Shown here piece after piece: positions 1 through 64,000 of a stretch of DNA of 64,000 bases (position 1 is the stretch's first letter; the number at the start of each line of letters is the position of its first letter). Position numbers and translations under genes: made by a program. The notes beneath the pieces are model-generated. The model saw only the letters and a list, made by a program, of their open reading frames with translations, searched no databases and was not told where the DNA came from. The stretch comes from Nitrospirota bacterium (GTDB lineage Bacteria > Nitrospirota > Thermodesulfovibrionia > UBA6902). The stretch is from the NCBI GenBank assembly GCA_016213935.1, contig JACQZG010000009.1, positions 647 to 64,646 on the forward strand. The letters are read 5' to 3'.

Positions 1-2
1 TC

Positions 3-1427
3 GGCGACTTCGGCCCTTTCTCAAGGATAGGCAAGAGCATCGGCTATCAGGTAACGGTAGGCAGTTCCACTTTTCTCATTGACTGCGGCGCGCCTCTTTT
101 CCAGCAGATAGGCGGCCACGGCCTCAAGAAGGTGAAGGGGCTCTTTGTCACGCACGCGCACGACGACCATAAACGGTGGTTCTCGGATCTCGCGCTCTTC
201 AATATGTACGCCCCGGATATCAACAGCAAGGTCTTCTTTATCACCTCTGAGGATGTTCATGAAGAGATTATCAATGCCTCTGTGGCGGCTCTCGACAGGA
301 GCCTTTCAGCCGATTCAAAAAAGATAGTTGATATTGCCTATGAAGAGTATGTTGATTTCAGGATAATGGGCCCGAGGGCGAAGTTCAGGATAGCCGCTCT
401 TGATGACGGCCCCGGCAGGAAGAAGCTCTCAATTGTTGACAGAAAGGGGAAGGTTGCCGGGCCGGAGACGGCAAAGATAGTCATAAACCCTCGTTCGAAA
501 AGGCCGAGGATGCTATTTAAAGACCCTTTTTCGGGTGAGTGGGTGGAGCCTGAAAGTTTTTACCCTTTTACGTCAAATGTTTTTTATGAAGAAGATAAAA
601 ACATATTCAGCAGCCCCGAAGGGTTTACCATTGAAGCAATAAAGGCGCCTGTCTGGCACGGCGTGTCGGCCATAGGGATAAAGATATCCACAGGCAGAGA
701 CAGATTAATATTCAGTTCGGACACTGTCAATAATATCGAGCTTTGGAAAGAACTTTACACGGAGAAGAGAGAGCAGAAACCCGGGATGCCCAAAGCCGAT
801 TTTGAGTCCGCTTCTATAATAGAGGGCGACATAAACGACTACATTGAGCGGATATGGAGCAGGGAAAGGTTTGACGAGGCGCTCAATGCCTTCAGGGATG
901 CGGTGGTAGTGCATGACATAACGATCGGGGCGGGCGCCGTGCATACTGAATATCACAAGCTTGACAAGACCAACCTCGATAAGGAGAAGGTCATACTCAC
1001 TCACAGCCCTGACAGGATAACCTCCGAGTGGGTCATGAGCAGGGCAGACAAGAGCTTCATAATAAAAGGCACCTCTTTTTACGAGATCGTTAACGGCAGT
1101 CTGAAGAAGATGAATGCCGATATCTATCATAAGGAAGGCGGCAAGTATTATGTCGGCTATAAAAACAGCGGCGGAAAATATACTGTCTATGACAATGGCG
1201 GCATCCTGAGAGTATCGTCAAAGGCCGAGAAAAATTTTGGAGAGCCCCTTTACAAGGTTGACATGTATGAAGATATTTCAGGGAAATATTTTCCGATGCT
1301 TGACTCTGATAATGAAAGATATTGGGAAGGGCCGGACGGAGGCGTGCAGCTTATAAAGTTCAATAGTGAAGGAAGTTCCGGTGTCCCTGTCAGCGACCGC
1401 AGAGACAGGTTATCGGAAAAAGGTTAG
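3..1427 (+). CDS. MBL-fold metallo-hydrolase, 5'-partial (ORF continues to the window edge in this frame)
   Basis: Frame 3 is open from position 3 (GDFGPFSRIGKSIGYQVTVGSSTFLIDCGAPLF...). It has the HAHDDH (HxHxDH) metallo-beta-lactamase zinc motif. The first ATG at 132 is internal to the fold. Confidence 0.7.
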   Translation, partial: GDFGPFSRIGKSIGYQVTVGSSTFLIDCGAPLFQQIGGHGLKKVKGLFVTHAHDDHKRWFSDLALFNMYAPDINSKVFFITSEDVHEEIINASVAALDRSLSADSKKIVDIAYEEYVDFRIMGPRAKFRIAALDDGPGRKKLSIVDRKGKVAGPETAKIVINPRSKRPRMLFKDPFSGEWVEPESFYPFTSNVFYEEDKNIFSSPEGFTIEAIKAPVWHGVSAIGIKISTGRDRLIFSSDTVNNIELWKELYTEKREQKPGMPKADFESASIIEGDINDYIERIWSRERFDEALNAFRDAVVVHDITIGAGAVHTEYHKLDKTNLDKEKVILTHSPDRITSEWVMSRADKSFIIKGTSFYEIVNGSLKKMNADIYHKEGGKYYVGYKNSGGKYTVYDNGGILRVSSKAEKNFGEPLYKVDMYEDISGKYFPMLDSDNERYWEGPDGGVQLIKFNSEGSSGVPVSDRRDRLSEKG

Positions 1428-1434
1428 CGCGTTT

Positions 1435-3447
1435 TTGATCTCAAAACCTCTCAAATTTTCAAGTCTCAGCAAAGGCTTCATCAGGCCGACGTTAATCGTT
1501 CCTCTCTTTATAACACTCCTCTTTCTTCTTCTTACAAAGATCAACCCCTCGATAATAGACGAGCAGCTTGAGACGCTTTTTGTCGATTACCGCTTCAAGG
1601 CCGGCGATCTTATCCGCCGCCAGACCCCTCCGCCGGATATCGTGATAGTGACGATTGACGAGAAGAGCCTCTCACAGTACGGAAGGTGGCCCTGGCCGAG
1701 GCACCTGCAGGCCGGGCTCATAGATAAAATATTCGAAGGCGATCCGCGCGCCGTATCAGTGGATATATTTTATCCCGAGTCCGAGTCTCCTGAAGCGGAT
1801 ATCGCGTTGTCAGAGACCATTGAAAGGCAGAGGGGCAAATTAGTGATGGCTCTCGGGTTTGAGGGTGAGAAAGGAAAGGGTTTTACGGAAGATATCCCTG
1901 ACGTTCTTTATGAAGACGCTTTAATGAATCTCAAGAATGTGCAGTATCTGAAGGCTCTCGAAACATACAGGGTCCTCCTCCCGCCCGAGCCCATAGCTTC
2001 TTCGTCGGATTTCGGCCATGTTTACGCGCTCCCAGACATGGACGGGAAGCTGAGATGGGAGAATCTCTATATCAAATTCGGCGATGAATATTTTCCTTCG
2101 CTTGCTCTCAAGACAGCTCTGTCCGCGCTTAATATTCCTATGCAGGATGTGAAGGTGATCGGCGGCATAGGCATCGAGGCCGGCAATATCTTCATACCCA
2201 CAGACCTGTACGGGCGTTTGCATATCAAGTATTACGGCAGAGAGGGGACGGTCGCTCATAAGTCAGCGGCTGACGTGCTTTCAGGCAGAATCCCTGCTGG
2301 CCACTTTAAAAACAAGATCGTTATTATCGGGACTACCGCGATTGCCACATATGACACGAAGGTGACGCCGTTCTCGGCGAATTTTCCCGGAGTGGAAAAG
2401 AACGCCACAATAGTCGCCAATATTATAAAAGGCGACTTTATGACGCGCTCTCCCGTATATGCCGATATGCTTCTTGTTATACTTGCCGGGCTTTCCGCCC
2501 TTTTCATAGCACAGAGAAACATGAACTCTCTGTCGCTTCTCGCAAGCTTCCTTGCAGTCTTCATTGTATTTGTCACGGCAAATCAGGCGCTTTTCACATA
2601 TCATAATCTCAGGTTTAATTTTATATATCCTCTGATGACCCTTTTCAGCGTCGGGACCTTCGCGGTTAATTACAAATATTTTGTCGAGGAGAAGAAGGCG
2701 AGAGAGATAAAGAGGATGTTCTCAAGCTATGTCACCGAAAGGGTGGTGAATGAACTCATTAAGAGGCCGGAGATGGCAAAGCTCGGGGGCGACAGGAGAG
2801 ACGTCACGATATTCTTCTCTGACATAAGGTCGTTTACCACGTTCTCGGAAAAGCATGAGCCAGAAGAGGTCGTTGCCATGCTGAACGAATACCTCGGAGC
2901 CATGACCGAGATTGTCTTTAAATGGGAAGGGACCCTCGACAAGTTCATAGGAGACGCGATAGTCGCGTTCTGGGGCGCGCCTCTCCCTCAGGAGAATCAC
3001 ACCGAGCTTGCCCTCCAGTGCTCGCTTGACATGTCAAGAAAACTTGTCGAGCTTCAGGAGAAGTGGAGATCCGAGGGCAAGGCCCCGCTTGATATCGGGA
3101 TAGGGATTAACGCCGGAGAGGCCATTGTAGGCAACATTGGAGCGGAAGGCAAGAAGATGGACTATACGGTAATCGGCGACAATGTCAACCTTGCCTCGAG
3201 GGTAGAGTCTCTTACAAAAAGGTATAATGCCCGCATCCTGATGACGGAATTAGCAGTTGAGCGGATTCGTGAAAGCCTAACCGGCGGAAGGATAAAAGGC
3301 GTTTCAGCCGAAGGCCTTGAACGCGTTATCGTGAAAGGGAAGGATACCCCTGTCGGGCTTTATAGAATAACATCACTGGAGGAGGGGATGCCCTCTGTTA
3401 TTTCCGAACCCCGGCCCGGCGAGGTTCTTAAACTTGATGAAAAATGA
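1435..3447 (+). CDS. CHASE2 sensor domain-containing class III adenylate/guanylate cyclase
   Basis: N-terminal TM helix, then a periplasmic region with the GRWPWPR CHASE2-type motif. Multiple TM helices follow. C-terminal cyclase homology domain (RDVTIFFSDIRSFTTFSE ... KFIGDAIVAFWGAP ... IGINAGEAIVGNIG). The track start at 1366 overlaps the upstream gene by 62 nt; a TTG at 1435 is chosen and the start is uncertain. Confidence 0.8.
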   Translation: MISKPLKFSSLSKGFIRPTLIVPLFITLLFLLLTKINPSIIDEQLETLFVDYRFKAGDLIRRQTPPPDIVIVTIDEKSLSQYGRWPWPRHLQAGLIDKIFEGDPRAVSVDIFYPESESPEADIALSETIERQRGKLVMALGFEGEKGKGFTEDIPDVLYEDALMNLKNVQYLKALETYRVLLPPEPIASSSDFGHVYALPDMDGKLRWENLYIKFGDEYFPSLALKTALSALNIPMQDVKVIGGIGIEAGNIFIPTDLYGRLHIKYYGREGTVAHKSAADVLSGRIPAGHFKNKIVIIGTTAIATYDTKVTPFSANFPGVEKNATIVANIIKGDFMTRSPVYADMLLVILAGLSALFIAQRNMNSLSLLASFLAVFIVFVTANQALFTYHNLRFNFIYPLMTLFSVGTFAVNYKYFVEEKKAREIKRMFSSYVTERVVNELIKRPEMAKLGGDRRDVTIFFSDIRSFTTFSEKHEPEEVVAMLNEYLGAMTEIVFKWEGTLDKFIGDAIVAFWGAPLPQENHTELALQCSLDMSRKLVELQEKWRSEGKAPLDIGIGINAGEAIVGNIGAEGKKMDYTVIGDNVNLASRVESLTKRYNARILMTELAVERIRESLTGGRIKGVSAEGLERVIVKGKDTPVGLYRITSLEEGMPSVISEPRPGEVLKLDEK

Positions 3448-3484
3448 TCGATGGCAAAACGTAAGAACGTATCGGAGTGAAAAT

Positions 3485-4252
3485 TTATATTCTTATTAAT
3501 TTATTGTCTGACAGGATCTCGGTTTTGACGCCTGTATTTTTTTTAAGCTCTCTTATAATTTCAGATCGGTAACTCGGCGATATGTGCGTAACGAGTATTC
3601 TGTCCGGGACTTTCTTCATCTTTTTCAGTTCTTCCGAGAGGAGTGAAGGGGTCAGATGGCCTGATAAAAGAGCAAGCTGTTTCATCGAGTCGGGGAATGC
3701 CACTTCTATTATCAGCGCCCTGACATCATGATAACTCATCATGTTCCACAATTTGTTGGTAGGCCCTGTATCTCCGGTGTATACGAGCGTCCTTCCGTTA
3801 GGGTCTTCGATGATAAATCCGTATGATGGAACGGGATGATTGACCTTTGCGGTACAGACCTGGTATCCGCTTATCTTCATGCAGCTTCCGGCGGCAATAT
3901 TCATGAATTTCATCACAGGTTTTTTTCTGTCAGGGATAGCCGTGAAGTCAGGCCATATGCGGTTATTGAAAATATTTCTCTTTATGTCATTGATGACATC
4001 TCTTCCGCTTATCACTGTCAGCGGTTTGCCGTAATGGCCGTTTACGAGATTCTCGGCAAGAAAAGGGATGCTGTTGATATGGTCGAGATGGGCGTGAGTT
4101 ATGAGTATATGGGTGATCTTTCTCTGGGCTATCTTGTTGAGGACGCACGTTGATGTGCCGGCGTCAAGGAGCAGAAAGTCGTCTATCAGAAATGCCGGAA
4201 GGTTGTGCCCCGGCATGCGCGCTCCAGAAGAGCCGAGTACCCTGATTTTCAT
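3485..4252 (-). CDS. MBL-fold hydrolase resembling class-II 3',5'-cyclic-nucleotide phosphodiesterase
   Basis: ITHAHLDHINS partially matches the class-II cAMP phosphodiesterase signature HxHLDH. The N-terminus (MKIRVLGSSG) is typical of this fold. It is divergent from the crp-like gene and sits next to cyclases. Confidence 0.55.
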   Translation of the reverse strand: MKIRVLGSSGARMPGHNLPAFLIDDFLLLDAGTSTCVLNKIAQRKITHILITHAHLDHINSIPFLAENLVNGHYGKPLTVISGRDVINDIKRNIFNNRIWPDFTAIPDRKKPVMKFMNIAAGSCMKISGYQVCTAKVNHPVPSYGFIIEDPNGRTLVYTGDTGPTNKLWNMMSYHDVRALIIEVAFPDSMKQLALLSGHLTPSLLSEELKKMKKVPDRILVTHISPSYRSEIIRELKKNTGVKTEILSDNKLIRI

Positions 4253-4373
4253 TAGTGTTAACTATATCTTAAATAAACAGGATTTTCAAGTTTAAAAAGT
4301 TTTTTTCGACGAAGTGAAAACATGTGCTTAACCGTCTAAAAAGTAGTATAATTCAAGCAAATGGCGTTTTAAT

Positions 4374-5069
4374 ATGTTGCCGGAAGGCGTGATGATAATC
4401 GAAACCCTTAAAAAGAACAAGGTCTTCAGCGCTCTCACAGAGAGGGAGCTAAAAGATGTAGCTTCTTATTTCGAAGCAGCCGCTTTTAATAAAGGAAAGA
4501 CCATCTTTATTGAGGATGACCCTTCCGACTGGTTTTATATTGTGGCCGAGGGCAGGGTGAAGGTCGTAAAACATTCCATAAAGGGCAAAGACGTTATACT
4601 TGAGATAATATCCCCTGGCGAGGTATTTGGCGGGGTAGCCGTCCTCGACAGGAGGCCTTTCCCTGCTTCGGCAGAGGCGATGGAGACGGTGAAGGTTATC
4701 AGGATAAGCCGTAAAAACCTCTTTGCCGTCATGGAGTCTTACCCCGGCCTGAGCCTTTCGCTTGTAACATATTTCAGCAACAGGCTCAGAAATGCCCATG
4801 ACACGCTCAGAGACATCGCTACAGAGCGGGTTGAGATAAGGATTGCCTCTCTGCTTCTGAAGCTCTCTGAAAAGGCGGCTGTTGAGAAAGACGGCTTCAG
4901 AAAGATAGATATTCCCATGACGAGGCAGGAGATAGCTGAGATGGTTGGGACCACGGTAGAGACCGCGATACGAACGATGAGCAAGTTTCAGAAGGAAGGA
5001 ATGATAAGGACTTCGGGAGGAAGGATATTTGTCGCTAATGCGCCCCTGAGGGTATTTCTTCAATCTTAA
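4374..5069 (+). CDS. Crp/Fnr family transcriptional regulator (cNMP-binding domain plus C-terminal HTH)
   Basis: Beta-roll cNMP-binding region (GKTIFIEDDPSDWFYIVAEGRVKV...). C-terminal HTH reads MTRQEIAEMVGTTVETAIRTMSKFQKEGMI. Confidence 0.85.
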   Translation: MLPEGVMIIETLKKNKVFSALTERELKDVASYFEAAAFNKGKTIFIEDDPSDWFYIVAEGRVKVVKHSIKGKDVILEIISPGEVFGGVAVLDRRPFPASAEAMETVKVIRISRKNLFAVMESYPGLSLSLVTYFSNRLRNAHDTLRDIATERVEIRIASLLLKLSEKAAVEKDGFRKIDIPMTRQEIAEMVGTTVETAIRTMSKFQKEGMIRTSGGRIFVANAPLRVFLQS

Positions 5070-5140
5070 CGCATCCGTTTTTGTGCCAACCGGCGGAGTT
5101 GTTCAGACTTGATTTTATGGATATTCTTTAATTAATATCT

Positions 5141-6151
5141 ATGACCGTAAATCGGCAGGAGGCTGTATTGGATAATGATAGCGTGGAGAATGCTGAATAT
5201 CATAATGGCAAAGCCGTTCTCAATCTTTGGCTCGGCATAGCTTCCCTCATTGCGGTTCCTTTTTTTCTCCTTCTTGCGTGCCTCAGGTTTCTGGAGAGCA
5301 TCCTCCCTTTAAATATTTTTGTTTCACTCATAAAACTTCGCGAAACACTCTCCTCCCTTTCACCTTCGGGAATCAGTTTTGATTTGATTTTGTGGGCCTC
5401 CGTAATATTGCTGGTAGCATTGTTTCTGTTTTTTAACAGCAAGATGAGGCATCACAGCAACATGGCTCTCAGGTCAAGCGTCAGCAGGGATTTTGAAGAG
5501 CTTAAGGAAAAGACGCATCTCTCCGAGACATCAAAAGTACTCTCGCCGCTTAAGGAAAGGCTCGATGAATCGGCAGGCAAGGGGGGCAAGGTTCACAGGG
5601 ATGAACTTCTTAAAATATTTGCCGAGACAAAGAAGAAACTTGACACCATGGGCAGGGACCTCGCTTTTCTCTCGATAGACATAATGGATTCGACAGGCAT
5701 GAAGCAGGGCGAGGAGAAGGCGGCCATAGAGCATGATTTCAAGGAATATAAGCAGATGGTTGAGGAGATAATAAAGCGCAACGATGTGATGAAGTCCGCC
5801 TGGACTCCTGACGGCGTGATGATATGTTTTGACGACACGGATAAGGCCGTAAATGCCGCAAAGGAAGTTTTAAGGTCTCTTGATAATTTCAACAGGAACG
5901 TAAAGATGATAAAGAGGGATTTCAGGGTGCGCTGCGGCATCAATTCAGGCTTTGTGTACTGTGATGACTCCACGCCGATGGAGGAGATGAGCGACAGGGT
6001 CATAGATATCGCCGGCCACATGCAGAAATATGCAGAGGGAAACAGCGTTTACATGAGCAAAACGGTTCTCTGGCTGCTGCAGGACCGTTCGGGCTTTGAG
6101 CCTGCGGGGAAAGAGGTGGACGGGCTTGAGGCCTTTGCCTGGAAGGGGTGA
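5141..6151 (+). CDS. Membrane-anchored cyclase-homology-domain protein (second adenylate/guanylate cyclase-like)
   Basis: Two or three N-terminal TM helices. The C-terminal region carries class III cyclase-like motifs (FLSIDIMDSTGM ... RVRCGINSGFVYC). The motifs are degenerate, so activity is uncertain. Confidence 0.55.
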   Translation: MTVNRQEAVLDNDSVENAEYHNGKAVLNLWLGIASLIAVPFFLLLACLRFLESILPLNIFVSLIKLRETLSSLSPSGISFDLILWASVILLVALFLFFNSKMRHHSNMALRSSVSRDFEELKEKTHLSETSKVLSPLKERLDESAGKGGKVHRDELLKIFAETKKKLDTMGRDLAFLSIDIMDSTGMKQGEEKAAIEHDFKEYKQMVEEIIKRNDVMKSAWTPDGVMICFDDTDKAVNAAKEVLRSLDNFNRNVKMIKRDFRVRCGINSGFVYCDDSTPMEEMSDRVIDIAGHMQKYAEGNSVYMSKTVLWLLQDRSGFEPAGKEVDGLEAFAWKG

Positions 6152-6157
6152 GGCTCT

Positions 6158-6661
6158 TCAGAGCCTTTTAAGCGCCTGAAGCCTGCGCTTCTCTTTTTTT
6201 GAGAGTTTTCTATGATTTCCCTTTATCGATTCTGATTGAAAATCTTCTCCATCATCCGCGCCTTCATGGAAATTAATATCATCTTCAGGCGTTAATGCTT
6301 TGTTAAGCTTCCTCTCAAAGTCGCCGGAAGTGACGGCAATTATATTGTTTCTCAGCGCATGGTCATATATCTTTCTGTCTGAGCTTATGACAATCAGGCC
6401 ATCTTTTTTCCCTGCCATCATTTTTATCATGAGGTCGTCTGCCGTCTCCGCGTATCTTGAATAGATGACGGCGACACCGCCGGCTTTTTTTATCGTCTCA
6501 GAGGCTTCCTCTCTCTTCCATGCGTCAAAGACGATTGTTATTGAATGCCCTGTTGCCTTTGAATATCGTGAGAGCTTATCGATGATATCCTTACGAGCGC
6601 CTTCAAGGTCATTATGTCCGGTTCCGATAAGGTTATAGCCGTCAATCAGTAAATGTGCCAT
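6158..6661 (-). CDS. NYN-domain (YacP-like) predicted ribonuclease
   Basis: N-terminal MAHLLIDGYNLIGT ... SITIVFDAW pattern typical of YacP/NYN PIN-like nucleases. Confidence 0.7.
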   Translation of the reverse strand: MAHLLIDGYNLIGTGHNDLEGARKDIIDKLSRYSKATGHSITIVFDAWKREEASETIKKAGGVAVIYSRYAETADDLMIKMMAGKKDGLIVISSDRKIYDHALRNNIIAVTSGDFERKLNKALTPEDDINFHEGADDGEDFQSESIKGNHRKLSKKEKRRLQALKRL

Positions 6662-6842
6662 TAATGCATTATATCAGAAGATTACCTGTAACTTCTTGAA
6701 AGTATGTGGTTTAATAAAATAAATTCGTCGGTCCGAAAATATTATTAATAACTCCTTGCATCCCGGGGCATAGCAATGTTTGATTGGGCTTCGGACTATG
6801 TTATGGTATTATTATCGCTCAAATCAGATATGAGGAGATGAA

Positions 6843-7775
6843 TTGATGAAGGCTGCATTCGTATTCCCGGGGCAGGGGTCGCAGTATGTCGGGATGGGTA
6901 AAGATCTTTTTGATAATTTTTCCGAAGTGAGGGCGATATATAAAGAAGCCTCTGAAGCTTTAGGCTATGATATTGCCGGGATGAGTTTCAACGGCCCTGA
7001 TGAGGAGATCAATAAGACCTTCCGCACACAGCCTGCCGTCTTGACAGCAAGTTATTCGGCATATTTTCTTCTGAAGACGAGAGGCGTTAATCCTGTTTTC
7101 ATGGCAGGGCACAGCCTTGGCGAATATACGACACTTCCTGCGGCCGGGGTTTTATCTTTCAAGGAGGCAGTGATGCTTACCGAAAAGAGAGGCAGGTTCA
7201 TGCAGGAGGCGGTGCCTGAGGGCAAGGGGTTGATGGCGGCAATTCTCGGGCTTGAAAGGGCGCAAGTGGATGGAATATGTGATTCAGTAAAAAACGGCTA
7301 TGTCTCTTCCGCAAACTACAACTCGCCCGGGCAGATTGTCATTGCGGGCGAAAAACACGCTGTTGAAGAGGCTATGAGCCTTGCGAAGGCGGCGGGCGCA
7401 AAGCGCGCGCTTGCTCTTGCCGTGTCTGTCCCGTCGCATTGTAAGATGATGAGCCCTGCTTCCCAAAGGCTTTCAGAATTATTGAATGCTCTGGAATTTA
7501 ACACCCCCCATGTTCCGATCATAAATAATGCGGATGCTAAGATATTAATTAATCCGGCTGAAATAAAAGAGTCGCTCGTAAGGCAGCTCAATTCTCCGCT
7601 TTTGTGGGAAGATTCCGTAAAGGTGATGGCTGAAAAAGGCGTTGACACGATTATTGAGGCCGGCCCGGGGAATGTTTTATCAGGCCTAATCAGGAGGATA
7701 AACAAGGATTTGAGAACATTTAATGTTGGTGATACCAAAGGGCTTGAGGAGACGGTAAAGATTCTGGCTGGTTAG
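6843..7775 (+). CDS. fabD: Malonyl-CoA:ACP transacylase
   Basis: AFVFPGQGSQYVGMG and the active-site GHSLGEY motif. Confidence 0.9.
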   Translation: MMKAAFVFPGQGSQYVGMGKDLFDNFSEVRAIYKEASEALGYDIAGMSFNGPDEEINKTFRTQPAVLTASYSAYFLLKTRGVNPVFMAGHSLGEYTTLPAAGVLSFKEAVMLTEKRGRFMQEAVPEGKGLMAAILGLERAQVDGICDSVKNGYVSSANYNSPGQIVIAGEKHAVEEAMSLAKAAGAKRALALAVSVPSHCKMMSPASQRLSELLNALEFNTPHVPIINNADAKILINPAEIKESLVRQLNSPLLWEDSVKVMAEKGVDTIIEAGPGNVLSGLIRRINKDLRTFNVGDTKGLEETVKILAG

Positions 7776-7835
7776 CCGGCTCTTTTCATATTTATATATT
7801 TCAGTAAAACCATAATCCGGGGATAAAGCTGCACC

Positions 7836-8453
7836 ATGATACTCATCGGTTATTTTAGAGACTATATACTTTTTTTGACAAATCTCTTTTTGGATTTTTG
7901 GTATATCGGTCCTGTCGTCACCATTATTTTTATTGTTGCAGTATGCGTTGAGCGCTGGCGTGAGTATAAACATTCGGGTTCCTTTATCCGTGAGATAGAC
8001 ACAAAAGGTGCAGATATTTTCAAATCGCATCTTGAAAATATCATAAAGAAGCTCGGTTATACGATCGAGAAGGCAAGGCAGGCGGATGGAAATGAAGTTG
8101 CCTTTATCGGCTTGAGGGATGACGTAAGATTTTTTATAAGAGCCGTAAGGAACAGGGGCGCGGTGGGATGGAAGTTTATAGAGGAGTCGCTTAAGGCCAA
8201 ACGCTTTCACCGGTGCCACGGCCTTATCGTTGTAACCAATAAACACTTCACTTCAAAAGCGAGGAGGCTTGCCATGGAGAACGGCGTCATGCTATGGGAC
8301 AGGGCAGACCTTATATCCAGCCTGTTTGATGCCAGGGAAGAGATTTTTTCAGATGATGAAGCAAGGGTCATGCGTCATGAATCCGTAGATGAATTCATTG
8401 CTGAAAATCATCTCATGCCCGGCGGCAAATCAGAAGATAATCTTCCGGGTTGA
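7836..8453 (+). CDS. Membrane-anchored restriction-endonuclease-like (Mrr-cat type) domain protein
   Basis: Two N-terminal TM helices. The C-terminal region resembles the Mrr/restriction endonuclease catalytic fold (GLIVVTNKHFTSKARRLAMENGVMLWDRADL). Confidence 0.45.
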   Translation: MILIGYFRDYILFLTNLFLDFWYIGPVVTIIFIVAVCVERWREYKHSGSFIREIDTKGADIFKSHLENIIKKLGYTIEKARQADGNEVAFIGLRDDVRFFIRAVRNRGAVGWKFIEESLKAKRFHRCHGLIVVTNKHFTSKARRLAMENGVMLWDRADLISSLFDAREEIFSDDEARVMRHESVDEFIAENHLMPGGKSEDNLPG

Positions 8454-8481
8454 ATTTATTTTCATCATTCCTGGACATGAA

Positions 8482-8907
8482 ATGACGCCTGCAGATAAAG
8501 CCTTTGAAATTGCCGAAGAGATGAGGGAGACATTCAACCTCCTTTCGCCTTTCATAGAAAAACATACGTCCATTGTCTGCCCTGATTGCGATAAGGTTTG
8601 CTGTGCCGAGAGGCATGGATGTTACGACGGCGATGATATCTTTTTTTTTAAGGCTCTCGGCATAGATGTTTCACAGGAGGTGATTAATACTGGGGGAAAC
8701 GGGCCGTGCCGCTTTATCTCCGAGAAAGGATGCGTTCTTGAGAGGTGGAAGAGGCCTTTCAGGTGCACGCATTTTTTCTGCGACGCCCTCCTGAAAAGCC
8801 TTGAAAATGACAATGCCAAACTTTACCGCGCCTTTGTTGAATACTTCCGCCACCTTATCCGGTTGCGGCAGAAGCTTACAGGCGGAACCGATATTAATCA
8901 TGTTTAA
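8482..8907 (+). CDS. Cys-cluster protein, YkgJ-like zinc/iron-chelating domain
   Basis: CPDCDKVCC (CxxCxxxCC) followed by GPCRFISEKGCVLE ... FRCTHFFC. The start is uncertain; an in-frame upstream extension to 8389 is possible. Confidence 0.4.
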   Translation: MTPADKAFEIAEEMRETFNLLSPFIEKHTSIVCPDCDKVCCAERHGCYDGDDIFFFKALGIDVSQEVINTGGNGPCRFISEKGCVLERWKRPFRCTHFFCDALLKSLENDNAKLYRAFVEYFRHLIRLRQKLTGGTDINHV

Positions 8908-9124
8908 AGAAATGAAGCTTAAGGCAGAGGGCATTATCTGCATGTCTTGCGCAGAAGATATGGAAACGCTCTTAAGAGAGAAAGAAGGCATACTCGATGC
9001 CCACGTGAATTATGCGGAAGAGTTAATCTCTGTAAAATATGACCCGTCCATTATGAGCAGTAAAGAGGTTTATGCCGCGGTGAGAAGGCTCGGTTTCCAT
9101 GTTAAGATCCTTTCTGATAACTGA
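8900..9124 (+). CDS. Heavy-metal-associated (HMA) domain protein, CopZ-like
   Basis: MFKEMKLKAEGIICMSCAE: an MxCxxC metal-binding motif in a ~70 aa ferredoxin-like fold. It overlaps the upstream stop. Confidence 0.55.
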   Translation: MFKEMKLKAEGIICMSCAEDMETLLREKEGILDAHVNYAEELISVKYDPSIMSSKEVYAAVRRLGFHVKILSDN

Positions 9125-9144
9125 GAGCCATTATTTCCCGGCTT

Positions 9145-9612
9145 TCACTTCCCGTCGCCGCCGTACATGCCTGCCTTAAGGCTTGCTTCAGCAAGGAGGA
9201 TGCTGACCGTATTCGCGAGGTTGTAGCTTCTGACGTTCCCGAGTATCGGAACGCTGACGGTTCTCTCAGCCCATTGTCTCAGCCATTCCGCGGGAAGCCC
9301 TTTGGTCTCGTTGCCGAATATCATTATATCCTCATCCTTATAACATGGTTTGTCATATCTCAGGATGCCCTTTTTTGTTACGAGCCAGGGCTCGCGTTTT
9401 CCAAGCCATAAAAGAAATTTCCCGGCATCATTGTGGATTGTCATTTTCAGATCGTCCCAGTAGTCCAGCCCTGCGCGCTTTGCCTTGCCTCTGCTCAGTT
9501 CGAAAGTGATGGGTTTTATTATATGCAGGCGCGCGTTCATTCCCACGCACTGCCTGGCTATGGCGCCTGTATTCGGGGGTATCTCGGGTTGGTAAAGAGC
9601 TATATGGAGCAT
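9145..9612 (-). CDS. trmL: tRNA (cytidine/uridine-2'-O-)-methyltransferase TrmL (SpoU family)
   Basis: MLHIALYQPEIPPNTGAIARQC ... LHIIKP, ~155 aa SPOUT fold. Confidence 0.85.
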   Translation of the reverse strand: MLHIALYQPEIPPNTGAIARQCVGMNARLHIIKPITFELSRGKAKRAGLDYWDDLKMTIHNDAGKFLLWLGKREPWLVTKKGILRYDKPCYKDEDIMIFGNETKGLPAEWLRQWAERTVSVPILGNVRSYNLANTVSILLAEASLKAGMYGGDGK

Positions 9613-9643
9613 CTTATCCTTATTGTTATTATATTGGAATCAT

Positions 9644-9907
9644 ATGTTAAAATCACATATGACAACAGGCCGCAAGAATATATTATTTATATTTGCGATG
9701 CTTGCCGTGTTTGGTTTTTTCTGGGCCATTTCGGGCGAGAGAGCGCATCAGATGCCGGCTGATGATAATCATATTTTCGTTACGGATACCGCGTTATGCA
9801 AAGGCTGCCACATTCCGGCCGGCAGTAATGTTGTGTCAGAAAAACACCCCCCGAAGTTCGAATGCCTTAAATGCCACAAGGCAAAAAGGGCGTCAGGCGG
9901 CCGTTAG
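9644..9907 (+). CDS. Small membrane-anchored di-heme cytochrome c (putative)
   Basis: Hydrophobic N-terminus (ILFIFAMLAVFGFFWAI) and two CXXCH motifs (CKGCH, CLKCH). The start codon is ambiguous (ATG at 9644 or 9659) and the RBS is weak. Confidence 0.4.
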   Translation: MLKSHMTTGRKNILFIFAMLAVFGFFWAISGERAHQMPADDNHIFVTDTALCKGCHIPAGSNVVSEKHPPKFECLKCHKAKRASGGR

Positions 9908-9915
9908 GGCCGGAA

Positions 9916-10248
9916 TCATTTCATGGACCTTGCGAGCTCGATGTATTGCTGAGGAGGCATGATTACTTCAAGCCCGAGGCAGAATGAGTCTCCGTGATTT
10001 GTCGATTTGTCGCTGAACCATCTTACCCGGCAGACGAGATTAAGCGCTCTTGAGGAAGGGATCTTCAAAAAAAGTTCGACGATTGTTTCCTTGGTGAAAT
10101 CCTTGACATGTTTAATTGTAGCCGTGACAAAATACAGCCCGTTCTCCGAGATGTCGAGTATCATGCCGGGATAAACCGTGTCACAGCAGAGCAGTTCTCC
10201 TTCAAGAAAGTCGGTAATTCTTTTAGCTCTTCTTCTCTCAGAACTCAA
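9916..10248 (-). CDS. PilZ domain protein (c-di-GMP binding)
   Basis: N-terminal RRRAKR (RxxxR-type) and the DISENG (DxSxxG) motifs of PilZ. Confidence 0.7.
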   Translation of the reverse strand: MSSERRRAKRITDFLEGELLCCDTVYPGMILDISENGLYFVTATIKHVKDFTKETIVELFLKIPSSRALNLVCRVRWFSDKSTNHGDSFCLGLEVIMPPQQYIELARSMK

Positions 10249-10251
10249 AAA

Positions 10252-10986
10252 TCAAAGCCCCCTTATTCTGAATCGGTAATCATGATACCTTAATATTACA
10301 CCACTGATGGTAATTTCATCTACCACAAGACCCGGAATTATTTTTCCGCCCTCACGGAAGACCTGCCCGTTTATGGTGACGATCCTTGATGAAGGGTTGT
10401 TCGAATAAATGTGCCCGGAGATTGCAATCTCCGGAATTTCGCTTCTGACGGATGAAGGAAGTTCATTGAGTTCAACGACAACCGAGGGATCTGCCGGCGG
10501 GGCTTGCTCCGGCACATCCTCATTTTCCGGGTTACTTATCAGAGTTGGAGAGGTTGATGATGTTTCTTCCTGTTTAGTTGATTCTGTATTTTTATCCAAT
10601 TTTATTGGTTCAATGTTCTTCTCAGGATTAATCACGGGATTGTCGGCAGAATATGTTTTTGAGGCTGTCTTTTTGTCCGGCAGGTTATTCTCGGGATAGT
10701 TGATGAACGGCTTGTATTGAGTCACCGCAGGTTCAGTTTTTATGACACGGTTGTTTATATGTTTCTCCGGCAGACTGACAGAGGTCTCTTTTTTAGTTTC
10801 CCAGGGACGGAGCCATAAAACTATCAGCAGGGCGTTTATCAGCAGGGCAGCAGTAATGATATAAGGCCATAACTGTTTTTGCCGCGCCTTCACCTCTATC
10901 TGCGAGTGAACGGTAAGAAGGTTCGGAACAGCGTCTCTCTTGCGGCTCTCCTCAAGTTTTTTTAATCCGTCAAGTATGATTGACAT
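10252..10986 (-). CDS. Type II secretion system protein B-like (GspB/ExeB family)
   Basis: Short cytoplasmic N-terminus, one TM helix, a Pro/Ser/Glu-rich linker and a C-terminal globular domain (RIVTINGQVFREGGKIIPGLVVDEITISGVILRY). It sits immediately downstream of the GspA-like gene. Confidence 0.55.
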   Translation of the reverse strand: MSIILDGLKKLEESRKRDAVPNLLTVHSQIEVKARQKQLWPYIITAALLINALLIVLWLRPWETKKETSVSLPEKHINNRVIKTEPAVTQYKPFINYPENNLPDKKTASKTYSADNPVINPEKNIEPIKLDKNTESTKQEETSSTSPTLISNPENEDVPEQAPPADPSVVVELNELPSSVRSEIPEIAISGHIYSNNPSSRIVTINGQVFREGGKIIPGLVVDEITISGVILRYHDYRFRIRGL

Positions 10987-10988
10987 TT

Positions 10989-12602
10989 TTATTTACCGGC
11001 CTTATCCGAAAGTCTCGGCATTTTGTCTGAGGTCGATGATATGAGGCGCATGAATGTCTGCGTTCCGATTATTCCGTCAGGTGTAAGCCCTTTTGCGAAT
11101 TGAAACCTTTTCACTTCGTTTACCACCTCATTATCGTAAACAATATTATCTTTACCGGAGGGTTCTCTCTTATTTATAACCGCGAGTTGCGCGTCAAGCC
11201 ATTTTGCCCGCTTGCCGCGTTCGCCGGGACGTATATCGCCTGAATATCCGGGCGGCGTTTTCCAGAGAAGGGTGTATTCTCCGGGCCAGTGCGATTCTAT
11301 CTCTTCAAGAGATGCCATGATACTTTTTTCTTCGAGAAAAAGCTTGCCCGTTTCTCTGTCTACAGATGTAAGTGTCGCGTAATATTCCCTGCCTTCTTCA
11401 TCAAAAAGCCTGAGTACCGCGGGCAGATTTATTGCCAGAAGATTTTCGAAGTTACCTTGGCCGTTGAGACAATTGAGGCCTTGCGCCTTCGCCTGAAGGC
11501 AAGGGGTCCTGCTGTCATGCTTATCATAACCCGCGCCCCATGCCGTAAAAAGCGATTTAAACGCCGTCTTGAGGCTCTCTTCAGGCTGAATAGAAGGGCG
11601 TTCGAGTTTAACTGTATCAGGTTTTGGCTCATGCGCAACTTCAGCGTTAATCATATTTTCTGTCAGAGTAACAGCGTCAACCGGCTTCTCAGGGAAAATT
11701 CTGTCATATGAAACAGCAAACACAATCGCGAATATCGCGGAGAGCGATGCTCCGAAAAGGAGCGGCATCGTCCATCCAAAAGCCCGGGCTCTCGGCGCGT
11801 CAAGAACCTCTTTCGCCGCTTTATCAATTGTCCTCTTATTAACCGTCTGCCTGCCTAATGCAAATGTCCCCAAGAGCGCCCTGTCGCACAATAAATTGAT
11901 GATGCGGGGGATTCCTTTGCTCAGGCTGTAGAGCCTGTCAATCGCCGGTTGAGGGAAGACTTCTCTCTCGAGGCCTGCTATGGAGAGACGGTGTTTTACA
12001 TAGGCGCTGATATCTTTTTTTGAAAGCGGGCCGAGATGGTATCGGGCTATTATCCTCTGGGAAAGCTGCCTCAGCTCCGGCCTTGAGAGTTTTTCGCGAA
12101 GTTCAGGCTGGCCTAAAAGTATTATCTGAAGCAGTTTCTTCTGGCTGGTCTCGAGGTTGGTAAGAAGCCTTAGTTGTTCAAGCACGTCGGGGCTGAGGTT
12201 CTGCGCTTCGTCTATAATGAGCACCGCTTTTTTATCGCGGGAGTGGGTATCGAGCAGATAAGCGTTTATGAGGTCAGTGAAGGCCTTGTTGCTCGGGTTC
12301 TCTTTATTGTATTTGATTCCAAACTCATCACATATGGTCTCTAACAGTTCATTGACCGAGAGCTTTGGGTTGAATATAAATGCTATAGAGGCGTTTTCGG
12401 GTATTTTTTCGAGCAGGCAGCGGCAGACCGTGGTCTTTCCCGTTCCAACCTCTCCAGTGAGGAGGACAAAGCCGCCGAAGCTGTTAAACCCGTATACGAG
12501 GTGCGCCAGGGCCTCGCGGTGCTGTTCGCTCATGTAGAGATAGCGGGGGTCAGGCGCTATTGAAAACGGCTGTTCCCTGAAACCGAAATATTCCTTATAC
12601 AT
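10989..12602 (-). CDS. GspA/ExeA-like AAA+ ATPase with C-terminal peptidoglycan-binding domain
   Basis: Walker A (LLTGEVGTGKTT), a TM helix and a C-terminal PG_binding_1-like region (FQFAKGLTPDGIIGTQTFMRL). The start is moved to the ATG at 12602 (MYKEYFGFREQPF); the track ORF extends upstream to 12737. Confidence 0.8.
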   Translation of the reverse strand: MYKEYFGFREQPFSIAPDPRYLYMSEQHREALAHLVYGFNSFGGFVLLTGEVGTGKTTVCRCLLEKIPENASIAFIFNPKLSVNELLETICDEFGIKYNKENPSNKAFTDLINAYLLDTHSRDKKAVLIIDEAQNLSPDVLEQLRLLTNLETSQKKLLQIILLGQPELREKLSRPELRQLSQRIIARYHLGPLSKKDISAYVKHRLSIAGLEREVFPQPAIDRLYSLSKGIPRIINLLCDRALLGTFALGRQTVNKRTIDKAAKEVLDAPRARAFGWTMPLLFGASLSAIFAIVFAVSYDRIFPEKPVDAVTLTENMINAEVAHEPKPDTVKLERPSIQPEESLKTAFKSLFTAWGAGYDKHDSRTPCLQAKAQGLNCLNGQGNFENLLAINLPAVLRLFDEEGREYYATLTSVDRETGKLFLEEKSIMASLEEIESHWPGEYTLLWKTPPGYSGDIRPGERGKRAKWLDAQLAVINKREPSGKDNIVYDNEVVNEVKRFQFAKGLTPDGIIGTQTFMRLISSTSDKMPRLSDKAGK

Positions 12603-12733
12603 GGCCTTCAAAAAGCATTTGTATAAGAGTATTACATGTGCGGCACAAAATACAACAGGAGAGGCGCGGATTTGTTGAAGTGATCGTTCCGGAAGGCGAG
12701 AAAACGGATGATCAGATACAGGTTCCCGGTGAT

Positions 12734-12955
12734 TCACATAAAAACTTTTCCGTCTTCATCAGTGAAAAACACATGGCGCCTGTTCATGACCATTCTTCTT
12801 TTAAGATGCCTTCTCTGCGGGCCGGCATAGTCAGGGTTTTTCCACACCCTTCTTCTGTCCCTGCGTGTCCTCCTGTCAAAAACGCGCTTGTCTTTCAAAG
12901 GGCAGAGCTTTCCTGCTATCCAGCCGAGTTCGTTTCTGTCTTCAGGGGAGTTCAT
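12734..12955 (-). CDS. Small arginine-rich basic protein (hypothetical)
   Basis: 73 aa with FDRRTRRDRRRVWK. It is a paralog of the upstream ORF, overlaps it by 4 nt and lies upstream of the gspA-like gene on the same strand. Confidence 0.3.
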   Translation of the reverse strand: MNSPEDRNELGWIAGKLCPLKDKRVFDRRTRRDRRRVWKNPDYAGPQRRHLKRRMVMNRRHVFFTDEDGKVFM

Positions 12956-13269
12956 GTCTCATCATCCTTTCTTCTTTCCGTTATTCTTTTTTCTTCATGA
13001 TTTTCCGGAGGGTTGACAATATCGTTTTTCCTTCTTTCGTCTCTTCTCCTATCGTAAAATCTTTCGACAATTTTATCGTCAATATCTATGTATTTAGTCT
13101 TCCTTCTGTTGCGAAACCTTCTCTCATGCCCTTTGTAATGGCCTTTCATGCCGGGTCTTCTCCTGTCATGAAGGGTCCTTCTGTCAGGGCGGCGGCGGCC
13201 GTCGATGCTCATGAAGGCCTTACCTTTTATTATTTCCGCTGCGCCTTCTTTCTCTTTTTCTGAATCCAT
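12952..13269 (-). CDS. Small arginine-rich basic protein (hypothetical)
   Basis: 105 aa with RRRPDRRTLHDRRRPG and further DRR/ERR repeats. An AT-rich promoter-like region lies upstream. Confidence 0.3.
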   Translation of the reverse strand: MDSEKEKEGAAEIIKGKAFMSIDGRRRPDRRTLHDRRRPGMKGHYKGHERRFRNRRKTKYIDIDDKIVERFYDRRRDERRKNDIVNPPENHEEKRITERRKDDET

Positions 13270-13378
13270 GAGTTTGCCTTTTAAATTATTTAAATAATTT
13301 TACCATAAATACAATATGAGTCAACATAAAAACAGTAATAATTTTGTATACTACATCATAGTCTTGGGTTAAATAAAT

Positions 13379-14038
13379 ATGAATCTCAAGCTGGATAACA
13401 TCCAGGTAAGGATACTTGCCTCTCTGATTGAAAAAAAGATAACGACTCCTGAGTATTATCCATTGACCCTGAAGTCTCTGACCGCGGCATGCAATCAGAA
13501 GTCAAACCGCTATCCCGTGGTTTCTTATGATGAAGATACAGTTTTAAGAGGGCTTGAAAGCCTGCATAAAGCCGGGCTCATCGAAAAGATATACAAGGCG
13601 GAGAGCCGTGTTCCAAAGTATCAGCACCTCTTTACAGAGGCCTTTCCATGTACCCGGGGGGAAGTCGCTATATTGTGCGAATTGATGCTTCGCAGAGGGC
13701 AGACGTGCGGCGAGCTGCGCGGCCGGACTGAAAGGCTTTATCGGTTCGGGGGCGTAATCGAGGTGGAGGAGGCATTAAACGCCTTAATGAGCCGTGATGA
13801 GCCTGCCGTCGTTAAACTGCCTCGTCAGCCCGGAAGAAAGGAGCAGAGATATATGCATCTTTTTTCGGAATTGTCCGCGGATGTTATTCAGGATAATGCC
13901 CCTCTTGACGATGGCGCCGCTCAAGCCGTCACGGACGATGCGAGAATCTCAATCCTTGAAGATAAGATAATTAAACTTTCAGGCGAGGTTGAGGCGTTGA
14001 GGAAGGTTTTTGAGGAGTTCAGGGCTGAGTTCGGGTGA
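13379..14038 (+). CDS. yceH: YceH family protein (DUF480/UPF0502)
   Basis: Strong resemblance to E. coli YceH: IEKKITTPEYYPLTL ... TAACNQKSNRYPV ... PGRKEQRYMHLFS. Confidence 0.8.
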   Translation: MNLKLDNIQVRILASLIEKKITTPEYYPLTLKSLTAACNQKSNRYPVVSYDEDTVLRGLESLHKAGLIEKIYKAESRVPKYQHLFTEAFPCTRGEVAILCELMLRRGQTCGELRGRTERLYRFGGVIEVEEALNALMSRDEPAVVKLPRQPGRKEQRYMHLFSELSADVIQDNAPLDDGAAQAVTDDARISILEDKIIKLSGEVEALRKVFEEFRAEFG

Positions 14039-14139
14039 CAGGAATCAACCTTTTGGGGTTCATTGTTTTGGCCAAAAAATATATGTTATACTTAAATAAC
14101 GAAGAAATTTTATTTCAATCAAATCGTAAAAGGAGACGC

Positions 14140-14889
14140 ATGATGAGAAGAATATTGACGTTATCGACACTGATTTTAACTTCTGTTTTTTTAGTTTCAG
14201 TCAATATCGGGTGTGACAGTTCAAAAAAGACGACTGAACCGCAGCAACAGCAGCAGACAAAGCCGGCCACAGGCCCTATCACGAAGGAAACGCACCCGAG
14301 TATTTCGGGCAAAGTCGTTGAGACGATGAACAGCGGAGGTTATACTTATGTAAGGCTCCAGAAGGACGGCAAAGACACCTGGGTCGCCATTAACGAGGCA
14401 AAGATAGAGATCGGGGCGGAGATGGCATTTTATCCGGGTGATGTGATGAACAATTTTACAAGCAAAACGCTTAACCGCACCTTTGACAGCGTTATCTTTT
14501 CACCGGGGGTAGTTGGACAGGAGGCAAATACAACCCCTCCTTTTATGAGCAAAGGCGCGATTAAGACAGAGATACAGGATGTTAAGGTTGAAAAGGCTGC
14601 CGGTTCAGATGCCTACACAATAAATGAGCTCTACCAGAAGAAGGATACTCTTAATAAGAAGACTGTCACTGTAAAGGGAATGGTTGTGAAGGTCTCGACA
14701 GGGATCATGGGCAAGAACTGGGTTCATATTCAGGATGGCACCGCAAAGGATGACCTTGTCGTGACAACTGATACTGTTCCTCTTGAAGGCTCTGTGGTTA
14801 CGGTAAAAGGAACTTTAAGCAAAGACAAGGATTTCGGTGCCGGCTATGTTTATGCCGTATTGATTGAGGATGCGGCGATATCAAAATAG
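14140..14889 (+). CDS. Lipoprotein with two related beta-rich domains (hypothetical)
   Basis: ATG at 14140 with an AGGAG RBS. Signal peptide with a lipobox (VSVNIGC). The two halves share similar segments (GKVVETMNSGGYTYVRLQ / VKGMVVKVSTG...NWVHIQ). Confidence 0.5.
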   Translation: MMRRILTLSTLILTSVFLVSVNIGCDSSKKTTEPQQQQQTKPATGPITKETHPSISGKVVETMNSGGYTYVRLQKDGKDTWVAINEAKIEIGAEMAFYPGDVMNNFTSKTLNRTFDSVIFSPGVVGQEANTTPPFMSKGAIKTEIQDVKVEKAAGSDAYTINELYQKKDTLNKKTVTVKGMVVKVSTGIMGKNWVHIQDGTAKDDLVVTTDTVPLEGSVVTVKGTLSKDKDFGAGYVYAVLIEDAAISK

Positions 14890-14910
14890 GATTTTTGCAT
14901 AAGATCACTA

Positions 14911-14943
14911 AAGCCCCTTACTCGCCGTAAGGGGCTTTTTTTG
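14911..14943 (+). terminator. Rho-independent terminator
   Basis: AAGCCCCTTAC-TCGCC-GTAAGGGGCTT hairpin followed by TTTTTTTG. Confidence 0.65.
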
Positions 14944-14998
14944 TGCCTTGCGAACCTGTCTTAATGTATAATGAACAATAAATTCGAGGGGAATTTGA

Positions 14999-15724
14999 GT
15001 GAATATTAATTTTGGAAGCTGGACAAAGGAAAAGATCGATGAAATCCTTGCCGAAGCGTCAGGCATCGCCAATCAGGGTGAACGGATAATGTTTGTTTCC
15101 GGGTTATTTATCGGGGCACCTTATAAAGCAGGTACTCTTGGAGGAGGGAATGTTAAGGCTGAAGAACTGATTATTGACCTCGAAGGCGTCGACAGCTTTA
15201 CATATCTGGATTATGTAGAGGCGATGAGGATATCTGATGCCTTCTCTGAATTTATCGGGAATCTTGGGAGGGTAAGATACAGGGGAGGGGAGATATCATT
15301 CAGGCAGAGGAATCATTTTTTTACAGACTGGAGAGAATACAACGCGGGACTGGTAAGAGATATAACAAAAGAGATAGGGGGCAGGACGGCTGAAAAGACG
15401 GTAAAACATCTTAACAGGAGAGATGACGGCACTTTTATCCTTGACGGCCTTGAACCTGTCTGGCGGGATATCGTGTATATTCCTGCGGGCAATATCGACA
15501 CCTTTCTGCGTGGCGAACTGCGGACAGGCGATTATATCGGCATATATTCGAACGCGGCGGGGCTTGATGTTTCACACGTCGGGATAATCATAAAGTCAGA
15601 TGATATTTTTTTAAGGCATGCGTCGTCAGACAAGGGAAAAGTTGTTGACGAGAGTTTCAGTGAATATATCGCAGGCAAGCCGGGGATTATTGTGTTACGG
15701 GCTGTGGCGGGACAGGGCAAATGA
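14999..15724 (+). CDS. Hypothetical protein, possibly DUF1460 (amidase-like) family
   Basis: GTG start. ~240 aa soluble protein with YIGIYSNAAGLDVSHVGII. The family assignment is from memory only. It is adjacent to ampG. Confidence 0.35.
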   Translation: MNINFGSWTKEKIDEILAEASGIANQGERIMFVSGLFIGAPYKAGTLGGGNVKAEELIIDLEGVDSFTYLDYVEAMRISDAFSEFIGNLGRVRYRGGEISFRQRNHFFTDWREYNAGLVRDITKEIGGRTAEKTVKHLNRRDDGTFILDGLEPVWRDIVYIPAGNIDTFLRGELRTGDYIGIYSNAAGLDVSHVGIIIKSDDIFLRHASSDKGKVVDESFSEYIAGKPGIIVLRAVAGQGK

Positions 15725-15882
15725 AAAAATGCATTTTGATACAATAAGCGCAGCCTTCGTGAGCAAGACGGTTATTATTATGGCGAACGGTTCCGGAAAT
15801 TCAGAAACGACTTTCAATAAAGCCATCGAATTATGTTTTTTTGAATTTGTATTGTCCGGCCATCATCGGAACAGGTATTTTC

Positions 15883-17106
15883 ATGCACATTTTTAAAACC
15901 ATCTTCAGCCGCAGGATGCTCGTCTCTTTTGTAATGGGCTTTGCCTGCGGCCTGCCGCTTCTTTTAACGATAACAGTGCTTCAGGCATGGATGAAAGAAG
16001 AGGGCGTTGATTTGACAGTGATAGGAGCAATGTCCCTTGTCGGGCTTCCCTACACCATAAAATTCCTCTGGGCGCCTCTTGTGGACCGGTTTACTTTCCC
16101 GTTCTTCGGGAGGAGGCGCGGATGGCTTATTGTTTTTCAAATTGTGCTGACGTGTTCGATCATATTGCTTGGGTTAAGCAACCCGAAGAATATCTGGATG
16201 ATCGCAGCCGCGGCTTTTTTAGTTACGTTCTTCAGTGCGTCACAGGACATCGTTGTTGACGCCTACAGACGGGAAGACCTTGCAGACGCTGAATTGGGTT
16301 TGGGGTCTTCGCTTTATGTTAACGGATACCGCGTCGGGATGCTGTTTGCTTCAGGCGGCGGGCTGATCATGGCTGACCACATCTCCTTTTCAACAGTTTA
16401 CTTTATCATGGCGGCATGCATGCTGCCGGGCATAGCAACAACTCTGCTGACTCCTGAACCTGTGCTTTCTGCTGGAACACCAAAGAATTTGAAAGAGGCG
16501 GTGCTGGATCCTCTCATCGAATATTTCTCCAGGCAGGGCGCATTGTGGATGCTTGCCTTCATCCTTTTCTACAAGATCGGCGACACTATGGCAAGCGCGA
16601 TGACAACGCCGTTCTATCTGGACATCGGGTTTTCGAAAACAGAGATCGGAACAGTAGTAAAATTATTCGGCTTCTGGGCTACTGTCATCGGAAGCTTGAT
16701 AGGCGGTGTTATGATGCTGCGTCTCGGAATCAACCGCTCTCTCTGGATATTCGGTTTTCTGCAGGCGATTTCAACGGCAGGTTTTGTCCTGCTTGCGAAA
16801 ATCGGCTACAGCATACCGATGCTTGCCGGAGTGATCGTGTTTGAGAATTTAAGCGGAGGAATGGGAACAGCAGCCTATGTCGCTTTCATGGGCAGCATCA
16901 CGAATAAAAAATTTACCGCTACACAATACGCCCTGCTAAGCAGCCTGATGGGAGTTCCGCGTGTTCTGGCATCAGCGCCGACCGGCTACATGGCAAAGCA
17001 GATAGGGTGGACAGGGTTTTTTATTGCGTGCACGTTGATTGCGGTTCCGGGGATGCTGCTTCTGCTGAAGTTTGCTCCATGGAAAGAGTCAGTTAAAACT
17101 CTTTAA
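15883..17106 (+). CDS. ampG: AmpG family muropeptide permease (MFS)
   Basis: FVMGFACGLPLLLTITVLQAWMKEEGVDL ... KFLWAPLVDR ... GRRRGWL, matching the conserved AmpG N-terminus, and ~12 TM helices. The start is moved to the ATG at 15883. Confidence 0.85.
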   Translation: MHIFKTIFSRRMLVSFVMGFACGLPLLLTITVLQAWMKEEGVDLTVIGAMSLVGLPYTIKFLWAPLVDRFTFPFFGRRRGWLIVFQIVLTCSIILLGLSNPKNIWMIAAAAFLVTFFSASQDIVVDAYRREDLADAELGLGSSLYVNGYRVGMLFASGGGLIMADHISFSTVYFIMAACMLPGIATTLLTPEPVLSAGTPKNLKEAVLDPLIEYFSRQGALWMLAFILFYKIGDTMASAMTTPFYLDIGFSKTEIGTVVKLFGFWATVIGSLIGGVMMLRLGINRSLWIFGFLQAISTAGFVLLAKIGYSIPMLAGVIVFENLSGGMGTAAYVAFMGSITNKKFTATQYALLSSLMGVPRVLASAPTGYMAKQIGWTGFFIACTLIAVPGMLLLLKFAPWKESVKTL

Positions 17107-17175
17107 TATCAATATATTGCTTATATGGCATAAAGCTTTACATTAAGTCCATCTTTCACTATAATTTTAATAAAG

Positions 17176-17874
17176 ATGAGGAGTTGCTCTCAGAATAAAT
17201 ATTTCATTGCCACAGCAGTCATCTTATTTTTAACCGCTGTCTTATCTTCCTGCGCTGTCATAAAGGCTCCTTACACTATTACTAAAGGAGTTGTTAAGGG
17301 AACATATTACGCCGTGAAAGGCACGTATGAACTGACAGCGGGCACAACAAAGCTTGTCTATAAAATCGGTGAATTCACTTTCAATGTTGTGCGCGCCCCG
17401 CTTGACTGGCCTCTACTGAACAATGAAATAGAGACGATAGACGGACTTCCCGTTAAGGAAGCGATACGTCAGGGAAAGGTAAAAAATTCACCGTATGTTG
17501 TAAAGGGTAAGAAATATTATCCCATGACTGTTGAAATGGCAAAGACATATAACGAAGTCGGAATCGCCTCATGGTACGGGTATGAGACGAGAAATAAAAA
17601 GTTCGGGTACATGACCGCGAATGGAGAAGCATTCAACCCTGAAGAATTGACCGCCGCACACAAATATCTTCCCCTGCCGATAAATGTCAAGGTTACAAAT
17701 CTTGAGAATAAGAGATCGATTGTCGTAAGGGTAAATGACAGAGGGCCTTTCCCGAGCGACCATAACCCTGATTCAGGCAAGAGGATAATAGACTTGAGCA
17801 TGGGCGCGGCAAAACGGCTCGGGTTCTACGAGAAGGGCGTCGCAAAAGTGAGAGTTGAAGTGGTAGGGCTGTGA
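17176..17874 (+). CDS. rlpA: Septal ring lytic transglycosylase RlpA family (DPBB domain) lipoprotein
   Basis: GIASWYGYETRNKKFGYMTANGEAFNPEELTAAHKYLPLPINVKVTNLENKRSIVVRVNDRGPF. Confidence 0.8.
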   Translation: MRSCSQNKYFIATAVILFLTAVLSSCAVIKAPYTITKGVVKGTYYAVKGTYELTAGTTKLVYKIGEFTFNVVRAPLDWPLLNNEIETIDGLPVKEAIRQGKVKNSPYVVKGKKYYPMTVEMAKTYNEVGIASWYGYETRNKKFGYMTANGEAFNPEELTAAHKYLPLPINVKVTNLENKRSIVVRVNDRGPFPSDHNPDSGKRIIDLSMGAAKRLGFYEKGVAKVRVEVVGL

Positions 17875-17887
17875 GATATAACTTCAG

Positions 17888-18568
17888 CTATTTAAACGCA
17901 TACCCTTTTTTAAAGAGCTTTGAACATATTTCGACTACCTCAGGGTCAAAGAGTATCCCGCTGTTTTTTGCAATCTCTTCCAATGCCACGTCAACTCCGT
18001 GCGCGGGGCGGTAGGGGCGGTGAGACGCGATTGCCTCAAATACATCCGCAACTGCCATGATCTTTACCTCGATTATCAGTTCATCTCCCGATAGGCCGTT
18101 CGGATAGCCGCTTCCGTTTATTCTTTCATGATGCTGCAGGACAATGTTTGCAACAGGCCACGGGAAATCAATATCTTTCAGTATGTCATATCCTATCTGT
18201 GTGTGCGTCTTTATAAGGGCAAACTCTATATCAGTAAGTTTACTCGGTTTACTCAGTATTTCAGCCGGAATGGATATTTTTCCGATATCATGAATTGATC
18301 CTCCGATCCGAATCCCGTCGATCTGTTTTTCGGGCAAGCCCATTTCCGTGGCGATGGTTCTTGACAGGTCCGCGACGCGCCTCTGGTGGCCGGCTGTATA
18401 AGGGTCCCTTGTTTCGATCATTCGTGAAATAGCCTCGATCGTGCAGTCAAGAGATTTGCGCAGTTTCTCAAGCGTCGTCTGAAGTATCTCATCTTTGTCT
18501 TTGTCCGTTTTTTTCATAACGTCATATAAGAGAGCGCACCTTTGCGGCTGTCTGCAATAATATATCAC
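17888..18568 (-). CDS. HD-GYP domain phosphohydrolase (c-di-GMP phosphodiesterase-type)
   Basis: HQRRVADL ... IHDIGKISIP ... HHERINGSGYPNGL (HD and GYP motifs). Confidence 0.8.
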   Translation of the reverse strand: MIYYCRQPQRCALLYDVMKKTDKDKDEILQTTLEKLRKSLDCTIEAISRMIETRDPYTAGHQRRVADLSRTIATEMGLPEKQIDGIRIGGSIHDIGKISIPAEILSKPSKLTDIEFALIKTHTQIGYDILKDIDFPWPVANIVLQHHERINGSGYPNGLSGDELIIEVKIMAVADVFEAIASHRPYRPAHGVDVALEEIAKNSGILFDPEVVEICSKLFKKGYAFK

Positions 18569-18643
18569 ATGCTGTCTTAATAGAAAAGAAAAAAAATATG
18601 ATGAGAGGTGAGAAAAATCTCAATCAGGAAAGTTACCAGTGTA

Positions 18644-19963
18644 CTAAGAGCTTTGTATCTTCTTTTGCCATCTTTTGGCTTTTTCAAGAATTGCTTCTTC
18701 GTTTGCTGTCATGAGTTCGCCTTTGTCAATGAGAATTTTGCCGTTGACCATTACGGTCTCTATATCCGACGGCCTCATGGAGTAGGCGATATGAGAATAG
18801 ATATCGTAAATAGGAAGGAGGTGCGGCCTGTTGAGAGATGCAATAACGAGGTCAGCCCTTTTGCCCGGTTTGATGGAGCCTGTAATCTCTCCGAGGCCGA
18901 TTATTTCAGCGCCGGCCTTCGTTGCCATGAGCAATGCTGTTTTGCTGTTGACGACTGTGGGGTCAGAAGATACAGCCTTATGTACTTTGGCGGCAGTGGA
19001 GAGTTCTCCAAGTATGTTAAGGTCATTGTTGCTGGCGGCGCCGTCTGTCCCGAGGCCTACAGTTATTCCAGCCTTAAGGAGTTTGGGCACAGGCGCAAAA
19101 CCCGATGCCAGCTTCAGGTTGCTCTCAATACAATGGGCAACGCCTACCTTTTTCTTAGCGAGGATATCGATGTCATTATCCGTCAGCCAGACGCAGTGCG
19201 CTGCTGAGACTCTTTCGGAAAGGAAACCTATGGAGTCAAGGTGCTCGACAGGTGTTTTGCCAAATCTCTGACGGCATTGGGCGACTTCAAACTCTGTCTC
19301 GGCGAGATGAGTATGAAGCCTGACACCGTATTTTTCAGCGAGTTCTCTGGCGCGCGTGTAATTTTCAGGGCTGCAGGTGAATGTGGCGTGCGGAGCTACT
19401 GCAGTTGTAACCAGTTCATTGCCCTTCCAGTTTCTGATATGTTCCTCAGCCTTTCTGAAATAATCATCAGGGCCTTGAGAATAATCTTTCCAGGGGAAGT
19501 CTATAATCCCGGAGCCGAGAACAGCCCTCATTCCAATTGAAGTAAGCTTTTCGCCCGCGATATTTTCATAGAAGTACATGTCGTTGAAGGTGGTAACTCC
19601 TCCTTTCAGCATCTCGAGGCAGGCGAGTTCAACCGCGTCTCCGACGAATTCGGCGGAAAGCCACTTCATCTCATTCGGCCAAATATGTTTTTCAAGCCAT
19701 TCCTGAAGGGGCAGGTCGTCTGCTATGCCCCTAAAATAAACCATCGCGGCATGAGTATGAGTATTGACGAAGCCCGGGAATATTACCTTTTCTGTACCGT
19801 CAGTGACATTGCTTGAAGAGTATTTTTTGGAGATATCGGAGAAAGCCCCTGCAGCGGCAATATCCGTGCCTGATACGGCAACTGCTCCGTCATTGATGAT
19901 GCTCAGGTCGCCCTCCATTGTAAGGAGGTAATCGGCTTTGATTATGTGGTCAACTTTTAGCAT
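18644..19963 (-). CDS. mtaD: Amidohydrolase, 5-methylthioadenosine/S-adenosylhomocysteine deaminase-like
   Basis: PGFVNTHTHAAMVYFRGIADDLPLQEWL metal-binding start; ~440 aa TIM-barrel amidohydrolase. Confidence 0.75.
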   Translation of the reverse strand: MLKVDHIIKADYLLTMEGDLSIINDGAVAVSGTDIAAAGAFSDISKKYSSSNVTDGTEKVIFPGFVNTHTHAAMVYFRGIADDLPLQEWLEKHIWPNEMKWLSAEFVGDAVELACLEMLKGGVTTFNDMYFYENIAGEKLTSIGMRAVLGSGIIDFPWKDYSQGPDDYFRKAEEHIRNWKGNELVTTAVAPHATFTCSPENYTRARELAEKYGVRLHTHLAETEFEVAQCRQRFGKTPVEHLDSIGFLSERVSAAHCVWLTDNDIDILAKKKVGVAHCIESNLKLASGFAPVPKLLKAGITVGLGTDGAASNNDLNILGELSTAAKVHKAVSSDPTVVNSKTALLMATKAGAEIIGLGEITGSIKPGKRADLVIASLNRPHLLPIYDIYSHIAYSMRPSDIETVMVNGKILIDKGELMTANEEAILEKAKRWQKKIQSS

Positions 19964-19970
19964 ATTATGC

Positions 19971-20984
19971 TTACTCTATCAACTTCTCCGCTATCTGCAC
20001 CGCGTTCAGTGCGGCGCCCTTTCGGAGGTTGTCGGCCACTATCCACATGTTGATGCCGTTTTCTACAGACTCATCCTCTCTTATTCTTCCCACATAGGTC
20101 TCATCTTTGCCCGCAACATATATCGGAAGAGGATAGATATTCTTTTGCGGCGCATCGTATACAACAATCCCTGCTTTTGAAGAGAGTATGGCGCGCACTT
20201 CATTGGCCGTAAGCTTCTTTTCCGTCTCTATATTGACTGATTCAGAATGGCATTTAAATACCGGGACCCTTACGGTTGTCGCAGTGACCTTTATCGACTG
20301 GTCGCCCATTATCTTGCGTGTTTCATTGACCATCTTCATCTCTTCTTTCGTATATCCGTTATCGAGGAAGCTGTCTATATGGGGCAGGCAGTTGAATGCT
20401 ATCTGATGCGGATAGACCTTTGGCGTTATCTCCCTGAAGTTAAGGAACGCCGTGCACTGTTCATGAAGTTCATTCATCGCCTTCATCCCTGTTCCGGACA
20501 CAGACTGAAAAGTTGTCACGACTATCCTTTTGATCTTTGCCGCGTCATGAATGGGTTTAAGCGGAAGGACCATCTGAATGGTCGAACAGTTGGGATTCGC
20601 TATAATGCCTTTATGCCACATGAGGTCATGGGAGTTTACTTCAGGCACGACGAGAGGGACAGACGGGTCCATTCTCCACGCGCTCGAGTTGTCGATGACG
20701 ACGCTGCCGGCTTTTGCCGCGGCAGGCGCAAAATCGAGGCTCCTCTGCCCGCCGGCGGAAAAGAGTGCTATATCAATTCCTTCAAAGACATCATCCTTAA
20801 GAACTTCCACACTAACTGGTTTGCCGTGAAAATTAATCGTGCTGCCTTTTGAGCGCTCGGAGGCAAAAAGCCTCAATTGTCCCACCGGAAAATTTCTCTC
20901 TTCAAGTATGGATACCATCTCGTTTCCGACCGCTCCGGTGGCTCCAACCACTGCTACGATGTATTTTTCTTTTTTCTTAAGCAT
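19971..20984 (-). CDS. asd: Aspartate-semialdehyde dehydrogenase
   Basis: VAVVGATGAVGNEMVSILEERNFP ... SAWRMDPSVPLVVPEVN. Confidence 0.9.
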   Translation of the reverse strand: MLKKKEKYIVAVVGATGAVGNEMVSILEERNFPVGQLRLFASERSKGSTINFHGKPVSVEVLKDDVFEGIDIALFSAGGQRSLDFAPAAAKAGSVVIDNSSAWRMDPSVPLVVPEVNSHDLMWHKGIIANPNCSTIQMVLPLKPIHDAAKIKRIVVTTFQSVSGTGMKAMNELHEQCTAFLNFREITPKVYPHQIAFNCLPHIDSFLDNGYTKEEMKMVNETRKIMGDQSIKVTATTVRVPVFKCHSESVNIETEKKLTANEVRAILSSKAGIVVYDAPQKNIYPLPIYVAGKDETYVGRIREDESVENGINMWIVADNLRKGAALNAVQIAEKLIE

Positions 20985-21098
20985 GATTTGATATCCTTCA
21001 TTCTCCTGTTTGTCATTCCGAGGAAACGAGGAATCTTAAAATTTTTCCCTTTGCCTCCCTGCCGGCAGGGTCGAAATGACACAAATTGGATAAAATTT

Positions 21099-22163
21099 TT
21101 ATTTTAAATTCTTCACCACAAGGTCGCCGACTTCAGTGGTGCTGTATCCCATCTTGCCTGCCGCAAGGCTCTTTATGTTATTCGCGGTGACATTCATAAC
21201 GGCTTTCTCGATCGCCTTTCCGCTCTCTGTTTCACCCAGGCTCTCGAGCATAAGCCCTCCGGCGCATATTGCGGCAAGAGGGTTAATGATATTCTGCCCT
21301 TTATATTTCGGCGCAGAGCCTCCGATGGGCTCAAACATCGAGACGCCTTCAGGGTTGATATTTCCGCCTGCGGCAATGCCCATCCCACCCTGTATCATAG
21401 CGCCGAGGTCAGTGATTATGTCTCCGAACATATTATCAGTCACGATTACGTCAAACCATTCCGGGTTTTTGACGAACCACATAGTTATTGCATCGACATG
21501 AGCATAGGCGGTTTTAATGCCCGGGTACTCTTTCGCGACCTCGTAAAATGTTCTTTCCCAAAGGTCGAACGCGAATGTCAGGACATTTGTCTTTCCGCAG
21601 AGGGTCAGCTTATTTGCCTTATTCCTTTTTTTGCAATATTCAAATGCATAACGTATGCACCGCTCAACACCTTTACGCGTGTTTATCGAATCCTGTATCG
21701 CGACTTCGTCAGGCGTCCCTTTTTTCAGAACTCCACCGGCGCCGGCGTAAATGCCTTCGGTGTTCTCTCTTATTACAACAAAGTCAATGTCATCGGGACC
21801 TTTGTCTTTGAGCGGGCATTCGATACCGGGATAGAGTTTTACAGGCCTCAGATTTATGTATTGGTCAAGTTCAAAGCGGAGCCTGAGAAGTATGCCTTTC
21901 TCAAGTATTCCGGGCTTTACGTCGGGATGGCCTATGGCGCCAAGGTATATTGCGTCATGTTTTTTAAGTTCCGTGACAGCATTTTCCGGCAGGACTTCGC
22001 CTGTCTTGAGGTATCTGTCGCCTCCGAAATCATAATAAGTGAAATCAAGCCTGAAGCCTGATTTTTCTGATTCGGCTTTGAGAACCTTAACGCCCTCGGC
22101 TATCACCTCGGGGCCTGTCCCGTCGCCGGGAATCACAGCAATGTTGTAAGTTTTGGACATCAC
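21099..22163 (-). CDS. leuB: 3-isopropylmalate dehydrogenase (isocitrate/isopropylmalate DH family)
   Basis: YNIAVIPGDGTGPEV ... VIRENTEGIYAG ... NPLAAI. A family-level call; it could also be a tartrate/homoisocitrate-type enzyme. Confidence 0.7.
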   Translation of the reverse strand: MMSKTYNIAVIPGDGTGPEVIAEGVKVLKAESEKSGFRLDFTYYDFGGDRYLKTGEVLPENAVTELKKHDAIYLGAIGHPDVKPGILEKGILLRLRFELDQYINLRPVKLYPGIECPLKDKGPDDIDFVVIRENTEGIYAGAGGVLKKGTPDEVAIQDSINTRKGVERCIRYAFEYCKKRNKANKLTLCGKTNVLTFAFDLWERTFYEVAKEYPGIKTAYAHVDAITMWFVKNPEWFDVIVTDNMFGDIITDLGAMIQGGMGIAAGGNINPEGVSMFEPIGGSAPKYKGQNIINPLAAICAGGLMLESLGETESGKAIEKAVMNVTANNIKSLAAGKMGYSTTEVGDLVVKNLK

Positions 22164-22239
22164 ATACCTCTTTAATCAGTTATAAAATATAATTTCAAAA
22201 AGCTGACAGCTATAAGCTGATGGCTGATCGCTTGTTTCT

Positions 22240-22315
22240 TGGTGATCCCAACGGGACTCGAACCCGTGTTTCCGGCGTGAGAGGCCAGCGTCCTGGGCCA
22301 CTAGACGATGGGACC
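22240..22315 (-). tRNA. tRNA-Glu (anticodon CTC)
   Basis: The reverse complement reads GGTCCCATCGTCTAGTGGCCCAGGAC...CTCTCAC...GGGTTCGAGTCCCGTTGGGATCACCA. It folds as a cloverleaf with an encoded CCA. The anticodon loop CUCUCAC gives CUC. Confidence 0.8.
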
Positions 22316-22417
22316 AATAAAAACAGCGTTCAGCATTCAGCTATCAGCGAAGAAATCAAAATTTAGTTCTCTGAAATTTTTCAGCAGAAAGCTGATGGCT
22401 GACTGCTGATAGCTGTT

Positions 22418-22491
22418 TGGCTGGGGAGAGAGGATTTGAACCCCTACAAGCAGATCCAGAGTCTGCCGTGCTACCGTTACACTACTCCCCA
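22418..22491 (-). tRNA. tRNA-Gln (anticodon CTG)
   Basis: The reverse complement reads TGGGGAGTAGTGTAACGGTAGCACGGCAGACTCTGGATCTGC...GGTTCAAATCCTCTCTCCCCAGCCA. U1-A72 and a CCCCAGCCA 3' end are typical of tRNA-Gln. The anticodon loop CUCUGGA gives CUG. Confidence 0.75.
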
Positions 22492-22585
22492 AAACCAGAT
22501 TATTTTATATTATGATTGTTATATAATACAAGCTGTTCCCGGCAATTAAAATTTAAACTGAATAAGATTTTAAAGGACGGTAAAC

Positions 22586-23518
22586 ATGAAAAGAATCCTT
22601 GTTACGGGCGGTGCAGGTTTTTTAGGCTCACACCTTTGTAAAAGGCTGCTTAAGGAAGGGCACGAGGTTCTCTGCGTTGACAATTTTTACACGGGGCGCA
22701 GGCACAATATATCCGGCCTTGTCTCAAATCCCAATTTTGAAATACTGAGGCATGACATATGTTTTCCGCTTTATGTCGAGGTGGATGAAATCTATAACCT
22801 TGCATGCCCGGCTTCTCCAATCCATTATCAGTTTGATCCCGTTCAGACAACAAAGACCTCTGTACACGGAGCCATAAATGTCCTCGGCCTTGCCAAAAGA
22901 ATAAAGGCAAAAGTTCTTCAGGCCTCGACATCCGAAGTATACGGTGACCCCGCGGTTCATCCTCAGAAAGAGAGTTACTGGGGGAATGTAAACCCGATAG
23001 GGATACGTTCATGCTATGACGAAGGCAAACGCTGTGCCGAGACACTCTTTTTTGATTATCACAGGCAGCATTCTCTCAGGATAAAGGTCGCAAGGATATT
23101 CAATACCTACGGCCCGAATATGCACCCTCAGGACGGGAGGGTTGTGAGCAATTTCATAATGCAGGCATTAAAGGGCGAGAATATTACCGTTTACGGAAAA
23201 GGCATGCAGACGAGAAGTTTCTGTTATGTTGATGATCTTATAGACGGCATGGTCAAACTAATGGAGTCGTCTGACAGGTTTACCGGCCCGGTGAATCTCG
23301 GCAACCCTGACGAGTTCAGCATATTGGAACTCGCGAATGTTGTGATAGAACTTACGGGTTCAAAATCAAAGATAGTCTTCAGGCAGCTTCCAAAGGACGA
23401 TCCCGTGCAGAGACAGCCTGATATCTCTCTTGCGTGGAAAGAGCTGAAGTGGAAGCCTCAGGTAAAGCTTAGGGAAGGTTTAAAGAAGACGATACAATAT
23501 TTCAGCAAACTCGCGTGA
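22586..23518 (+). CDS. uxs: UDP-glucuronate decarboxylase (UDP-xylose synthase), NAD-dependent epimerase/dehydratase family
   Basis: [12 protein letters not shown] ... [24 protein letters not shown], characteristic of UXS. Confidence 0.85.
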
Positions 23519-23543
23519 GATTTTACAGTGAGTGAAACCGGAA

Positions 23544-24221
23544 TCATGCCGGAGGATTAATAAGAATCCCGTTCTCCCTGCCGGACTTTATACACACTTT
23601 CCCGCCTGTTAGGGTTATCTTTCCTTCGGCATAAAGCTTGATCGCGAGCGGGAATATCCTGTGTTCCTGCTTAAGAATTCTTTCTGACAACGTATCTTCG
23701 GTGTCATCTTCGTATACCGGAACCGCGGCCTGCATGATTATAGGCCCGGTATCAACGCCTTCGTCAACGAAATGCACGGTGCATCCGGATATCTTTACTC
23801 CGTAATCAACAGCCTGTTTCTGCCCGTGCAGGCCGGGGAAGGAGGGGAGGAGGGCAGGGTGTATGTTCATTATCTTATTATTGTATCTCTCAATTAAGGG
23901 TTTGCCGACCACCCTCATAAAACCCGCGAGCACGACAAGCTCCACGCCCCTCTTTTGAAGTTCGTCAGCGATATGCGCGTAGAATAAATCTTTATTAGAG
24001 AAGTTCTTAAGATTAATTACAAGCGATTCGATCTTATGTTTCTTCGCCCTCTCGATCGCAAAAGCATCAGCCTTGTCGCTTATCAGGACAGCTATCTCGG
24101 CAGGTATAAATCCTGATTCGATATTATCTATTATGGACTGGAAATTGGAGCCTCTTCCCGAGGCAAGAACGCCTATTTTAAGCATCTCAGACATATTTGA
24201 CACCGCCGCGCCCTTTTTCAA
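23544..24221 (-). CDS. purN: Phosphoribosylglycinamide formyltransferase
   Basis: IGVLASGRGSNFQSII ... NIHPALLPSFPG ... SGCTVHFVDEGVDTGPII. Confidence 0.85.
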   Translation of the reverse strand: MKKGAAVSNMSEMLKIGVLASGRGSNFQSIIDNIESGFIPAEIAVLISDKADAFAIERAKKHKIESLVINLKNFSNKDLFYAHIADELQKRGVELVVLAGFMRVVGKPLIERYNNKIMNIHPALLPSFPGLHGQKQAVDYGVKISGCTVHFVDEGVDTGPIIMQAAVPVYEDDTEDTLSERILKQEHRIFPLAIKLYAEGKITLTGGKVCIKSGRENGILINPPA

Positions 24222-25221
24222 TCTGCCCGATTACAAATGCCTTTTCTCCAAGTGAATTAAGTCTCTTGATAATTTTCGCCGTATCATCTTTATTGACGAC
24301 GAGCATGAACCCGATTCCCATATTAAATGTCCTGTACATCTCGTCTTCCGATACATTGCCTTCATTCTGCATAATGCTGAATATTTTATGGACAGGCCAA
24401 CTTCCTCTTTCTATTACGGCTTTCAGATTCTTCTTTTCGGGCAATATGCGGGGAAGATTTTCGGTGATGCCGCCGCCTGTGATATGCGCCATTCCCTTAA
24501 CCTTGAATTTGCTTATGATCTCCAAGATGCTTTTGACGTAAATCCGTGTCGGCTTGAGAAGCTCGTCTCCGACAGAGCAGCCGAGTTCTTTTATCTTCTT
24601 TCGGGCATTATATTTTTTTATCTCAAAGAAGAGCTTTCTTGCGAGAGAATATCCGTTGCTGTGAAGCCCGCTGGATGAAAGTCCTATGATAATATCACCT
24701 TCTTTGATCTTTGAACCGTCAATAATCTCTTTTCTCTCCGCGATGCCGACTGCGAAACCGGCAAGGTCATATTCCCCCGCGCTATAAAACCCGGGCATCT
24801 CAGCCGTTTCGCCGCCTATAAGTGAACAGCCCGCTGTCTTGCATCCGTCCGCAATTCCTCTTATTACATCTGCCGCGACTTTTGTCGAGAGCTTTCCTGA
24901 GGCAAAGTAATCAAGGAAGAAAAGAGGCCTTGCACCGCTTGTAAGCAGGTCATTTACCGACATTGCGACGAGGTCTATGCCCACGGTATCGTGCCTGTTG
25001 AGCATAAAGGCTATCTTGAGTTTTGTGCCGACGCCGTCAGTGCCGCTTACGAGCACAGGGTCTTTGTATCTTAATTGTTTTAATCCGAAGAAGGCGCCGA
25101 ACGAGCCGATGTCATTAAGAACTCCAGGTATAAATGTGGAATGCGCCAGAGGCTTGATTATGTCAACTAATTTGTCTCCTTCTGCTATGTCCACTCCGGA
25201 TTTTTTATAAGTTAGTGCCAT
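24187..25221 (-). CDS. purM: Phosphoribosylformylglycinamidine cyclo-ligase (AIR synthetase)
   Basis: YKKSGVDIAEGDKLVDIIKP ... AHITGGGITENLPR; it overlaps purN. Confidence 0.9.
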   Translation of the reverse strand: MALTYKKSGVDIAEGDKLVDIIKPLAHSTFIPGVLNDIGSFGAFFGLKQLRYKDPVLVSGTDGVGTKLKIAFMLNRHDTVGIDLVAMSVNDLLTSGARPLFFLDYFASGKLSTKVAADVIRGIADGCKTAGCSLIGGETAEMPGFYSAGEYDLAGFAVGIAERKEIIDGSKIKEGDIIIGLSSSGLHSNGYSLARKLFFEIKKYNARKKIKELGCSVGDELLKPTRIYVKSILEIISKFKVKGMAHITGGGITENLPRILPEKKNLKAVIERGSWPVHKIFSIMQNEGNVSEDEMYRTFNMGIGFMLVVNKDDTAKIIKRLNSLGEKAFVIGQIEKGRGGVKYV

Positions 25222-25327
25222 GTGCCTCCTTAAACCTGCTTTATTCTGACAAGCATCTGAAAAAATAGGGCTTATGAATTTTAAGTAATGGCAAATCGAA
25301 TATCAAGGTTGAATCAGCCAGATTATA

Positions 25328-26035
25328 TCAGGACTTCTTAATTTTTTTCAGCCCTTCTTTAGCCGCCATCTGTTCAGCCGCCTTTTTTGTCTTGCCGCTG
25401 CCTTTTCCGAGCATATCATTGTTGACCTTGACAGAGGCCTCAAATAATTTCTCGTGCTCCGGCCCTTTTTCGCTGTTTATCAGGTATTCGGGCAGGCATC
25501 CGAACTTTGCCTGAGTGATCTCCTGAAGAAGTGTTTTGAAGTCCACTAAAAGGTCGTCTTCGGTGATTTCAAGGAGATTATGGCTAAGAGAGCGCAGGAT
25601 GAAGTCTCTTGCCTTCTTCATCCCGCTGTCGATATATATTGCCGCGATAACCGCTTCGAAAGCATTGGCAAGAAGCGACGGTTTATTCCGCCCTCCGGAT
25701 ATTTCTTCGCCTTTTCCCATGAACAGGTATGACCCGATATCAAGCCGCTCAGCCGCCTCAGCAAGCGTGGCTTCCTTCACGAGGTAGGATTTGAGCTTTG
25801 AAAGTTTTGACTCGGGATATTTTCTGAAGTTCTCGAAGAGGTATTCGCTTATGACAAGGCCGAGAACAGAATCTCCGAGAAATTCAAGGCGCTCATTGTG
25901 AATCTGCCGGCTCTCCTTATTCTCGTGTGAATAAGACTTGTGGGTAAGGGCTTCTGTTGCGAGGGATCTTTTTTTGAAAGAATGCCCTATCGCCAGCTCA
26001 AAATCAGCTATATCTTTTGAAGACGATGGTGGCAT
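25328..26035 (-). CDS. rnc: Ribonuclease III
   Basis: [20 protein letters not shown] catalytic signature and a C-terminal dsRBD. Confidence 0.9.
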
Positions 26036-27245
26036 TTGTCCCTCCGAATCCGAAGGAATTAGAGATGGCGCTTCTTATTTCAAGCTTTCTCGACACATTG
26101 GGAACATAATCGAGGTCACATTCAGGGTCACGGTTGTCAAGGTTAATGGTCGGAGGAACGATATTGTTATGAATGCTGAGAACGCTTATTATGCCTTCAA
26201 TCCCGCCTGCCGCCCCGAGGAGATGGCCTGTCATGGACTTTGTTGAACTGACGCATAATTTGTAAGCATGTTCTTTAAAGACTTTTTTGATTGCCGCGGT
26301 TTCAAGTTCATCGCCGTATTTCGTCGATGTCCCGTGAGCATTTATATAATCAATTTCCTCAATCATCAACCCTGAGTCTTTGATTGCCGCCTCCATGCAC
26401 CTGGCGGCGCCTTCGCCTTCGGGAGCAGGGCTTGAAATATGGTAGGCGTCAGAGGTCATGCCGTAACCGATGATCTCAGCGTATATTTTTGCCCCGCGCC
26501 TTAACGCGTGCCCGAGTTCTTCAAGTATCATTATTCCCGCGCCTTCGCCCATGACAAAACCGTCCCTGTCAATGTCAAAAGGCCTGCTTGCTTTTTCAGG
26601 CTCGCCGTTTCTTGTCGACAGCGCTTTCATCGCGGAGAAACCTGCTATGGCGAGAGGCGTTATGACAGCTTCGGTTCCTCCCGCTATCATTACATCAGCA
26701 ATATCATTTTGTATAAGCCTGAACGCATCTCCTATGGAATGAGTGCCGCTTGCGCAGGCTGTAACAACCGCGGAGTTTGGGCCCTTTGCCCCGAACCTGA
26801 TGGATATTTGGCCTGAAGCGAGATTGATTATAGTCATCGGAATGAAGAAGGGGGTGACCTTTTTCGGGCCTTTCTCTGTCAGGACTTTTGCGTAGCGTTC
26901 GATTGCAGGGAGGCCTCCCATTCCTGCGCCAACTATGACGCCGGTTCTTTCAGCAATGTCGGGGGAAATCTTCAGGCCTGAATCTTCCATGGCCATCGTC
27001 GCGGCGGCGAGGCCAAGATGGATGAAGCGGTCCATTTTCTTCTGTTCTTTGATTTCGATATGGTTGTCTATATTGAAATCCTTCACTTCAGCGGCAATCT
27101 GGCAAGGGAATTCAGCGGGATCGAAATGAGTAATTCTTGAGACTCCTGATTTGCCGTTGATGAGTCCATCCCAGGATATCGCGGTTCCTGTCCCGAGGGG
27201 GGTTACCATACCCACCCCTGTTATAACAACCCTCCTTGGCGTCAT
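26004..27245 (-). CDS. fabF: Beta-ketoacyl-ACP synthase II
   Basis: [14 protein letters not shown] ... active-site Cys in [10 protein letters not shown] ... HGTSTKYGD. Confidence 0.9.
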
Positions 27246-27258
27246 ATCAGGAGGCCGG

Positions 27259-27492
27259 CTATGCTGACTTATCGCCGATATATTTTACCGCGTCTTTGAC
27301 CTTTATGATCTTCTCGGCATCCTCGTCCGGGATCTCGATGTTAAACGCTTCTTCGAGCGCCATTACAAGCTCAACGGTATCAAGCGAGTCAGCGCCCAGG
27401 TCATCGATAAATGATGATTCGGCAGTCACCTTGTCCGCGTCAACGCCAAGCTGTTTTGAAATAATTTCCTTAACCTTTTCTTCAATCGACAT
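27259..27492 (-). CDS. acpP: Acyl carrier protein
   Basis: [18 protein letters not shown] with the phosphopantetheine serine; 77 aa. Confidence 0.9.
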
Positions 27493-27586
27493 TGTCCGAC
27501 CTCCGTTTTGATAATGTTAATGGAATTTAGATATTTTTTAAGAAGTAATTATACATTTTTGAAATGATTTTTTCATTTAAACCGCA

Positions 27587-28327
27587 TTACATGTACATTC
27601 CGCCGTTGACATGTATAGCCTGGCCGGTTATATAGTCCGAATCTTTTGAAGCCAGGAAGACACAGGCATTAGCCACGTCTTCAGGGAGGCCGAACTCTCT
27701 AAGGGGAATGGCGTTTTTCATTTCTTCTTTAACCTTTTCCGGAAGGGCGTCTGTCATGGCGGTCTGGATGAAACCCGGCGCAACGGCGTTTATTCTTATG
27801 CCGCGCGCGGCGTATTCTTTAGCGAGCGTCTTTGTCATGCCTATAACGCCTGCTTTTGAAGCGCTGTAATTGACCTGTCCCGGATTTCCGCTGAAGGCCA
27901 CGACCGAAGAAATATTTATGATCTTGCCCGACCTCTGTTTCGACATTATCTTTATTGACTCCCTGCTGCATAGAAAAGTGCCTTTAAGGTTAATATCCAA
28001 TACCAAATCCCAGTCATCTTCCTTCATTCTTATGGCTAGTGAGTCCCTTGTTATGCCGGCGTTGTTGACGAGGATATCAAGCCTTTCGAATTCTTTTGTG
28101 AAAGACCCAAAAGCAGACGCTACGCTCTCCTGATTTGAAACATCGATTTTCAGAGCTATACATTTAACGCCGTATTTCAGGATTTCTTCAACGAGTTCTC
28201 CGGCCTTGTCGATATTGATGTCAGCGATGCAGATACCGGCGCCCTCTCTCGCCATTGCAAGCGCGACAGATCTGCCGATACCCTGGGCTGCTCCGGTTAT
28301 AAGCGCGTTTAAACTCTTGAGTCTCAT
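27587..28327 (-). CDS. fabG: 3-oxoacyl-ACP reductase
   Basis: SDR family: ALITGAAQGIGRSVA ... YSASKAGVIGMTK; it sits in the fab operon. Confidence 0.85.
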   Translation of the reverse strand: MRLKSLNALITGAAQGIGRSVALAMAREGAGICIADINIDKAGELVEEILKYGVKCIALKIDVSNQESVASAFGSFTKEFERLDILVNNAGITRDSLAIRMKEDDWDLVLDINLKGTFLCSRESIKIMSKQRSGKIINISSVVAFSGNPGQVNYSASKAGVIGMTKTLAKEYAARGIRINAVAPGFIQTAMTDALPEKVKEEMKNAIPLREFGLPEDVANACVFLASKDSDYITGQAIHVNGGMYM

Positions 28328-28469
28328 CTTGCCTCCATATTTAATGCTTAAAGTTTACATATTATATAAGTTCATTTTTAAATAGGCAACCGTTGGTTTA
28401 ACTTTATTTATGTGACGCCCGGCGCGAATATCTTATTGTAAAATAAGAATGTTTTTGTATAATTAAGTT

Positions 28470-29117
28470 ATGGGTGGGAAGCCTGTAATTAAAAGACTGC
28501 TGATGCTTACTGTCCTTTTTGCGTTGCTGTCTGCAGTATCTTTCGCTGAAAGCCCTGCCGCAAAGAAGTATCTTGAAATGGGTCTTGAGCTTACGGAAAG
28601 GATGGAATATTCCGGAGCGATCAATGCTTTTCAGCAGGCAATCAAACTCGACCCAGGCTATTCCGAAGCGTATTTCAGGTTAGGTAATGCGTATTATCAG
28701 ATTCACAGATATGCAGAGGCGGCAGACGCTTACAAAATGGCCGTGCGCCTGAACCAGAAACATGAAAAGGCATGCATTGCCCTCGGCGTAATTTCTTCCA
28801 TGCTTGGCAGATATGACGATGCTGTAAGCGCGTTCCAGACCGCCTTAAAGGCAAATCCCAACAACTCTGAGGCGCATTATAATTTGGGAATAATATACGT
28901 TGAAACCGGCAGGAAGGAAGCCGCGGTCGAGGCATATAAGAGCGCTGTGAAGATCCGCCCCGATTACGCAAAGGCGAGATATAATCTTGGGGTGCTGTGT
29001 GTTGAATTGGGAGATAAATTCCTTAAGCTTGCCATCGAACAAAAAACCGCCCTTGAAAAACTTGACAAAGGCCTTGCCGACAGCCTGGGCGATTTGATCA
29101 GCAGTTCCGGATATTAG
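28470..29117 (+). CDS. Secreted TPR-repeat protein
   Basis: Signal peptide followed by four or five TPR units (AYFRLGNAYYQIHRYAEA... etc.). Confidence 0.7.
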   Translation: MGGKPVIKRLLMLTVLFALLSAVSFAESPAAKKYLEMGLELTERMEYSGAINAFQQAIKLDPGYSEAYFRLGNAYYQIHRYAEAADAYKMAVRLNQKHEKACIALGVISSMLGRYDDAVSAFQTALKANPNNSEAHYNLGIIYVETGRKEAAVEAYKSAVKIRPDYAKARYNLGVLCVELGDKFLKLAIEQKTALEKLDKGLADSLGDLISSSGY

Positions 29118-29229
29118 GCTTTTCATCGGCAGGAGCCCTTGGCAGTCCGCAGGCACCGCTAATTCTGTATATAAACCATGTCAACCCGTCAACTACAAAA
29201 AATAATTATATAATTGTATTATAAGTTCA

Positions 29230-30741
29230 ATGTATAACTTTAACAGCCTCAAGTTCAAAATTTCCTTCGTTACTTTTCTCCTTATCTCCATAATAATGTC
29301 GGCAACCACATACAGGGATATCAAGTTGACAGAGCAAAAACTCATCAAAACGCAGCAGGAGAAGACTGTCCTCCTGTCTGACAGGATAGCTCACGGGATA
29401 ATGGTACTGATGCTGAAGAACAGGTGGCAGGAACTTCAGGCCATGATGCAGAATCTTGTAAAGGACAGCAATGAACTTAAGGAGATACGAATATTCCTTC
29501 CCACTGACGGGACAATAGTTGTATCCTCTGAAGAAAAAGAAATCGGGACAAAGATATACGCTGAGGATTTAATAAATTACAATAAAGGGAATTATGAGGA
29601 AGCTTTTTTGATAAATAAAGATGATTCCATTTATGCTTCAAAACTGACGCTTTTAAAAAACGCTCCTGCGTGTTTCAGGTGCCACGGGACAGAAAAGGAT
29701 GTGCTCGGAGTTATGGATGTCGAGCTCTCGCTTTTGAATGTGCATAACGCAATCGATGATTTCACCAAAGAGCATATCACGGATGCGTTTATCGGTTTTA
29801 TCATGTTAATGGGCACATTCCTCTTCTTGGTCGCGATCATGATTGACAGGCCTGTTAACAGGATGGTCAACACCATCAGAAGATTGGAGAAGGGGGATTT
29901 CTCAGCCAGAATGAACATCAGGTCTAAAGACGAGTTCGGGCTTCTCGCGGCCAGCTTTGACAATATGGTCGAGGCGCTTGAATCCGCAAAAAAAGAGCTT
30001 GAGCTTACCCATGAGATCAAGATGGAGAGGGCGGCAAAACTCGCAACTATCGGGGAGGTTGTTGCGGGCATTGCTCATGAGATAAAGAATCCTCTTACCG
30101 GAATAAGCTGCGCGGTGCAGCTTCTGCAGGTGGACATGAGCGAAGATGACAAGAACAGGGATGTCACTGAAAAGATACTGAGCCAGGTAAAGAGGCTTGA
30201 CAGGACAGTGAAAGACCTCCTTAGTTACGCCAAACCGAAGGCGGCAAAGTTTTTGCCTGCCAATATAGGCGAAGTTATTGACAGGGCAGTATTCCTTGTA
30301 TATCCGGAGGCAAAAAAACTTAACGTGAAAATCAATGCAACCGTTGCGCAAGACCTTCCTGATATCGTTATGGATACTGACCAGATGCAGCAGGTTGCGC
30401 TTAATTTGATGATAAACGCTCTGCAGGCTATGCCGGAGGGGGGCATACTGAATGTCAGCGTCTATCAGAAAAAATACAATGAAGTTCGCGATGAGTTGAA
30501 GTCCCCATTAAACTGTGAGAATGTTCTTGTTATGTCTTTTGAAGACACCGGCAAAGGGATCTCACAGGAGGACATGGAATATATTTTTGAGCCCTTTTTT
30601 ACCAGGAAATCAAAAGGGTCGGGGCTCGGGTTGTCCATAACGCAGAAGATCGTCCGTGAGCATGGCGGGGTGATTACATGCAGAAGCGCTCTTGGCAAAG
30701 GTTCTTTTTTTACGATATACTTGCCGATAACAAAGAAATAG
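29230..30741 (+). CDS. Sensor histidine kinase with periplasmic c-type-heme (CXXCH) sensor domain, HAMP, HisKA and HATPase
   Basis: TM1, ~150 aa periplasmic domain containing PACFRCHG, TM2, a HAMP domain, the H-box AHEIKNPLTGIS and the G-boxes GSGLGLSI. The sensor resembles Tll0287-like heme-c PAS-type sensor domains. Confidence 0.8.
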   Translation: MYNFNSLKFKISFVTFLLISIIMSATTYRDIKLTEQKLIKTQQEKTVLLSDRIAHGIMVLMLKNRWQELQAMMQNLVKDSNELKEIRIFLPTDGTIVVSSEEKEIGTKIYAEDLINYNKGNYEEAFLINKDDSIYASKLTLLKNAPACFRCHGTEKDVLGVMDVELSLLNVHNAIDDFTKEHITDAFIGFIMLMGTFLFLVAIMIDRPVNRMVNTIRRLEKGDFSARMNIRSKDEFGLLAASFDNMVEALESAKKELELTHEIKMERAAKLATIGEVVAGIAHEIKNPLTGISCAVQLLQVDMSEDDKNRDVTEKILSQVKRLDRTVKDLLSYAKPKAAKFLPANIGEVIDRAVFLVYPEAKKLNVKINATVAQDLPDIVMDTDQMQQVALNLMINALQAMPEGGILNVSVYQKKYNEVRDELKSPLNCENVLVMSFEDTGKGISQEDMEYIFEPFFTRKSKGSGLGLSITQKIVREHGGVITCRSALGKGSFFTIYLPITKK

Positions 30742-30744
30742 GGG

Positions 30745-32145
30745 GTGGCTGGAGTGCAAAGCGTCAAGATACTTGTTGTTGATGACGAGGAACTCATCAG
30801 ATCCTCAATAAAACAGTACCTCGAAAAAGAGGGGCATGAAGTCCTGACCGAAGGAACGGGAGAGGACGGTCTTAAGACATACAGGGCCGAACTCCCGGAT
30901 ATGGTATTTCTCGACCTTCATATGCCCGGGATAAACGGGATGGAGGTTTTGGAGGCAATTAAAAAAATAAACAAAGATACCGTTGTCATAATAATCACGG
31001 CTCACGGCGCGGTTGAGACAGCGGTATCCGCCATAAAACTCGGAGCGTTTGATTTCATAGAAAAGCCTTTTGAGTTCAGCCGGTTGTCAATTTTAATAAA
31101 AAAGGCCCTTGAAACTGTTGACCTCAAGAAAGAGGTAAATTTTTTACGGGGCGAGCAGCATCAGAAGTACAGGTTTGAAAGCATTATCTGTGAGTCCGAA
31201 ATAATGAAGAATATTATTTCGCTTGCCAAAAAGATAGCGGAAAGCGACGCAAACACGGTTTTAATACAGGGAGAGAGCGGGACCGGCAAGACCCTCATAT
31301 CAAGGGCAATTCATTACCACAGCGCGAGGGCTTCTAAACCTTTTGTCGAGATAACATGCACCGCGTTGCCCGAGACGCTTGTCGAAAGCGAGCTTTTCGG
31401 GTATGAGAAGGGAGCATTCACTGACGCTAAATCGGCAAAGAAGGGGCTTTTTGAACTGGCTGACGGAGGGACAGTCTACCTTGATGAAATAGGCGATATG
31501 AAGCCTTCCACACAGGCCAAGTTCCTTAAAGTTATTGAAGAGAAGGTCTTTATGAGGATCGGCAGCCTGAAAGAGACATCTGTTGATGTCAGGATCATCG
31601 CAACGACAAACAGGAACCTGAGGGAAGAGGTTATGAAGGGCAATTTCAGGGAGGATTTATATTACAGGCTTAATGTAATACCCATGGAGTTTCCCGCCTT
31701 GAGGAACAGAAAGGAAGATATATTGCCTACGGCCATGTATTTTCTTGAAACGATGAGGAAAGAGTGCAGAAGAAATATTACCGGCATCTCCAAAGATGTT
31801 CAGGGCCTTTTTTTAAAATACAACTGGCCCGGCAATATCAGAGAGTTGAAGAATGTTATAGAGAGGGTTTTTATTCTCGGGATCGAAGGGCAGCTTCTAC
31901 CTGAGCATCTTCCCCTTGAAATTGCCGGGGTCGGCAGGGAGGCTCCGGTTTTGGGGTCAGTTCATGATCACGATGAATTCAGGTTCCCTATTTCGGATGA
32001 CGGCATATCCATTGAAGAAGTTGAAAAAGAATTCATTATTCAGGCCCTTCGCATGACCGCAGAGAATCAAACAAAAGCGGCTAAACTTCTCGGCCTTTCA
32101 AGGGATGCCCTCAGGTACAGGATGCAGAAGTTCAAACTTCTTTGA
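30745..32145 (+). CDS. Sigma-54-dependent response regulator (NtrC/AtoC family: REC, AAA+ sigma-54 activator, Fis HTH)
   Basis: REC (ILVVDDEELIR...D at FLDLHMPG), Walker A GESGTGKTL, the GAFTDA motif and a C-terminal HTH (AAKLLGLSRDALRYRMQKF). GTG start; it follows the kinase stop by 3 nt. Confidence 0.9.
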   Translation: MAGVQSVKILVVDDEELIRSSIKQYLEKEGHEVLTEGTGEDGLKTYRAELPDMVFLDLHMPGINGMEVLEAIKKINKDTVVIIITAHGAVETAVSAIKLGAFDFIEKPFEFSRLSILIKKALETVDLKKEVNFLRGEQHQKYRFESIICESEIMKNIISLAKKIAESDANTVLIQGESGTGKTLISRAIHYHSARASKPFVEITCTALPETLVESELFGYEKGAFTDAKSAKKGLFELADGGTVYLDEIGDMKPSTQAKFLKVIEEKVFMRIGSLKETSVDVRIIATTNRNLREEVMKGNFREDLYYRLNVIPMEFPALRNRKEDILPTAMYFLETMRKECRRNITGISKDVQGLFLKYNWPGNIRELKNVIERVFILGIEGQLLPEHLPLEIAGVGREAPVLGSVHDHDEFRFPISDDGISIEEVEKEFIIQALRMTAENQTKAAKLLGLSRDALRYRMQKFKLL

Positions 32146-32174
32146 CCGTCTGCGGAACATATTGAAGTTTCATG

Positions 32175-34043
32175 TCACTGGGTTTTTTTTATGTAATTGC
32201 CTATCGCGGCTGCGACAACGTCCTTTCTCAGGGCTGTAAGGTTATGGTCATTAGGGTACAAGGCGAGGCCTTCATCAAGTACTGATTTCGACTTCTCATA
32301 ATAGATAAGGGAATTTTTTGGGTCGATTTCTCCAAGCCTGTAGTAAATCAATCCTTCGAGATTATACGAAGGAAGCCCCGGCCTCCTTATCTTCTCTTTC
32401 GCATTCCATAGCAGGAAACTATTTATAAAATCCATGTTCTCGGCAGGGTTTAAAGCGGCGTTAAGAGCTTTTCTGAACATATAATCAGGTTCAGCCCAGT
32501 TTTTCAAATAGATATTTTTTGTTGCCGGGAGAATTTGAGTTTCATCGAGGGCCTCCCCATTCATAAAGGCTTCTTTGTACTGTCCGTATTTCCTGTAATC
32601 GATAAATGTTTTTACGGTATAGGATGAGAGCCCCAGATAGAGCACTGAGAAGAATATAAGTATTGCCGCAGTCGCCTTGTTTCCGGTGCGAATTTCTTTT
32701 ACTCTCGTTTCATCGGATGTAACCATAAACAGCAGTATTATAAACAGGAGAAAGTGAGAGGCGGATAATTCCAGAGGGTATTCGACCATCGTATGCATGA
32801 GCACAGGGATAAGCAGCATAGCATATGCAAAAGTATTACTTACGCGGCCTGCTTTATACAGCATCTTGAAGATCCCAAACAGCGCGAAACCTAAGGCAAG
32901 CATTCCTGCTATCCCGCATTCGGCCAAAATATTAAAAAACTCATTATGAGGATGGCTTATGAATTCATTGTAAACCATTCCCTTGTACAGGGGATTTTCG
33001 GAGGAGACTTTTGCTTTTTTGTGCATAAAAACACTGCTGAAATTAGAGTATCCGTAGCCGAATAAGGGTTTATCCTTGAACATTTCATATGAGGTTTCGA
33101 AGAGAATCAGGCGTTCGACATAGGAACGCTGTGTTATGTCGGAAAGCCATTTGACTTTTTCCTTGGCGGTGCTGTCAGCGCTTTCAACCAGCCCTTTTGG
33201 GCCTGTCTTTGTGCCTGACACATAAAATCCGCAAGCTGTGCCGATAAAAAATATCATGATCCATATTGCTATATATTTTTTTGTCCGCAGATATGCAGAA
33301 TGGTTGGAAATCAAGAGCGCCAAAATGGCCAGCGCCAATCCTATAAGCCCAATCCTTGAATTGGCAAGGAACAGCCCTCCCGCAAGCGGCATAGCAGAGA
33401 TTAAAAATAGTGCCTTCTTTGCCTTTCCGAACAGTTTAAACCTTTCGGTTGTAATAAGGTGAACGCTTATCGCTATACCTGTAGCCGCCCATGAAGCAAA
33501 GAGGTTCTTCTGCTGGAAAGCGCCGCCGACATCAGGTATATATTTGGTCACTTTTACCATGGCAAGAGCGAAACTGATGCCAAAAGAATGTATAGCGTAG
33601 GAATTGACCAGAGCTTTCAATATGACCATGGTTGATTCAATAACTGCTGACATGAGTATCACTATAAGAACAGTTACTTTTTCTCTCTCACTGAATCTGA
33701 ACTGGTGAAGGCTTAACCATATTATTACTGCGGCAATCACGCGCAGGGATTGAATTATAAATATTTCCCTATTTAGGATTGGATTAAATACGGCTGTAAT
33801 CAGGAGGAGAGATGTGTAGGCTGCGGCATATTTAAAATACGACGGCACGATTAGTGCTTTTCTGCTTGTAACGAATGCAGCTGCAATAAGGATCAATGTG
33901 AAGATGCCTATCCAGACTATATATTCCCGAGGATGCGCAAGGGTGCCCCCCATATTCGGGATGGCAATATGCATAATAACGAGCAGGATAACGGATAACA
34001 CCGTAATCGGTAAATATTCAAACGCCTTTTGTGATTTTGTCAA
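32175..34043 (-). CDS. O-antigen ligase (Wzy_C) family polytopic membrane protein with C-terminal TPR-like soluble domain
   Basis: ~10 TM helices and HPHNEFFNILAE (conserved His of the WaaL/PglL type). The C-terminal ~200 aa are helical and repeat-like. It is a paralog of the upstream gene. Confidence 0.55.
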   Translation of the reverse strand: MTKSQKAFEYLPITVLSVILLVIMHIAIPNMGGTLAHPREYIVWIGIFTLILIAAAFVTSRKALIVPSYFKYAAAYTSLLLITAVFNPILNREIFIIQSLRVIAAVIIWLSLHQFRFSEREKVTVLIVILMSAVIESTMVILKALVNSYAIHSFGISFALAMVKVTKYIPDVGGAFQQKNLFASWAATGIAISVHLITTERFKLFGKAKKALFLISAMPLAGGLFLANSRIGLIGLALAILALLISNHSAYLRTKKYIAIWIMIFFIGTACGFYVSGTKTGPKGLVESADSTAKEKVKWLSDITQRSYVERLILFETSYEMFKDKPLFGYGYSNFSSVFMHKKAKVSSENPLYKGMVYNEFISHPHNEFFNILAECGIAGMLALGFALFGIFKMLYKAGRVSNTFAYAMLLIPVLMHTMVEYPLELSASHFLLFIILLFMVTSDETRVKEIRTGNKATAAILIFFSVLYLGLSSYTVKTFIDYRKYGQYKEAFMNGEALDETQILPATKNIYLKNWAEPDYMFRKALNAALNPAENMDFINSFLLWNAKEKIRRPGLPSYNLEGLIYYRLGEIDPKNSLIYYEKSKSVLDEGLALYPNDHNLTALRKDVVAAAIGNYIKKTQ

Positions 34044-34044
34044 T

Positions 34045-35805
34045 TTATTTAATTTCCTTTGCGTCGGCAGATTTCATCTCTTGTTTTAACTTAACCATAC
34101 TGCTCCAGCCAGGGTAAAGATCCAGCCCTTCCTCAAGAAGTTTATATCCCTCTTCCCTTCTTCCTACGACAAACAAAGCAAATGACCCTCTTTCGTATAC
34201 ATGCGGATGCGGGAACACTTCTTTCTCCTTAATGAGAAAGTCAGCATAGTCTTCTATTAACTTCTTGTCGCCCCTCATAAAACCGATCCTGTAATTGGCA
34301 TCAAAATAAAATCTCTTTGCAAGCTGTTCAAGGTACATATTGCCGGTTGCTGGTTCAACAAGTTCAGGCCTGACAATTCCTATAATAAGCAAGTCCTGAT
34401 ATTTTTTCATGGCTCTCTGGGCAATGAGGGTTGTTATTGACAGATACGATATAATTACAAAGAGCGTGGCGGCCGCAGTAAACGCGCTTGCCCGTAAGAG
34501 TCCGGCTGGTCTAATCTTAATTTTCTTTACAAAAGATGACGACGGCAGGTAAAGCAGAAAGAGAAAGAGCGCCCAGTGGGGCATGGACTGATAAAGGGAA
34601 TAACTCACTTGTGTATCAAATGCTATCGGGAACAAAAAAGCCGCGTAAGTTCCGCCCTGTTTTCTTCCAAGTTTTATAAGGCATACCGTAAAGGCGGCTC
34701 CAATCAGCATCAGCCCGGCACTGCCCATTAGGCCGGACTCTACCGTCCTGTACAAAAACTCGTTATGCGGATGAGAGGTAAAGGCAGCTTCATAGGGATA
34801 TTCAGGGTGTTCTTTTGCAAGCCTGCTTCGGTAATGCATGAACCTGCTGCCGAAACTGCCGGGTCCGTGGCCGGTCAGCGGCCTGTCTTTTATCATGTTT
34901 ACAGCAGTAATGTACATCGGTACCCTCATGTCCGTAACCTCGTCTCCTGCTACACTCTCCATCGTCATCCCGATCTTTTGTCCTACGGAACTGAGCGCCG
35001 AGTCCCGTTTGTAGTAATACTTCTCAGCCGCCACACTGCCTGCTATTCCAAATACTATCATCAGCAACCATATGGCGAGATAGAGCGCCTTCTCTTTGTA
35101 ACTCCGATACCTTGCCCATAAGAGTATAAGTGTTCCGGCGCCGGCCTCTATAACTCCTGCCCGTGAGCCCGTCAGAAAAATGATAAAGCACATGAGCATA
35201 ACAAAAAGATAAAAAAGAGTTTTAAGCCATCTGCCGAATCCCTTAAAAATATCTCCGGTTAAGAGATAAAGCGATATCGCAATCGTGGTAGCAAGGTATG
35301 ATGCAAGTAGGTTCTGGTGCTGGAAATTGCCAAATATTTTGTTCGGGGCAGGCGCGACTATAAGAAATATGGCAGTATCAGGATTAAAATACTGAAACAG
35401 GCTTATCAGTGCCTCAGTCATGCCGGAGATAACTATCGCGTATAAAAGCCGTTCCTTCTCATCATTTGAAAACTCAAACTGATGGAGGGAAGCAAAAAAT
35501 ATTATCCCGCCGATAAGCCCGGCTGTCTCAAATATGAAGACATGACGGTCTATTATCGGATTAAAAATTGCTGACGAAAGCGATGATAAGAGGAATAGAA
35601 TTATATATAAGGAAATGCGCGGGACTGAGATGTCCCATTGATTGAATATATGTATCACTGAAAGAAGTACAAGTCCTGACAGCGTTATCCAGACAAGATA
35701 TGCCGCAGGCAGTACAAGGGGGGCGCCGAAGTTCCTGATGGTTATGTGAGAAACCGCCAGAAAGAGCAGCGCGAGAACCCATAAATGGATTTTCTTTGTC
35801 ATCAA
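34045..35805 (-). CDS. O-antigen ligase (Wzy_C) family polytopic membrane protein with C-terminal soluble domain
   Basis: LTGSRAGVIEAG and HPHNEFLYRTVESG motifs typical of O-antigen ligase/O-oligosaccharyltransferase proteins, plus ~10 TM helices. Confidence 0.6.
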   Translation of the reverse strand: MMTKKIHLWVLALLFLAVSHITIRNFGAPLVLPAAYLVWITLSGLVLLSVIHIFNQWDISVPRISLYIILFLLSSLSSAIFNPIIDRHVFIFETAGLIGGIIFFASLHQFEFSNDEKERLLYAIVISGMTEALISLFQYFNPDTAIFLIVAPAPNKIFGNFQHQNLLASYLATTIAISLYLLTGDIFKGFGRWLKTLFYLFVMLMCFIIFLTGSRAGVIEAGAGTLILLWARYRSYKEKALYLAIWLLMIVFGIAGSVAAEKYYYKRDSALSSVGQKIGMTMESVAGDEVTDMRVPMYITAVNMIKDRPLTGHGPGSFGSRFMHYRSRLAKEHPEYPYEAAFTSHPHNEFLYRTVESGLMGSAGLMLIGAAFTVCLIKLGRKQGGTYAAFLFPIAFDTQVSYSLYQSMPHWALFLFLLYLPSSSFVKKIKIRPAGLLRASAFTAAATLFVIISYLSITTLIAQRAMKKYQDLLIIGIVRPELVEPATGNMYLEQLAKRFYFDANYRIGFMRGDKKLIEDYADFLIKEKEVFPHPHVYERGSFALFVVGRREEGYKLLEEGLDLYPGWSSMVKLKQEMKSADAKEIK

Positions 35806-36140
35806 CTATTAACCCAGCTAAAAATACCAGAATCCGTAATCCATGTCAAAAAGGGGGTATAAATTTAATGTCATGGAAACCCCGGTGTTACAGATGACCT
35901 TGATTTTTTTTGACATCAAATATTAATATACATTATAAAATGCTGAACAATCTTGTTAATGAGAAAGTCTGCTTACTAATTAGGCACTATATTGCAGATT
36001 CTCCGAAGTTGCGTGAAATAACGCTCCCGATTGGTTGAGTCTAATATTTTTGGAACCAAAAATTAAGTATTAAACGCCGTGTTGTGTTACAACTTGTTGA
36101 TTTATAAGTTAAATATTTTTTAACTGCAACATTGAGAATC

Positions 36141-36156
36141 TGGTATGCTAATTGCT
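36141..36156 (+). promoter_or_regulatory. Candidate sigma-54 (-24/-12) promoter upstream of the first OmcS-like gene
   Basis: TGGTATGCTAATTGCT gives GG-N10-GC spacing with the TTGC -12 element, ~150 nt upstream of the ATG at 36304. The sigma-54 activator gene is 4 kb upstream. Confidence 0.5.
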
Positions 36157-36303
36157 TTATAAATAGCCGTGAGGATTAATCAAATGAAAGATAAACAAAA
36201 AATAAATACAGGAGGGTTGCCTATGGAACACAAAACCAAATCCATTTTAGATGGAGAATCAACACTATACTTTATTAAAAGTATAACACCAAAAGGAGGA
36301 ATT

Positions 36304-37299
36304 ATGAAAAAAGTACTGTTCACAATGTTCGTAGTACTTGCGGCCGCGTTCATGCTGTATGGAATCGCAGACGCAATCTCCGGCGTGTGCTCCGGATGCC
36401 ACACAATGCACAACAGTCAGGACGGCGCTGCAGTAAACGGTTCAGGCCCCGCAGACATCCTGCTCAAGAGCGACTGTATGGGCTGTCACACCACAGCGTC
36501 AGCAGTTGGACCGAGGGTTGATAATGCGACCTTGCTGTCAGCAGGCTCATTTGCAGATGCCTTTGTAACATCAGACACAAACACCCACAACGTTGAGGAC
36601 CTCGTAGGATTTAATGCCGGCGGCGCTGACGACATTCTTACCTCTAACGATCCACCGGGAGGAAGCGCGGCTGTTTTAACCAAGTTCTCTGGTGCTAACC
36701 AGTTGAAGTGCGCCGGTAGTAACGGCTGTCACGGTAGCCATGATAGTAAAGCTACAAGCTGGGCAGGCATACAGGGTTATCACCATGCAGGCGGGTCAAT
36801 CTATAAGTTCCTTGAGGTTGCTACTGACAACGAAGGCGCAGGCACCGCTGTTGCAGGCACAAAAGATTCAACCTACGAATCAGGCGGAGCAACCGCATCC
36901 AAACATAATATTTACGTGTCCGACGCGGCAACAGGCATCAGCGCATTCTGCAATAACTGCCATGATGTCTTCCACGGCGCGGCGACCACTGACCTGACCA
37001 CCAACGGCCTTTGGAACCGCCACCCGACCGATATATCAATTGCTACTTACCTTGGGGCTTCGGGTGTAACAGTTGATTATGTGAATAACCCGTTTGCATT
37101 CACAGCGGCATACGCAACCACATTAAGCACAACCTCGGCAACAGGTTATGACGCAACTAATGGTTATGTAATGTGTCTGTCTTGCCATCGCGCACACGCG
37201 TCTGAGTACGCAGACCTGCTCAGGTTTAACTATGCTTCACAGAGCGCAGGCGGCGGCGGTACAACAGGATGTCTCGGATGTCACGTGAATCAGAGGTAA
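36304..37299 (+). CDS. OmcS-like hexaheme c-type cytochrome (nanowire-type), paralog 1
   Basis: Strong RBS (AAAGGAGGAATT-ATG) and a signal peptide (MKKVLFTMFVVLAAAFMLYGIADA). The mature N-terminus [17 protein letters not shown] matches the OmcS CEGCHTMHNS start. C-terminal MCLSCHRAHASEYADLLRFNY matches OmcS NCLSCHRAHASGFDSMTRFN. Heme sites: CSGCH, CMGCH, C-x5-CH (CAGSNGCH), CNNCH, CLSCH, CLGCH. Confidence 0.75.
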   Translation: MKKVLFTMFVVLAAAFMLYGIADAISGVCSGCHTMHNSQDGAAVNGSGPADILLKSDCMGCHTTASAVGPRVDNATLLSAGSFADAFVTSDTNTHNVEDLVGFNAGGADDILTSNDPPGGSAAVLTKFSGANQLKCAGSNGCHGSHDSKATSWAGIQGYHHAGGSIYKFLEVATDNEGAGTAVAGTKDSTYESGGATASKHNIYVSDAATGISAFCNNCHDVFHGAATTDLTTNGLWNRHPTDISIATYLGASGVTVDYVNNPFAFTAAYATTLSTTSATGYDATNGYVMCLSCHRAHASEYADLLRFNYASQSAGGGGTTGCLGCHVNQR

Positions 37300-37308
37300 T
37301 TTAATCCG

Positions 37309-37373
37309 CAAGGGGAACCCGTTGGGGTTCCCCTTGCATCTGAGTGGTTAAGCAACTCTTAACCACTCAGATG
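37309..37373 (+). other. Two consecutive perfect stem-loops between OmcS-like paralogs (terminator/attenuator or RNA processing element)
   Basis: CAAGGGGAACC-cgt-GGTTCCCCTTG, immediately followed by CATCTGAGTGGTTAAG-caact-CTTAACCACTCAGATG (16 bp stem). No clear U-tract follows. Confidence 0.5.
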
Positions 37374-37397
37374 CAAGATACGAAAGCAAGGCATATT

Positions 37398-38609
37398 ATG
37401 ATTAAAATAATCATAAAAGAAATGGCAAGAATAAATAATACCAATAGGTATGTTTTAATATTTATTGCAGCCTTGGCTTTAGTTGCTTCTTCAGTAAATG
37501 CAAATATTACAGGCGTATGTTCAAACTGCCATACAATGCATAATAGTCAGGACGGAGCAGCTGTTGTTGGGTCAGGCCCAAACGATGTTCTTTTAACTTC
37601 AGATTGTCTTGGTTGTCACGGCCAGGGCGGCAGCCAGAAGATAATCAGTATCGGGGGAAGTGAGATTCCCCAAGTATTGCATTCTGACGGCACAGGCGAC
37701 CTTGCAGGAGGAAACTTTAATTATATCGGCACACTCGGCGACAATAGAGGCCATAACATCGTTGATCTCGTTAATGGAGATGATGTGTTAGATATACCGC
37801 CCGGGGCTGAATATGGCGAGCATGCCAATCCCGCAAAGATGGTCACTGATTCCGTGCTTACATGCGCAGGCTCTAACGGTTGCCACGGGTTTAGGGCGAT
37901 TGGAGGGAGTTCGAATCTTCAGGCATTAAAAGGGGCGCACCATAAGAATATTACAACTGATTCCACAAGCGGATTTGATGACGATTACAACAGCTATAGA
38001 TTTCTCAGGAAAGTGAAGGGGCATGAGAATGACGGGCAGGTAAATTCCTCAACAAAATGGCAGAATGCCGATGCCAATAACCATAATGAATATTTCGGCG
38101 CTACGTCTCCTCTTGAGTTTGACGCAAACTGCGCAAAGTGCCATTCAAATGCGCCGTCAGCCAACATTGTTCCCCCGCAAAATACTATGAGCGGCTTCTG
38201 CGGCACATGCCATATGAATTTTCATCTCTTAACAGGAACAGAAACCTCTGATATGGGCATAGGAGATTCAACTGTATCTCCATTCAGGAGGCACCCGACT
38301 GATGTTGTGTTGCCTGGGGCAGGTACAGAATATAATAACTATACATCGTACAGTGTGGAGGCTCCTGTAGCGAGGGGCGTGGTTCCTGACAGTATGAGCA
38401 ATGTCGTAACACCCGATAACAGCGGCGTACAGGGTGCGATTGTAATGTGCCTTTCCTGCCATAAGGCGCACGCATCTCAATATCCCGATATGCTGAGGTG
38501 GGATTATGACGGTATGGTTGTCGGCACAACCGGGGCTTCAGCCTTTTTTTCCATTGTCGATAGAAACCGCAGGTATTTATTGCATCTCAGCTTATTTATT
38601 GAAGAATAA
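37398..38609 (+). CDS. OmcS-like hexaheme c-type cytochrome, paralog 2
   Basis: Signal peptide ([27 protein letters not shown]). [26 protein letters not shown]-x5-CH (CAGSNGCH), [14 protein letters not shown] and [23 protein letters not shown]. The start is ambiguous (ATG at 37398 or 37422). Confidence 0.7.
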
Positions 38610-38647
38610 TTGACTCATTATTTTTTTTTTAATATTATTAGTAAGTT

Positions 38648-39628
38648 ATGCGTTCAATAAGACTTCAAACAAGAAAGATAATGACATTGATTAAACATGT
38701 TTTAAATCCATCTGTCATTATTGTTTTATTTGTTTTATTTGGAACAGTCAGACCTGTTTCATTAAATGCCCAGGGGCCTCTTGTCAGGTATTATATGGCA
38801 TTAGAGTATGACGAAAATGATGAGAGACTTGTCAGGCCCTCTTTTGCGCAGTATGAAAATGTAATGAATGAAATTTATGTAATTGATGCCAGGCAAAGGG
38901 TGCTGATATATACTTCTGACCTTTTTCCGGTTCTTTCACTCGGCAAGAGCCGTAAGATACTGAATCCCGAAGGTTTGACAGTTGATTCTAACGGCAATCT
39001 TTATGTTGTTCAGACAGCCACGCCTGAAGATTTGAGAAACAGGGTTTCCGTTTACAATGCCTGCCTCAAATGGGAGCGTGATATCTTTTTTGAGGGCTTT
39101 GAAGGCGCTGATAAATTTGTGCCGTATCGCCTTGCAAAAGATTCAAAGGGCAATCTTTTTGTTGCAGGAATACGCTTCCCGGGAGTTCTGATATTTGATG
39201 CTGATTATAACTTGGTAGAAATAATATCTCCGCAGGAAAATGATAGGAAGGCGTTGATTATGAATGTCCATATTGATGACACGGGCCGGATATATCTTGT
39301 AAGCGAGGAAGAAGGGCATATTTATGTTTATGATGAAAATCGAAAGTTCATCTATCAGTTTGGGGAAAAAGGCGGCAGTTCCGGCAAGTTGAGCAGGCCG
39401 CGTGCCGTGGCAGTTGATAATAACAGGGGATGGCTTTATGTCGTTGATTATATGAGACACACGGTCAATACATATGACCGCAACGGCATGATGTTATTCG
39501 AGTTTGGCGGAATGGGATGGGGAGAAGGCTGGTTCAGGTTCCCTACAGACATTAGCGTTAATAAGGAAGGCGATGTGATGGTTACAGACCTTTTTAACCA
39601 GAGAGTACAGATCTTTAAGCCTTACTGA
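38648..39628 (+). CDS. Secreted NHL-repeat beta-propeller protein
   Basis: Signal peptide and repeated NHL-like units (SNGNLYVVQ..., RPRAVAVDNNRGWLYVVDYMRHTVNTYDRNG, VMVTDLFNQRVQIFKP). Confidence 0.8.
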   Translation: MRSIRLQTRKIMTLIKHVLNPSVIIVLFVLFGTVRPVSLNAQGPLVRYYMALEYDENDERLVRPSFAQYENVMNEIYVIDARQRVLIYTSDLFPVLSLGKSRKILNPEGLTVDSNGNLYVVQTATPEDLRNRVSVYNACLKWERDIFFEGFEGADKFVPYRLAKDSKGNLFVAGIRFPGVLIFDADYNLVEIISPQENDRKALIMNVHIDDTGRIYLVSEEEGHIYVYDENRKFIYQFGEKGGSSGKLSRPRAVAVDNNRGWLYVVDYMRHTVNTYDRNGMMLFEFGGMGWGEGWFRFPTDISVNKEGDVMVTDLFNQRVQIFKPY

Positions 39629-39642
39629 CGGTTGAAAATTTC

Positions 39643-41244
39643 ATGTCAATATTATTTTGCAATTTGAGGCGGTTTTTCAGAAATAAAAATTTGGTGTTGT
39701 GTATTATTATTTTTATATACGGCTGCTCCATCGTTTTAAATGATAATAGTGTAACTGAAGACCAGAAGCCTCCCGATTACAACAGCCAGATAACGCTTTA
39801 TTTTAATGGCCATGAGAAGACATCTCTTGATTTGGAATTTCTTTTAACCGGGGTTGACATGGTTTTTGTTGATGGAACATCAATAGGGATTCTTAAAGGG
39901 CCTGTAACATTGAGGTCATCTGAAGTTAAGGGCAGGCAGGTGCGCCTTGGCGAGATATATGTCCCTGAAGGCGAATGCAAAGAAGTCCGTTTGCATATCA
40001 CTAAAGCATCGATAATAACCCCTGACGGCACTGCATCACTTTCAATTTCTTCAGATACGGTATCCATGCCTTTTAATCTTGTCATTAAAAGGAGGCAAAA
40101 TTCCACGCTATTTTTAAATTGGAACCCTGACGGGTCTGTGACAGATAACTATCTTTTTACCCCTTTGTTCTATTTGGGAAAAGAGGCCCCAGACCTTATT
40201 GGTCAGCTTCTGTATGTTACCAATGAAGATTCTAATAATGTGTCGGTCATAAACCGGTATTACGGCAAGGTCGTCGGAACCGTGCTCGTAGGCAAAAGGC
40301 CGAGGGGTATTGCCGCTGGATTGAAGGAAGACCGGTTAAGGGTATATGTTGCAAATTCAGGTTCAAACAGCGTATCGGTAATTGATCCCAATACAAATAC
40401 AGTAGAACATGAAATCCCTTTAAGATTCGGTAGGGAACCGGTCGCGATTGCTGTTGCGAAAGGGCCTTTTGGGAGAGAACTCGTTTTCGTGGCTAATTAT
40501 GCTTCCGGCTCGGTATCTGTGATAGACCCTTTATCTTTTCAGGAGCTTGAGAGAGTCGGGGTCGGAAACGGGCCTGTGGCTGTAGCCGCGGATCCTCCCG
40601 TCGAATTTTATTCTGGTTCCGCATCTCTCAGCATTGAAGAGGTTAACTTAATAAAAGATTATAGAGGCAAATTTGTTAATGTCTATGTTGCCAATAAAGA
40701 GTCAAACAGCGTATCAGTAATTCGAATGGACATGCTTAATAACAGGGTGGAAGATGTTCAGAATGTCGCTGTTGAATGGAGCCCTGTCGCATTGTCCGTT
40801 GACTTCAAAAGAGGCAAAGTCTATGTCGCAAATTACGGCTCTGACAGGCTGTCTGTCATAGATATCGTATCGCTAATACGCGGGGATGGTTCTGCAGAAA
40901 TAAGCTCAATTGAAAATACCGGCCGTTACACAGTGGGAGTCGCAACCAATCCATTCATTGACAGGCTCTACCTGCTTAAATCCGTCTCGTCCGAAGTTTT
41001 ATTTTTAAACCCTTATTCTGATGCAGGAAATGATATATTTTCTGTATCAGGCTCTGTAATGGGTATTGCCGCAACAGGTCTTTCGCCGAGATCATTACAA
41101 TTTGACCTTCAATCCAGAAATCTCTTTGTGGTTAACAGCGGCTCCGACAGCGTTTCAATCATTGACGTCACTACCCGTAATGAAAAAAAGAGAATTTCCG
41201 TGGGGCGTAATCCTTACGGCGTAACAATGTTCTCGGTGAAATGA
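39643..41244 (+). CDS. YVTN-family beta-propeller repeat lipoprotein
   Basis: Lipobox (IFIYGC). Repeated ~40 aa units of the YVTN type (LYVTNEDSNNVSVINRYYGKV, VYVANSGSNSVSVIDPNTN, VFVANYASGSVSVIDPLSF, VYVANKESNSVSVI, LFVVNSGSDSVSIIDVTT). Confidence 0.75.
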   Translation: MSILFCNLRRFFRNKNLVLCIIIFIYGCSIVLNDNSVTEDQKPPDYNSQITLYFNGHEKTSLDLEFLLTGVDMVFVDGTSIGILKGPVTLRSSEVKGRQVRLGEIYVPEGECKEVRLHITKASIITPDGTASLSISSDTVSMPFNLVIKRRQNSTLFLNWNPDGSVTDNYLFTPLFYLGKEAPDLIGQLLYVTNEDSNNVSVINRYYGKVVGTVLVGKRPRGIAAGLKEDRLRVYVANSGSNSVSVIDPNTNTVEHEIPLRFGREPVAIAVAKGPFGRELVFVANYASGSVSVIDPLSFQELERVGVGNGPVAVAADPPVEFYSGSASLSIEEVNLIKDYRGKFVNVYVANKESNSVSVIRMDMLNNRVEDVQNVAVEWSPVALSVDFKRGKVYVANYGSDRLSVIDIVSLIRGDGSAEISSIENTGRYTVGVATNPFIDRLYLLKSVSSEVLFLNPYSDAGNDIFSVSGSVMGIAATGLSPRSLQFDLQSRNLFVVNSGSDSVSIIDVTTRNEKKRISVGRNPYGVTMFSVK

Positions 41245-41288
41245 GATTTTCCAAATAAACGGTTACTATTGTTAATCAGCAGGGAACA

Positions 41289-43529
41289 GTGAGTAATAGA
41301 CGTTTAATAAACGCTCTTCTTTTTTTGATTTTATTTATCGGCGGTTCCTCGGCAGTCTTCGCTGACCTGAACGGAAACGCAAGCATTGACTATACCTCGT
41401 TTCAGGAGGATAGGGGCGATGCCAGTATTACCCAAAACGATACTCAGAAGCGTCTAAATTTCTATTTCACTAAACCGATAACCTCCCTTCTTTCTTACCA
41501 GCTAACTTTGAGGGCTGAGATTTCCGATTCTGATTCCAGTGATTCACAGGGCGCTGATTATACCTCTCTTAAGGAAGTCTATGAACCCGGAATAGATTTT
41601 TCGCTTAAAAATGTTATGTACGAATTCGATTCGGGGTTTCATCACAGAGATGAGCTTTATTCTAATTCAGGACAGGCTTATGATAACAAAAGAATCACTG
41701 ATTTTTTCTACAGCCGGTTTGCTGTCAGCCCTCTTAATCTCCCCACTTTTTCCGCTGAACTTAGCAGGATTAAGGAAAGCGATAACATCATGCTCGACAG
41801 GCAAAACAGTATTTATTTTTTGAGGTCATCTTATGAACTGCCTTCTCCCGAGCTTGACTTCAGGGCAAATCTCAATTATTCACATGCAGAAGAAGAGAAC
41901 CCCGGGAAAATATTGTATAAAAACGTCAGCGATGCTTACTCCGGTGATTATCAGTTATCTGATTCACGCATTTTTTTGTCTGGGAAAATAATACTAAATG
42001 GAAGTTACAGGGGCAATTTCAGCAGTGCCGACAGCACGAGTTATTCCTCAGATACCGGATATGTCCTCTTTGAGCGCACCAAACTCGGCGGCCTCCACGC
42101 AAAAGGAACGGCGCTGAATCCTGACGTTGACAGTTTGCCTTCTGAAACAGCTCTTGCTGATGATAATTATATTCTTTCGACATCAATTAATCTCAGCATA
42201 TCAGGTTCTGACGAATATCATAATATAGGGATTTGGGTGCCTTCTGACGATTCTGTCGAGAAACTGTACATTTACGTTAACAAAGATGTAACAGGCGATT
42301 TTTCTTTAAAAAGCATCTCGAACTGGAAAGTCTATAAGAGCGATTTTAACCTGGCAGGCACATGGCTTCCGGTAACGATCAGCAGTGTTTCGGTTTCTCT
42401 ATTTGATCTTGCAAACACCATTTATCGTTACGAAATCGAATTTTCAGCTCCGCATAATGCGAGATATTTCAAAGCGGTTAACATGGATGTCTCCGATATT
42501 TCCAATGTTGCTGTCACAGAGATAGAGGCTTACGGGTCAGAACTCATTCCTGATTCCGGAATATTGACGAGCTCTTCTAACGCACTCGGCCAGAGGCTGG
42601 ATTTTTTATCGGTCTTTCAGCCATTAAGCAAATTCAGATTTAGTTTTAATTATTCGATTGATAAGTCTGACCAGAATCCGTCATCTGTTTTTAGCTCGAT
42701 CACATCTCTTTTTACAAGCATTTTTTCCAAATCAAGGAGCGAAGAAGATCAATCTGATTCCAGCAGCACAATCAATAAAGGCCTCGCACTTAATGCAAAC
42801 TGGTTAACTCATAAATTTCTCACGACCAATTTTCGTTTTCAGCGGAATGAATCATATGACAATGCCTTTAAGACTGATAGGGCGGCTACTACTTATGAAC
42901 TATCTTTTAATTCATCGCCGATTGAAACGCTTAACGCAAGTTTTAGTATGGTAAGAGGGGATAGTTATCAATTTGAAGTAAAAGAGTCGACATATGATTC
43001 GGCAATATTAAGCCTTGGCACCCGATTATACAGGGATTTGAATATGGTGACGGATATAGGATATTCACGGTCTGACTCCGTAAGCGGGGGAGATTCAACT
43101 TCAAGGTATATTTCAGGTAGCATTGATTCGGTTTTTACAGATAAATTGGAGGGTAGCTTGAGCTACAATATAAACTGGAAATCGTCTGGGGAATCAGAAG
43201 TTCAGTCAAAAAGCAGTTCGGCAAAGATAACCTATCGTCCAGGCAGATTTGTTAATTTATCCTGTGATTTTAATTATTCTTCTAATGACGCAGGTTCCGC
43301 CATGTCGGAAATAATAACTGCGGAATGGCGGCCTGTCCCCGTTTTGCAGTTGAATGCCAATTACCAGCACTCAAGTACAAGCTCAGCGAGTATTACAAAG
43401 GATGTTTTTTCGGGCAACGGCACATGGCATATTAAAAAGTTTTTACATGCGCAGCTTTCATTTTTATATGAGAAAGAAGGCGAAAGCACGGAACAGAATG
43501 TCAGTACCGGCATGAGATTATTGTTTTAA
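41289..43529 (+). CDS. Large Ser/Asp-rich secreted protein, predicted outer-membrane beta-barrel (porin-like)
   Basis: Signal peptide (ALLFLILFIGGSSAVFA). 746 aa with alternating polar/aromatic beta-strand-like segments and a C-terminal ...TGMRLLF (terminal Phe, typical of OM beta-barrels). Confidence 0.5.
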   Translation: MSNRRLINALLFLILFIGGSSAVFADLNGNASIDYTSFQEDRGDASITQNDTQKRLNFYFTKPITSLLSYQLTLRAEISDSDSSDSQGADYTSLKEVYEPGIDFSLKNVMYEFDSGFHHRDELYSNSGQAYDNKRITDFFYSRFAVSPLNLPTFSAELSRIKESDNIMLDRQNSIYFLRSSYELPSPELDFRANLNYSHAEEENPGKILYKNVSDAYSGDYQLSDSRIFLSGKIILNGSYRGNFSSADSTSYSSDTGYVLFERTKLGGLHAKGTALNPDVDSLPSETALADDNYILSTSINLSISGSDEYHNIGIWVPSDDSVEKLYIYVNKDVTGDFSLKSISNWKVYKSDFNLAGTWLPVTISSVSVSLFDLANTIYRYEIEFSAPHNARYFKAVNMDVSDISNVAVTEIEAYGSELIPDSGILTSSSNALGQRLDFLSVFQPLSKFRFSFNYSIDKSDQNPSSVFSSITSLFTSIFSKSRSEEDQSDSSSTINKGLALNANWLTHKFLTTNFRFQRNESYDNAFKTDRAATTYELSFNSSPIETLNASFSMVRGDSYQFEVKESTYDSAILSLGTRLYRDLNMVTDIGYSRSDSVSGGDSTSRYISGSIDSVFTDKLEGSLSYNINWKSSGESEVQSKSSSAKITYRPGRFVNLSCDFNYSSNDAGSAMSEIITAEWRPVPVLQLNANYQHSSTSSASITKDVFSGNGTWHIKKFLHAQLSFLYEKEGESTEQNVSTGMRLLF

Positions 43530-43534
43530 TAATA

Positions 43535-44164
43535 ATGCGCAATAATGAAGCTTTAAATAAAAATATCAATGGGTTATATTATTCTATGTTTAATTCGGCA
43601 ATCAGGCATGGTTCATTGATTTTTCGTTTTTCGTTTTTATTATTTTTTGTAACATACGGGTGCAGCGTTATGAGCGCGTATGTAAGGCCCGGATTTGATA
43701 AAGCTTCAGTGAAAAAAATAGCGGTTCTTCCTTTTGAAAATTATACCGAAGATAAATTTGCAGGCCAGAAGATGAGGGCTAAGGTTATGATCGAGCTTCT
43801 TAATTCCGGATTCGAGGTTGTGGAAGAGGGGGAGGTTACAAGGATATTGAAGGAGTTAAAAGTGTATCAGGTCGCATCAATAACCGTTTCAGACATTCAG
43901 GAACTTGGCAAGAGGCTCGGCATTGACGCGGTGGTTAAAGGTTCAACAGGGGAGATGGAAGATAAGAAAGGCGTAGCCTTAACATATCCTGAAGTATCCA
44001 TTAATTTAAGCATACTCGATGCAAAATCCGGAGATATTGTCTGGTCCGTGTCGCATAGTGCCGGCGGTCCGAGTTTCTGGACAAGGCATTTTGGAACAGA
44101 GGGGGATACCCTGGATAAGGCCGCTTATAAAGTTGTAAAAGAGTCTATTAATACATTAAAATAA
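43535..44164 (+). CDS. Small lipoprotein, paralog family member 1 (hypothetical)
   Basis: Lipobox (FVTYGC). KIAVLPFENYT ... GIDAVVKGS; similar to the next two genes. An alternative start is the ATG at 43586. Confidence 0.5.
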   Translation: MRNNEALNKNINGLYYSMFNSAIRHGSLIFRFSFLLFFVTYGCSVMSAYVRPGFDKASVKKIAVLPFENYTEDKFAGQKMRAKVMIELLNSGFEVVEEGEVTRILKELKVYQVASITVSDIQELGKRLGIDAVVKGSTGEMEDKKGVALTYPEVSINLSILDAKSGDIVWSVSHSAGGPSFWTRHFGTEGDTLDKAAYKVVKESINTLK

Positions 44165-44182
44165 ACACATTTATATAATATA

Positions 44183-44779
44183 ATGAACTTAATATTGAAG
44201 TTGAAATATAATACAATTTTTATTTATCTAATAATTGGCTGTTCGTTTTTTTTAAACGGATGCTTCGCCTCTCAACCGACATATCATATTAAGGAGGATG
44301 TTGATTTCAGTTATATAAAAAGGGTAGCTATATTGCCGTTGCAGAATTTTACCAGCGACAAAAACGCTTCTGATGCGGTTAGGCAGGTGCTTATCACAGA
44401 ATTTTTGTCTTCAGGGTTGGCCGATGTTGTTGTCCCGGGAGACGTTCTGGCTGCCCTTAATAATATAGGCGTTAGCTCTATTTCCTCTCCAAGTATTGAA
44501 GAAATAAGATCAATCGGAAAATTTCTGAAAGTACAAGCTGTCATTACGGGTTCTGTAGACAAATTAGCTGAGATCAGGAGCAGTAATGTTACTTCGGCCG
44601 AGGTTACTTTGACTTTAATGATGGTGGACACAGGAGCAGGCGATATTCTCTGGTCCGTAACGGCCACAAGCGGCGGGGCAGGCTTTATGTCAAGGCATTT
44701 TGGCGCTGATACCCCGACATTGAGTGAAACGATTTCAGATGTTGTAAAAAGGTCTATTCAGACATTGACAGGGAATTAA
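44183..44779 (+). CDS. Small lipoprotein, paralog family member 2 (hypothetical)
   Basis: Lipobox (LNGC). RVAILPLQNFTSD ... VQAVITGSV ... ILWSVT ... HFGADTPTL parallels member 1. Confidence 0.5.
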   Translation: MNLILKLKYNTIFIYLIIGCSFFLNGCFASQPTYHIKEDVDFSYIKRVAILPLQNFTSDKNASDAVRQVLITEFLSSGLADVVVPGDVLAALNNIGVSSISSPSIEEIRSIGKFLKVQAVITGSVDKLAEIRSSNVTSAEVTLTLMMVDTGAGDILWSVTATSGGAGFMSRHFGADTPTLSETISDVVKRSIQTLTGN

Positions 44780-44819
44780 TTTTTACTTGCTGTGTGTAAT
44801 ATAATGTGTGTAATATAAT

Positions 44820-45896
44820 ATGATGCCTAAATCAGACAGACTGACTTCTTTTTTTTCTTTAGTTAAATTTTCTTTACTGTTGCATAGTTTTTTGTTTTTC
44901 TTTTTGTTGTGCGACGGTATTGTCTTTGCCCAAGCAGTCACTGATATTAAGGAAGCCGATCAGAAAATAATCATATTTCCTTTTGATAATTATAGCGATA
45001 AGGTAGAAGCCGCTGACATTGTCATGCCTGTTCTCGTGGATAGTTTTATAAATAGAGGGTATAAAGTCATTGATGAAAAATTGCTTTATGACTTTTTATG
45101 TAAAGAGAAAGTAAGGGAAACAGGGTATATCTCAAGGGATCTTGCGAGAAAATTAAGAGATAAATTCGGGGTTGATTTTATTCTGGTTGGAGCGATTATC
45201 AGATTTGCTAATATTGACGTTCCTGATTTGGGTTTGACGGCAAGGCTTGTTGATGCTTCAAACGGCAACATCTTATGGGCTGATTATTCCTCAGCTGCTG
45301 GAGATGACTTTACAGCCGTATTAGGATTGGGGAATGTAAGGGAGATTGAAATGCTCGTTTCCATGGTGATCAATAATCTTTTGGCGTCATTCAGCTTAGA
45401 ACCTTTTGGCAAGCATGCCGAATCAGCTTACAAGATAGCGGTAATGCCTTTTCAGAATGATTCTGAAAATAAGGATGCCGGAATGATAGCCTCACAGTTT
45501 TTTATAGTTTCTTTGTTTAAAAGCAAAAGCTTTATCCCTGTTGAATACGGTGAAATTAAAACAAATATTTTTGATCTAAAGTTAAGGACAAAAGGTGAGC
45601 TGGATTATAGAAGTGTCAGCGAGTTAATGGAAAGGCTGAATGTTGATGGTTTTGTTATAGGCACAGTTGAACTATATTCCGAAGGGCAGAGGCTGCTTTC
45701 TCCCCCTGCGGCCGCAGTAACCGCAAGACTTCTGAATGCGCGTAACAGCAGGATGCTATGGTATAACAGGTACCAAATGACCGGTGATGATGATGTTATA
45801 ATTTATGATTGGCGCAGACTCAGGAGCGTTGATAAGGTTGCAAACAGGATAATTTCAAAACTTGTTAATGGGATGGGAGCTATTCAATGGCAGTAG
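44820..45896 (+). CDS. Secreted protein with two tandem copies of the same lipoprotein-family domain
   Basis: KIIIFPFDNYSD...ILWADYS and KIAVMPFQNDSEN...MLWYNRY are two repeats of the module seen in the two preceding genes. Confidence 0.5.
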   Translation: MMPKSDRLTSFFSLVKFSLLLHSFLFFFLLCDGIVFAQAVTDIKEADQKIIIFPFDNYSDKVEAADIVMPVLVDSFINRGYKVIDEKLLYDFLCKEKVRETGYISRDLARKLRDKFGVDFILVGAIIRFANIDVPDLGLTARLVDASNGNILWADYSSAAGDDFTAVLGLGNVREIEMLVSMVINNLLASFSLEPFGKHAESAYKIAVMPFQNDSENKDAGMIASQFFIVSLFKSKSFIPVEYGEIKTNIFDLKLRTKGELDYRSVSELMERLNVDGFVIGTVELYSEGQRLLSPPAAAVTARLLNARNSRMLWYNRYQMTGDDDVIIYDWRRLRSVDKVANRIISKLVNGMGAIQWQ

Positions 45897-47521
45897 AGCG
45901 CGGGATAAAATTTATTATTAATAGCCGATATCTGCAATATATTTTTGCTGGTATCTTATTGATTTTTATAACATATGGCTGCGCTTCAGTAAGACAGGCT
46001 CAGAGCGTATTGGCAATTGTTGACGGTGAATCCATAACAATTGATGACGTTAATTACGCGTTGGCAATTGAGCATAGAAGGGAGAATCTTTCAGCTACAG
46101 AAAAATTGGATATAAAAGGCTTCATTGATTCCATTATCGGCGACAAACTTATTATACAGGAGGCCCGCAGAATTGGTTTGGACCAGTACCTTGAGGTTAA
46201 AGACAAGCTGAAGGCATATATTCTCAGGGAATCTGTGGTGAAACTTCATGAGGATGAGATTGTTAAAAAAGTGAATGTTAGTGATGAGGAGATTCTTAAT
46301 TATTACAAAGACAATTACAAACGAATTACATATGATATTGTCGAATTAAACACAATGGAAGATGCGCTGAGCATATTAAACAGGCTTAACGAGGGCGAAG
46401 ATTTTAAGGAGATAGCTCTTACACTGCCTAATTATGAAGCAAAGGATAAAGAGAGGGTTTCAACCTTTGGTTCTTTTGATAAACTTTTTCAGGAAAAGAT
46501 TTCCGATCTGGGCACGGGTGAATTCAGCGACGTTATTGAGTTAAATAATAGTTTTTACATTATCAAGATACTTGGCAGGGAGGATGCTCCGCCTGAAAAG
46601 TTTTCAGAAGCAGCGAGCCATATTACCAAGATTATAAGAAACAAGAAGGAGGATGACAGGGGGAATGAATATCTCTCTGAACTGCGGGCTGCCTCTAACA
46701 TTGTAATTGATAATGAGATTCTCTCTTCCATTAAATTGCTGAAAGGAGAAGATGAGCGGGATAAGTGGGTTAATGACACCAGTCCTCTTGTTGTTTTGGA
46801 CGGAGAGATTTTCACTGTCAAGGATTTTATATTTGTTCTTCCTCCCGTTGTTAAAATTTCTAACGAAGTTTTGATAAAAAACTGGATTGACAGAAAGATT
46901 GTTGACAGAGAGGCTTTGTCAAGAAATTACAATCTTGATCCTGAACTAAGCCGTTACAGGGATCAGGTTTTTAAAAATGTTTACATTAAGGAATATGTTT
47001 TGCCAAATATAAATGTTTCCGAGGATCTCCTGAGGAATTATTATAACGAGCATTTAGATAATTATATGGAACCTCAACGTTACAGGATGCAGGTGATTAC
47101 TGCAGAGACAAAGGAGTCTGCTGAAGCGATTTACGACAGCCTTTTAAAAGGTGCTGATTTTGCATGGCTTGCGAAAATGAGGTCAACCGATGTTAAAACT
47201 GCCGAAAAAGGGGGGAATCTGGGCTGGCAGGCTATTTCGTTATTGCCTAAGCCGTTAATAGAGGTTATTGATTCCATTGAAGCTGAGGGAATAAGCCCGG
47301 TACTGTCAGTAGACTCAGTATATGCCATCTACAGGGTCCAGGAAAAGGCCGCTCCACTGGTTAAGGATTTTAATTCAGTAAGACAGGATGTTTACAGGTC
47401 ATATTTTGCAGAGCAGTTTAAAAAATCATATAATGAATATATAGAAAAATTAAAGTCAGACGCCGAGATAATTATCAATGAGAATGCAATCAAGTCATTT
47501 GCTGAAATGTTTAAACCGTAG
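45887..47521 (+). CDS. SurA/PpiC-type peptidyl-prolyl cis-trans isomerase lipoprotein (periplasmic chaperone-like)
   Basis: Lipobox (ITYGC), a SurA-N-like helical region and a C-terminal parvulin domain (LLKGADFAWLAKMRSTD...GGNLGW...). Confidence 0.65.
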   Translation: MAVERGIKFIINSRYLQYIFAGILLIFITYGCASVRQAQSVLAIVDGESITIDDVNYALAIEHRRENLSATEKLDIKGFIDSIIGDKLIIQEARRIGLDQYLEVKDKLKAYILRESVVKLHEDEIVKKVNVSDEEILNYYKDNYKRITYDIVELNTMEDALSILNRLNEGEDFKEIALTLPNYEAKDKERVSTFGSFDKLFQEKISDLGTGEFSDVIELNNSFYIIKILGREDAPPEKFSEAASHITKIIRNKKEDDRGNEYLSELRAASNIVIDNEILSSIKLLKGEDERDKWVNDTSPLVVLDGEIFTVKDFIFVLPPVVKISNEVLIKNWIDRKIVDREALSRNYNLDPELSRYRDQVFKNVYIKEYVLPNINVSEDLLRNYYNEHLDNYMEPQRYRMQVITAETKESAEAIYDSLLKGADFAWLAKMRSTDVKTAEKGGNLGWQAISLLPKPLIEVIDSIEAEGISPVLSVDSVYAIYRVQEKAAPLVKDFNSVRQDVYRSYFAEQFKKSYNEYIEKLKSDAEIIINENAIKSFAEMFKP

Positions 47522-47537
47522 GTCAACAGCTTATCGT

Positions 47538-49490
47538 ATGTATATTTCAAAAATATCATTGTTATTTTTTTGCCTGATAATCTTTACTGTATTATCTTGC
47601 GCTCCTGCAACTCAGAAGTCTGCAAAAGGCCGTTTTAAGCAGAAAGAGTGTCTTGATTGCCATGAAGAGATACAGCCTGACTTGAAACGCCGAATTGTGC
47701 ATATTCCTTTACAAGAGCACAATTGCGAAGGATGCCATCTTCGTCACGGAAGGCTGGCTTTTAAATCATTTATAGAACGTGAAGAAAGAAAACTTTGCTT
47801 TATATGCCATACTGTCATGGAATCGGATATTCTGAAAAGAAAGCATGTTCATACGGTAATTCAAGAGAATAAATGCCTGCCATGCCATGAACCTCATGCT
47901 TCTGAGGCCCAGGCTCTTCAGAAGAATGCCGGGAACAGTCAATGTTTTGGATGCCATAATGATGCTACGTTTAAACGCGCGACTCGGCATAAACCCGTTG
48001 AAGACGGGTGCCTTATTTGTCATGATCCGCATGGGTCTGACTATAAGTCTAATCTTATTAAAGATGAGGTAGCTCTTTGCGAATCATGCCACAAGTTTAA
48101 TGAAAAGAATTTTATCGCAGCTCACAATAATTATCCAGTCGGCAAGGGCACTTGTATGGGCTGCCACACTCCGCACAGTTCGTCAAACAGCAAACTTCTC
48201 AGAGAGTATGTGCATGCGCCGGTCAGTAATATTGAGTGTTCTTCATGCCATCTGCCTTCTGAAGGCCCTAACCCCCTTTCGGTTTCATCAGTAGAAGGAA
48301 ATCTCTGCTATTCATGCCACACAAAAGAGAAAAAAGATTTCAATAAAAATTACAGACACCTCGTGGCCGAAAAGGAAGAGTGTTTGAAATGCCATAGCCC
48401 TCATGCATCTGATTATCCCAAAATCACCATTAAAAACAATGTGGATTTATGTTTAATGTGTCACGACAAGAAACCAAATGTAAACGTTAATAATTTACAT
48501 AGCCCGATAAGAAATAAAGGTTGTACCGCTTGTCATGACTCTCATGCTTCTGATAACCGGCTTTATCTTACTGCTCCTGAAAATGAGATATGTTTTACCT
48601 GCCATGAGGCTCTTAAGGATATGCTGAAAGAGGAGAATATACATGAACCCTTCATGAAGATTGAATGCCTGAAATGCCATGATACCCATGGCAGCAACTA
48701 TGCCGGCATGCTGAAGGTAACAGCCGAAGACCTTTGTTTCACCTGCCATAAAGATGAACAGAAGAATTACTTTAGAACATATATTCATACTCCTGTTAGC
48801 AATAAGAAATGTTCTTCTTGCCACCAATCTCATGTTTCTAAATTTAAGAAGCTGCTCACCGATGACCCTGAAAATATATGTATGAAATGCCATCAGGGCT
48901 TGGTTCAGGAGGAAGAAGGCATTTTTATCCACCAGCCGTTTAAGGAGAAAAAATGCAGTGTTTGCCATGATCCGCATGCAAGTGATAATATCGCTTCAAC
49001 TGTAAAACCTATGACTGAGCTTTGCTTCACATGCCATAAAAATATGGGGGAAGCATTAAACAAGTCTCTTAATAAGCATCTTCCCGTTGAGGAAGGGAAA
49101 TGCAATTCCTGTCATAATTCCCACTTGTCAAAAATAAAGAATCAACTCCTTAATCTTCCGAATGCTCTTTGCCTTACTTGCCATGAAAGGATAATTACGA
49201 CTACATCAAGAAGCGGACATATTGCAACTGAAGGCGTGGATTGCCTGAATTGTCATATATCTCATTATTCTGATTCTAATACGCTTTTAAAAGGTAAAGA
49301 CCCTGACATATGCCGTAAGTGCCACTCTGCAGATACTGAAAATCTTTTAAGGGTTCATAAGTCTCCGCTTGATGATATTTCCCGTTGTTCAAGCTGTCAC
49401 GAACCGCATGTTACTGAAAAGCCAGGGCTTCTGAAGAAAGTTGTTCATGACCCATTCAACCAAGGGCATTGTGAGGCATGTCATGAATAG
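47538..49490 (+). CDS. 26-heme c-type cytochrome lipoprotein built from ~13 doubled-CXXCH units
   Basis: Lipobox (FTVLSC) and 26 CXXCH motifs counted. The repeating unit is CxxCH-x(~20, with internal His)-CxxCHxxH(A/G/S)S, as in the paired-CXXCH family. Confidence 0.8.
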   Translation: MYISKISLLFFCLIIFTVLSCAPATQKSAKGRFKQKECLDCHEEIQPDLKRRIVHIPLQEHNCEGCHLRHGRLAFKSFIEREERKLCFICHTVMESDILKRKHVHTVIQENKCLPCHEPHASEAQALQKNAGNSQCFGCHNDATFKRATRHKPVEDGCLICHDPHGSDYKSNLIKDEVALCESCHKFNEKNFIAAHNNYPVGKGTCMGCHTPHSSSNSKLLREYVHAPVSNIECSSCHLPSEGPNPLSVSSVEGNLCYSCHTKEKKDFNKNYRHLVAEKEECLKCHSPHASDYPKITIKNNVDLCLMCHDKKPNVNVNNLHSPIRNKGCTACHDSHASDNRLYLTAPENEICFTCHEALKDMLKEENIHEPFMKIECLKCHDTHGSNYAGMLKVTAEDLCFTCHKDEQKNYFRTYIHTPVSNKKCSSCHQSHVSKFKKLLTDDPENICMKCHQGLVQEEEGIFIHQPFKEKKCSVCHDPHASDNIASTVKPMTELCFTCHKNMGEALNKSLNKHLPVEEGKCNSCHNSHLSKIKNQLLNLPNALCLTCHERIITTTSRSGHIATEGVDCLNCHISHYSDSNTLLKGKDPDICRKCHSADTENLLRVHKSPLDDISRCSSCHEPHVTEKPGLLKKVVHDPFNQGHCEACHE

Positions 49491-50778
49491 ATTGTACACA
49501 TTGAGTATCTTTAATTTAATCAGAGGTAAAAGCTTAAGTGTATTAATCTTTCAAGCTGTCTTTTTCACTATTATATTTCAATTTGATTTCGCTCATGCAA
49601 AAGCTGAGCTGACAGCGGCCGAACCAACGATTTGTTATAAATGCCATAAAGAGCTAAAAGATAATTTATCTGCTAAATATGTCCATTTCCTTTTTAAGCA
49701 GGGGAAGTGCAGTACATGTCATAATCCGCATGTTAGCAAGGATAAAGGCTTGTTAAGGGAGGATATTAATCCGCTGTGCCTTGGTTGCCATGAAAACATT
49801 AAGAATATAATCGCAACTGGACGTCAGCACAGCGCAATCAGAGACGGGGCATGCACTGATTGTCATTTTGCACATAGCAGTAATAATAACAACCTTATGG
49901 TTAAACCGGAAAAGGATCTTTGCTGGAAGTGCCATGAAGAACTAAAGCCTCAGCTTGAGAAAAAATATGCCTGTTCTCCATTCAAGAACGGGGATTGTTC
50001 AGCCTGTCACAATGCCCACGGCTCATCAGAAGACAATCTTTTGCACAGTAATCCTAAAGCGACATGTAAAAAATGTCACAATTCAGTCGGCTGCAAGTCA
50101 GGCAGTGTCTCTATATCAGCTTTAACGAAGGATATGAACTGCATATCCTGTCACTCAGGACATAGTTCCGATTCAAAAGGCATGTTAGGCCCGTATGGCC
50201 ATAAAGTATTTATTAACAAAGAATGCGTCAAATGCCATAAGCCCATAAAAGAGGGTGAGAAAATAACAACTCTTGCTGTTGGAGACGTCTTATGCCTTAA
50301 CTGCCATCGTGAAAAAACAGAGGTGATTGAAGATGATGTTCATGGAAGGGGCGATGCGTATTCTTGTACTTTGTGTCATGACCATCATGCTTCCGAAAAG
50401 AGCAATCTTACCAAGAGTGAATCAAGGCTATGTGTTAAGTGTCATGCTGATACCGAAAAAAGAACTGTCTTTATGGAGAAGGCCCTCAAATCAAAACGTG
50501 AATGCGAGCCTATAAAGAACAGAGAATGTTTTGAGTGCCATGTCCCTAAACATTCGAGGCGGATTTTGAATTTTAAACAGGATGTTTTTGTACTCTGCAA
50601 TGAATGTCATGAAACCGAGCACAAAATAACGCATCCTCTCGGCGCCGATGTAATCGATGTTCGTAACGGTCAGCCAATTACGTGCGTCACATGCCATAGC
50701 ATGCATTCTGCAAAAGCAAGCTATATGCTTACTCATGACGGAAAAAGAACTTTGTGCATTCAGTGCCATAAATATTAG
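49483..50778 (+). CDS. 16-heme c-type cytochrome (secreted)
   Basis: The start ATG overlaps the upstream stop by 8 nt (ATGAATAG). Signal peptide and 16 CXXCH motifs counted, again in paired units (CYKCH...CSTCHNPHVSKD). Confidence 0.8.
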   Translation: MNRLYTLSIFNLIRGKSLSVLIFQAVFFTIIFQFDFAHAKAELTAAEPTICYKCHKELKDNLSAKYVHFLFKQGKCSTCHNPHVSKDKGLLREDINPLCLGCHENIKNIIATGRQHSAIRDGACTDCHFAHSSNNNNLMVKPEKDLCWKCHEELKPQLEKKYACSPFKNGDCSACHNAHGSSEDNLLHSNPKATCKKCHNSVGCKSGSVSISALTKDMNCISCHSGHSSDSKGMLGPYGHKVFINKECVKCHKPIKEGEKITTLAVGDVLCLNCHREKTEVIEDDVHGRGDAYSCTLCHDHHASEKSNLTKSESRLCVKCHADTEKRTVFMEKALKSKRECEPIKNRECFECHVPKHSRRILNFKQDVFVLCNECHETEHKITHPLGADVIDVRNGQPITCVTCHSMHSAKASYMLTHDGKRTLCIQCHKY

Positions 50779-50906
50779 TTCAAGCATTATCGTACGAGCA
50801 GTTATTATTTGCTGACACCAGATTTAATAAACAGTCTTCGTGAATGCTTTTCCAATATTAACCACGGCATGGTTGTCTTTGGGTAAATAGTTCTTTACTT
50901 CTGTTT

Positions 50907-51926
50907 ATGAAGTTACCGCTCTATAACATAATTTTTTTTTGCGGTTTGATGTTTGTTCTTTATTTGTCCGAGTGCAGCGCTGATATGTCGGGTAAATTCT
51001 GCAGCGATTGTCATACAATGCATAACAGCCAAGCTTCTGAGGTTATGACATTTGATGACAGTTTGACGCCTTACAAGGCATTGCTACGTGGCTCTTGCGA
51101 CGGCTGTCACTCATCTTCCTCTAATTCCGTGTGGATTGACTCGGTTGCCGGGGCCCCTATCGTATATAATACTGTTGAACCTTCATATGCGAACAATGGA
51201 CTTGCCGGCGGCAATTTTTATTACACAAGTACAACCGATGATGATAAAGGCCATAATATTTTTTTGTTAAATCCTGATGATATATTAGGCAATACTCCGC
51301 CTGGAGGGAATAGTCTCGATCAGCAACTCAATTGTTCAGGAACTTACGGTTGTCACGGGCATAACGGCAGGCAGGTCGGAGATGTCGCAATTGAGGATCA
51401 ATTGAGTGCGATTATGGGCGGGCATCACGGGATTAATTCCCCTATGGACGGCAGTGTCACTGAGGTATCAAAAAGTTATCGTTATCTGCTTGGCATAAAG
51501 GGTATGGAGGATTCTGATTGGGAACATGACAATACTGCCACAAGCCATAATGATTCAAGCTCAACCGATTCTATAAGTTTTTTTTGCGCTTAATGCCATG
51601 GTAATTTCCATACATGGACAGGGGGCGAGTCTGAAGTGGGAAGCGCTTCTCCCTGGCTTAGGCATCCGACCGATATGGTTTTGCCGGCTTCCGGGGAATA
51701 CAATTCATATACAAACTATGACCTTTTGGCGCCAGTCGCTCGGGCAGATCCCGATTCTGTTGCCGACACTACGCGTGCTTATCCTGGAACCGACATTGTT
51801 ATGTGTCTTTCATGTCATCGGGCGCACGCCTCTCCTTATTACAAAATGCTCAGGTGGGATTATAAAAGCACAGTTTTATCAACTGCATTATCCGGATGCA
51901 ATGTTTGTCATACGTCAAAAAATTAA
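50907..51926 (+). pseudogene. OmcS-like hexaheme cytochrome paralog 3, interrupted by an in-frame TAA (51591-51593) inside a CXXCH motif
   Basis: Signal peptide, [17 protein letters not shown] and C-x5-CH (CSGTYGCH). At the fourth site the paralogs read CxxCH but this copy reads FFCA-TAA-CHGNFH. The same frame then continues (WLRHPTDMVLP ... CLSCHRAHASPYYKMLRWDY ... CNVCH) to 51926. Confidence 0.6.
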
Positions 51927-51949
51927 CAGGCTTGGTTTATTGTCATAAT

Positions 51950-53230
51950 ATGAAACAGATGCTAAGATTCTTTATTGGTACGATAATAATATATTTTCTT
52001 TTTATTGACACCCAGCCTGCGAACAGCGGGGCATACCTTCAATCTTCACATGGAGATTCAACTTATGGCGTTAAGCGAAACGCTTCAGGCTTTCCTTCAG
52101 GTTATCCGAAAGGACTCTGTGCCCATTGTCATGAACAGCATGCTAATATAGATGGCTCTGAACCTGCTCCATCCGACGGAGGACCTTCTTTGTTTGAGCT
52201 TTTCTCAGATAATCATATTGCACAGACTGAGAATTTTTGTTATCAATGTCATAAAGAATCAGGGTCTTACCAGTCAGGAGGGATGGTCAATAGGAGTTAT
52301 AGCTACAGGGCAGGTGGTTGGACTGCTGACAGCGTGAATGATATACTTGAGTCATTTAATTATGGTTCTCCAGACTCCTCGCATTATCTCGATGATATTG
52401 TAACTTTTATTTCCGGTAAATGGGGTTATACTGCTAATTCCAATCCCTGTACTGCCTGCCATAATCCTCATTCTGCGCAGGGTGATCCGCCTAATATGCC
52501 GAATGGGCCTAAAAATACTTCAACAACTCGAGGCTGGCCTGTTTCAAGGCCGAGCTTGCACAGTAAGGATAATAATACTTGGGGGCTATGGGGCGATGTA
52601 TCCGGCGAAAGGATGAGCATTTTTACATATCAGGCGCCTTACAGGTTTAACTCTTCAACCAATTACGAACCTGATGGCTCGACAACTGTATATGACGGTT
52701 CTAATCTTACTGATTTTGTGTCATTTTGCACAGACTGCCATAATGATTCCAACACAATATACAGCACCCCACTTTTTAGAGATAGTAATAAGTTTAACTG
52801 GAATACTGAACAGCATGGAGGGGGCGTTGCAAGTTATGGATGCTCTGATATTTTGCCGCCATATCAAGAAGCGCAATGCGGGTCATATGTGCTTTCATGC
52901 ACAGACTGCCATGAACCTCACGGCTCTCCAAACATCTTTTTGATACGGAAAGAAGTAAATGGAGACGAAGTTACGGTAGATGCCGGTAATGCTCCAGGGC
53001 CTGATGAGAGGGAAAATACAGAATGGATATTTCTTTGCAGCAGATGTCATGATGGATTAAGCATTCCTGACGGCAGGCATACCCATCCGTTTTTTGTTCC
53101 GCCGCAGGTTTCCGGCTGTTCTTCATTGCAATGTCATGAGGCTGGGGATTATTACAGGGTGTGTACCGAATGCCATAATCATGGCAATCAGGATATCGAC
53201 GGAACGCCGTTTGGCGAGCCTTTATTATAA
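51950..53230 (+). CDS. Octaheme c-type cytochrome (secreted)
   Basis: Signal peptide (MKQMLRFFIGTIIIYFLFI). Motifs CAHCH, CYQCH, CTACH, CTDCH, CTDCH, CSRCH, CSSLQCH (CX4CH) and CTECH. Confidence 0.7.
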   Translation: MKQMLRFFIGTIIIYFLFIDTQPANSGAYLQSSHGDSTYGVKRNASGFPSGYPKGLCAHCHEQHANIDGSEPAPSDGGPSLFELFSDNHIAQTENFCYQCHKESGSYQSGGMVNRSYSYRAGGWTADSVNDILESFNYGSPDSSHYLDDIVTFISGKWGYTANSNPCTACHNPHSAQGDPPNMPNGPKNTSTTRGWPVSRPSLHSKDNNTWGLWGDVSGERMSIFTYQAPYRFNSSTNYEPDGSTTVYDGSNLTDFVSFCTDCHNDSNTIYSTPLFRDSNKFNWNTEQHGGGVASYGCSDILPPYQEAQCGSYVLSCTDCHEPHGSPNIFLIRKEVNGDEVTVDAGNAPGPDERENTEWIFLCSRCHDGLSIPDGRHTHPFFVPPQVSGCSSLQCHEAGDYYRVCTECHNHGNQDIDGTPFGEPLL

Positions 53231-53248
53231 ATCTTTGGAGACAACAAA

Positions 53249-53500
53249 GTGAAAAATTTTTTTACAGCATCTGTGTTTGTTTTATTTTTGGTATTCTGCA
53301 TAACTACATATCCTGCAGCGGATGCTTTAAAGTCATCTGCAGAGATTGAGCAGGAGATAAAAATTAAAATGAACGCACATATTGAAAAAGTAAAACATAA
53401 AAACCCTGAAAAAATTCAGTCTTTGATGCAAAAGACCGGCAATAAAATAACAGGATGTTTAAGCTGCCATGATGACCTCCTTGGCAACAAAAACAAATAG
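53249..53500 (+). CDS. Small monoheme c-type cytochrome
   Basis: GTG start with a GGAGA RBS. Signal peptide and a single C-terminal CLSCH. Confidence 0.55.
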   Translation: MKNFFTASVFVLFLVFCITTYPAADALKSSAEIEQEIKIKMNAHIEKVKHKNPEKIQSLMQKTGNKITGCLSCHDDLLGNKNK

Positions 53501-53621
53501 CTTCAACATCTTCTGCCTTAAATTGCAGTTTATATATGTGCGATAACTCATATTACTGCGTGAAATTGCACAATTAATCTGTTTTTTAGGTCAAAATTGA
53601 TAGAAAAATAAGCATGTTGCC

Positions 53622-53637
53622 TGGCATATGTTTTGCT
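53622..53637 (+). promoter_or_regulatory. Candidate sigma-54 (-24/-12) promoter
   Basis: CTGGCATATGTTTTGCTAT is a near-consensus TGGCAT-N5-TTGCT, 23 nt upstream of the receiver gene at 53660. Confidence 0.6.
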
Positions 53638-53659
53638 ATAGTATTTATAGGCAAATACT

Positions 53660-54043
53660 ATGGCAATGAGTAATAACAAAAAAATTTTAGTTGCTGAAGA
53701 CGAAGAGCTTATCGGTTGGTCGTTAAGAAAGTTTTTTGAGTCTGACGGGTATAGAGTTGATATGGTTCACAGCGGCATTGACGCGCTTAACAGGATTAGA
53801 AATAATGAATATGATATCGTTGTTACAGACCTTTTCATGCCTGGTATGAGCGGGATGGAGGTTCTCTCCAAAATGAAGCAGGACGGCATAACGACCCCTG
53901 TTATAGTGACCTCGGCTTATTTTTCAGAAAAAATCATGTCTGATGTGCTTGATGGGGGAGCTTTCAGATGTATAAATAAGCCATTTAAGCTCGAAGACGT
54001 TCTTGTTGCAATAAAAGATGCTGAAAGAGTAAGCATCAGGTGA
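53660..54043 (+). CDS. Stand-alone response regulator receiver (CheY-like)
   Basis: KILVAEDEEL ... VVTDLFMPGMSGMEV ... TSAY ... KPF; REC domain only. Confidence 0.8.
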   Translation: MAMSNNKKILVAEDEELIGWSLRKFFESDGYRVDMVHSGIDALNRIRNNEYDIVVTDLFMPGMSGMEVLSKMKQDGITTPVIVTSAYFSEKIMSDVLDGGAFRCINKPFKLEDVLVAIKDAERVSIR

Positions 54044-54165
54044 ACCGACAGGCCTTTTAATCTAAAAGGCTTCTCATCTATATTAGTTAATCATCATTAT
54101 AAGCATTGCTTATAAAAGATTAATTTCTTTTTAATTCACTTTCTTCCTCTTACCGTGTAACATTA

Positions 54166-55068
54166 ATGGATTTATTTTGGCTTAGCATAATGAATATTAT
54201 ATTTCTTCCCTTAATAGGGTTGATAATGGGAACAGCATTTGCCAACGAAATTCCGAAAGAAACTAATATTCACTTCGCAGGTAAATATTGTGAAGAGTGT
54301 CATTCTCAAACGCCGGAAAAAGGCAAAGATAAATACTTGAAATATGGAAACGATTATGGTCGAACTTGCCGGTGCCATGAATATACCCCAGGGACATACA
54401 TTCACCCGGTTTTTATAAAACTTTCTGATGAGAAAAAGTCCAAGATACCCGATAATTTTCCTTTGGACAACGGAGAAATAACATGTCTGACATGTCATGA
54501 TATATATCTTCAGTGTCAGGACAGAGTTGTTTTAAAACTTTTCAACAGGCTTTTTCTAAGGGGAGGTCCTTACTTGCAGAGGACAGACATATGCTTTAAT
54601 TGTCATAATCGAAGCGAATATGCCAAACTTAATCCGCACAATCAGCTTGATGAGTATGGGAATATAATAGGCGAAAAATGCCTCTATTGTCATACGGAAA
54701 AGCCCGATGAGAAGCTGGATGCATATAAGGAAACATCTTCCGGCCATCAAGTCAAGCTTATTGGAAACTTTGATGCATTGTGTCTCAGATGTCATCCTGA
54801 AAAAGGAAGATTTCATCCGATAAACGCTGATCATCTTAGGAGACCTTCTGCGGTAACTTTGTCCAATATTAAAGAGGCGGAAAAGAAATACAATGTTATT
54901 CTCCCATTAAATGACAAGGGCGAAATCACATGCGCAACTTGTCATAATCCTCATGAAAAGGGCGTGTTGCCTCGCAAAAAGGCCTCTGCCTCAGGTGCAA
55001 GTGAGAAATACAGGCTTCGATTATCCGGCATGACTGGTGAGATATGCAGGGCATGCCATAAAAAATAA
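54166..55068 (+). CDS. Heptaheme (possibly octaheme) c-type cytochrome, secreted
   Basis: Signal peptide. Motifs CEECH, CLTCH, CFNCH, CLYCH, CLRCH, CATCH, CRACH, plus an atypical CRCH (C-x-CH) at 54367-54378. Confidence 0.7.
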   Translation: MDLFWLSIMNIIFLPLIGLIMGTAFANEIPKETNIHFAGKYCEECHSQTPEKGKDKYLKYGNDYGRTCRCHEYTPGTYIHPVFIKLSDEKKSKIPDNFPLDNGEITCLTCHDIYLQCQDRVVLKLFNRLFLRGGPYLQRTDICFNCHNRSEYAKLNPHNQLDEYGNIIGEKCLYCHTEKPDEKLDAYKETSSGHQVKLIGNFDALCLRCHPEKGRFHPINADHLRRPSAVTLSNIKEAEKKYNVILPLNDKGEITCATCHNPHEKGVLPRKKASASGASEKYRLRLSGMTGEICRACHKK

Positions 55069-55084
55069 TATAGGGGGTGGAAAT

Positions 55085-56161
55085 TTGAAGCATATTAATC
55101 ATGTGAGAATCACGTTATATTTCAGTCTCCTCTTCTTTGTTGCGGTGGCAGCATTTGCAACATCTGCTTATGCAGCAGACAAAGAAAACTGTTTAATGTG
55201 CCATAAGTATCGTTTTCTCGGCAGAATCGATGAACACGGTAAAAAAAGAAATTATAATGTTGATGAAAATATTTTCAACAATACGGTTCATCGAAATGTA
55301 CCGTGCAGGGATTGCCACACTCAAATCGCCAACCTCCCGCACGATCCGATAACGGAGGAAGTTAACTGCGGAAATGAATGTCATATTAAGCCGCCCTTCT
55401 CGACTGAAAATTTCTCGCATAAAAAAATAATCCAGATTTACAACAAAAGTGTTCACGGCATAAAAGCAGATGACCCCGAGGATTTGAAGGCGGCAAAGCC
55501 ATATTGTAAATACTGCCATTTAAACCCTATTTTTACGAAAGTGGAGGAAGAAAGGGTAGCAAGTTCAACACTACGGAGATGCTTGAACTGCCATGAAGAG
55601 AAAGGGGTTTCCCAGGCTTATAAGCATATAACGCACCGTCTCCGGCATAAAACATCTCGTTCAAGGCAGGAGATTGTCAAGCTATGTTCGTATAATTGTC
55701 ATGAGAATACCGCATTAATGGCAAGATTTAATGTTTCCCAAGAGAGCCTTGAGTCTGTCGAAACCTATAAGCGATCTATACATGGAAAGGCTGTTGCGTT
55801 AGGTTCTGAGGAGACAGCTGACTGTGTGAGCTGCCACGCGACCAGCAGTATACATGATGTTTACAAGAAGGATGAGATGATGTCAACAGTAAATGAAAGA
55901 AACCTCAAAAGGACGTGTGAGCAGTGCCACAGGGATGTTAGTGATGAGTTTATAAAAATAGATGTTCATTCCGGGATTACCCATGATGAAAAGCCGTTCC
56001 TGCATTTTCTCGAAGTTATGCTTGGTTTTGTTCTGTACGGAACAATATTCAGCTTATTGGGCCTTGCCGTTCTTGAGACGATTGGAAGAAAGAAGGATGG
56101 GATCAAGTGGCAGATTAGAGAGGGCACTACCTGGCGCGGAATATCAAAAAGAGGATTTTAG
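55085..56161 (+). CDS. Octaheme c-type cytochrome with C-terminal TM anchor (Cbc-type quinol oxidoreductase c subunit), module A
   Basis: TTG/GTG start after an AGGGGGTGG RBS and a signal peptide. Motifs CLMCH, CRDCH, CGNECH (CX3CH), CKYCH, CLNCH, CSYNCH (CX3CH), CVSCH, CEQCH. C-terminal hydrophobic helix (FLEVMLGFVLYGTIFSLLGLAVL). Confidence 0.7.
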   Translation: MKHINHVRITLYFSLLFFVAVAAFATSAYAADKENCLMCHKYRFLGRIDEHGKKRNYNVDENIFNNTVHRNVPCRDCHTQIANLPHDPITEEVNCGNECHIKPPFSTENFSHKKIIQIYNKSVHGIKADDPEDLKAAKPYCKYCHLNPIFTKVEEERVASSTLRRCLNCHEEKGVSQAYKHITHRLRHKTSRSRQEIVKLCSYNCHENTALMARFNVSQESLESVETYKRSIHGKAVALGSEETADCVSCHATSSIHDVYKKDEMMSTVNERNLKRTCEQCHRDVSDEFIKIDVHSGITHDEKPFLHFLEVMLGFVLYGTIFSLLGLAVLETIGRKKDGIKWQIREGTTWRGISKRGF

Positions 56162-56186
56162 ATTATAAATCTTACATGGAGGTAAC

Positions 56187-57077
56187 ATGGCAACTTCGTC
56201 TGAAACATTAGTAACCACTGCCGGGAATGCACAGGCGGACAGCGATTATATGCATTATGTCGAGGGAGTCGGTCATGTCCCGAGGGATATTTACAAACAT
56301 GTGCTTTCAGACCCTCTCGGTGACTTGCCTCGGTATTCGATTCATATCGTCATCCAGCACTTTCTTATTTTTATAACATTCATCACTCTCGCGGCTACCG
56401 GCCTCCCTCTTCATTTCGGTGACCTGTTCTGGGCGCCGATAATTCTGGCTCCATTAGGCGGCCCTGATTCCGCACGAATTATACACAGGATTTCTGCAGG
56501 GATAATGATAGTGGCTGCTCTCTATCATTTCATCACTATCGCAATCGGGACTTACAGTAAGCTTAAAAAGCACAAATTTAACCTGTTACATAGTCAGATT
56601 CCGACATTGAAGGATTTAAATGACATTAAGCATGATATCAGGTATTTTCTTGGCAAGGAGCAGTACCGCCCCAAGATGGGCAAGTTCATGTATAAACAGA
56701 AGCTGCATTACCTGGCCATAATATGGGGTACATTTGTAATGATAGTTGCAGGGTCAACGCTTTTGTTTCCTGAGGCCATGGCTAAGTTTTGGCCAAATCC
56801 TGAATTTGCCCAGGATCTCGCAAGGCTTATGCACGCGGATGAGGCAATTATGGCTTCAGCTGTGGTTGTATTTTGGCATTGGTCCAATGTGCACTTGGTG
56901 CCCGGCAGATTTCCGCTTCAGTGGACTTTTTTGACAGGCAGAATCACTCGCGAACATCAGATAGAAGAGCATTTTCTTGAATATATCGATAAGCTAAAAG
57001 ATGACCCGAAAGAAAAGGAATATTTAATAAGCGTATTGAAAGAAAAAGGATACAAAACAGAAGGGGGTGAGGTTTAA
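56187..57077 (+). CDS. Membrane di-heme cytochrome b (FdnI/HydC-like, Ni/Fe-hydrogenase b-type cytochrome family), module A
   Basis: Four or five TM helices with conserved His residues (IHIVIQHFLIF, RIIHRISAGIMIVAALYHF, VVFWHWSNVH). Confidence 0.7.
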   Translation: MATSSETLVTTAGNAQADSDYMHYVEGVGHVPRDIYKHVLSDPLGDLPRYSIHIVIQHFLIFITFITLAATGLPLHFGDLFWAPIILAPLGGPDSARIIHRISAGIMIVAALYHFITIAIGTYSKLKKHKFNLLHSQIPTLKDLNDIKHDIRYFLGKEQYRPKMGKFMYKQKLHYLAIIWGTFVMIVAGSTLLFPEAMAKFWPNPEFAQDLARLMHADEAIMASAVVVFWHWSNVHLVPGRFPLQWTFLTGRITREHQIEEHFLEYIDKLKDDPKEKEYLISVLKEKGYKTEGGEV

Positions 57078-57911
57078 TTGTCCGGGAGACCTAAAAGGCT
57101 TAATCATCCAAAAAGTGTTTATGTTGTGGGTTTAGTTTTTAAAATTATAACCCTTACGGTTATCATTGCGGTTTTATATCATCTGACCTTGTCGCATCAT
57201 GGCCCAAACCTTCTGACTCCTTTAAAAACAAAGATCGAGGAAAAGCAGAAGTCGGAAATTATGGAAGAAGTACAACATCTTGAAGAACTCGAAGTCCACA
57301 GGCATTTTCATAATATAGCCCCATTTCCGGAGATGCCTGAAAACCTGAGGCCGGTCTGTTTTATATGCCATTCAGATTACCCTCACAGCAAGAGTAAAAA
57401 GGTCAGGGCGATGTTAAATATGCACACCCAATTTTTCACATGTGAGGCGTGCCATTTAGAAGAAGACCCCGGTCTTAAGGTTGTTTTCAACTGGTATAAT
57501 CCACAGGATGAAAATCCTAAAGGGCCTTTTTTCGGCACGGATTATGACTCTGAAACAGGCAATCTCATAACTGTCACGGATAAATTATCAAAGATATCAG
57601 TTTTTTATAAAAAAGGTGATAAATTAGAATCTACGATTCAGATGCAGGATGCCCCGATCGCGATCGATTACATGAAAATCAGGGATAAACTTACTCCTGA
57701 CCAGCGCGATAATGTCAAAAAGAAATTTCATGTAAGGATCAAACCCAAGGGTCATGAATGCAAAAAATGCCACGACAGAAACAGTATTCTTGATTTTAGG
57801 AAACTCAGCTTTTCAGACAACAGAAGGGTTGACCTTGAGCAATTGAATATCACAGGTATGATTACGAAGTATGAAATGTTTTACCTGCCTAACCTTTTTC
57901 AGGGTGAGTAA
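57078..57911 (+). CDS. TM-anchored triheme c-type cytochrome, module A
   Basis: N-terminal TM helix (VVGLVFKIITLTVIIAVLY), then CFICH, CEACH and CKKCH. It starts 1 nt after the upstream stop. Confidence 0.65.
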   Translation: MSGRPKRLNHPKSVYVVGLVFKIITLTVIIAVLYHLTLSHHGPNLLTPLKTKIEEKQKSEIMEEVQHLEELEVHRHFHNIAPFPEMPENLRPVCFICHSDYPHSKSKKVRAMLNMHTQFFTCEACHLEEDPGLKVVFNWYNPQDENPKGPFFGTDYDSETGNLITVTDKLSKISVFYKKGDKLESTIQMQDAPIAIDYMKIRDKLTPDQRDNVKKKFHVRIKPKGHECKKCHDRNSILDFRKLSFSDNRRVDLEQLNITGMITKYEMFYLPNLFQGE

Positions 57912-57975
57912 GAGATTTACAGGGAATATTTAAAGTTCCCTGCAGTCAAGAACTTATTTTGTCGACACCTTTAAT

Positions 57976-58012
57976 GCCTCCCCCTTCGCATGCGAAGGGG
58001 GGGTGTTTCTTC
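57976..58012 (+). terminator. Rho-independent terminator after module A
   Basis: CCTCCCCCTTCGCA-TGCGAAGGGGGGG palindrome followed by TGTTTCTT. A smaller hairpin (CAGGGAA...TTCCCTG) lies at 57920-57942. Confidence 0.6.
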
Positions 58013-58084
58013 CATTGGTTTTTATAATACTGGCTTTATGTTCCTGATTTCTTATTAGGTAGTTACTCTTAGGGAGATTTTCAT

Positions 58085-59005
58085 TTGAGAAACTGTATTA
58101 AGTTTTTATTTTTTATATTCTGTTTGATTGCTGTCAGTTATAACAATGCATTTTCACTGGACTGTGTTAATGCCAGGTTCCTTTTTGACATAAAAGGCGA
58201 TATTGATCAGCCAAGCGATGTTTCCGTAAGCCAGAATGGAGACATCTATTTTGTTGATGGCGTAAATAACCGTATAGTAGCCGTTGATAATTTGGGCCGC
58301 TTTAAATTTACATTTGGCAAGAGGGGATCAGGAAAAGGCGAATTCGACTTGCCTCTGGGTATTGATATTTCTTCTGATGATAAAATTTATATTGCCGATA
58401 CAGGCAATAAGAGGATACAGGTATTTGACCTGGAAGGTAATATATTGACTATGTTCAGCACCGTCCTTGAATCTGACAGAAACACTTCAGAACCTGTAGA
58501 TGTCCTTGTGTCAAAATTTAAGGACTACCTTTATGTTTCTGATAATAATAATCATGAAATTAAGGTGTATGACAGAGGAGGAAGGTTTAAACTTAAATGG
58601 GGAAAATTCGGTGAGGGATACGGCGAGTTCAGATATCCTGCCACCATGTCTGCCAATTCCCTTTCAGAGGTTTTTATTGCGGATGTTATAAATACCAGGG
58701 TTCAAAGGTTTTCTCCCATGGGCGATCACATTAATGATATTGGCGTATGGGGGGTTCACCCGGGTGATTTTTTCAGGCCTAAAGGCGTTTCTGTTTCGAA
58801 AGACGGCTGGGTATTCGTGAGTGACAGCTATATGGGGGTCGTACAGGTCTTTTCATCGGCAGGCAAGTTTGACGGAGTCATATGTGAAAACAATAAAAAG
58901 AAAGTGTTCCGAACTCCGGTAGGCGTTTTTGTAGACAAGGACAGCAGACTCCTCGTTGTTGAAATGAGGGCAAATAAAATTACTGTCCTCAAAATATTGC
59001 AATGA
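58085..59005 (+). CDS. Secreted NHL-repeat beta-propeller protein
   Basis: TTG start and a signal peptide. NHL units (GDIYFVDGVNNRIVAVD, IYIADTGNKRIQVFD, LYVSDNNNHEIKVYD, VFIADVINTRVQRF, VFVSDSYMGVVQVF). Confidence 0.75.
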   Translation: MRNCIKFLFFIFCLIAVSYNNAFSLDCVNARFLFDIKGDIDQPSDVSVSQNGDIYFVDGVNNRIVAVDNLGRFKFTFGKRGSGKGEFDLPLGIDISSDDKIYIADTGNKRIQVFDLEGNILTMFSTVLESDRNTSEPVDVLVSKFKDYLYVSDNNNHEIKVYDRGGRFKLKWGKFGEGYGEFRYPATMSANSLSEVFIADVINTRVQRFSPMGDHINDIGVWGVHPGDFFRPKGVSVSKDGWVFVSDSYMGVVQVFSSAGKFDGVICENNKKKVFRTPVGVFVDKDSRLLVVEMRANKITVLKILQ

Positions 59006-59039
59006 CCTTTCATTTCCTAAGCAACATATTGATTATATT

Positions 59040-61289
59040 ATGCGTTATCTACGCTGTTTAAACGGGTTAGTAATATTTTTTTTTGTTTTTGTTCTGGTTG
59101 CTCCCGATTCATTTGCTCTTGTTGAATCTGCAAGAAGAGATTGTGTCCTTTGCCATATAATGTGGATGGATGATTTCAGGGAGAATAAGGAAACTCTGAT
59201 CGAATGGCAGCCGTCGAATGCACTTAAGAAAGACACACAGGGCGTGGAAAGCTCTGAGGATATATGCTACAGTTGCCATGACGGCTACGTAAGAGATTCA
59301 AGAAACATAACATGGAAATATAACAGACATCCTGTCTTTGTAAAACCTTCCGGCAAGGTTATAGTACCTGATTCTTTTCCCCTGAGCGTCAAGAATGAAA
59401 TTTACTGCGGCACATGTCATTCAGCTCACGGCAAAGGCGCGGCTGCCACGGAAGAACACGCTAAGACATCGCTTTTCAGGGAAGTAAACGTTAATTCCAG
59501 CCTTTGCGAGATGTGCCACCTGGACCAGGCAAATTTCAGAGCATCCAACGGCCATCCAGTTCATTCAAGGGCTATCAAGCTTCCTGATAAACTTTTTGAG
59601 AACGGAGCTGTTTCTGCTTCTGACAAAAATACCGTTATTTGTCAGTCCTGTCATAAAATTCACGGCGCAAAAGGGCAGAAACTTCTTATTGTGGACAATC
59701 AGAACTCTGAATTATGCATAATTTGTCATCAGGAAAAAGAGAGTATATCGGGAACGAAACATGACCTCAGCATCACCCTTCCTGATGTCAAGAACATAAA
59801 GGATAAGTCATTGTCTGAATCCGGCCCGTGCGGGGCATGCCATCTTCCCCATAATGCTGTCGGCAAAAGATTGTGGGCTCGCACAATGGGGAAGGGCAAT
59901 CCGGCTGCACAGATGTGCCTTACATGCCATGACCAGTCTTCCGGCTATAAAATTAAAGGAGTTGGCGAGTTTTCTCATCCTATAGACATAAAACCGGCAT
60001 CAGGAACGCACATTCCTCCGGAATTGCCTCTTTTTTCCTCTGAGGGAGCAAAGACGAAGGATGGGAATGTGCAGTGCTTCACTTGCCATGATATACACAG
60101 ATGGGATCCACAGACTCCTATTAATAAAGGCGGGAAGGACGTGGAAGGCGACTCATCAAACAGTTTTTTAAGAATAAGCAACAGCAGTGGCTCAGGCCTT
60201 TGCATTTTATGCCACGTTGATAAAAAGCAACTGGTTTATTCAGACCATAATCTCGAAGTCACTGCTCCGGAGGAGAAGAATATTCAGGGCGTAAATACCC
60301 GGTCTTCCGGCCCCTGCGGCGCTTGTCATCTTCCGCATAATGCATCTTCATATCGTCTGTGGGCAAGGAATCTTCCCAAAGAAAATATTGCGGGTGAATT
60401 ATGTATCTCGTGCCATAAGAATGAAGGCCCGGCAAAGGATAAACAGTTAGGGAATTATTTTCATCCTGTTAACGTATCTCTCGAAAAATTCAAGATCAGC
60501 ACGGCGCTCCCCTTATTTGATGAAAAAGGAAACAAGACCCAGGACGGAAAGCTTGTATGCATGACATGTCATGACCCCCATGTGTGGAACCCTGACAGTT
60601 CATTATTTATTGAAGAGTATAAATACGCCAATGTCGAGGGAGACGCCACAAACAGCTTTTTACGAAAGCATAATTCGCCTACTTCGGATCTTTGCGAAGC
60701 ATGTCATTTCAAACAGGCTTTTGTTGATGGAACCGATCATGACTTAAATGTTACCGCACCTGATGCAAAAAATCTCCTTGGCCAGACAGTCAAAGAGTCA
60801 GGACAATGCGGGGCCTGCCACCTCGTTCATAACAGCCCTAACAGTTTAAGGTTATGGGCAAGGCCGTATCTGCCGTACATAGAAAAATCGGGTATCATTG
60901 AATCTCTATGCAACAGCTGTCATTCAAAAAATAATATCGCAGGTAATAAGATCCCGGTAATTGCCACGCATCCTGGCGACAAACTGGTTAATAATATAAT
61001 GAGATGTGACCGCGATGACATTGATTACGCCCCATTGTTTGACGTGAAAAGCGGGAACTTTACCAATTACGGCAATATTTCGTGCCCAACATGCCACAAT
61101 GCGCATCAGTGGAGCCCTTTATCAAAGATAAAAGGCATAGGCCAAAACGTGGAGGGCAATGCAACAAATAGTTTTTTAAGGAATGTCAGCTATAGAAACA
61201 TATGTATAGATTGCCACGGTTTTGACGCACTTTTCAGATATAAGTATTTTCATGACCTTGAAGACAGAATTCCTCAAAGGACCCGCTGA
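59040..61289 (+). CDS. 18-heme c-type cytochrome with three internal ~150 aa repeats
   Basis: Signal peptide and 18 CXXCH motifs counted. The block SGPCGACHLPHNA..RLWAR...C(L/I)(T/S)CH occurs three times, and the block ...NSFLR...C..CH...DH(D/N)L(E/N)VTAP(E/D)(E/A)KN also recurs. Confidence 0.8.
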   Translation: MRYLRCLNGLVIFFFVFVLVAPDSFALVESARRDCVLCHIMWMDDFRENKETLIEWQPSNALKKDTQGVESSEDICYSCHDGYVRDSRNITWKYNRHPVFVKPSGKVIVPDSFPLSVKNEIYCGTCHSAHGKGAAATEEHAKTSLFREVNVNSSLCEMCHLDQANFRASNGHPVHSRAIKLPDKLFENGAVSASDKNTVICQSCHKIHGAKGQKLLIVDNQNSELCIICHQEKESISGTKHDLSITLPDVKNIKDKSLSESGPCGACHLPHNAVGKRLWARTMGKGNPAAQMCLTCHDQSSGYKIKGVGEFSHPIDIKPASGTHIPPELPLFSSEGAKTKDGNVQCFTCHDIHRWDPQTPINKGGKDVEGDSSNSFLRISNSSGSGLCILCHVDKKQLVYSDHNLEVTAPEEKNIQGVNTRSSGPCGACHLPHNASSYRLWARNLPKENIAGELCISCHKNEGPAKDKQLGNYFHPVNVSLEKFKISTALPLFDEKGNKTQDGKLVCMTCHDPHVWNPDSSLFIEEYKYANVEGDATNSFLRKHNSPTSDLCEACHFKQAFVDGTDHDLNVTAPDAKNLLGQTVKESGQCGACHLVHNSPNSLRLWARPYLPYIEKSGIIESLCNSCHSKNNIAGNKIPVIATHPGDKLVNNIMRCDRDDIDYAPLFDVKSGNFTNYGNISCPTCHNAHQWSPLSKIKGIGQNVEGNATNSFLRNVSYRNICIDCHGFDALFRYKYFHDLEDRIPQRTR

Positions 61290-61529
61290 AAATCGTAACA
61301 GTTTTGCCTGCCATGCTTAATCATTATGCAATATTTATAAGGTAATTAATTTTTCAATATCAGGTGTATTACCGATATATCAGGCAAGTCATTTTTTTAT
61401 TACAAAATGGCTAATGCATTATCACATAAGAAAAAATAGCGCCATATTTATAACCGCTGAATTCTATCAGCATAATCATATAATAATTTATTATTTCACA
61501 TTAAGTAAGGTTTGTTGTAAAAAAATTAT

Positions 61530-62582
61530 ATGAGCCTAAAAAGAGCTGCAAGGCTTTATATTGTTGGATTTATTTTTATAGTATTGAATTTCTATCCTTC
61601 CAAGAATCTTTTTTCTGCAGATGTCGGCAACTGTCTCTTGTGCCACAAATATCCTGGCTTAAGCAGGATTGACGAGCAAGGCAAAATGAAACTTCTCTAT
61701 GTTAATGAAGATATTTTCAATATCAGCGTTCACTTAAAAGTTAAATGTGAGGGCTGTCATACTGATATAAAAAAGATTCCCCATGACCCTGTGAATAAAG
61801 TAGACTGCCTGGTTGAATGCCATATTGTTGAACCTTCAAGCGAACAGAAATTCTCTCATAAGGATGTTGATAATTATGTTAAAAAGAGTGTTCATGCCGC
61901 GTTAGACAAGTATGGGATGCCGAAGAAATTCAAAGAGGATCTGCCTACCTGCAAAAATTGCCATGACGAGCCGCTATACAGGCCTCTCTCTTTCTTTAAG
62001 CAGGTGCGTCCAGGTATTTCTGAAGCTGCACTCGGCAGGTGCAGGGTATGTCACAAGAAAGAGGATTTTATTATAAGATTTTATAATCATGTTACCACAA
62101 GATTGCACCGCACCAGAAATCCAATCAATATTGCAGAGGTTTGCGCTAGGTGTCATGATGATCCGTTGTTGGTTGAAAGGCATAATCTGGGCACAAGGGC
62201 GGTTTTTTCATACGGAGAGACCTTTCACGGGAAAGCGGCACGCTTTCTTGATGAAAGAGTGCCGGACTGTCTTGATTGCCATGTTAATACAGGCGAATCT
62301 GTCCATCAAATGCTGAGTCATAAAGATTCTGCCGCGATAACCTATCGGGAAAACAAATATCTGGCATGTTCTAACATTGAATGCCATCCCGGCACGTCGC
62401 AGCAATTCGCCAGTTATAAAGTTCACGCGGAATTTAATCTGGACCAAAGCCCGGTGCAATATTATTTCACCCTCTTTTTCATAATTCTCACAGGGGGCAC
62501 GCTCCTGCCGTTGATGGCGATCATATTTTTGGACTTGATAAGAAGGTTATTCCCGGACGCCGTGATACCAAGGAGAAGATGA
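61530..62582 (+). CDS. Octaheme c-type cytochrome with C-terminal TM anchor, module B (paralog of 55085-56161)
   Basis: Signal peptide. Motifs CLLCHKYPGLSRIDEQGK (paralog: CLMCHKYRFLGRIDEHGK), CEGCH, CLVECH (CX3CH), CKNCH, CRVCH, CARCH, CLDCH, CSNIECH (CX4CH). C-terminal TM helix. Confidence 0.7.
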   Translation: MSLKRAARLYIVGFIFIVLNFYPSKNLFSADVGNCLLCHKYPGLSRIDEQGKMKLLYVNEDIFNISVHLKVKCEGCHTDIKKIPHDPVNKVDCLVECHIVEPSSEQKFSHKDVDNYVKKSVHAALDKYGMPKKFKEDLPTCKNCHDEPLYRPLSFFKQVRPGISEAALGRCRVCHKKEDFIIRFYNHVTTRLHRTRNPINIAEVCARCHDDPLLVERHNLGTRAVFSYGETFHGKAARFLDERVPDCLDCHVNTGESVHQMLSHKDSAAITYRENKYLACSNIECHPGTSQQFASYKVHAEFNLDQSPVQYYFTLFFIILTGGTLLPLMAIIFLDLIRRLFPDAVIPRRR

Positions 62583-62586
62583 AGAC

Positions 62587-63420
62587 ATGGAAAAGTATCC
62601 TCTTATAAAAACGATAAACGGGCGCAGGTATTTTTATAGGTTTTCATTGAATCAGAGGGTGCAGCACATAATACTTGCCTTATCAGTAATTATACTCGTG
62701 TTAACCGGAATGCCCCTGAAGTTTCATAATGCTGGCTGGGCTCCTTATCTGTATAAAATATTCGGAGGGATAAAAGCCGCTCCCATTGTGCATAAAGCGG
62801 CAGGCAGCATCCTTCTTATCCTCTTTGCTTATCATATAATTTATCTCGTTTATGTAATTTATAAATATCAAATAGTCCCTTTGAGAGATAAGGAACGGCG
62901 TCTCACTTCGGGCATGATCTTGAAGTTACTCGCGACTCAGCCGCTGGTTCCGAATATGAAAGATGCGAGAGACATAAGGGATCTCATGACATATCTTCTT
63001 TATTTTACAAATAAAAGGCCTGACGGCGATGCTTTTACATGGAAGGAAAAGTTTGATTACTGGGCGCCTTTCTGGGGTATGGTAGTAATTGGGCTGTCAG
63101 GCCTTATAATGTGGAATAAAGTGCTTGCGACAAAGATCGTACCAGGCATTGTCATTAATTTCTCTTTGATTGCTCACAGCGATGAGGCACTTCTTGCGGC
63201 GCTTTTTTTATTCATATGGCATTGGTATAATGTTCATTTTTCAATTTCGGTTTTTCCAATGGGGATGGTCTTTATAACGGGTTATTTGCCCGAAGAGCTG
63301 ATGATTGAGGAACATTATGAATATTATGTCAAAATCATGAAGCAGGCCGGGCTGGACAATGAAATACGCCCTCCGCACGGAGCACATTCAGAACTTTCTA
63401 CAGACGAGGCAGAGAAATAA
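62587..63420 (+). CDS. Membrane di-heme cytochrome b, module B (paralog of 56187-57077)
   Basis: TM helices with His ligands (RVQHIILALSVIIL, IVHKAAGSILLILFAYHIIY, LFIWHWYNVH). Confidence 0.7.
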   Translation: MEKYPLIKTINGRRYFYRFSLNQRVQHIILALSVIILVLTGMPLKFHNAGWAPYLYKIFGGIKAAPIVHKAAGSILLILFAYHIIYLVYVIYKYQIVPLRDKERRLTSGMILKLLATQPLVPNMKDARDIRDLMTYLLYFTNKRPDGDAFTWKEKFDYWAPFWGMVVIGLSGLIMWNKVLATKIVPGIVINFSLIAHSDEALLAALFLFIWHWYNVHFSISVFPMGMVFITGYLPEELMIEEHYEYYVKIMKQAGLDNEIRPPHGAHSELSTDEAEK

Positions 63421-64000
63421 TGAAAAACATTTTTTACAAATTATATGTCGTAGCTTTTATGTGTTTAACGGTGTGGTTCATCGTAATTATCTGGAATGTC
63501 ACTTTTCATCATGTTATTGAAGAATACGAGAACCGTAAAGAGCTTGAAGAAGTCGCAACCATAAAAGAACAGAAAAAACGAGAAGCGGAAAAAACCAAAT
63601 TCGAGAGAATAATACTTCAAAGCGAAGAAAGGGTCAAGCATTATCTTGGTTACAGGGTGATCGAGGAGCAGAGAATCGAAGGCCATTTTCATCATATCGG
63701 TTTTGATATTGGCCCTGACAACAGATCGTACTGCATAAGATGCCATGGGGATATGCCGCATGATAAGGTCAGAGATCTTAGGGCGTTTCTTAATATGCAC
63801 GCATTCTTCATCGCCTGTCAGACATGTCATGTAAAGACCGAAGGAAGAGGCCCCAGAGTTTACAAATGGTACGACAGAAAAACAGGCGAGTTGGTACCAA
63901 GCCCTGTGCTGACATACAGAGCCGGCACGTATAATGCAAAAATTATTCAAATCGAGAACACAGGTGTCGGAGAGCCTCAACGGGTTGACTCACAGGAGCG
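63420..64000 (+). CDS. TM-anchored c-type cytochrome, module B, 3'-partial at window end (paralog of 57078-57911)
   Basis: ATG overlaps the upstream TAA. N-terminal TM helix (LYVVAFMCLTVWFIVIIW), then CIRCHGDMPHDKVRDLRAFLNMHAFFIACQTCH, paralleling CFICHSDYPHSKSKKVRAMLNMHTQFFTCEACH. It is absent from the ORF track because no stop is reached. Confidence 0.65.
   Translation, partial: MKNIFYKLYVVAFMCLTVWFIVIIWNVTFHHVIEEYENRKELEEVATIKEQKKREAEKTKFERIILQSEERVKHYLGYRVIEEQRIEGHFHHIGFDIGPDNRSYCIRCHGDMPHDKVRDLRAFLNMHAFFIACQTCHVKTEGRGPRVYKWYDRKTGELVPSPVLTYRAGTYNAKIIQIENTGVGEPQRVDSQE

Follow-up and report, generated by a model that had tools for sequence, protein, structure and literature searches.

The window analyzed here is a stretch of 64,000 nucleotides from a Nitrospirota bacterium (GCA_016213935.1, contig JACQZG010000009.1). 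Its cytochrome cluster comprises the following genes:

36169..37299, + strand: OmcS-like multiheme cytochrome with five CXXCH motifs, start codon uncertain (phmmer to OmcS, PDB 6ef8_A, E 3.1e-9)
37344..38609, + strand: second OmcS-like cytochrome with five CXXCH motifs, start codon uncertain (6ef8_A, E 0.003)
38648..39628, + strand: NHL-repeat β-propeller (Pfam NHL; homologues at 140-220 bits in related loci)
39643..41244, + strand: YVTN/lactonase-type β-propeller lipoprotein in an OscD-like position (Pfam; TIGR02276 x5)
41289..43529, + strand: outer-membrane β-barrel of 746 aa, candidate OscE-type channel (all-β AF2 model, pLDDT 85.6)
43535..44164, + strand: LpoB/GNA1162/CsgG-like lipoprotein, OscF-like (Pfam; syntenic homologues in 14 loci)
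44183..44779, + strand: LpoB-like lipoprotein paralogue (phmmer matches to the same locus ORFs as the gene at 43535)
44820..45896, + strand: protein with two GNA1162/FlgO/CsgG-like domains in an OscG-like position (Pfam; 290 bits to the neighbour in locus L001)
45887..47521, + strand: PpiC-type peptidyl-prolyl isomerase (PPIase) lipoprotein with a SurA-like N-terminus, OscH-like chaperone (PF13145, PF00639, SurA_N_3)
47538..49490, + strand: OscI-type 26-heme c-type cytochrome of 650 aa (26 CXXCH motifs; PF09699 x13)
49483..50778, + strand: OscJ-type cytochrome with 16 hemes and a Sec signal peptide of its own (16 CXXCH motifs; equivalent to hemes 27-42 of fused 42-heme proteins)

The PPIase gene lies immediately upstream of the 26-heme gene, as it does in related loci L001-L013, L018, and L021. 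The window shares the order PPIase, 26-heme, 16-heme with Desulfuromonadales loci L002 and L004, and on L001, a truncated Nitrospirae contig, the first two of these genes follow one another in the same way. For each gene of the window's cluster, those related loci have a homologue in the corresponding position. NCBIfam has no model specific to any osc component. The second OmcS-like protein aligns with 6ef8_A through its N-terminal CHTMHNS and C-terminal CLSCHxAHAS motifs, and scores 110-176 bits against ~365-aa cytochromes of related loci. The predicted barrel has ~28 long strands, a β-sandwich inserted at residues 257-420 and a C-terminal ...MRLLF signal. No Pfam match was found for this protein; its syntenic homologues are detected at E 1e-6 to 1e-10, and it is 100% identical to HY809_02700 from a Nitrospirae bacterium MAG. 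Downstream of the cluster, the window encodes putative quinol-dehydrogenase modules, consisting of a membrane multiheme cytochrome and a cytochrome b, which are assigned from Pfam matches only.

Translation of 47538-49490 (+) yields 650 stop-free residues with exactly 26 CXXCH motifs, the number given in an earlier sequence-only reading of this DNA. The protein contains no CX3CH, CX4CH, or CXXCK variants. Motif starts are spaced 22-28 residues apart; the number expected by chance is 0.38 motifs if the extreme Cys/His content of this protein is taken as given, and 0.001 for a protein of ordinary composition. The motifs account for 52 of the 54 Cys residues; C12 belongs to the signal peptide and C21 to the lipobox. 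Once the signal is removed, the apoprotein has 630 residues and a mass of 71 kDa (~87 kDa with 26 hemes), corresponding to 24 residues per heme. All 26 motifs and 25 non-motif His residues are invariant across nine aligned orthologues; with H514 at the 26th equivalent distal-ligand position, the distal His residues number 26 in total. The heme-free AF2 model has a pLDDT of 81.7.

Profile searches confirm the doubled-CXXCH module, with 13 stretches matched by both PF09699 ("Doubled CXXCH"; 416 bits vs a cut-off of 20.6, E 8e-128) and TIGR01905 (400 bits vs 25.2). The sequence-only reading had the chain built entirely from 13 tandem doubled units, but only motifs 1-8 and 10-25 are paired, giving 12 doublets of the type CxxCH-x11-13-HxP..-CxxCHxxH. 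Motifs 9 (CSSCHLPSEG) and 26 (CEACHE-stop) are unpaired in all orthologues aligned. Ahead of each of these conserved single motifs lie a B-type heme and one additional HxP[VF] element, which makes the unit locally triheme. The phasing must also be revised, because the 41-residue PF09699 model runs from B to the next A (best stretch 369-408) rather than from A to B. A proposed link to the OmcS N-terminus is not seen here either: in the window's own OmcS-like proteins PF09699 maps to the C-terminal end (335-375 of 376 residues in one, 368-385 of 421 in the other), and the 26-heme protein has no match at E<=1e-3 to OmcS (PDB 6EF8), a hexaheme protein of ~400 aa. On that account an OmcS-like identity is rejected; the OmcS homologues are separate genes at 36169-38609. 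Other Pfam matches are PF14522 (Cytochrome_C7, three stretches) and, weakly, PF22113 (MtrC/MtrF domain II/IV).

Recent tandem duplication is rejected as the origin of the repeats. No DNA-level tandem repeat was found within the gene, the 12 two-heme units are only ~30% identical among themselves, and the positional counterpart in orthologues is the best match for 11-14 of 25 two-heme windows. The cytochrome gene also contains two antisense ORFs, one of 88 aa (47766-48032) and one of 160 aa (48495-48977), which are read as putative by-products of its reading frame.

The N-terminus, MYISKISLLFFCLIIFTVLSC followed by AP, is a lipoprotein signal. The signal peptide spans residues 1-20 and closes with a match to the lipobox pattern [LVI][ASTVI..][GAS]C (...FTVLS-C21-AP; Cys21 codon at 47598-47600), so that lipidation is predicted from sequence, and Cys21-Ala22 is invariant in the nine aligned orthologues. 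The lipobox noted earlier is thus real, but it is not general. It occurs in 13 of 33 loci, in 34 of 59 split proteins and in only eight of 90 fused proteins, and same-clade relatives in L025-L029 carry ordinary cleavable signal peptides without a lipobox. The lipid anchor is not conserved, and membrane tethering therefore falls outside the core mechanism. No mechanism can be founded on this anchor.

Judged by architecture and synteny, the 26-heme protein belongs to the OscI/GSU2495 family of Geobacter, with GSU2495 compared by description only. It is of an already known kind, which the sequence-only reading had missed (PMC2996986, PMC12977616, PMC13194489). GSU2495 has 26 heme motifs and a mass of ~70 kDa (PMC2996986, PMC12977616). 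It is named OscI, and GSU2494 OscJ; both lie in the GSU2500-2493 block, which has been linked to OmcS nanowire maturation and secretion. PMC13194489, which cites Shen et al. 2025, describes an osc setting made up of OmcS-like cytochromes together with a β-propeller, a prolyl-isomerase chaperone and channel-like proteins. As cited by others, Shen et al. 2025 connect the osc cluster with OmcS folding, secretion, and morphology, and a role of OscEFG in OmcS secretion is proposed according to others' account. The Geobacter orthologue is given as periplasmic (PMC13194489, PMC10599522), and no role assigned to OscI or OscJ was found in the literature searched.

The window reproduces this setting. 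The 26 motifs and ~70 kDa size are matched (650 aa, 71 kDa), a second large multiheme cytochrome adjoins, and OmcS-like cytochromes, a prolyl-isomerase, channel-like components and a β-propeller are all present. The differences are a Nitrospirota rather than a Desulfuromonadia host, the upstream placement of the OmcS-like genes, the presence of three LpoB-like paralogues, and an OscJ with two to three His-to-Cys ligand switches. Full-length orthologues with 32-35% identity and 26/26 motifs aligned occur in Desulfuromonadales MAGs (Desulfuromonas, Malonomonas, and Trichloromonas). There is no Geobacter entry among the matches listed, including those from a search seeded with the Desulfuromonas orthologue P0112, nor a Geobacter name among the cluster members looked up.

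The 26-heme gene is closely tied to the gene that follows it. The ATG of the OscJ-type gene overlaps the final 8 nt of the 26-heme gene (...CAT GAA TAG / ATG AAT AGA), and a 16-heme gene directly follows the 26-heme gene in 30 of 33 loci. The remaining three are on truncated contigs, such that all 30 related loci on untruncated contigs (30/30) show the pairing. Heme counts among the top matches fall into two sharp classes, 26 and 42. The latter are single-chain proteins of the "cytochrome c3 family" (for example P0042, P0081, and P0011) from Zixibacteria, Latescibacterota, Krumholzibacteria, GN15, and Gemmatimonadaceae. Each consists of a single chain of ~1050 aa, in most cases with a plain signal peptide cleaved two to four residues before heme 1. 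In every 42-heme protein tested, the best alignment of OscI falls at the N-terminal ~30-670 and that of OscJ at the C-terminal ~675-1060; the region colinear with OscJ is ~650-1060. When OscI and OscJ are concatenated, 42/42 heme motifs are in register with the fused proteins in 10/10 comparisons, and the split point corresponds to the linker after heme 26. Heme 26 is at the extreme C-terminus of OscI, and heme 27 lies just past the OscJ signal-peptide cleavage site. Since the 26+16 pair is colinear with the single 42-heme proteins, OscI makes up two thirds of a 42-heme chain that is split in two. In the Nitrospirota clade, two to three distal His residues of OscJ are replaced by Cys.

The new point, as read from these alignments, is that OscI and the product of the next gene together equal one 42-heme protein of other phyla. 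On the same evidence the 26-heme protein and its overlapping 16-heme partner are taken to be functionally inseparable, a relationship missed in the sequence-only reading. A literature search found no publications on single-chain 42-heme proteins. Of the three 42-heme loci inspected, two have neighbours of the LpoB-like, barrel-sized, PPIase or NHL type, and OmcS-sized cytochrome genes also adjoin. The third, L020, has no barrel-sized or LpoB-like neighbour listed, and some 42-heme genes have no PPIase gene within 10 kb.

The explanation that we favour, and consider reasonably likely, is that the protein is an OscI-type periplasmic cytochrome of an omcS-companion-type EET cluster, and provides the N-terminal 26 hemes of an ancestral, now split, 42-heme wire leading toward the barrel and filament. 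A heme wire or trans-periplasmic conduit, as first suggested for this gene, is still the most plausible function. Carrying 26 bis-His c-type hemes on a minimal peptide, the protein would leave no room for a catalytic site; over ~200 residues its modeled fold is MtrA-like. In this lineage the ancestral 42-heme chain would have been divided into overlapping 26- and 16-heme genes, which are probably translationally coupled. We infer that OscI and OscJ form a complex, most likely docking head to tail to give one 42-heme wire. Electrons would come from the quinol dehydrogenases of the inner membrane, whose genes lie downstream, and would cross the periplasm by hopping along the chain; their destination would be the MtrB-like barrel and the OmcS-like filament cytochromes of the upstream genes. 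Heme 1 would, in this organism, be tethered to a membrane by the N-terminal lipid anchor. The His-to-Cys switches in the clade's OscJ could interrupt simple downhill wire behaviour.

A bolder version of the split-wire model is possible, though we put it forward only tentatively. OscI and OscJ could together make a fixed-length 42-heme conductor that spans the entire periplasm, connects a quinol dehydrogenase of the inner membrane with the barrel of the outer membrane and the OmcS-type filament, and takes the place of diffusible periplasmic carriers. Its length, extrapolated from MtrA, would be roughly 30 nm. Heme number would then act as a ruler for periplasm width, in keeping with the retention of exactly 42 hemes, as a single chain or as 26+16, across at least six phyla, and the two to three His/Cys-ligated hemes of OscJ in the Nitrospirota clade might serve as a redox gate or sensor.

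MtrA, a decaheme rod about 8 nm long, runs through the MtrB porin, and an arrangement strictly of this type is the foremost alternative. One end of the chain would pass through the ~28-strand barrel and be exposed outside, delivering electrons directly to OmcS-like filaments or minerals, with the barrel acting as a sheath rather than a secretion channel. The closest PDB relatives of the two window proteins are indeed partners of one complex. MtrA (6r2q_A) is the only fold match that Foldseek returns for the 26-heme protein (E 5.7e-6, TMt 0.53 over 206 columns) and is also found by phmmer (E 1.4e-14), while MtrB (6r2q_B, E 2e-9) is the top match of the barrel. In addition, the barrel is found together with the cytochrome whether the locus is split or fused. 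TM-scores to MtrA and MtrB are modest. The 26-heme protein shares with MtrA/DmsE (6R2Q chain A; TIGR03508) the doubled-CXXCH building block, and a large, putatively MtrB-like barrel is encoded nearby. The TIGR03508 (DmsE/MtrA) score of 283 bits, vs a cut-off of 192.2, is summed over five partial stretches, the best of which covers model positions 64-226 of 258, and there is no full-length decaheme match; a decaheme protein has ten CXXCH motifs in ~300 aa, and this one has 26 hemes in 650 aa (42 with its partner). A lipoprotein signal is present and an MtrC-type partner is not. The barrel superimposes on MtrB with a TM-score of only 0.38/0.42, and the scores of TonB-dependent receptors and pilus ushers come close to it. 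Three lipoprotein genes and the PPIase gene separate barrel and cytochrome, and the homologous Geobacter OscEFG are, as others relate, proposed to have a part in OmcS secretion. We regard the strict MtrAB-type conduit as unlikely.

A similar comparison can be made with the GSU1996-type dodecaheme "nanowire" cytochromes, which are built of c7 triheme domains. Both are peptide-minimised linear multiheme polymers generated by domain repetition, but the repeat of the 26-heme protein is a two-heme doubled-CXXCH module, bis-His throughout, and GSU1996-type PDB entries give no sequence match at E<=1e-3.

Less probable still is a role in assembly, in which the chain serves the OmcS-like filament as nucleus, template or anchor at the secretion channel, or else stores electrons in the periplasm as a capacitor without defined partners. 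The association of the cluster with OmcS folding, secretion, and morphology, as reported second-hand, would fit the former, as would the PPIase chaperone gene that directly precedes the 26-heme gene in the related loci examined, and forty-two low-spin hemes would provide a large charge capacity. At 24 residues per heme, all bis-His, the chain nevertheless offers almost no scaffolding surface except at its two ends, and 42-heme genes exist without a PPIase gene within 10 kb, L020 having no barrel-sized or LpoB-like neighbour listed either. The exact 26+16 = 42 across phyla is more in line with a length constraint than with bulk storage. An outer-surface lipoprotein wire, the second option of the sequence-only reading, would be exported like MtrC or OmcB and form a roughly 20-nm extracellular heme rod. 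It draws on the lipobox with Ala at +2 and the weak PF22113 matches, but is very improbable, as most family members, including same-clade relatives in L025-L029, have a cleavable signal and no lipobox, the fold relative is periplasmic MtrA rather than MtrC, the Geobacter orthologue is listed as periplasmic (PMC13194489, PMC10599522), and the partner OscJ has a plain Sec signal.

Taken by itself, the gene is the Nitrospirota version of an orthologous Geobacter cytochrome that has been in the catalogues since the first genome papers, and its value lies in its context. The complete osc-type nanowire cluster, with OmcS-like subunits, chaperone, barrel and giant periplasmic cytochromes, is extended to a Nitrospirota MAG. 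The 26+16 = 42 colinearity suggests a concrete, testable role for OscI and OscJ, and connects them with hundreds of 42-heme proteins from uncultured phyla that are as yet uncharacterised. The strict heme number and the clade-specific His-to-Cys switches offer experimental handles on electron transfer across the periplasm to cytochrome filaments.

Translated from the Met at 47538, the ORF (47478/47538-49490, + strand) encodes a 650-residue protein with exactly 26 CXXCH motifs, the number counted in the sequence-only reading, and this start gives a signal peptide equal in length to those of the orthologues. The motifs begin every 22-28 residues, and CX3CH, CX4CH and CXXCK variants are absent from the protein. 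Heme motifs account for 52 of its 54 cysteines; one of the remaining two, C12, belongs to the signal peptide, and the other, C21, to the lipobox (FTVLS-C-AP). By chance, 0.38 CXXCH motifs would be expected at the protein's own Cys/His-rich composition and 0.001 at ordinary composition. The Pfam doubled-CXXCH model (PF09699) matches 13 stretches (E 8e-128), and TIGR01905 likewise yields 13. The protein is striking, but its family is already catalogued. Two antisense ORFs inside the gene (47766-48032 and 48495-48977) are read as by-products of the cytochrome gene's frame.

An array of 13 tandem doubled units, as originally described, comes close to the actual arrangement, which is 12 pairs and two single hemes. 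Hemes 1-8 and 10-25 form the pairs: the A motif is CxxCH, followed 11-13 residues on by an H-x-P-[VFL] element, and the B motif is CxxCHxxH[AGS]S. The singles are heme 9 (CSSCHLPSEG...) and heme 26 (CEACHE-stop), each coming after a B heme plus an additional HxP[VF] element. There are 29 histidines outside the motifs; in an alignment of nine orthologues (32-35% identity) neither the 26 motifs nor 25 of these histidines vary, and H514 occupies the equivalent 26th distal-His position. Each heme can thus be assigned a candidate distal His, which makes an all-bis-His chain probable. With 24 residues per heme, the protein has no space for a catalytic domain. The gene contains no tandem repeat at the DNA level. 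Identity between the units is about 30%, and many units still find their best match in the same-position counterpart of the orthologues; the array is old and position-specific.

The gene lies in a cluster of co-oriented genes.

Genes of the cytochrome cluster
36169-37299 and 37344-38609 (+), two OmcS-like cytochromes (PDB 6ef8_A, E 3e-9 and 0.003)
38648-39628 (+), NHL propeller
39643-41244 (+), YVTN propeller
41289-43529 (+), 746-aa protein without a Pfam match
43535-44164, 44183-44779 and 44820-45896 (+), three LpoB/GNA1162/CsgG-like lipoproteins
45887-47521 (+), SurA-like PpiC prolyl isomerase
47538-49490 (+), 26-heme cytochrome
49483-50778 (+), 16-heme cytochrome

On two related Desulfuromonadales contigs (L002 and L004) the genes run NHL, ~700-aa unknown, LpoB-like, ~500 aa, ~200 aa, PPIase, 26-heme and ~395-aa cytochrome. 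A short Nitrospirae contig (L001) has the PPIase followed by the 26-heme gene and ends within the cytochrome gene. Across these three loci, each gene of the window's cluster is matched at the syntenic place by a significant homologue. The osc cluster of Geobacter was reportedly defined by Shen et al. in 2025 (Cell Chem Biol 32:239). By architecture and synteny, the 26-heme protein appears to be of the GSU2495/OscI type, with GSU2495 compared by its published description. That G. sulfurreducens protein is described as a c-type cytochrome whose heme-binding motifs number 26 and which is conserved as Gbem_1124 (PMC2996986), and is listed as "~70 kDa/26 heme" (PMC12977616 and its preprint); it sits in the omcS region with GSU2494 (PMC3495685), and oscI, oscJ and oscC correspond to GSU2495, GSU2494 and GSU2501 (PMC13194489). 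The last source, citing Shen et al. 2025, assigns OscH to folding, OscE/F/G to secretion and OscD to morphology. For the Geobacter orthologue, the literature found covers heme count, periplasmic location and expression changes, and nothing beyond these.

The cluster has further features in and around it. One or two ~265-295-aa, 12-heme cytochromes lie upstream of the barrel gene in L002, L004, L006, L008-L011, L013, L018 and L025-L029, that is, in Desulfuromonadales loci and some of the window's clade (L025-L029); no such counterpart was seen in the window's cluster. An interrupted third OmcS-like gene (50907-51926, +), N-terminal FCSDCHTMHNS and C-terminal CLSCHRAHASPYYKMLRWDY, has a single in-frame TAA at 51591-51593 within a heme motif (tgc gct TAA tgc cat, C-A-stop-C-H), which could be a pseudogene mutation, a sequencing error or a read-through site. 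The flank directly upstream (32175-35805, -, and 29230-32145, +) encodes two tandem Wzy_C/PglL-like membrane proteins of the O-antigen-ligase family, one with a PglL_A protein-glycosylation-ligase motif, adjoined by a HAMP histidine kinase and a sigma-54 response regulator. These genes may serve the cluster in glycosylation or regulation.

A homology search with the 26-heme protein returned thousands of relatives, and the matches listed fall into two sharply separated classes: proteins of ~650-700 aa with 26 CXXCH, 12 of them CxxCHxxH, and proteins of ~1050 aa with exactly 42. The nearest match listed, at 56% identity, is an incomplete protein encoded in a Nitrospirae bacterium MAG. At least ~90 of the relatives listed (P0001-P0083 and others; loci L019-L021) belong to the 42-heme class, from Zixibacteria, Latescibacterota, Krumholzibacteria, GN15, the FCB group and Gemmatimonadaceae; their heme count is much more conserved than their sequence (~30% identity), and the literature searched yielded no publications on them. 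In a Bacteroidales MAG protein (P0170, 1102 aa), a paired-CXXCH chain is joined to an OmpA peptidoglycan-binding domain (PF00691), an alternative means of holding a chain of this kind in the periplasm.

The downstream gene carries 16 CXXCH motifs, and 26 + 16 makes 42. Its ATG at 49483 lies within the end of the 26-heme gene (...CAT GAA TAG), an overlap of 8 nt. In 30 of 33 loci from genomes and metagenomes the 26-heme gene is followed by a 16-heme gene, the other three being on truncated contigs. BLAST against each 42-heme protein tested puts the best segment of the 26-heme protein at the N-terminal ~30-670 and that of the 16-heme protein at ~675-1060, clearly outscoring off-register segments; exhaustive phmmer with the 16-heme protein likewise gives end-to-end C-terminal matches. 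When the concatenated pair is aligned with ten fused proteins (MAFFT), all 42 motifs are in register in all ten, and the split point falls in a 10-20-residue linker behind heme 26; all split forms have a tail of just 1-5 residues there. This colinearity indicates that the pair is a split 42-heme chain, or that the 42-heme form is a fusion of the pair. Of three 42-heme genes examined, two have LpoB-like, barrel-sized, PPIase, NHL and OmcS-sized cytochrome genes as neighbors. The third, from Zixibacteria, lacks this setting. The split-42-heme relation is new here.

Two or three distal-His positions of the OscJ-type 16-heme protein (residues 164, 204/212 and 341) are Cys in the window's clade (L022, L023, L025-L029); the same positions are His in 23 of 23 more distant orthologues and in 12 fused proteins. 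C-x-P-[IV] at residue 341 and N/R-C-K-x-G in place of the "xHLG" His occur in all eight clade members (51-68% identity), and H164C is found in the window and L023 only. Every such change takes two nucleotide changes. The pattern suggests His/Cys-ligated hemes, of very low potential or switchable, inside the 42-heme chain.

The emphasis that the sequence-only reading placed on the lipid anchor is not supported. A lipobox is present in the window protein and its Desulfuromonadales orthologues, and absent from the close relatives L025-L029 and the L030-L040 clade. Among the fused proteins just 8 of 90 have one, and these proteins usually carry a signal-peptidase I site 2-4 residues ahead of heme 1. 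Because the lipobox is so patchy, tethering is an accessory feature of the family, and a membrane target cannot be deduced from it.

An AF2 model of the 26-heme protein, built on a 28-sequence alignment (mean pLDDT 81.7, pTM 0.61), shows a regular helix/short-strand pattern recurring every ~48 residues. Foldseek identifies one significant match in the PDB, MtrA of MtrCAB (6r2q_A, E 5.7e-6, TMt 0.53, 206 columns); sequence searches of the PDB return MtrA (E 1.4e-14) and the "cytochrome c" entry 28pb_A. The proposed analogy with the OmcS N-terminus finds no support. The 746-aa neighbor shares 100% identity with HY809_02700, a protein of a Nitrospirae bacterium MAG, and its homologues are from Nitrospirota or Thermodesulfovibrio; with the 56% match of the cytochrome, this places the origin of the window in a Nitrospirota MAG. 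The neighbor is modeled as all-beta with ~28 long strands (pLDDT 85.6), a C-terminal ...MRLLF and a predicted beta-sandwich insert at residues 257-420. In the PDB it matches MtrB best (6r2q_B, E 2e-9), but the TM of 0.38-0.42 is modest, with TonB-dependent receptors and ushers close behind. Taken together, the two proteins look like the two partners of a porin-cytochrome pair. We note that the insert of this putative outer-membrane barrel has conserved residues, among them those of a "VTEIEAYG" element (V409/T410/E411/E413/A414/G416), and that a distant homologue, P0243, is annotated PF00754 (F5/8 type C, discoidin).

The 26-heme protein is best supported as a pure electron-transfer wire, bis-His, peptide-minimized and MtrA-like, that acts jointly with its partner as a single 42-heme unit; the earlier idea of a conduit is reasonable. 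Quinol dehydrogenases would feed electrons into the 42-heme chain, which would pass them on to the barrel and a filament, with the OmcS-like proteins as candidate acceptors and candidate inner-membrane donor modules encoded downstream in the window. The chain may span the periplasm or have one end threaded into the barrel, or it may instead anchor or prime the filament. The first module (+) combines a cytochrome of 6-8 hemes that has a hydrophobic C-terminal segment (55037-56161) and a cytochrome b (56187-57077); the second (+) pairs a multiheme protein with such a segment (61530-62582) and a cytochrome b (62587-63420). A further candidate donor is the 7-heme cytochrome at 54166-55068 (+), whose NapC/NirT match is weak and sub-threshold; a 3-heme protein is encoded at 57078-57911 (+). 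The window also encodes a 749-aa, 18-heme cytochrome (59040-61289, +) behind an NHL propeller gene (58085-59005); it has a three-fold internal repeat ("GPCGACHLPHN...RLWAR", "EGD(A/S)(T/S)NSFLR") and MtrC/MtrF domain II/IV matches. Together with the rest of the window, the putative quinol-oxidoreductase-like modules would make up a complete route for electrons across the envelope. This analysis adds the split-42-heme relation and the MtrA/MtrB-like pairing, which together make the roles of OscI and OscJ directly testable.

Follow-up and report, generated by a model that had tools for sequence, protein, structure and literature searches.

Organization of the locus

The window analyzed here is a 64,000-nt stretch of DNA from a metagenome-assembled, groundwater-type Nitrospirota genome. 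Between 36169 and 63420, it carries a very large gene cluster of the extracellular-electron-transfer type, in which three OmcS-like genes are found, called paralogs 1, 2, and 3 below. Paralog 3 contains an in-frame TAA within its fourth heme-binding motif, and paralogs 1 and 2 were used as comparators. The features referred to in the text are given here in window coordinates.

36169-37299, forward strand: paralog 1, intact; its heme motifs are five of the CXXCH type and one of the CX5CH type; comparator
37344-38609, forward strand: paralog 2, in which the terminal GCFxCH motif is missing and an unrelated tail is found instead; comparator
50907-51593, forward strand: N-terminal fragment of paralog 3, 228 codons plus the premature TAA, from the ORF list and its translation
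51552-51557, forward strand: junction (51554/51555) of a 15-nt in-frame deletion relative to the orthologs
51578-51585, forward strand: T8 homopolymer just 5′ of the paralog 3 stop, from the codon alignment
51591-51593, forward strand: premature TAA, in frame and followed by T (tetranucleotide TAAT), in the codon for the second X of the fourth CXXCH motif
51594-51929, forward strand: C-terminal remainder of paralog 3, with 111 codons closed by the normal stop (TAA, 51927-51929)
51636-51929, forward strand: GTG-started ORF of 96 aa, in frame with paralog 3 and without a signal peptide
51896-53230, forward strand: downstream multiheme cytochrome gene, intact, overlapping the normal 3′ end of paralog 3

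The remainder of the cluster is also rich in cytochromes. Its multiheme cytochromes have 26, 16, 7, 7, 6, and 18 CXXCH motifs. The cluster further encodes a SurA/PpiC-like rotamase, a lone response regulator, and cytochrome-b-like membrane proteins, as well as NHL/YncE-like beta-propellers and small lipoprotein-like proteins that come in pairs. Another member is a protein of 746 aa, for whose orthologs no Pfam hit was obtained. The block at 55037-57911 seems to have been duplicated, with a trio of genes at 59040-63420 as the diverged copy. Gene order in the cluster is kept in two related loci, L081 and L082, which are described below, and the overlap between the downstream cytochrome gene and the end of paralog 3 is also conserved in L081. 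With its beta-propellers, its large protein, and its small lipoprotein-like proteins, the cluster of paralog 3 resembles those described around the nanowire cytochrome OmcE (bioRxiv 10.1101/2025.10.22.684050).

The reverse strand at 32175-35805, immediately before paralog 1, encodes two large membrane proteins of 622 and 586 aa, both polytopic. In one case, the syntenic ortholog carries Wzy_C / PglL_A domains, which are O-antigen ligase or O-oligosaccharyltransferase-like. As direct neighbors of the OmcS-like genes, they may hint that the secreted cytochromes are glycosylated.

Reading frame of paralog 3

A sequence-only reading of the window had placed an in-frame TAA inside a CXXCH motif of the third OmcS-like paralog. 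We re-read this site and found FFCA-TAA-CHGNFH as described, with the stop at 51591-51593. The codons are TGC (51585-51587), GCT (51588-51590), TAA (51591-51593), TGC (51594-51596), and CAT (51597-51599), which gives C-A-stop-C-H within the local protein reading SISFFCA-stop-CHGNFHTW. With the TAA site written as X, the motif-4 region in the joined reading is SFFCA-X-CHGNFHTWTGGESEVGSASPWLR. At the aligned site, paralog 1 has FCNNCHDVFHG, and the reading given earlier for paralog 2 also matches. The frame had been said to stay open for about 110 more codons; the exact number is 111, up to the TAA at 51927-51929. From base composition alone, the chance of an open frame of 111 codons is ~0.0013.

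The N-terminal fragment has a signal-peptide-like N-terminus followed by the heme motifs CSDCH, CDGCH, and CSGTYGCH, the last of which is a CX5CH motif. The part after the stop contains the CH of motif 4, the string SPWLRHPTD, the heme 5 motif within CLSCHRAHAS, and a final CNVCH for heme 6. That CLSCHRAHAS lies in the same frame after the stop had likewise been noted from the letters, correctly. All of the Cys and His residues of the six motifs are retained in paralog 3.

The T8 homopolymer next to the stop is partly due to a Tyr-to-Phe change (TAT to TTT), as seen in the codon alignment. The frame is continuous across this run, so the run is not the cause of the stop. A frameshift at the T8 run was therefore ruled out, as the frame is unbroken on either side.

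Family assignment and comparison with OmcS

For homology searches, we masked the stop and used the joined 339-residue reading as the query. It matches 2,791 proteins, the best of which are 341–345 aa long and 65–71% identical. These best matches cover 91–100% of the query and therefore span both sides of the stop. The N-terminal fragment aligns with residues 1–230 of intact orthologs. At the level of sequence comparison, this full-length homology on both sides of the stop, with E values down to 3e-165, is the decisive evidence that we are dealing with a single gene.

The nearest loci belong to Nitrospiraceae, Thermodesulfovibrionia, and Thermodesulfobacteriota MAGs. Curated libraries returned generic multiheme signatures only, namely Paired_CXXCH_1, with cytochrome c7 below threshold. 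The true family of paralog 3 is an uncharacterized "cytochrome c3 family / predicted CXXCH cytochrome" group of Nitrospirota and Thermodesulfobacteriota MAGs (PF09699, Paired_CXXCH_1). Its motif set consists of five CXXCH motifs and one CX5CH motif, and it is the fourth motif that is split by the TAA in paralog 3. The CX5CH motif is the third in order and reads CSGTYGCH in paralog 3 (51333-51356) and CAGSNGCH in the other two paralogs. The pattern C-x-G-x-x-G-C-H is shared by all of 106 homologs, and this spacing, unusual for a c-type heme site, is conserved across thousands of proteins.

We then compared the family with proteins of known structure. A phmmer search against PDB sequences returned two hits. 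One is 6ef8_A (OmcS), with an E value of 3.4e-5 over query residues 31–332 and chain residues 8–361, and the other is a local match to a nitrite reductase with an E value of 0.056. We also modeled the closest intact ortholog (P0001) with AlphaFold2 from a 106-sequence alignment; the model, which lacks hemes, has a mean pLDDT of 69.8 and a pTM of 0.70. A Foldseek search of this model against the PDB gave 6ef8_A as the sole match, with an E value of 2.5e-4 and a probability of 1.00. The TM scores are 0.45/0.39 with an R.M.S.D. of 10.5, so the match is specific but weak. We therefore regard "OmcS-like" as a fair label for what appears to be a distant homolog, weakly but specifically supported by the sequence and model searches.

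The family is similar in size to OmcS, the hexaheme nanowire cytochrome of Geobacter sulfurreducens (6ef8/6nef), and would agree with it in having six heme-binding motifs in the same order if the CX5CH site, and the split fourth motif of paralog 3, are counted. The OmcS motif WCANCH aligns with the interrupted motif of paralog 3, and the string CLSCHRAHAS is common to both proteins and aligned between them. However, paralog 3 is only ~21% identical to OmcS, and the third motif is CX5CH (C-x-G-x-x-G-C-H) in this family, whereas it is CXXCH in OmcS. The hosts also differ, a Nitrospirota MAG here and Geobacter for OmcS, and the filament here is putative. Finally, unlike OmcS, the paralog 3 copy is broken by a stop.

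Intact orthologs and the ancestral codon

Two loci share the gene order of the window over ~15 genes: L081 (GCA_003358065.1, PJEL010000140.1) and L082 (Logan SRR13727526). In the slot of paralog 3, each has a single uninterrupted gene, of 343 aa in L081 and 341 aa in L082. Compared with these intact syntenic orthologs, paralog 3 has a premature in-frame stop. We searched the L081 and L082 proteins against the window using tblastn. All 14 neighboring genes align end to end in single segments, and the ortholog of the cytochrome itself aligns as a single segment straight over the stop. Because the 14 neighboring genes align cleanly, the assembly is not generally error-prone.

The codon alignment shows Glu at the site of the stop, encoded by GAA in L081 and by GAG in L082 and a further locus, L083. 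Starting from GAA, one G-to-T transversion suffices to give TAA. We compared 87 family genes, drawn from 84 loci, at this site: 33 encode E, 14 T, 13 Q, 12 G, and 10 R, and the rest encode other amino acids. A stop at this position occurs in none of the 87 family genes examined, and the fourth motif is uninterrupted in all of them. Family members shorter than ~300 aa in the database are all C-terminal fragments that contain motif 4. We also considered a natural short isoform, which was ruled out, as no family member in the database ends at motif 4.

We searched for a second copy of the same population using DNA patterns with NNN in place of the stop, and none was found in the genome or metagenome contig collections. 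Exact-protein searches with the 228-aa fragment, the downstream 444-aa protein, the response regulator, and P0126 likewise gave no comparison contig for the codon.

TAA as a stop codon in the window

Among the 56 credible ORFs of the window, 22 end in TGA, 21 in TAA (paralog 3 included), and 13 in TAG. TAA thus ends 20 other credible genes and is an ordinary stop here, as the sequence-only reading had held. The commonest terminator tetranucleotide in the window is TAAT, the same as at the premature stop, and UAAU is the most efficient termination context in Escherichia coli. Furthermore, the TAA stops at 44164, 53230, 55068, 57077, and 57911 coincide exactly with the last residue of the respective ortholog. 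Within the window, TAA therefore acts as a true terminator.

The only tRNA genes in the window are an adjacent pair, tRNA-Glu(CTC) and tRNA-Gln(CTG), at 22240-22491 on the reverse strand, and the tRNA scan found no suppressor tRNA within the 64,000 nt. Recoding of TAA was rejected on the stop-codon usage, the coincidence of TAA with ortholog ends, and the tRNA scan of the window. To our knowledge, there is no bacterial system that recodes UAA. We also looked for a stimulatory RNA structure 3′ of the stop and found none. The fold is no better than that of shuffled sequences (z = -1.28), and a readthrough-stimulating structure was rejected on this basis.

Sequence conservation and a second lesion in paralog 3

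The part of paralog 3 after the stop is 78–80% identical to its orthologs, with a pN of 0.14–0.15 and a pS of 0.75–0.89. This pS is saturated, which ruled out a dN/dS test against the window, and we used pN comparisons only. Between intact orthologs at a comparable distance, pN is 0.11, slightly below the value for the post-stop part. Upstream of the stop, pN is 0.17–0.22, above that of the downstream part. These comparisons indicate that purifying selection acted on the downstream third over essentially its entire history. Such conservation implies that the stop is recent, is not real, or is bypassed, and the closeness of the downstream pN to the intact-pair value indicates that the break is recent.

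Paralog 3 has one other lesion. Relative to its orthologs, a 15-nt in-frame deletion located 37 nt 5′ of the stop changes HNEYQGST to HND-----S, with the loss of a Tyr and a Gly that are both invariant in 106 homologs. The other hit on a column conserved at ≥95% is a single conservative change of Phe to Tyr. In total, 3 of the 89 columns at this level of conservation are violated, with a maximum of 5 in the family. No decay beyond the stop and the 15-nt deletion was found in paralog 3.

Lesions in paralog 2

The three paralogs are only 38–41% identical at the protein level. In paralog 2, the terminal GCFxCH motif, kept by all 11 of 11 complete homologs, is absent (38520-38609). A DNA alignment with its syntenic ortholog (L084) indicates a 12-nt deletion that removes Gly-Ser-Gly-Cys; one nucleotide also seems to be missing from the second Cys codon, beside a T7 run. 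The ORF then ends in an unrelated tail of 21 residues. Paralog 2 is thus the second OmcS-like paralog of the window with a damaged heme site. The lesions in paralogs 2 and 3 suggest real erosion of the OmcS-like gene family in this lineage.

Annotation in the public record

In the public record, the 96-aa C-terminal piece of paralog 3 is listed as a hypothetical protein in its own right (HY809_02740, MBI4843227.1). Paralog 2 corresponds, with 100% identity, to MBI4843216.1 (HY809_02685, "MAG: Nitrospirae bacterium"), which is encoded on a contig of 142,670 bp. A search of the protein collection for an annotated N-terminal fragment, allowing alternative start positions, found none. From the consecutive accession and locus-tag numbering, we infer that an N-terminal CDS is annotated in the record as well. 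Paralog 3 should be flagged as a single disrupted OmcS-like cytochrome gene rather than as separate hypothetical proteins.

DISCUSSION

We consider it likely, at a probability of roughly 0.8, that paralog 3 is a young pseudogene or loss-of-function allele that arose by a recent nonsense mutation. This reading is favored because the joined reading is full-length, the orthologs are intact, and the ancestral codon is a single step away. The sequence-only reading had listed a recent nonsense pseudogene among three explanations, with no choice between them. That part is the best supported, given the GAA and GAG codons of the intact orthologs, the signature of purifying selection after the stop, and the 15-nt lesion; its gloss of a "phase-off switch" is not supported, as discussed below.

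The course of events would be as follows. Paralog 3 is the ortholog of a conserved, secreted, OmcS-like hexaheme c-type cytochrome. In this genome, its GAA codon for Glu, which specifies the second X of heme motif 4, would have become TAA by a G-to-T transversion. In the efficient TAAT context, translation would end at 51591-51593 and give a secreted fragment of 228 residues with three heme motifs. This fragment would lack the second Cys and the His of heme 4, both later heme motifs, and several conserved histidines of the C-terminal third (RHPTD, HRAH), for which a role as axial ligands is putative. It would presumably be unable to fold or assemble as a six-heme unit. For the C-terminal part, the only available start would be the GTG at 51636, inside the gene; the product would have no signal peptide and would be expected to remain in the cytoplasm, away from heme attachment. 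Attachment of c-type heme takes place in a periplasmic maturation pathway, not in the cytoplasm. Loss of the protein is probably tolerated owing to the two paralogs and the many other cytochromes of the cluster. Given the 3′ overlap with the downstream cytochrome gene, the early stop could also lower expression of that gene by polarity.

In several respects, paralog 3 looks like a typical bacterial pseudogene with a single nonsense mutation: the stop is premature and in frame, the ancestral codon is one step off, and the genetic code is standard. It differs in that there is no measurable relaxed constraint apart from one in-frame deletion. The lack of relaxed constraint so far means that the stop is very young, polymorphic, or not real. 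This brings us to the only serious rival, which is that the TAA is a consensus, assembly, or sequencing artifact and that the gene of the organism is intact, with GAA at this codon. Low coverage, an oxidative G-to-T library artifact, or an automated contig-polishing error are possible causes, and G-to-T is a typical class of oxidative-damage artifact. The T at 51591 comes from one assembly of a single MAG contig, and a consensus can carry a minority allele. In addition, paralog 3 is otherwise fully conserved, with every motif Cys and His kept and a low downstream pN, and its 3 violated columns of 89 fit an intact gene with one wrong base equally well. However, the 14 neighboring genes are free of frameshifts and stops, which indicates a low error rate, and real nonsense alleles are far more common than substitution errors in a consensus of short reads. 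The 15-nt deletion in paralog 3 and the two lesions in paralog 2 also go beyond what one miscalled base can account for. A chimeric assembly between the paralogs was ruled out, as they are too divergent at 38–41% protein identity. We infer that the T is real in the DNA of the organism, and regard an artifact as unlikely, though it deserves to be taken seriously.

If the base is real, the truncation might still be something other than simple loss. On/off variation typically affects filament proteins exposed at the surface, lesions at heme motifs occur in two of the three OmcS-like paralogs, and a T8 tract lies 6 nt 5′ of the stop, all of which would suit a regulated or adaptive "off" state kept in the population, i.e., a phase-variation-like switch of a nanowire subunit. 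Against this, the stop arose by substitution of a base, with no change in repeat length, and the frame continues over the T8 tract, so slippage neither made the stop nor can undo it. No inverted repeats or invertase were seen at the site, and the other lesions are deletions, which are irreversible. We therefore find the switch proposed in the sequence-only reading very improbable. Programmed readthrough or local recoding of the TAA, which would still yield the full-length hexaheme cytochrome at useful levels, had been proposed there too. It is in keeping with the intact frame, with the conserved downstream part, and with the position of the stop at a freely variable X of CXXCH, where any inserted amino acid would be tolerable. 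However, 20 other genes of the window end in TAA, the most frequent terminator tetranucleotide is TAAT, the window has no suppressor tRNA, and the RNA fold is unremarkable (z = -1.28). A stop is found in 0 of the 87 family genes, syntenic orthologs included, so there is no conserved recoding signal, and we consider readthrough barely credible. Taken as one proposition, functional readthrough or population-maintained, adaptive on/off loss-of-function alleles of electron-transfer filament subunits would be a highly surprising outcome. In the second case, the lesions at heme motifs in two of the three paralogs could reflect adaptive on/off variation of filaments for extracellular electron transfer in a groundwater Nitrospirota.

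Returning to the recent nonsense allele, its significance is mostly one of annotation and extends little beyond. Combined with the damage at the end of paralog 2, it suggests a possible ongoing loss of some nanowire-type cytochromes from this lineage, which would bear on the extracellular electron-transfer capacity inferred from MAG gene counts. The family to which paralog 3 belongs, with thousands of OmcS-like hexaheme proteins and an invariant CX5CH motif, is more interesting than the stop codon itself.

Follow-up and report, generated by a model that had tools for sequence, protein, structure and literature searches.

Putative CbcBA-like quinone:cytochrome oxidoreductase modules occur as a diverged tandem pair in a Nitrospirota genome

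How the quinone pool exchanges electrons with cytochromes of the periplasm is less well understood than any other step of extracellular electron transfer, and we know of no solved structure of a CbcBA-type complex. The closest described system is CbcBA/Cbc5 of Geobacter sulfurreducens (GSU0590-0594), a menaquinol:cytochrome c oxidoreductase of low-potential extracellular respiration, for which a histidine in the anchor helix of CbcA has been proposed as fourth b-heme ligand (Joshi et al.). For sulfate-reducing lineages, the inward direction of electron uptake has been put forward, with a reverse-running CbcBA proposed for Seep-SRB2 (PMC10553843). Here we analyzed a stretch of 64,000 nucleotides from an uncultured Nitrospirota bacterium (hereafter the window), together with related loci identified by L numbers. 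The window carries two modules (Table 1) that most likely represent a variant of the CbcBA kind, as suggested by intermediate relatives and by published descriptions of the Geobacter complex.

Two paralogous units and their surroundings

Both modules, A at 55085-57911 and B from 61530 to the end of the window, start with the gene for an 8-heme cytochrome c that carries a membrane helix at its C-terminus. A di-heme cytochrome b of the FdnI type with four helices comes second and a tri-heme cytochrome c anchored through its N-terminus third, with intergenic spacings of 25 (A1-A2), 0 (A2-A3), 4 (B1-B2) and -1 nt (B2-B3). BLASTP aligned A1 with B1 at 33% identity (E 3e-58), A2 with B2 at 30% (E 3e-36) and A3 with B3 at 30% (E 4e-18). 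At the sequence level, the similarity of the two modules is far above chance. The original prediction of a shared gene order and paralogous proteins was thus upheld, with open reading frames and motifs in the expected places. Its definition of the duplicated unit as three genes was not borne out: the repeated unit comprises five, the trio being followed by an NHL beta-propeller and a multiheme cytochrome of 750-830 aa. The last two genes of unit B lie outside the window and are visible in loci L001 and L002; unit-A and unit-B paralogs share 44% identity for the propeller and 31% (E 1e-60) for the large cytochrome. The NHL gene is retained after A3 in most loci, and orthologs of the large cytochrome occur in >15.

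Tandem A and B units recurred in 11 other loci of Nitrospirota and Desulfobacterales MAGs, where the five-gene unit is likewise conserved. Because of this recurrence, we regard the duplication as ancient; judged from these comparisons, units A and B are old, diverged paralogs retained side by side. Carriers of the A/B type were MAGs in every case. The closest relatives were MAGs of Thermodesulfovibrionia and Desulfobacterales, both of which are known as sulfate-reducing lineages. No Geobacter record was present in the best 80 of 501 genome matches or among the protein matches listed.

Table 1 Features of the modules and their surroundings in the window
Feature	Coordinates	Strand	Description and basis
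Sensor histidine kinase	29230..30741	+	HAMP, HisKA, HATPase (Pfam); one CXXCH in predicted periplasmic loop between two hydrophobic helices
Sigma-54-dependent response regulator	30745..32145	+	Receiver, sigma-54 activator, HTH_8 (Pfam); synteny with modules in related loci
Secreted protein ending ...MRLLF, without family match	41289..43529	+	746 aa; signal-peptide-like N-terminus, terminal Phe
Sigma-54-type -24/-12 promoter-like element	53622..53637	+	TGGCATATGTTTTGCT; consensus match only
Single-domain response-regulator receiver, first gene of module-A operon	53660..54043	+	PF00072, E 5e-26
7-heme cytochrome c, immediately 5' of A1	54166..55068	+	300 aa; N-terminal hydrophobic helix; seven CXXCH; Pfam cytochrome families
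A1, 8-heme cytochrome c, CbcA-like	55085..56161	+	358 aa; C-terminal membrane anchor
A2, FdnI-type 4-helix di-heme cytochrome b, CbcB-like	56187..57077	+	296 aa; ligands H58, H100, H216, H231
A3, tri-heme cytochrome c	57078..57911	+	277 aa; N-terminal membrane anchor, charged stalk; three CXXCH
Intrinsic-terminator-like hairpin after A3	57978..58013	+	11-bp stem, 8 G-C pairs, T-rich tail; consensus scan only
NHL-repeat six-bladed beta-propeller, fourth gene of unit A	58085..59005	+	Signal peptide; PF01436, E 4e-24
18-heme cytochrome c, fifth gene of unit A	59040..61289	+	749 aa; internal repeats; 18 CXXCH; Paired_CXXCH E 2e-32
B1, 8-heme cytochrome c, A1 paralog	61530..62582	+	350 aa; C-terminal anchor
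B2, FdnI-type cytochrome b, A2 paralog	62587..63420	+	277 aa; ligands H27, H69, H197, H212
B3, N-terminally anchored cytochrome c, A3 paralog	63420..64000 (cut by window end)	+	Two CXXCH visible

The receiver gene that opens the module-A operon has a counterpart in L001, an equally placed ortholog with 69% identity. The promoter-like element, with one mismatch to TGGCAC-N5-TTGC, lies 23 nt 5' of its start codon, and similar -24/-12 elements precede the first module-A operon gene in L001, L019, L025, L030 and L034; none was found in loci with an adjacent regulator. The sigma-54-dependent regulator has the same architecture as Geobacter BccR (bioRxiv 10.1101/2021.04.15.440034) and is encoded 23 kb upstream in the window and directly adjacent to the modules in seven related loci. 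In L002, L005, L006, L007, L010, L013 and L038, an ortholog of the sensor kinase gene is the immediate upstream neighbor of A1, in divergent orientation; we infer the link for this window, where the kinase is a candidate redox sensor for the modules. Directly before A1, the 7-heme cytochrome has orthologs in at least 12 loci. The 746-aa secreted protein gave neither a Pfam nor a PDB match, and its homolog adjoins the modules in L002 and L003; it is probably a beta-barrel of the outer membrane that belongs to the same island.

Subunits of the trio

Translation of A1 starts at a TTG codon, 5 nt downstream of the ribosome-binding site GGGGGTGGA. The protein contains eight heme sites (CLMCH, CRDCH, CGNECH, CKYCH, CLNCH, CSYNCH, CVSCH, CEQCH) and a C-terminal hydrophobic helix at residues 311-329. 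B1 likewise has eight sites (CLLCH, CEGCH, CLVECH, CKNCH, CRVCH, CARCH, CLDCH, CSNIECH), with its C-terminal helix at residues 315-333. The spacer lengths of A1 orthologs were 2-2-3-2-2-3-2-2 in 22 loci and 2-2-3-2-2-2-2-2 in 13, and those of B1 orthologs 2-2-3-2-2-2-2-4 in 13 of 13. The original prediction that these subunits mix CXXCH with CX3CH and CX4CH, and that the paralogs differ in which sites are extended, was therefore confirmed, and the extended sites can be considered real features because they are kept in orthologs. Both proteins align end to end with 7-heme, C-terminally anchored CbcA-like proteins, with seven sites in common and one inserted through a single ~38-aa insertion that bears a CXXCH. 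The anchor-helix histidine is kept in 7-heme, 9-heme and C-type relatives; A1 has Gly in its place and B1 has Met.

The FdnI-type nature of the b subunit, predicted beforehand, was recovered at several levels. A2 lacks CXXCH and has four hydrophobic or amphipathic helices, and both A2 and B2 matched PF01292 (E 3e-7 and 2e-10). A profile of the b subunits matched E. coli FdnI (1kqf_C) with E 2.5e-8, in an alignment that pairs all four heme ligands. FdnI was also the sole significant PDB match (E 1e-5, TM 0.72) of an AlphaFold2 model of A2 (pLDDT 82). Most of the invariant residues other than ligands (P139, D143, K172, Y175) are located in the cytoplasmic loop between helices 2 and 3. Across 82 distinct related loci, 113 of the 129 cytochrome b genes of the family have a multiheme cytochrome gene directly upstream or fused to them.

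The third subunit belongs to a family of 386 homologs whose public names, among the matches listed, are 'hypothetical protein' or an evidently wrong automatic name, and we found no earlier description of it in the literature. A3 starts directly after the A2 stop codon, and the public annotation begins 61 residues too late; the complete protein has an N-terminal helix at residues 14-32, separated from the first heme by a stalk of ~60 residues. Its predicted structure is of low confidence (pLDDT 56). The ATG of B3 shares one base with the B2 stop codon, and complete B3 orthologs have 286-309 aa and three CXXCH. In L021, A1 and A3 are naturally fused in the order A1-helix-linker-helix-A3, which fits adjacent helices and periplasmic heme domains for the two subunits. 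An assignment to the NapC/NirT/NrfH quinol dehydrogenases was rejected: PF03264 matched with E 0.006 and 16.8 bits against a threshold of 24.1, and A3/B3 have three hemes after a ~60-residue stalk, whereas that family has four directly after the helix.

Direction of electron flow and alternative functions

Taken together, each trio would probably assemble into an inner-membrane menaquinone:multiheme-cytochrome oxidoreductase of the CbcBA kind. In such a complex, the four-helix FdnI-type b subunit would stack two b hemes across the membrane and, by analogy with FdnI, carry its quinone pocket on the cytoplasmic side. The 8-heme subunit would be held on it via its C-terminal helix and the tri-heme subunit via its N-terminal helix, so that both could contribute to a periplasmic chain of 11 c hemes. 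Electrons might then move between quinone pool and periplasm over 2 b hemes and 11 c hemes, with the NHL propeller and the 18-heme cytochrome as the likely periplasmic partner toward an outer-membrane complex whose genes lie upstream. Each of the two units has most likely become specialised, in potential, partners or direction.

That the modules feed outward extracellular electron transfer, as originally predicted, is an assumption. There is a considerable, if less than even, chance that the same machine runs in reverse, passing electrons from periplasmic or extracellular cytochromes to menaquinone in a Qrc-like role in a sulfate reducer. The taxonomy of the closest relatives points in this direction, as do the proposal for Seep-SRB2 and the NHL-plus-multiheme-cytochrome clusters tied to electron uptake in Ca. 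Tenderia and D. ferrophilus. Furthermore, should the quinone site face the cytoplasm like that of FdnI, membrane potential would be lost during quinol oxidation and built up during quinone reduction, i.e., electron uptake; the FdnI-like site suggested by the profile match and by the FdnGHI structure would thus make uptake energy-conserving. Against the inward direction, the window contains no sulfate-reduction genes, and Geobacter CbcBA is experimentally a quinol oxidase.

More speculatively, and in our estimation unlikely, the two units could be self-contained electron lanes, each with a quinone gate and a periplasm-spanning 18-heme wire, working at different potentials or in opposite directions, one for uptake and one for discharge, with the third subunit an octaheme reductase truncated to a membrane-anchored relay. 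If so, this would be a modular trans-envelope architecture that is not known from any cultured electroactive bacterium but would be widespread among the uncultured Thermodesulfovibrionia and Desulfobacterales that live in sediments and aquifers.

It is improbable that the trio instead works as a quinol dehydrogenase that serves a catalytic cytochrome in the periplasm, with A3/B3 acting as a reductase of a soluble substrate, similar to octaheme tetrathionate reductase (OTR), and not as a relay. A3 and B3 do resemble the C-terminal half of an OTR-like protein: A3 is colinear at two places with that half of a 688-aa, 8-heme protein encoded after a cbcBA-like pair in a Bacteroidetes MAG (L067), and both subunits match the octaheme model TIGR04315. 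These matches are local, however, with 23.9-34.9 bits against a cut-off of 375 and three hemes against eight. The whole N-terminal half, which presumably holds the active-site heme, is absent, and in most loci a propeller and a large relay-type cytochrome come after the trio.

An even more remote reading takes A2/B2 as the membrane anchors for a formate dehydrogenase or hydrogenase with its catalytic genes at another place in the genome, in keeping with weak matches to TIGR01583 and FdnI models and with JGI and NCBI names such as 'formate dehydrogenase subunit gamma' for many homologs; yet the TIGR01583 scores (47.6 and 52.5 bits) fell far short of the cut-off of 115.85 bits, NF007558 and NF007924 scored far under their cut-offs of 339-341, and the conserved neighbor is a multiheme cytochrome, also in Metallumcola and Desulfitobacterium, which are cultured Firmicutes. 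Genes for molybdopterin, Fe-S or NiFe subunits were absent within 8-10 kb in the window and in L001-L003, and catalytic and Fe-S genes of such enzymes were likewise missing from 29 to 64 kb of the window and from L001-L003. Placement of the b subunit in hydrogenase or formate dehydrogenase operons, named at the outset as evidence that would speak against the prediction, was thus not found; multiheme cytochromes adjoin it instead.

Relation to described systems

As menaquinone:cytochrome oxidoreductases of the CbcBA kind, the modules would represent a variant maintained in two phyla whose bacteria are abundant in the subsurface and in sediments, and would add a third, previously unnamed subunit family. 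The long-kept A/B pair offers a natural experiment on the specialisation of such gates. The gene set could also serve as a marker to predict whether uncultured lineages that are presumed to reduce sulfate exchange electrons with minerals or partners.

With FdnI (PDB 1kqf chain C), the b subunits share the fold of four helices, the complete set of four histidine ligands to the b hemes and a conserved loop on the cytoplasmic side where FdnI has its menaquinone pocket. They differ in that the periplasmic partner is a multiheme cytochrome c and not FdnGH; identity is ~21%, and A2 has extra invariant histidines (H114, H236) and a 45-residue N-terminal extension. The third subunits share with the octaheme tetrathionate reductase family (TIGR04315; PDB 1sp3) the motif CxxCH-x3-PH-x(8-9)-LNxH-x5-CxxCH and, in A3 and complete B3 orthologs, a C-terminal heme site, with the elements ordered as in the protein of L067. 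Unlike that family, they keep three of eight hemes, lack the N-terminal half and have gained a membrane anchor and a charged stalk. In cluster composition, the island resembles the Uet cluster of Ca. Tenderia electrophaga and the NHL/cytochrome clusters of Desulfovibrio ferrophilus, which also combine NHL propellers, a peptidyl-prolyl isomerase, a probable outer-membrane barrel and many multiheme cytochromes; as described, those clusters are without a dedicated cytochrome-b quinone module.

The predicted match to the Cbc family holds in part. In common with Geobacter CbcBA/Cbc5, a gene for a C-terminally anchored multiheme cytochrome c directly precedes that for a 4-helix FdnI-type di-heme b, a pairing widespread in the b family, and A1/B1 are homologous to 7-heme CbcA-like proteins over their full length, as are A2/B2 to the cytochromes b paired with them. 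Upstream, the operon includes a gene for a small response regulator, the receiver paralleling GSU0596 of the cbcBA operon, an NtrC-type sigma-54 regulator may be associated, further multiheme cytochromes follow downstream, and the same protein family also occurs in Myxococcota, Bacteroidota and Firmicutes. The 7-heme relatives, which come from other phyla, provide the connection: their clusters (7-heme c, b, 12-heme c, HAMP kinase and sigma-54 regulator; L062, L073, L075, L077, L081, L084) mirror the composition of Geobacter Cbc5, which we compared by its published description.

The match does not extend to the third gene, the seven hemes or the anchor histidine. A1 and B1 have eight heme sites versus seven in CbcA, with CX3CH at heme 3 in both, CX3CH at heme 6 in A (22 of 35 orthologs) and CX4CH at heme 8 in B. 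The third gene encodes a 277-aa membrane-anchored tri-heme protein in contrast to the 12-heme CbcC, and 12-heme proteins are found 3' of the b gene only in the 7-heme relatives. While CbcA has its anchor-helix histidine, the b subunit here supplies all four FdnI ligands, and an entire clade with the full FdnI ligand set in its b subunit would do without this histidine. Finally, the unit described here differs from Cbc5 in extending to an NHL propeller and a multiheme cytochrome of 750-830 aa (18 sites in unit A), and in being tandemly duplicated.

Paralogous modules within a five-gene unit

All six open reading frames of modules A and B, their heme motifs and the peptide matches quoted in the original prediction were found in the window (see table). 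The proteins of the two modules are paralogous, with 33% identity between the 8-heme cytochromes c A1 and B1 (E 3e-58), 30% between the FdnI-type cytochromes b A2 and B2 (3e-36) and 30% between the anchored tri-heme cytochromes c A3 and B3 (4e-18). Their topology was also as predicted: topology signals indicate a signal peptide and a single C-terminal hydrophobic helix in A1/B1, four helices in A2/B2, and one N-terminal helix in A3/B3, followed by a charged stretch of ~60 residues and then the first heme site. Translation of A1 starts at a TTG, five bases downstream of a ribosome-binding site (GGGGGTGGA), and A3 starts at a TTG directly after the A2 stop codon. In module B, the B2 stop codon and the ATG of B3 share one base.

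Coordinates of features in the window and in related loci from other genomes
Feature	Sequence	Position	Strand
Heme-containing sensor kinase and sigma-54 response regulator	window	29230-32145	
Histidine kinase of this pair	window	29230-30741	
Uninterrupted gene run	window	36169 to window end	+
Cytochrome, paralog of the split 5-heme cytochrome	window	36169-37299	
Cytochrome, paralog of the split 5-heme cytochrome	window	37344-38609	
Cytochrome island of lower G+C	window	38000-64000	
Split 5-heme cytochrome gene	window	50907-51926	
Secreted 444-aa cytochrome	window	51896-53230	
-24/-12 element	window	53622	
A1, 8-heme cytochrome c	window	55085-56161	
A2, cytochrome b	window	56187-57077	
A3, tri-heme cytochrome c	window	57078-57911	
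Hairpin with T tail	window	57978-58013	
NHL propeller of unit A	window	58085-59005	
18-heme cytochrome of unit A	window	59040-61289	
Module B (B1, B2, B3)	window	61530 to window end	
Intact ortholog of the split cytochrome	L001	4589-5620	
Fused A1-like/A3-like gene	L021	10108-12078	
Region with type C trio (B, C and A in tandem)	L024	1000-9844	
Tandem 7-heme / b / 12-heme trios	L084 (CP121694)	5115-12437	

We located relatives of A2 in their contigs and fetched 80 genome loci, the best 80 of 501 genome matches, all of which were MAG loci. ORFs were then called in all fetched loci and compared with the proteins of the window. The public protein HY809_02770, encoded on a 142,670-nt contig of a 'Nitrospirae bacterium' MAG, matches A2 with 100% identity. 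In Nitrospirota/Thermodesulfovibrionia MAGs with 64-82% identity to A2, the genes are ordered A1, A2, A3, NHL propeller and ~750-aa 18-heme cytochrome (unit A), followed by B1, B2, B3, NHL propeller and ~830-aa cytochrome. The propellers of the two units are paralogs (44% identity), as are the large cytochromes (31% identity, E 1e-60). The duplication and gene order originally described were thus upheld, but the repeat unit comprises five genes and not three.

Apart from the window, 11 distinct loci among those fetched show the A+B tandem; three are from Desulfobacterales MAGs (L024, L031, L035). Some Desulfobacterales loci (L024; also L023, L026, L051) carry a third paralogous trio, type C, whose c subunit is ~37% identical to B1, with ~30% identity for the b subunit and ~32% for the third subunit; in L024, trios B, C and A stand in tandem. 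In a rough neighbour-joining tree of b subunits, built without support values and used only for the separation of these types, A, B and C each form a clade of their own amid the family's other clades. This indicates that modules A and B are long-maintained paralogs rather than a recent copy.

Kinship with CbcBA-like complexes

Pfam searches matched both A2 and B2 to PF01292. A profile built from these two proteins and their orthologs aligned with Escherichia coli FdnI (1kqf_C, E 2.5e-8), placing A2 H58, H100, H216 and H231 (H27, H69, H197 and H212 in B2) on FdnI H18, H57, H155 and H169, the residues that ligate both b hemes of FdnI in the FdnGHI structure. The four histidines of A2, together with H114 and H236, are invariant in 28 family members from several phyla. 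FdnI was also the only significant PDB match (E 1e-5, target TM 0.72) of an AlphaFold2 model of A2 (mean pLDDT 82). The loop connecting helix 2 to helix 3 contains most of the invariant non-ligand residues (P139, D143, K172, Y175); it aligns with the part of FdnI that borders the menaquinone pocket, which faces the cytoplasm. By analogy, we infer a quinone site in this loop region of A2/B2. An alternative, raised in the original prediction itself, is that A2/B2 are membrane anchors of a formate dehydrogenase or hydrogenase; this was rejected, as no dehydrogenase or hydrogenase subunit was found near any locus annotated, in the window or among related loci, and scores against formate dehydrogenase gamma models fell far below the cut-offs.

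Published descriptions of the Geobacter Cbc5 gene cluster give CbcA as a cytochrome with seven hemes whose C-terminal helix bears a histidine, proposed as a b-heme ligand, CbcB as a 4-helix di-heme cytochrome b, CbcC as a 12-heme cytochrome and CbcD as a protein with a HAMP domain; a response regulator is part of the cbcBA operon, and the gene for the sigma-54 regulator BccR is divergent from it. We found this pattern in fetched loci whose b subunits share 35-41% identity with A2/B2, including L062, L073, L075, L077 and L081, from MAGs labelled Myxococcales, Bradymonadia, Deltaproteobacteria and, in one case, Enterobacteriaceae. These loci encode a 7-heme c with the C-terminal helix histidine, a cytochrome b (sometimes fused) and two further heme proteins, one small with 3 hemes and one with 12, along with a HAMP kinase and a sigma-54 regulator. 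Two tandem 7-heme / b / 12-heme trios also occur in a cultured Firmicute that reduces Fe(III), Metallumcola ferriviriculae; their b genes are annotated as cytochrome b/b6 or formate dehydrogenase gamma. Matches listed in a protein search seeded with a 7-heme-type b subunit included Myxococcota and Firmicutes and no Geobacter.

The alignment of A1 and B1 with the 7-heme proteins runs from heme 1 through to the anchor helix; seven sites are shared, and the extra CXXCH lies in a ~38-residue insertion. Across the family, a cytochrome with five or more heme sites lies immediately upstream of, or is fused to, 113 of 129 b genes (82 distinct loci). Most other b genes are followed directly by a 9-heme cytochrome, and a few stand at contig edges or have mis-called ORFs. 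Together with the lack of dehydrogenase subunits near annotated loci, the alignment and the upstream cytochromes indicate that the A/B modules belong to a wider protein family including CbcBA-like modules, with Geobacter CbcBA itself compared by description.

Compared with the seven hemes of published CbcA, A1 and B1 have eight. They mix CXXCH with CX3CH and CX4CH sites as anticipated, and the extended sites differ between them: heme 3 is always CX3CH, heme 6 of A1 is CX3CH in 22 orthologs with the window's pattern (Nitrospirota-type loci), and heme 8 of B1 is CX4CH in 13/13 orthologs. The anchor-helix histidine described for CbcA is retained in 7-heme, 9-heme and type C relatives, whereas A1 has Gly and B1 Met at this position. 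With every FdnI heme ligand present in the b subunit, this histidine appears not to be needed for the two b hemes in the A/B modules. Sequence searches of the PDB found nothing closely related to A1 or A3. Among the solved structures there, CbcA-like c subunits had a single relative, 28pb_A (278-aa chain, 'Cytochrome c'), which matches the A1/B1 profile distantly (E 9e-4) and the Metallumcola 7-heme protein over hemes 1-6 (E 4e-11).

Another widespread arrangement of the family was seen in MAGs of Acidobacteriota, Armatimonadota, Latescibacterota and others (L039-L080). It consists of a cytochrome b, a 9-heme c with the anchor-helix histidine, a second cytochrome b and a 16-18-heme cytochrome; an 11-heme c fused to the b subunit is sometimes present too.

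A third subunit outside the Cbc5 set

While the Cbc-family reading was largely right, it does not extend to A3/B3, a new third subunit that corresponds to no Cbc5 component. A3 has 386 detectable homologs, and all public names shown for them are 'hypothetical protein' or evidently wrong automatic names. The public annotation of the window's A3 (HY809_02775, 216 aa) takes an internal Met as its start and so omits the first 61 residues, the membrane helix among them; N-terminal residues of A3 are invariant in 25 homologs, and homologs of 275-278 aa conserve the missing N-terminus.

In a Bacteroidetes MAG (L067), a cbcBA-like pair is followed by a 688-aa 8-heme protein, which scores 85 bits against the tetrathionate-reductase octaheme model TIGR04315 (cut-off 375). 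The two-heme motif and last heme of A3 are colinear with its C-terminal half, which suggests that A3 is a membrane-anchored protein derived from one of this kind by truncation. A reading of A3 as an NrfH/NapC-type cytochrome was rejected because of its three hemes and a sub-threshold match. The AlphaFold2 model of A3 was too poor for use (pLDDT 56). Directly after a normal A1-A2-A3 trio, L021 carries one 656-aa ORF with 11 heme sites and no b gene of its own, in which an A1-like protein and its helix are joined by a short basic linker to an A3-type helix and an A3-like domain. Such a fusion would be expected if both heme domains were periplasmic and the helices neighbours in one complex.

Genomic setting, transcription and electron flow

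Housekeeping genes occupy the first 29 kb of the window, and from ~29 kb onward nearly all genes concern electron transfer. The long plus-strand run encodes multiheme cytochromes, NHL and other beta-propellers, lipoproteins, a peptidyl-prolyl isomerase and a 746-aa protein with a signal peptide, a C-terminal Phe and no family match. Homologs of several of these upstream genes (a 5-heme cytochrome, an NHL propeller, a second propeller and the 746-aa protein) adjoin the modules in other Nitrospirota loci.

G+C decreases from ~0.46-0.48 (1-38 kb) to ~0.39-0.42 over the cytochrome island, which may stem from horizontal acquisition or from the composition of the island's genes. One 5-heme cytochrome gene is apparently split into 228-aa and 96-aa ORFs in different frames, and its ortholog in L001 is a single intact 343-aa ORF; the split represents either a frameshift/pseudogene or an assembly error. 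The secreted 444-aa cytochrome has a low heme density (7 CXXCH and one CX4CH) and, among fetched loci, is present only in L001 (70% identity). The histidine kinase and its orthologs have one CXXCH between two membrane helices, which suggests a periplasmic heme-c redox sensor and recalls the HAMP- and heme-containing CbcD of Geobacter Cbc5.

Given intergenic distances of only 25 and 0 nt in trio A and 4 and -1 nt in trio B, the genes of each trio are very likely co-transcribed. A strong hairpin 3' of A3 and a 240-nt AT-rich gap 5' of B1 suggest that A and B are probably separate transcription units. Upstream, TGGCATATGTTTTGCT has one mismatch to the sigma-54 -24/-12 consensus (a consensus match only) and lies 23 nt before a small response-regulator gene, which opens the run regulator / 7-heme c / A1 / A2 / A3; in five other loci the same operon is preceded by similar elements. 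Seven Nitrospirota loci have kinase and sigma-54 regulator genes divergent from and adjoining A1, similar to bccR beside Geobacter cbcBA, and no clean sigma-54 promoter element was found in loci with the regulator adjoining A1. Sigma-54 regulation of the modules is plausible.

The modules are most likely menaquinone:cytochrome oxidoreductases. Electrons would cross the membrane via the two b hemes, linking a quinone site on the cytoplasmic side with 11 c hemes in the periplasm, and each trio would be coupled to its own propeller and 18-heme cytochrome, which may connect to upstream-encoded components, probably of the outer membrane. At an FdnI-like quinone site, oxidising quinol would draw on the membrane potential, consistent with the low energy yield reported for Geobacter CbcBA, and quinone reduction would conserve energy, as has been proposed for Seep-SRB2 (PMC10553843). 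The original prediction presumed outward flow, with the modules feeding extracellular electron transfer; considering the lineages involved, we rate inward and outward electron flow as about equally likely.

No description of an A/B-type complex was found in the searchable literature. The A/B variant is conserved in uncultured Nitrospirota and Desulfobacterota. The A/B complex is a variant of the known CbcBA-like kind, set apart from Geobacter CbcBA by the published descriptions, and the gene content of the surrounding island is similar to that of the Uet cluster in Ca. Tenderia and of the NHL/cytochrome clusters in D. ferrophilus.
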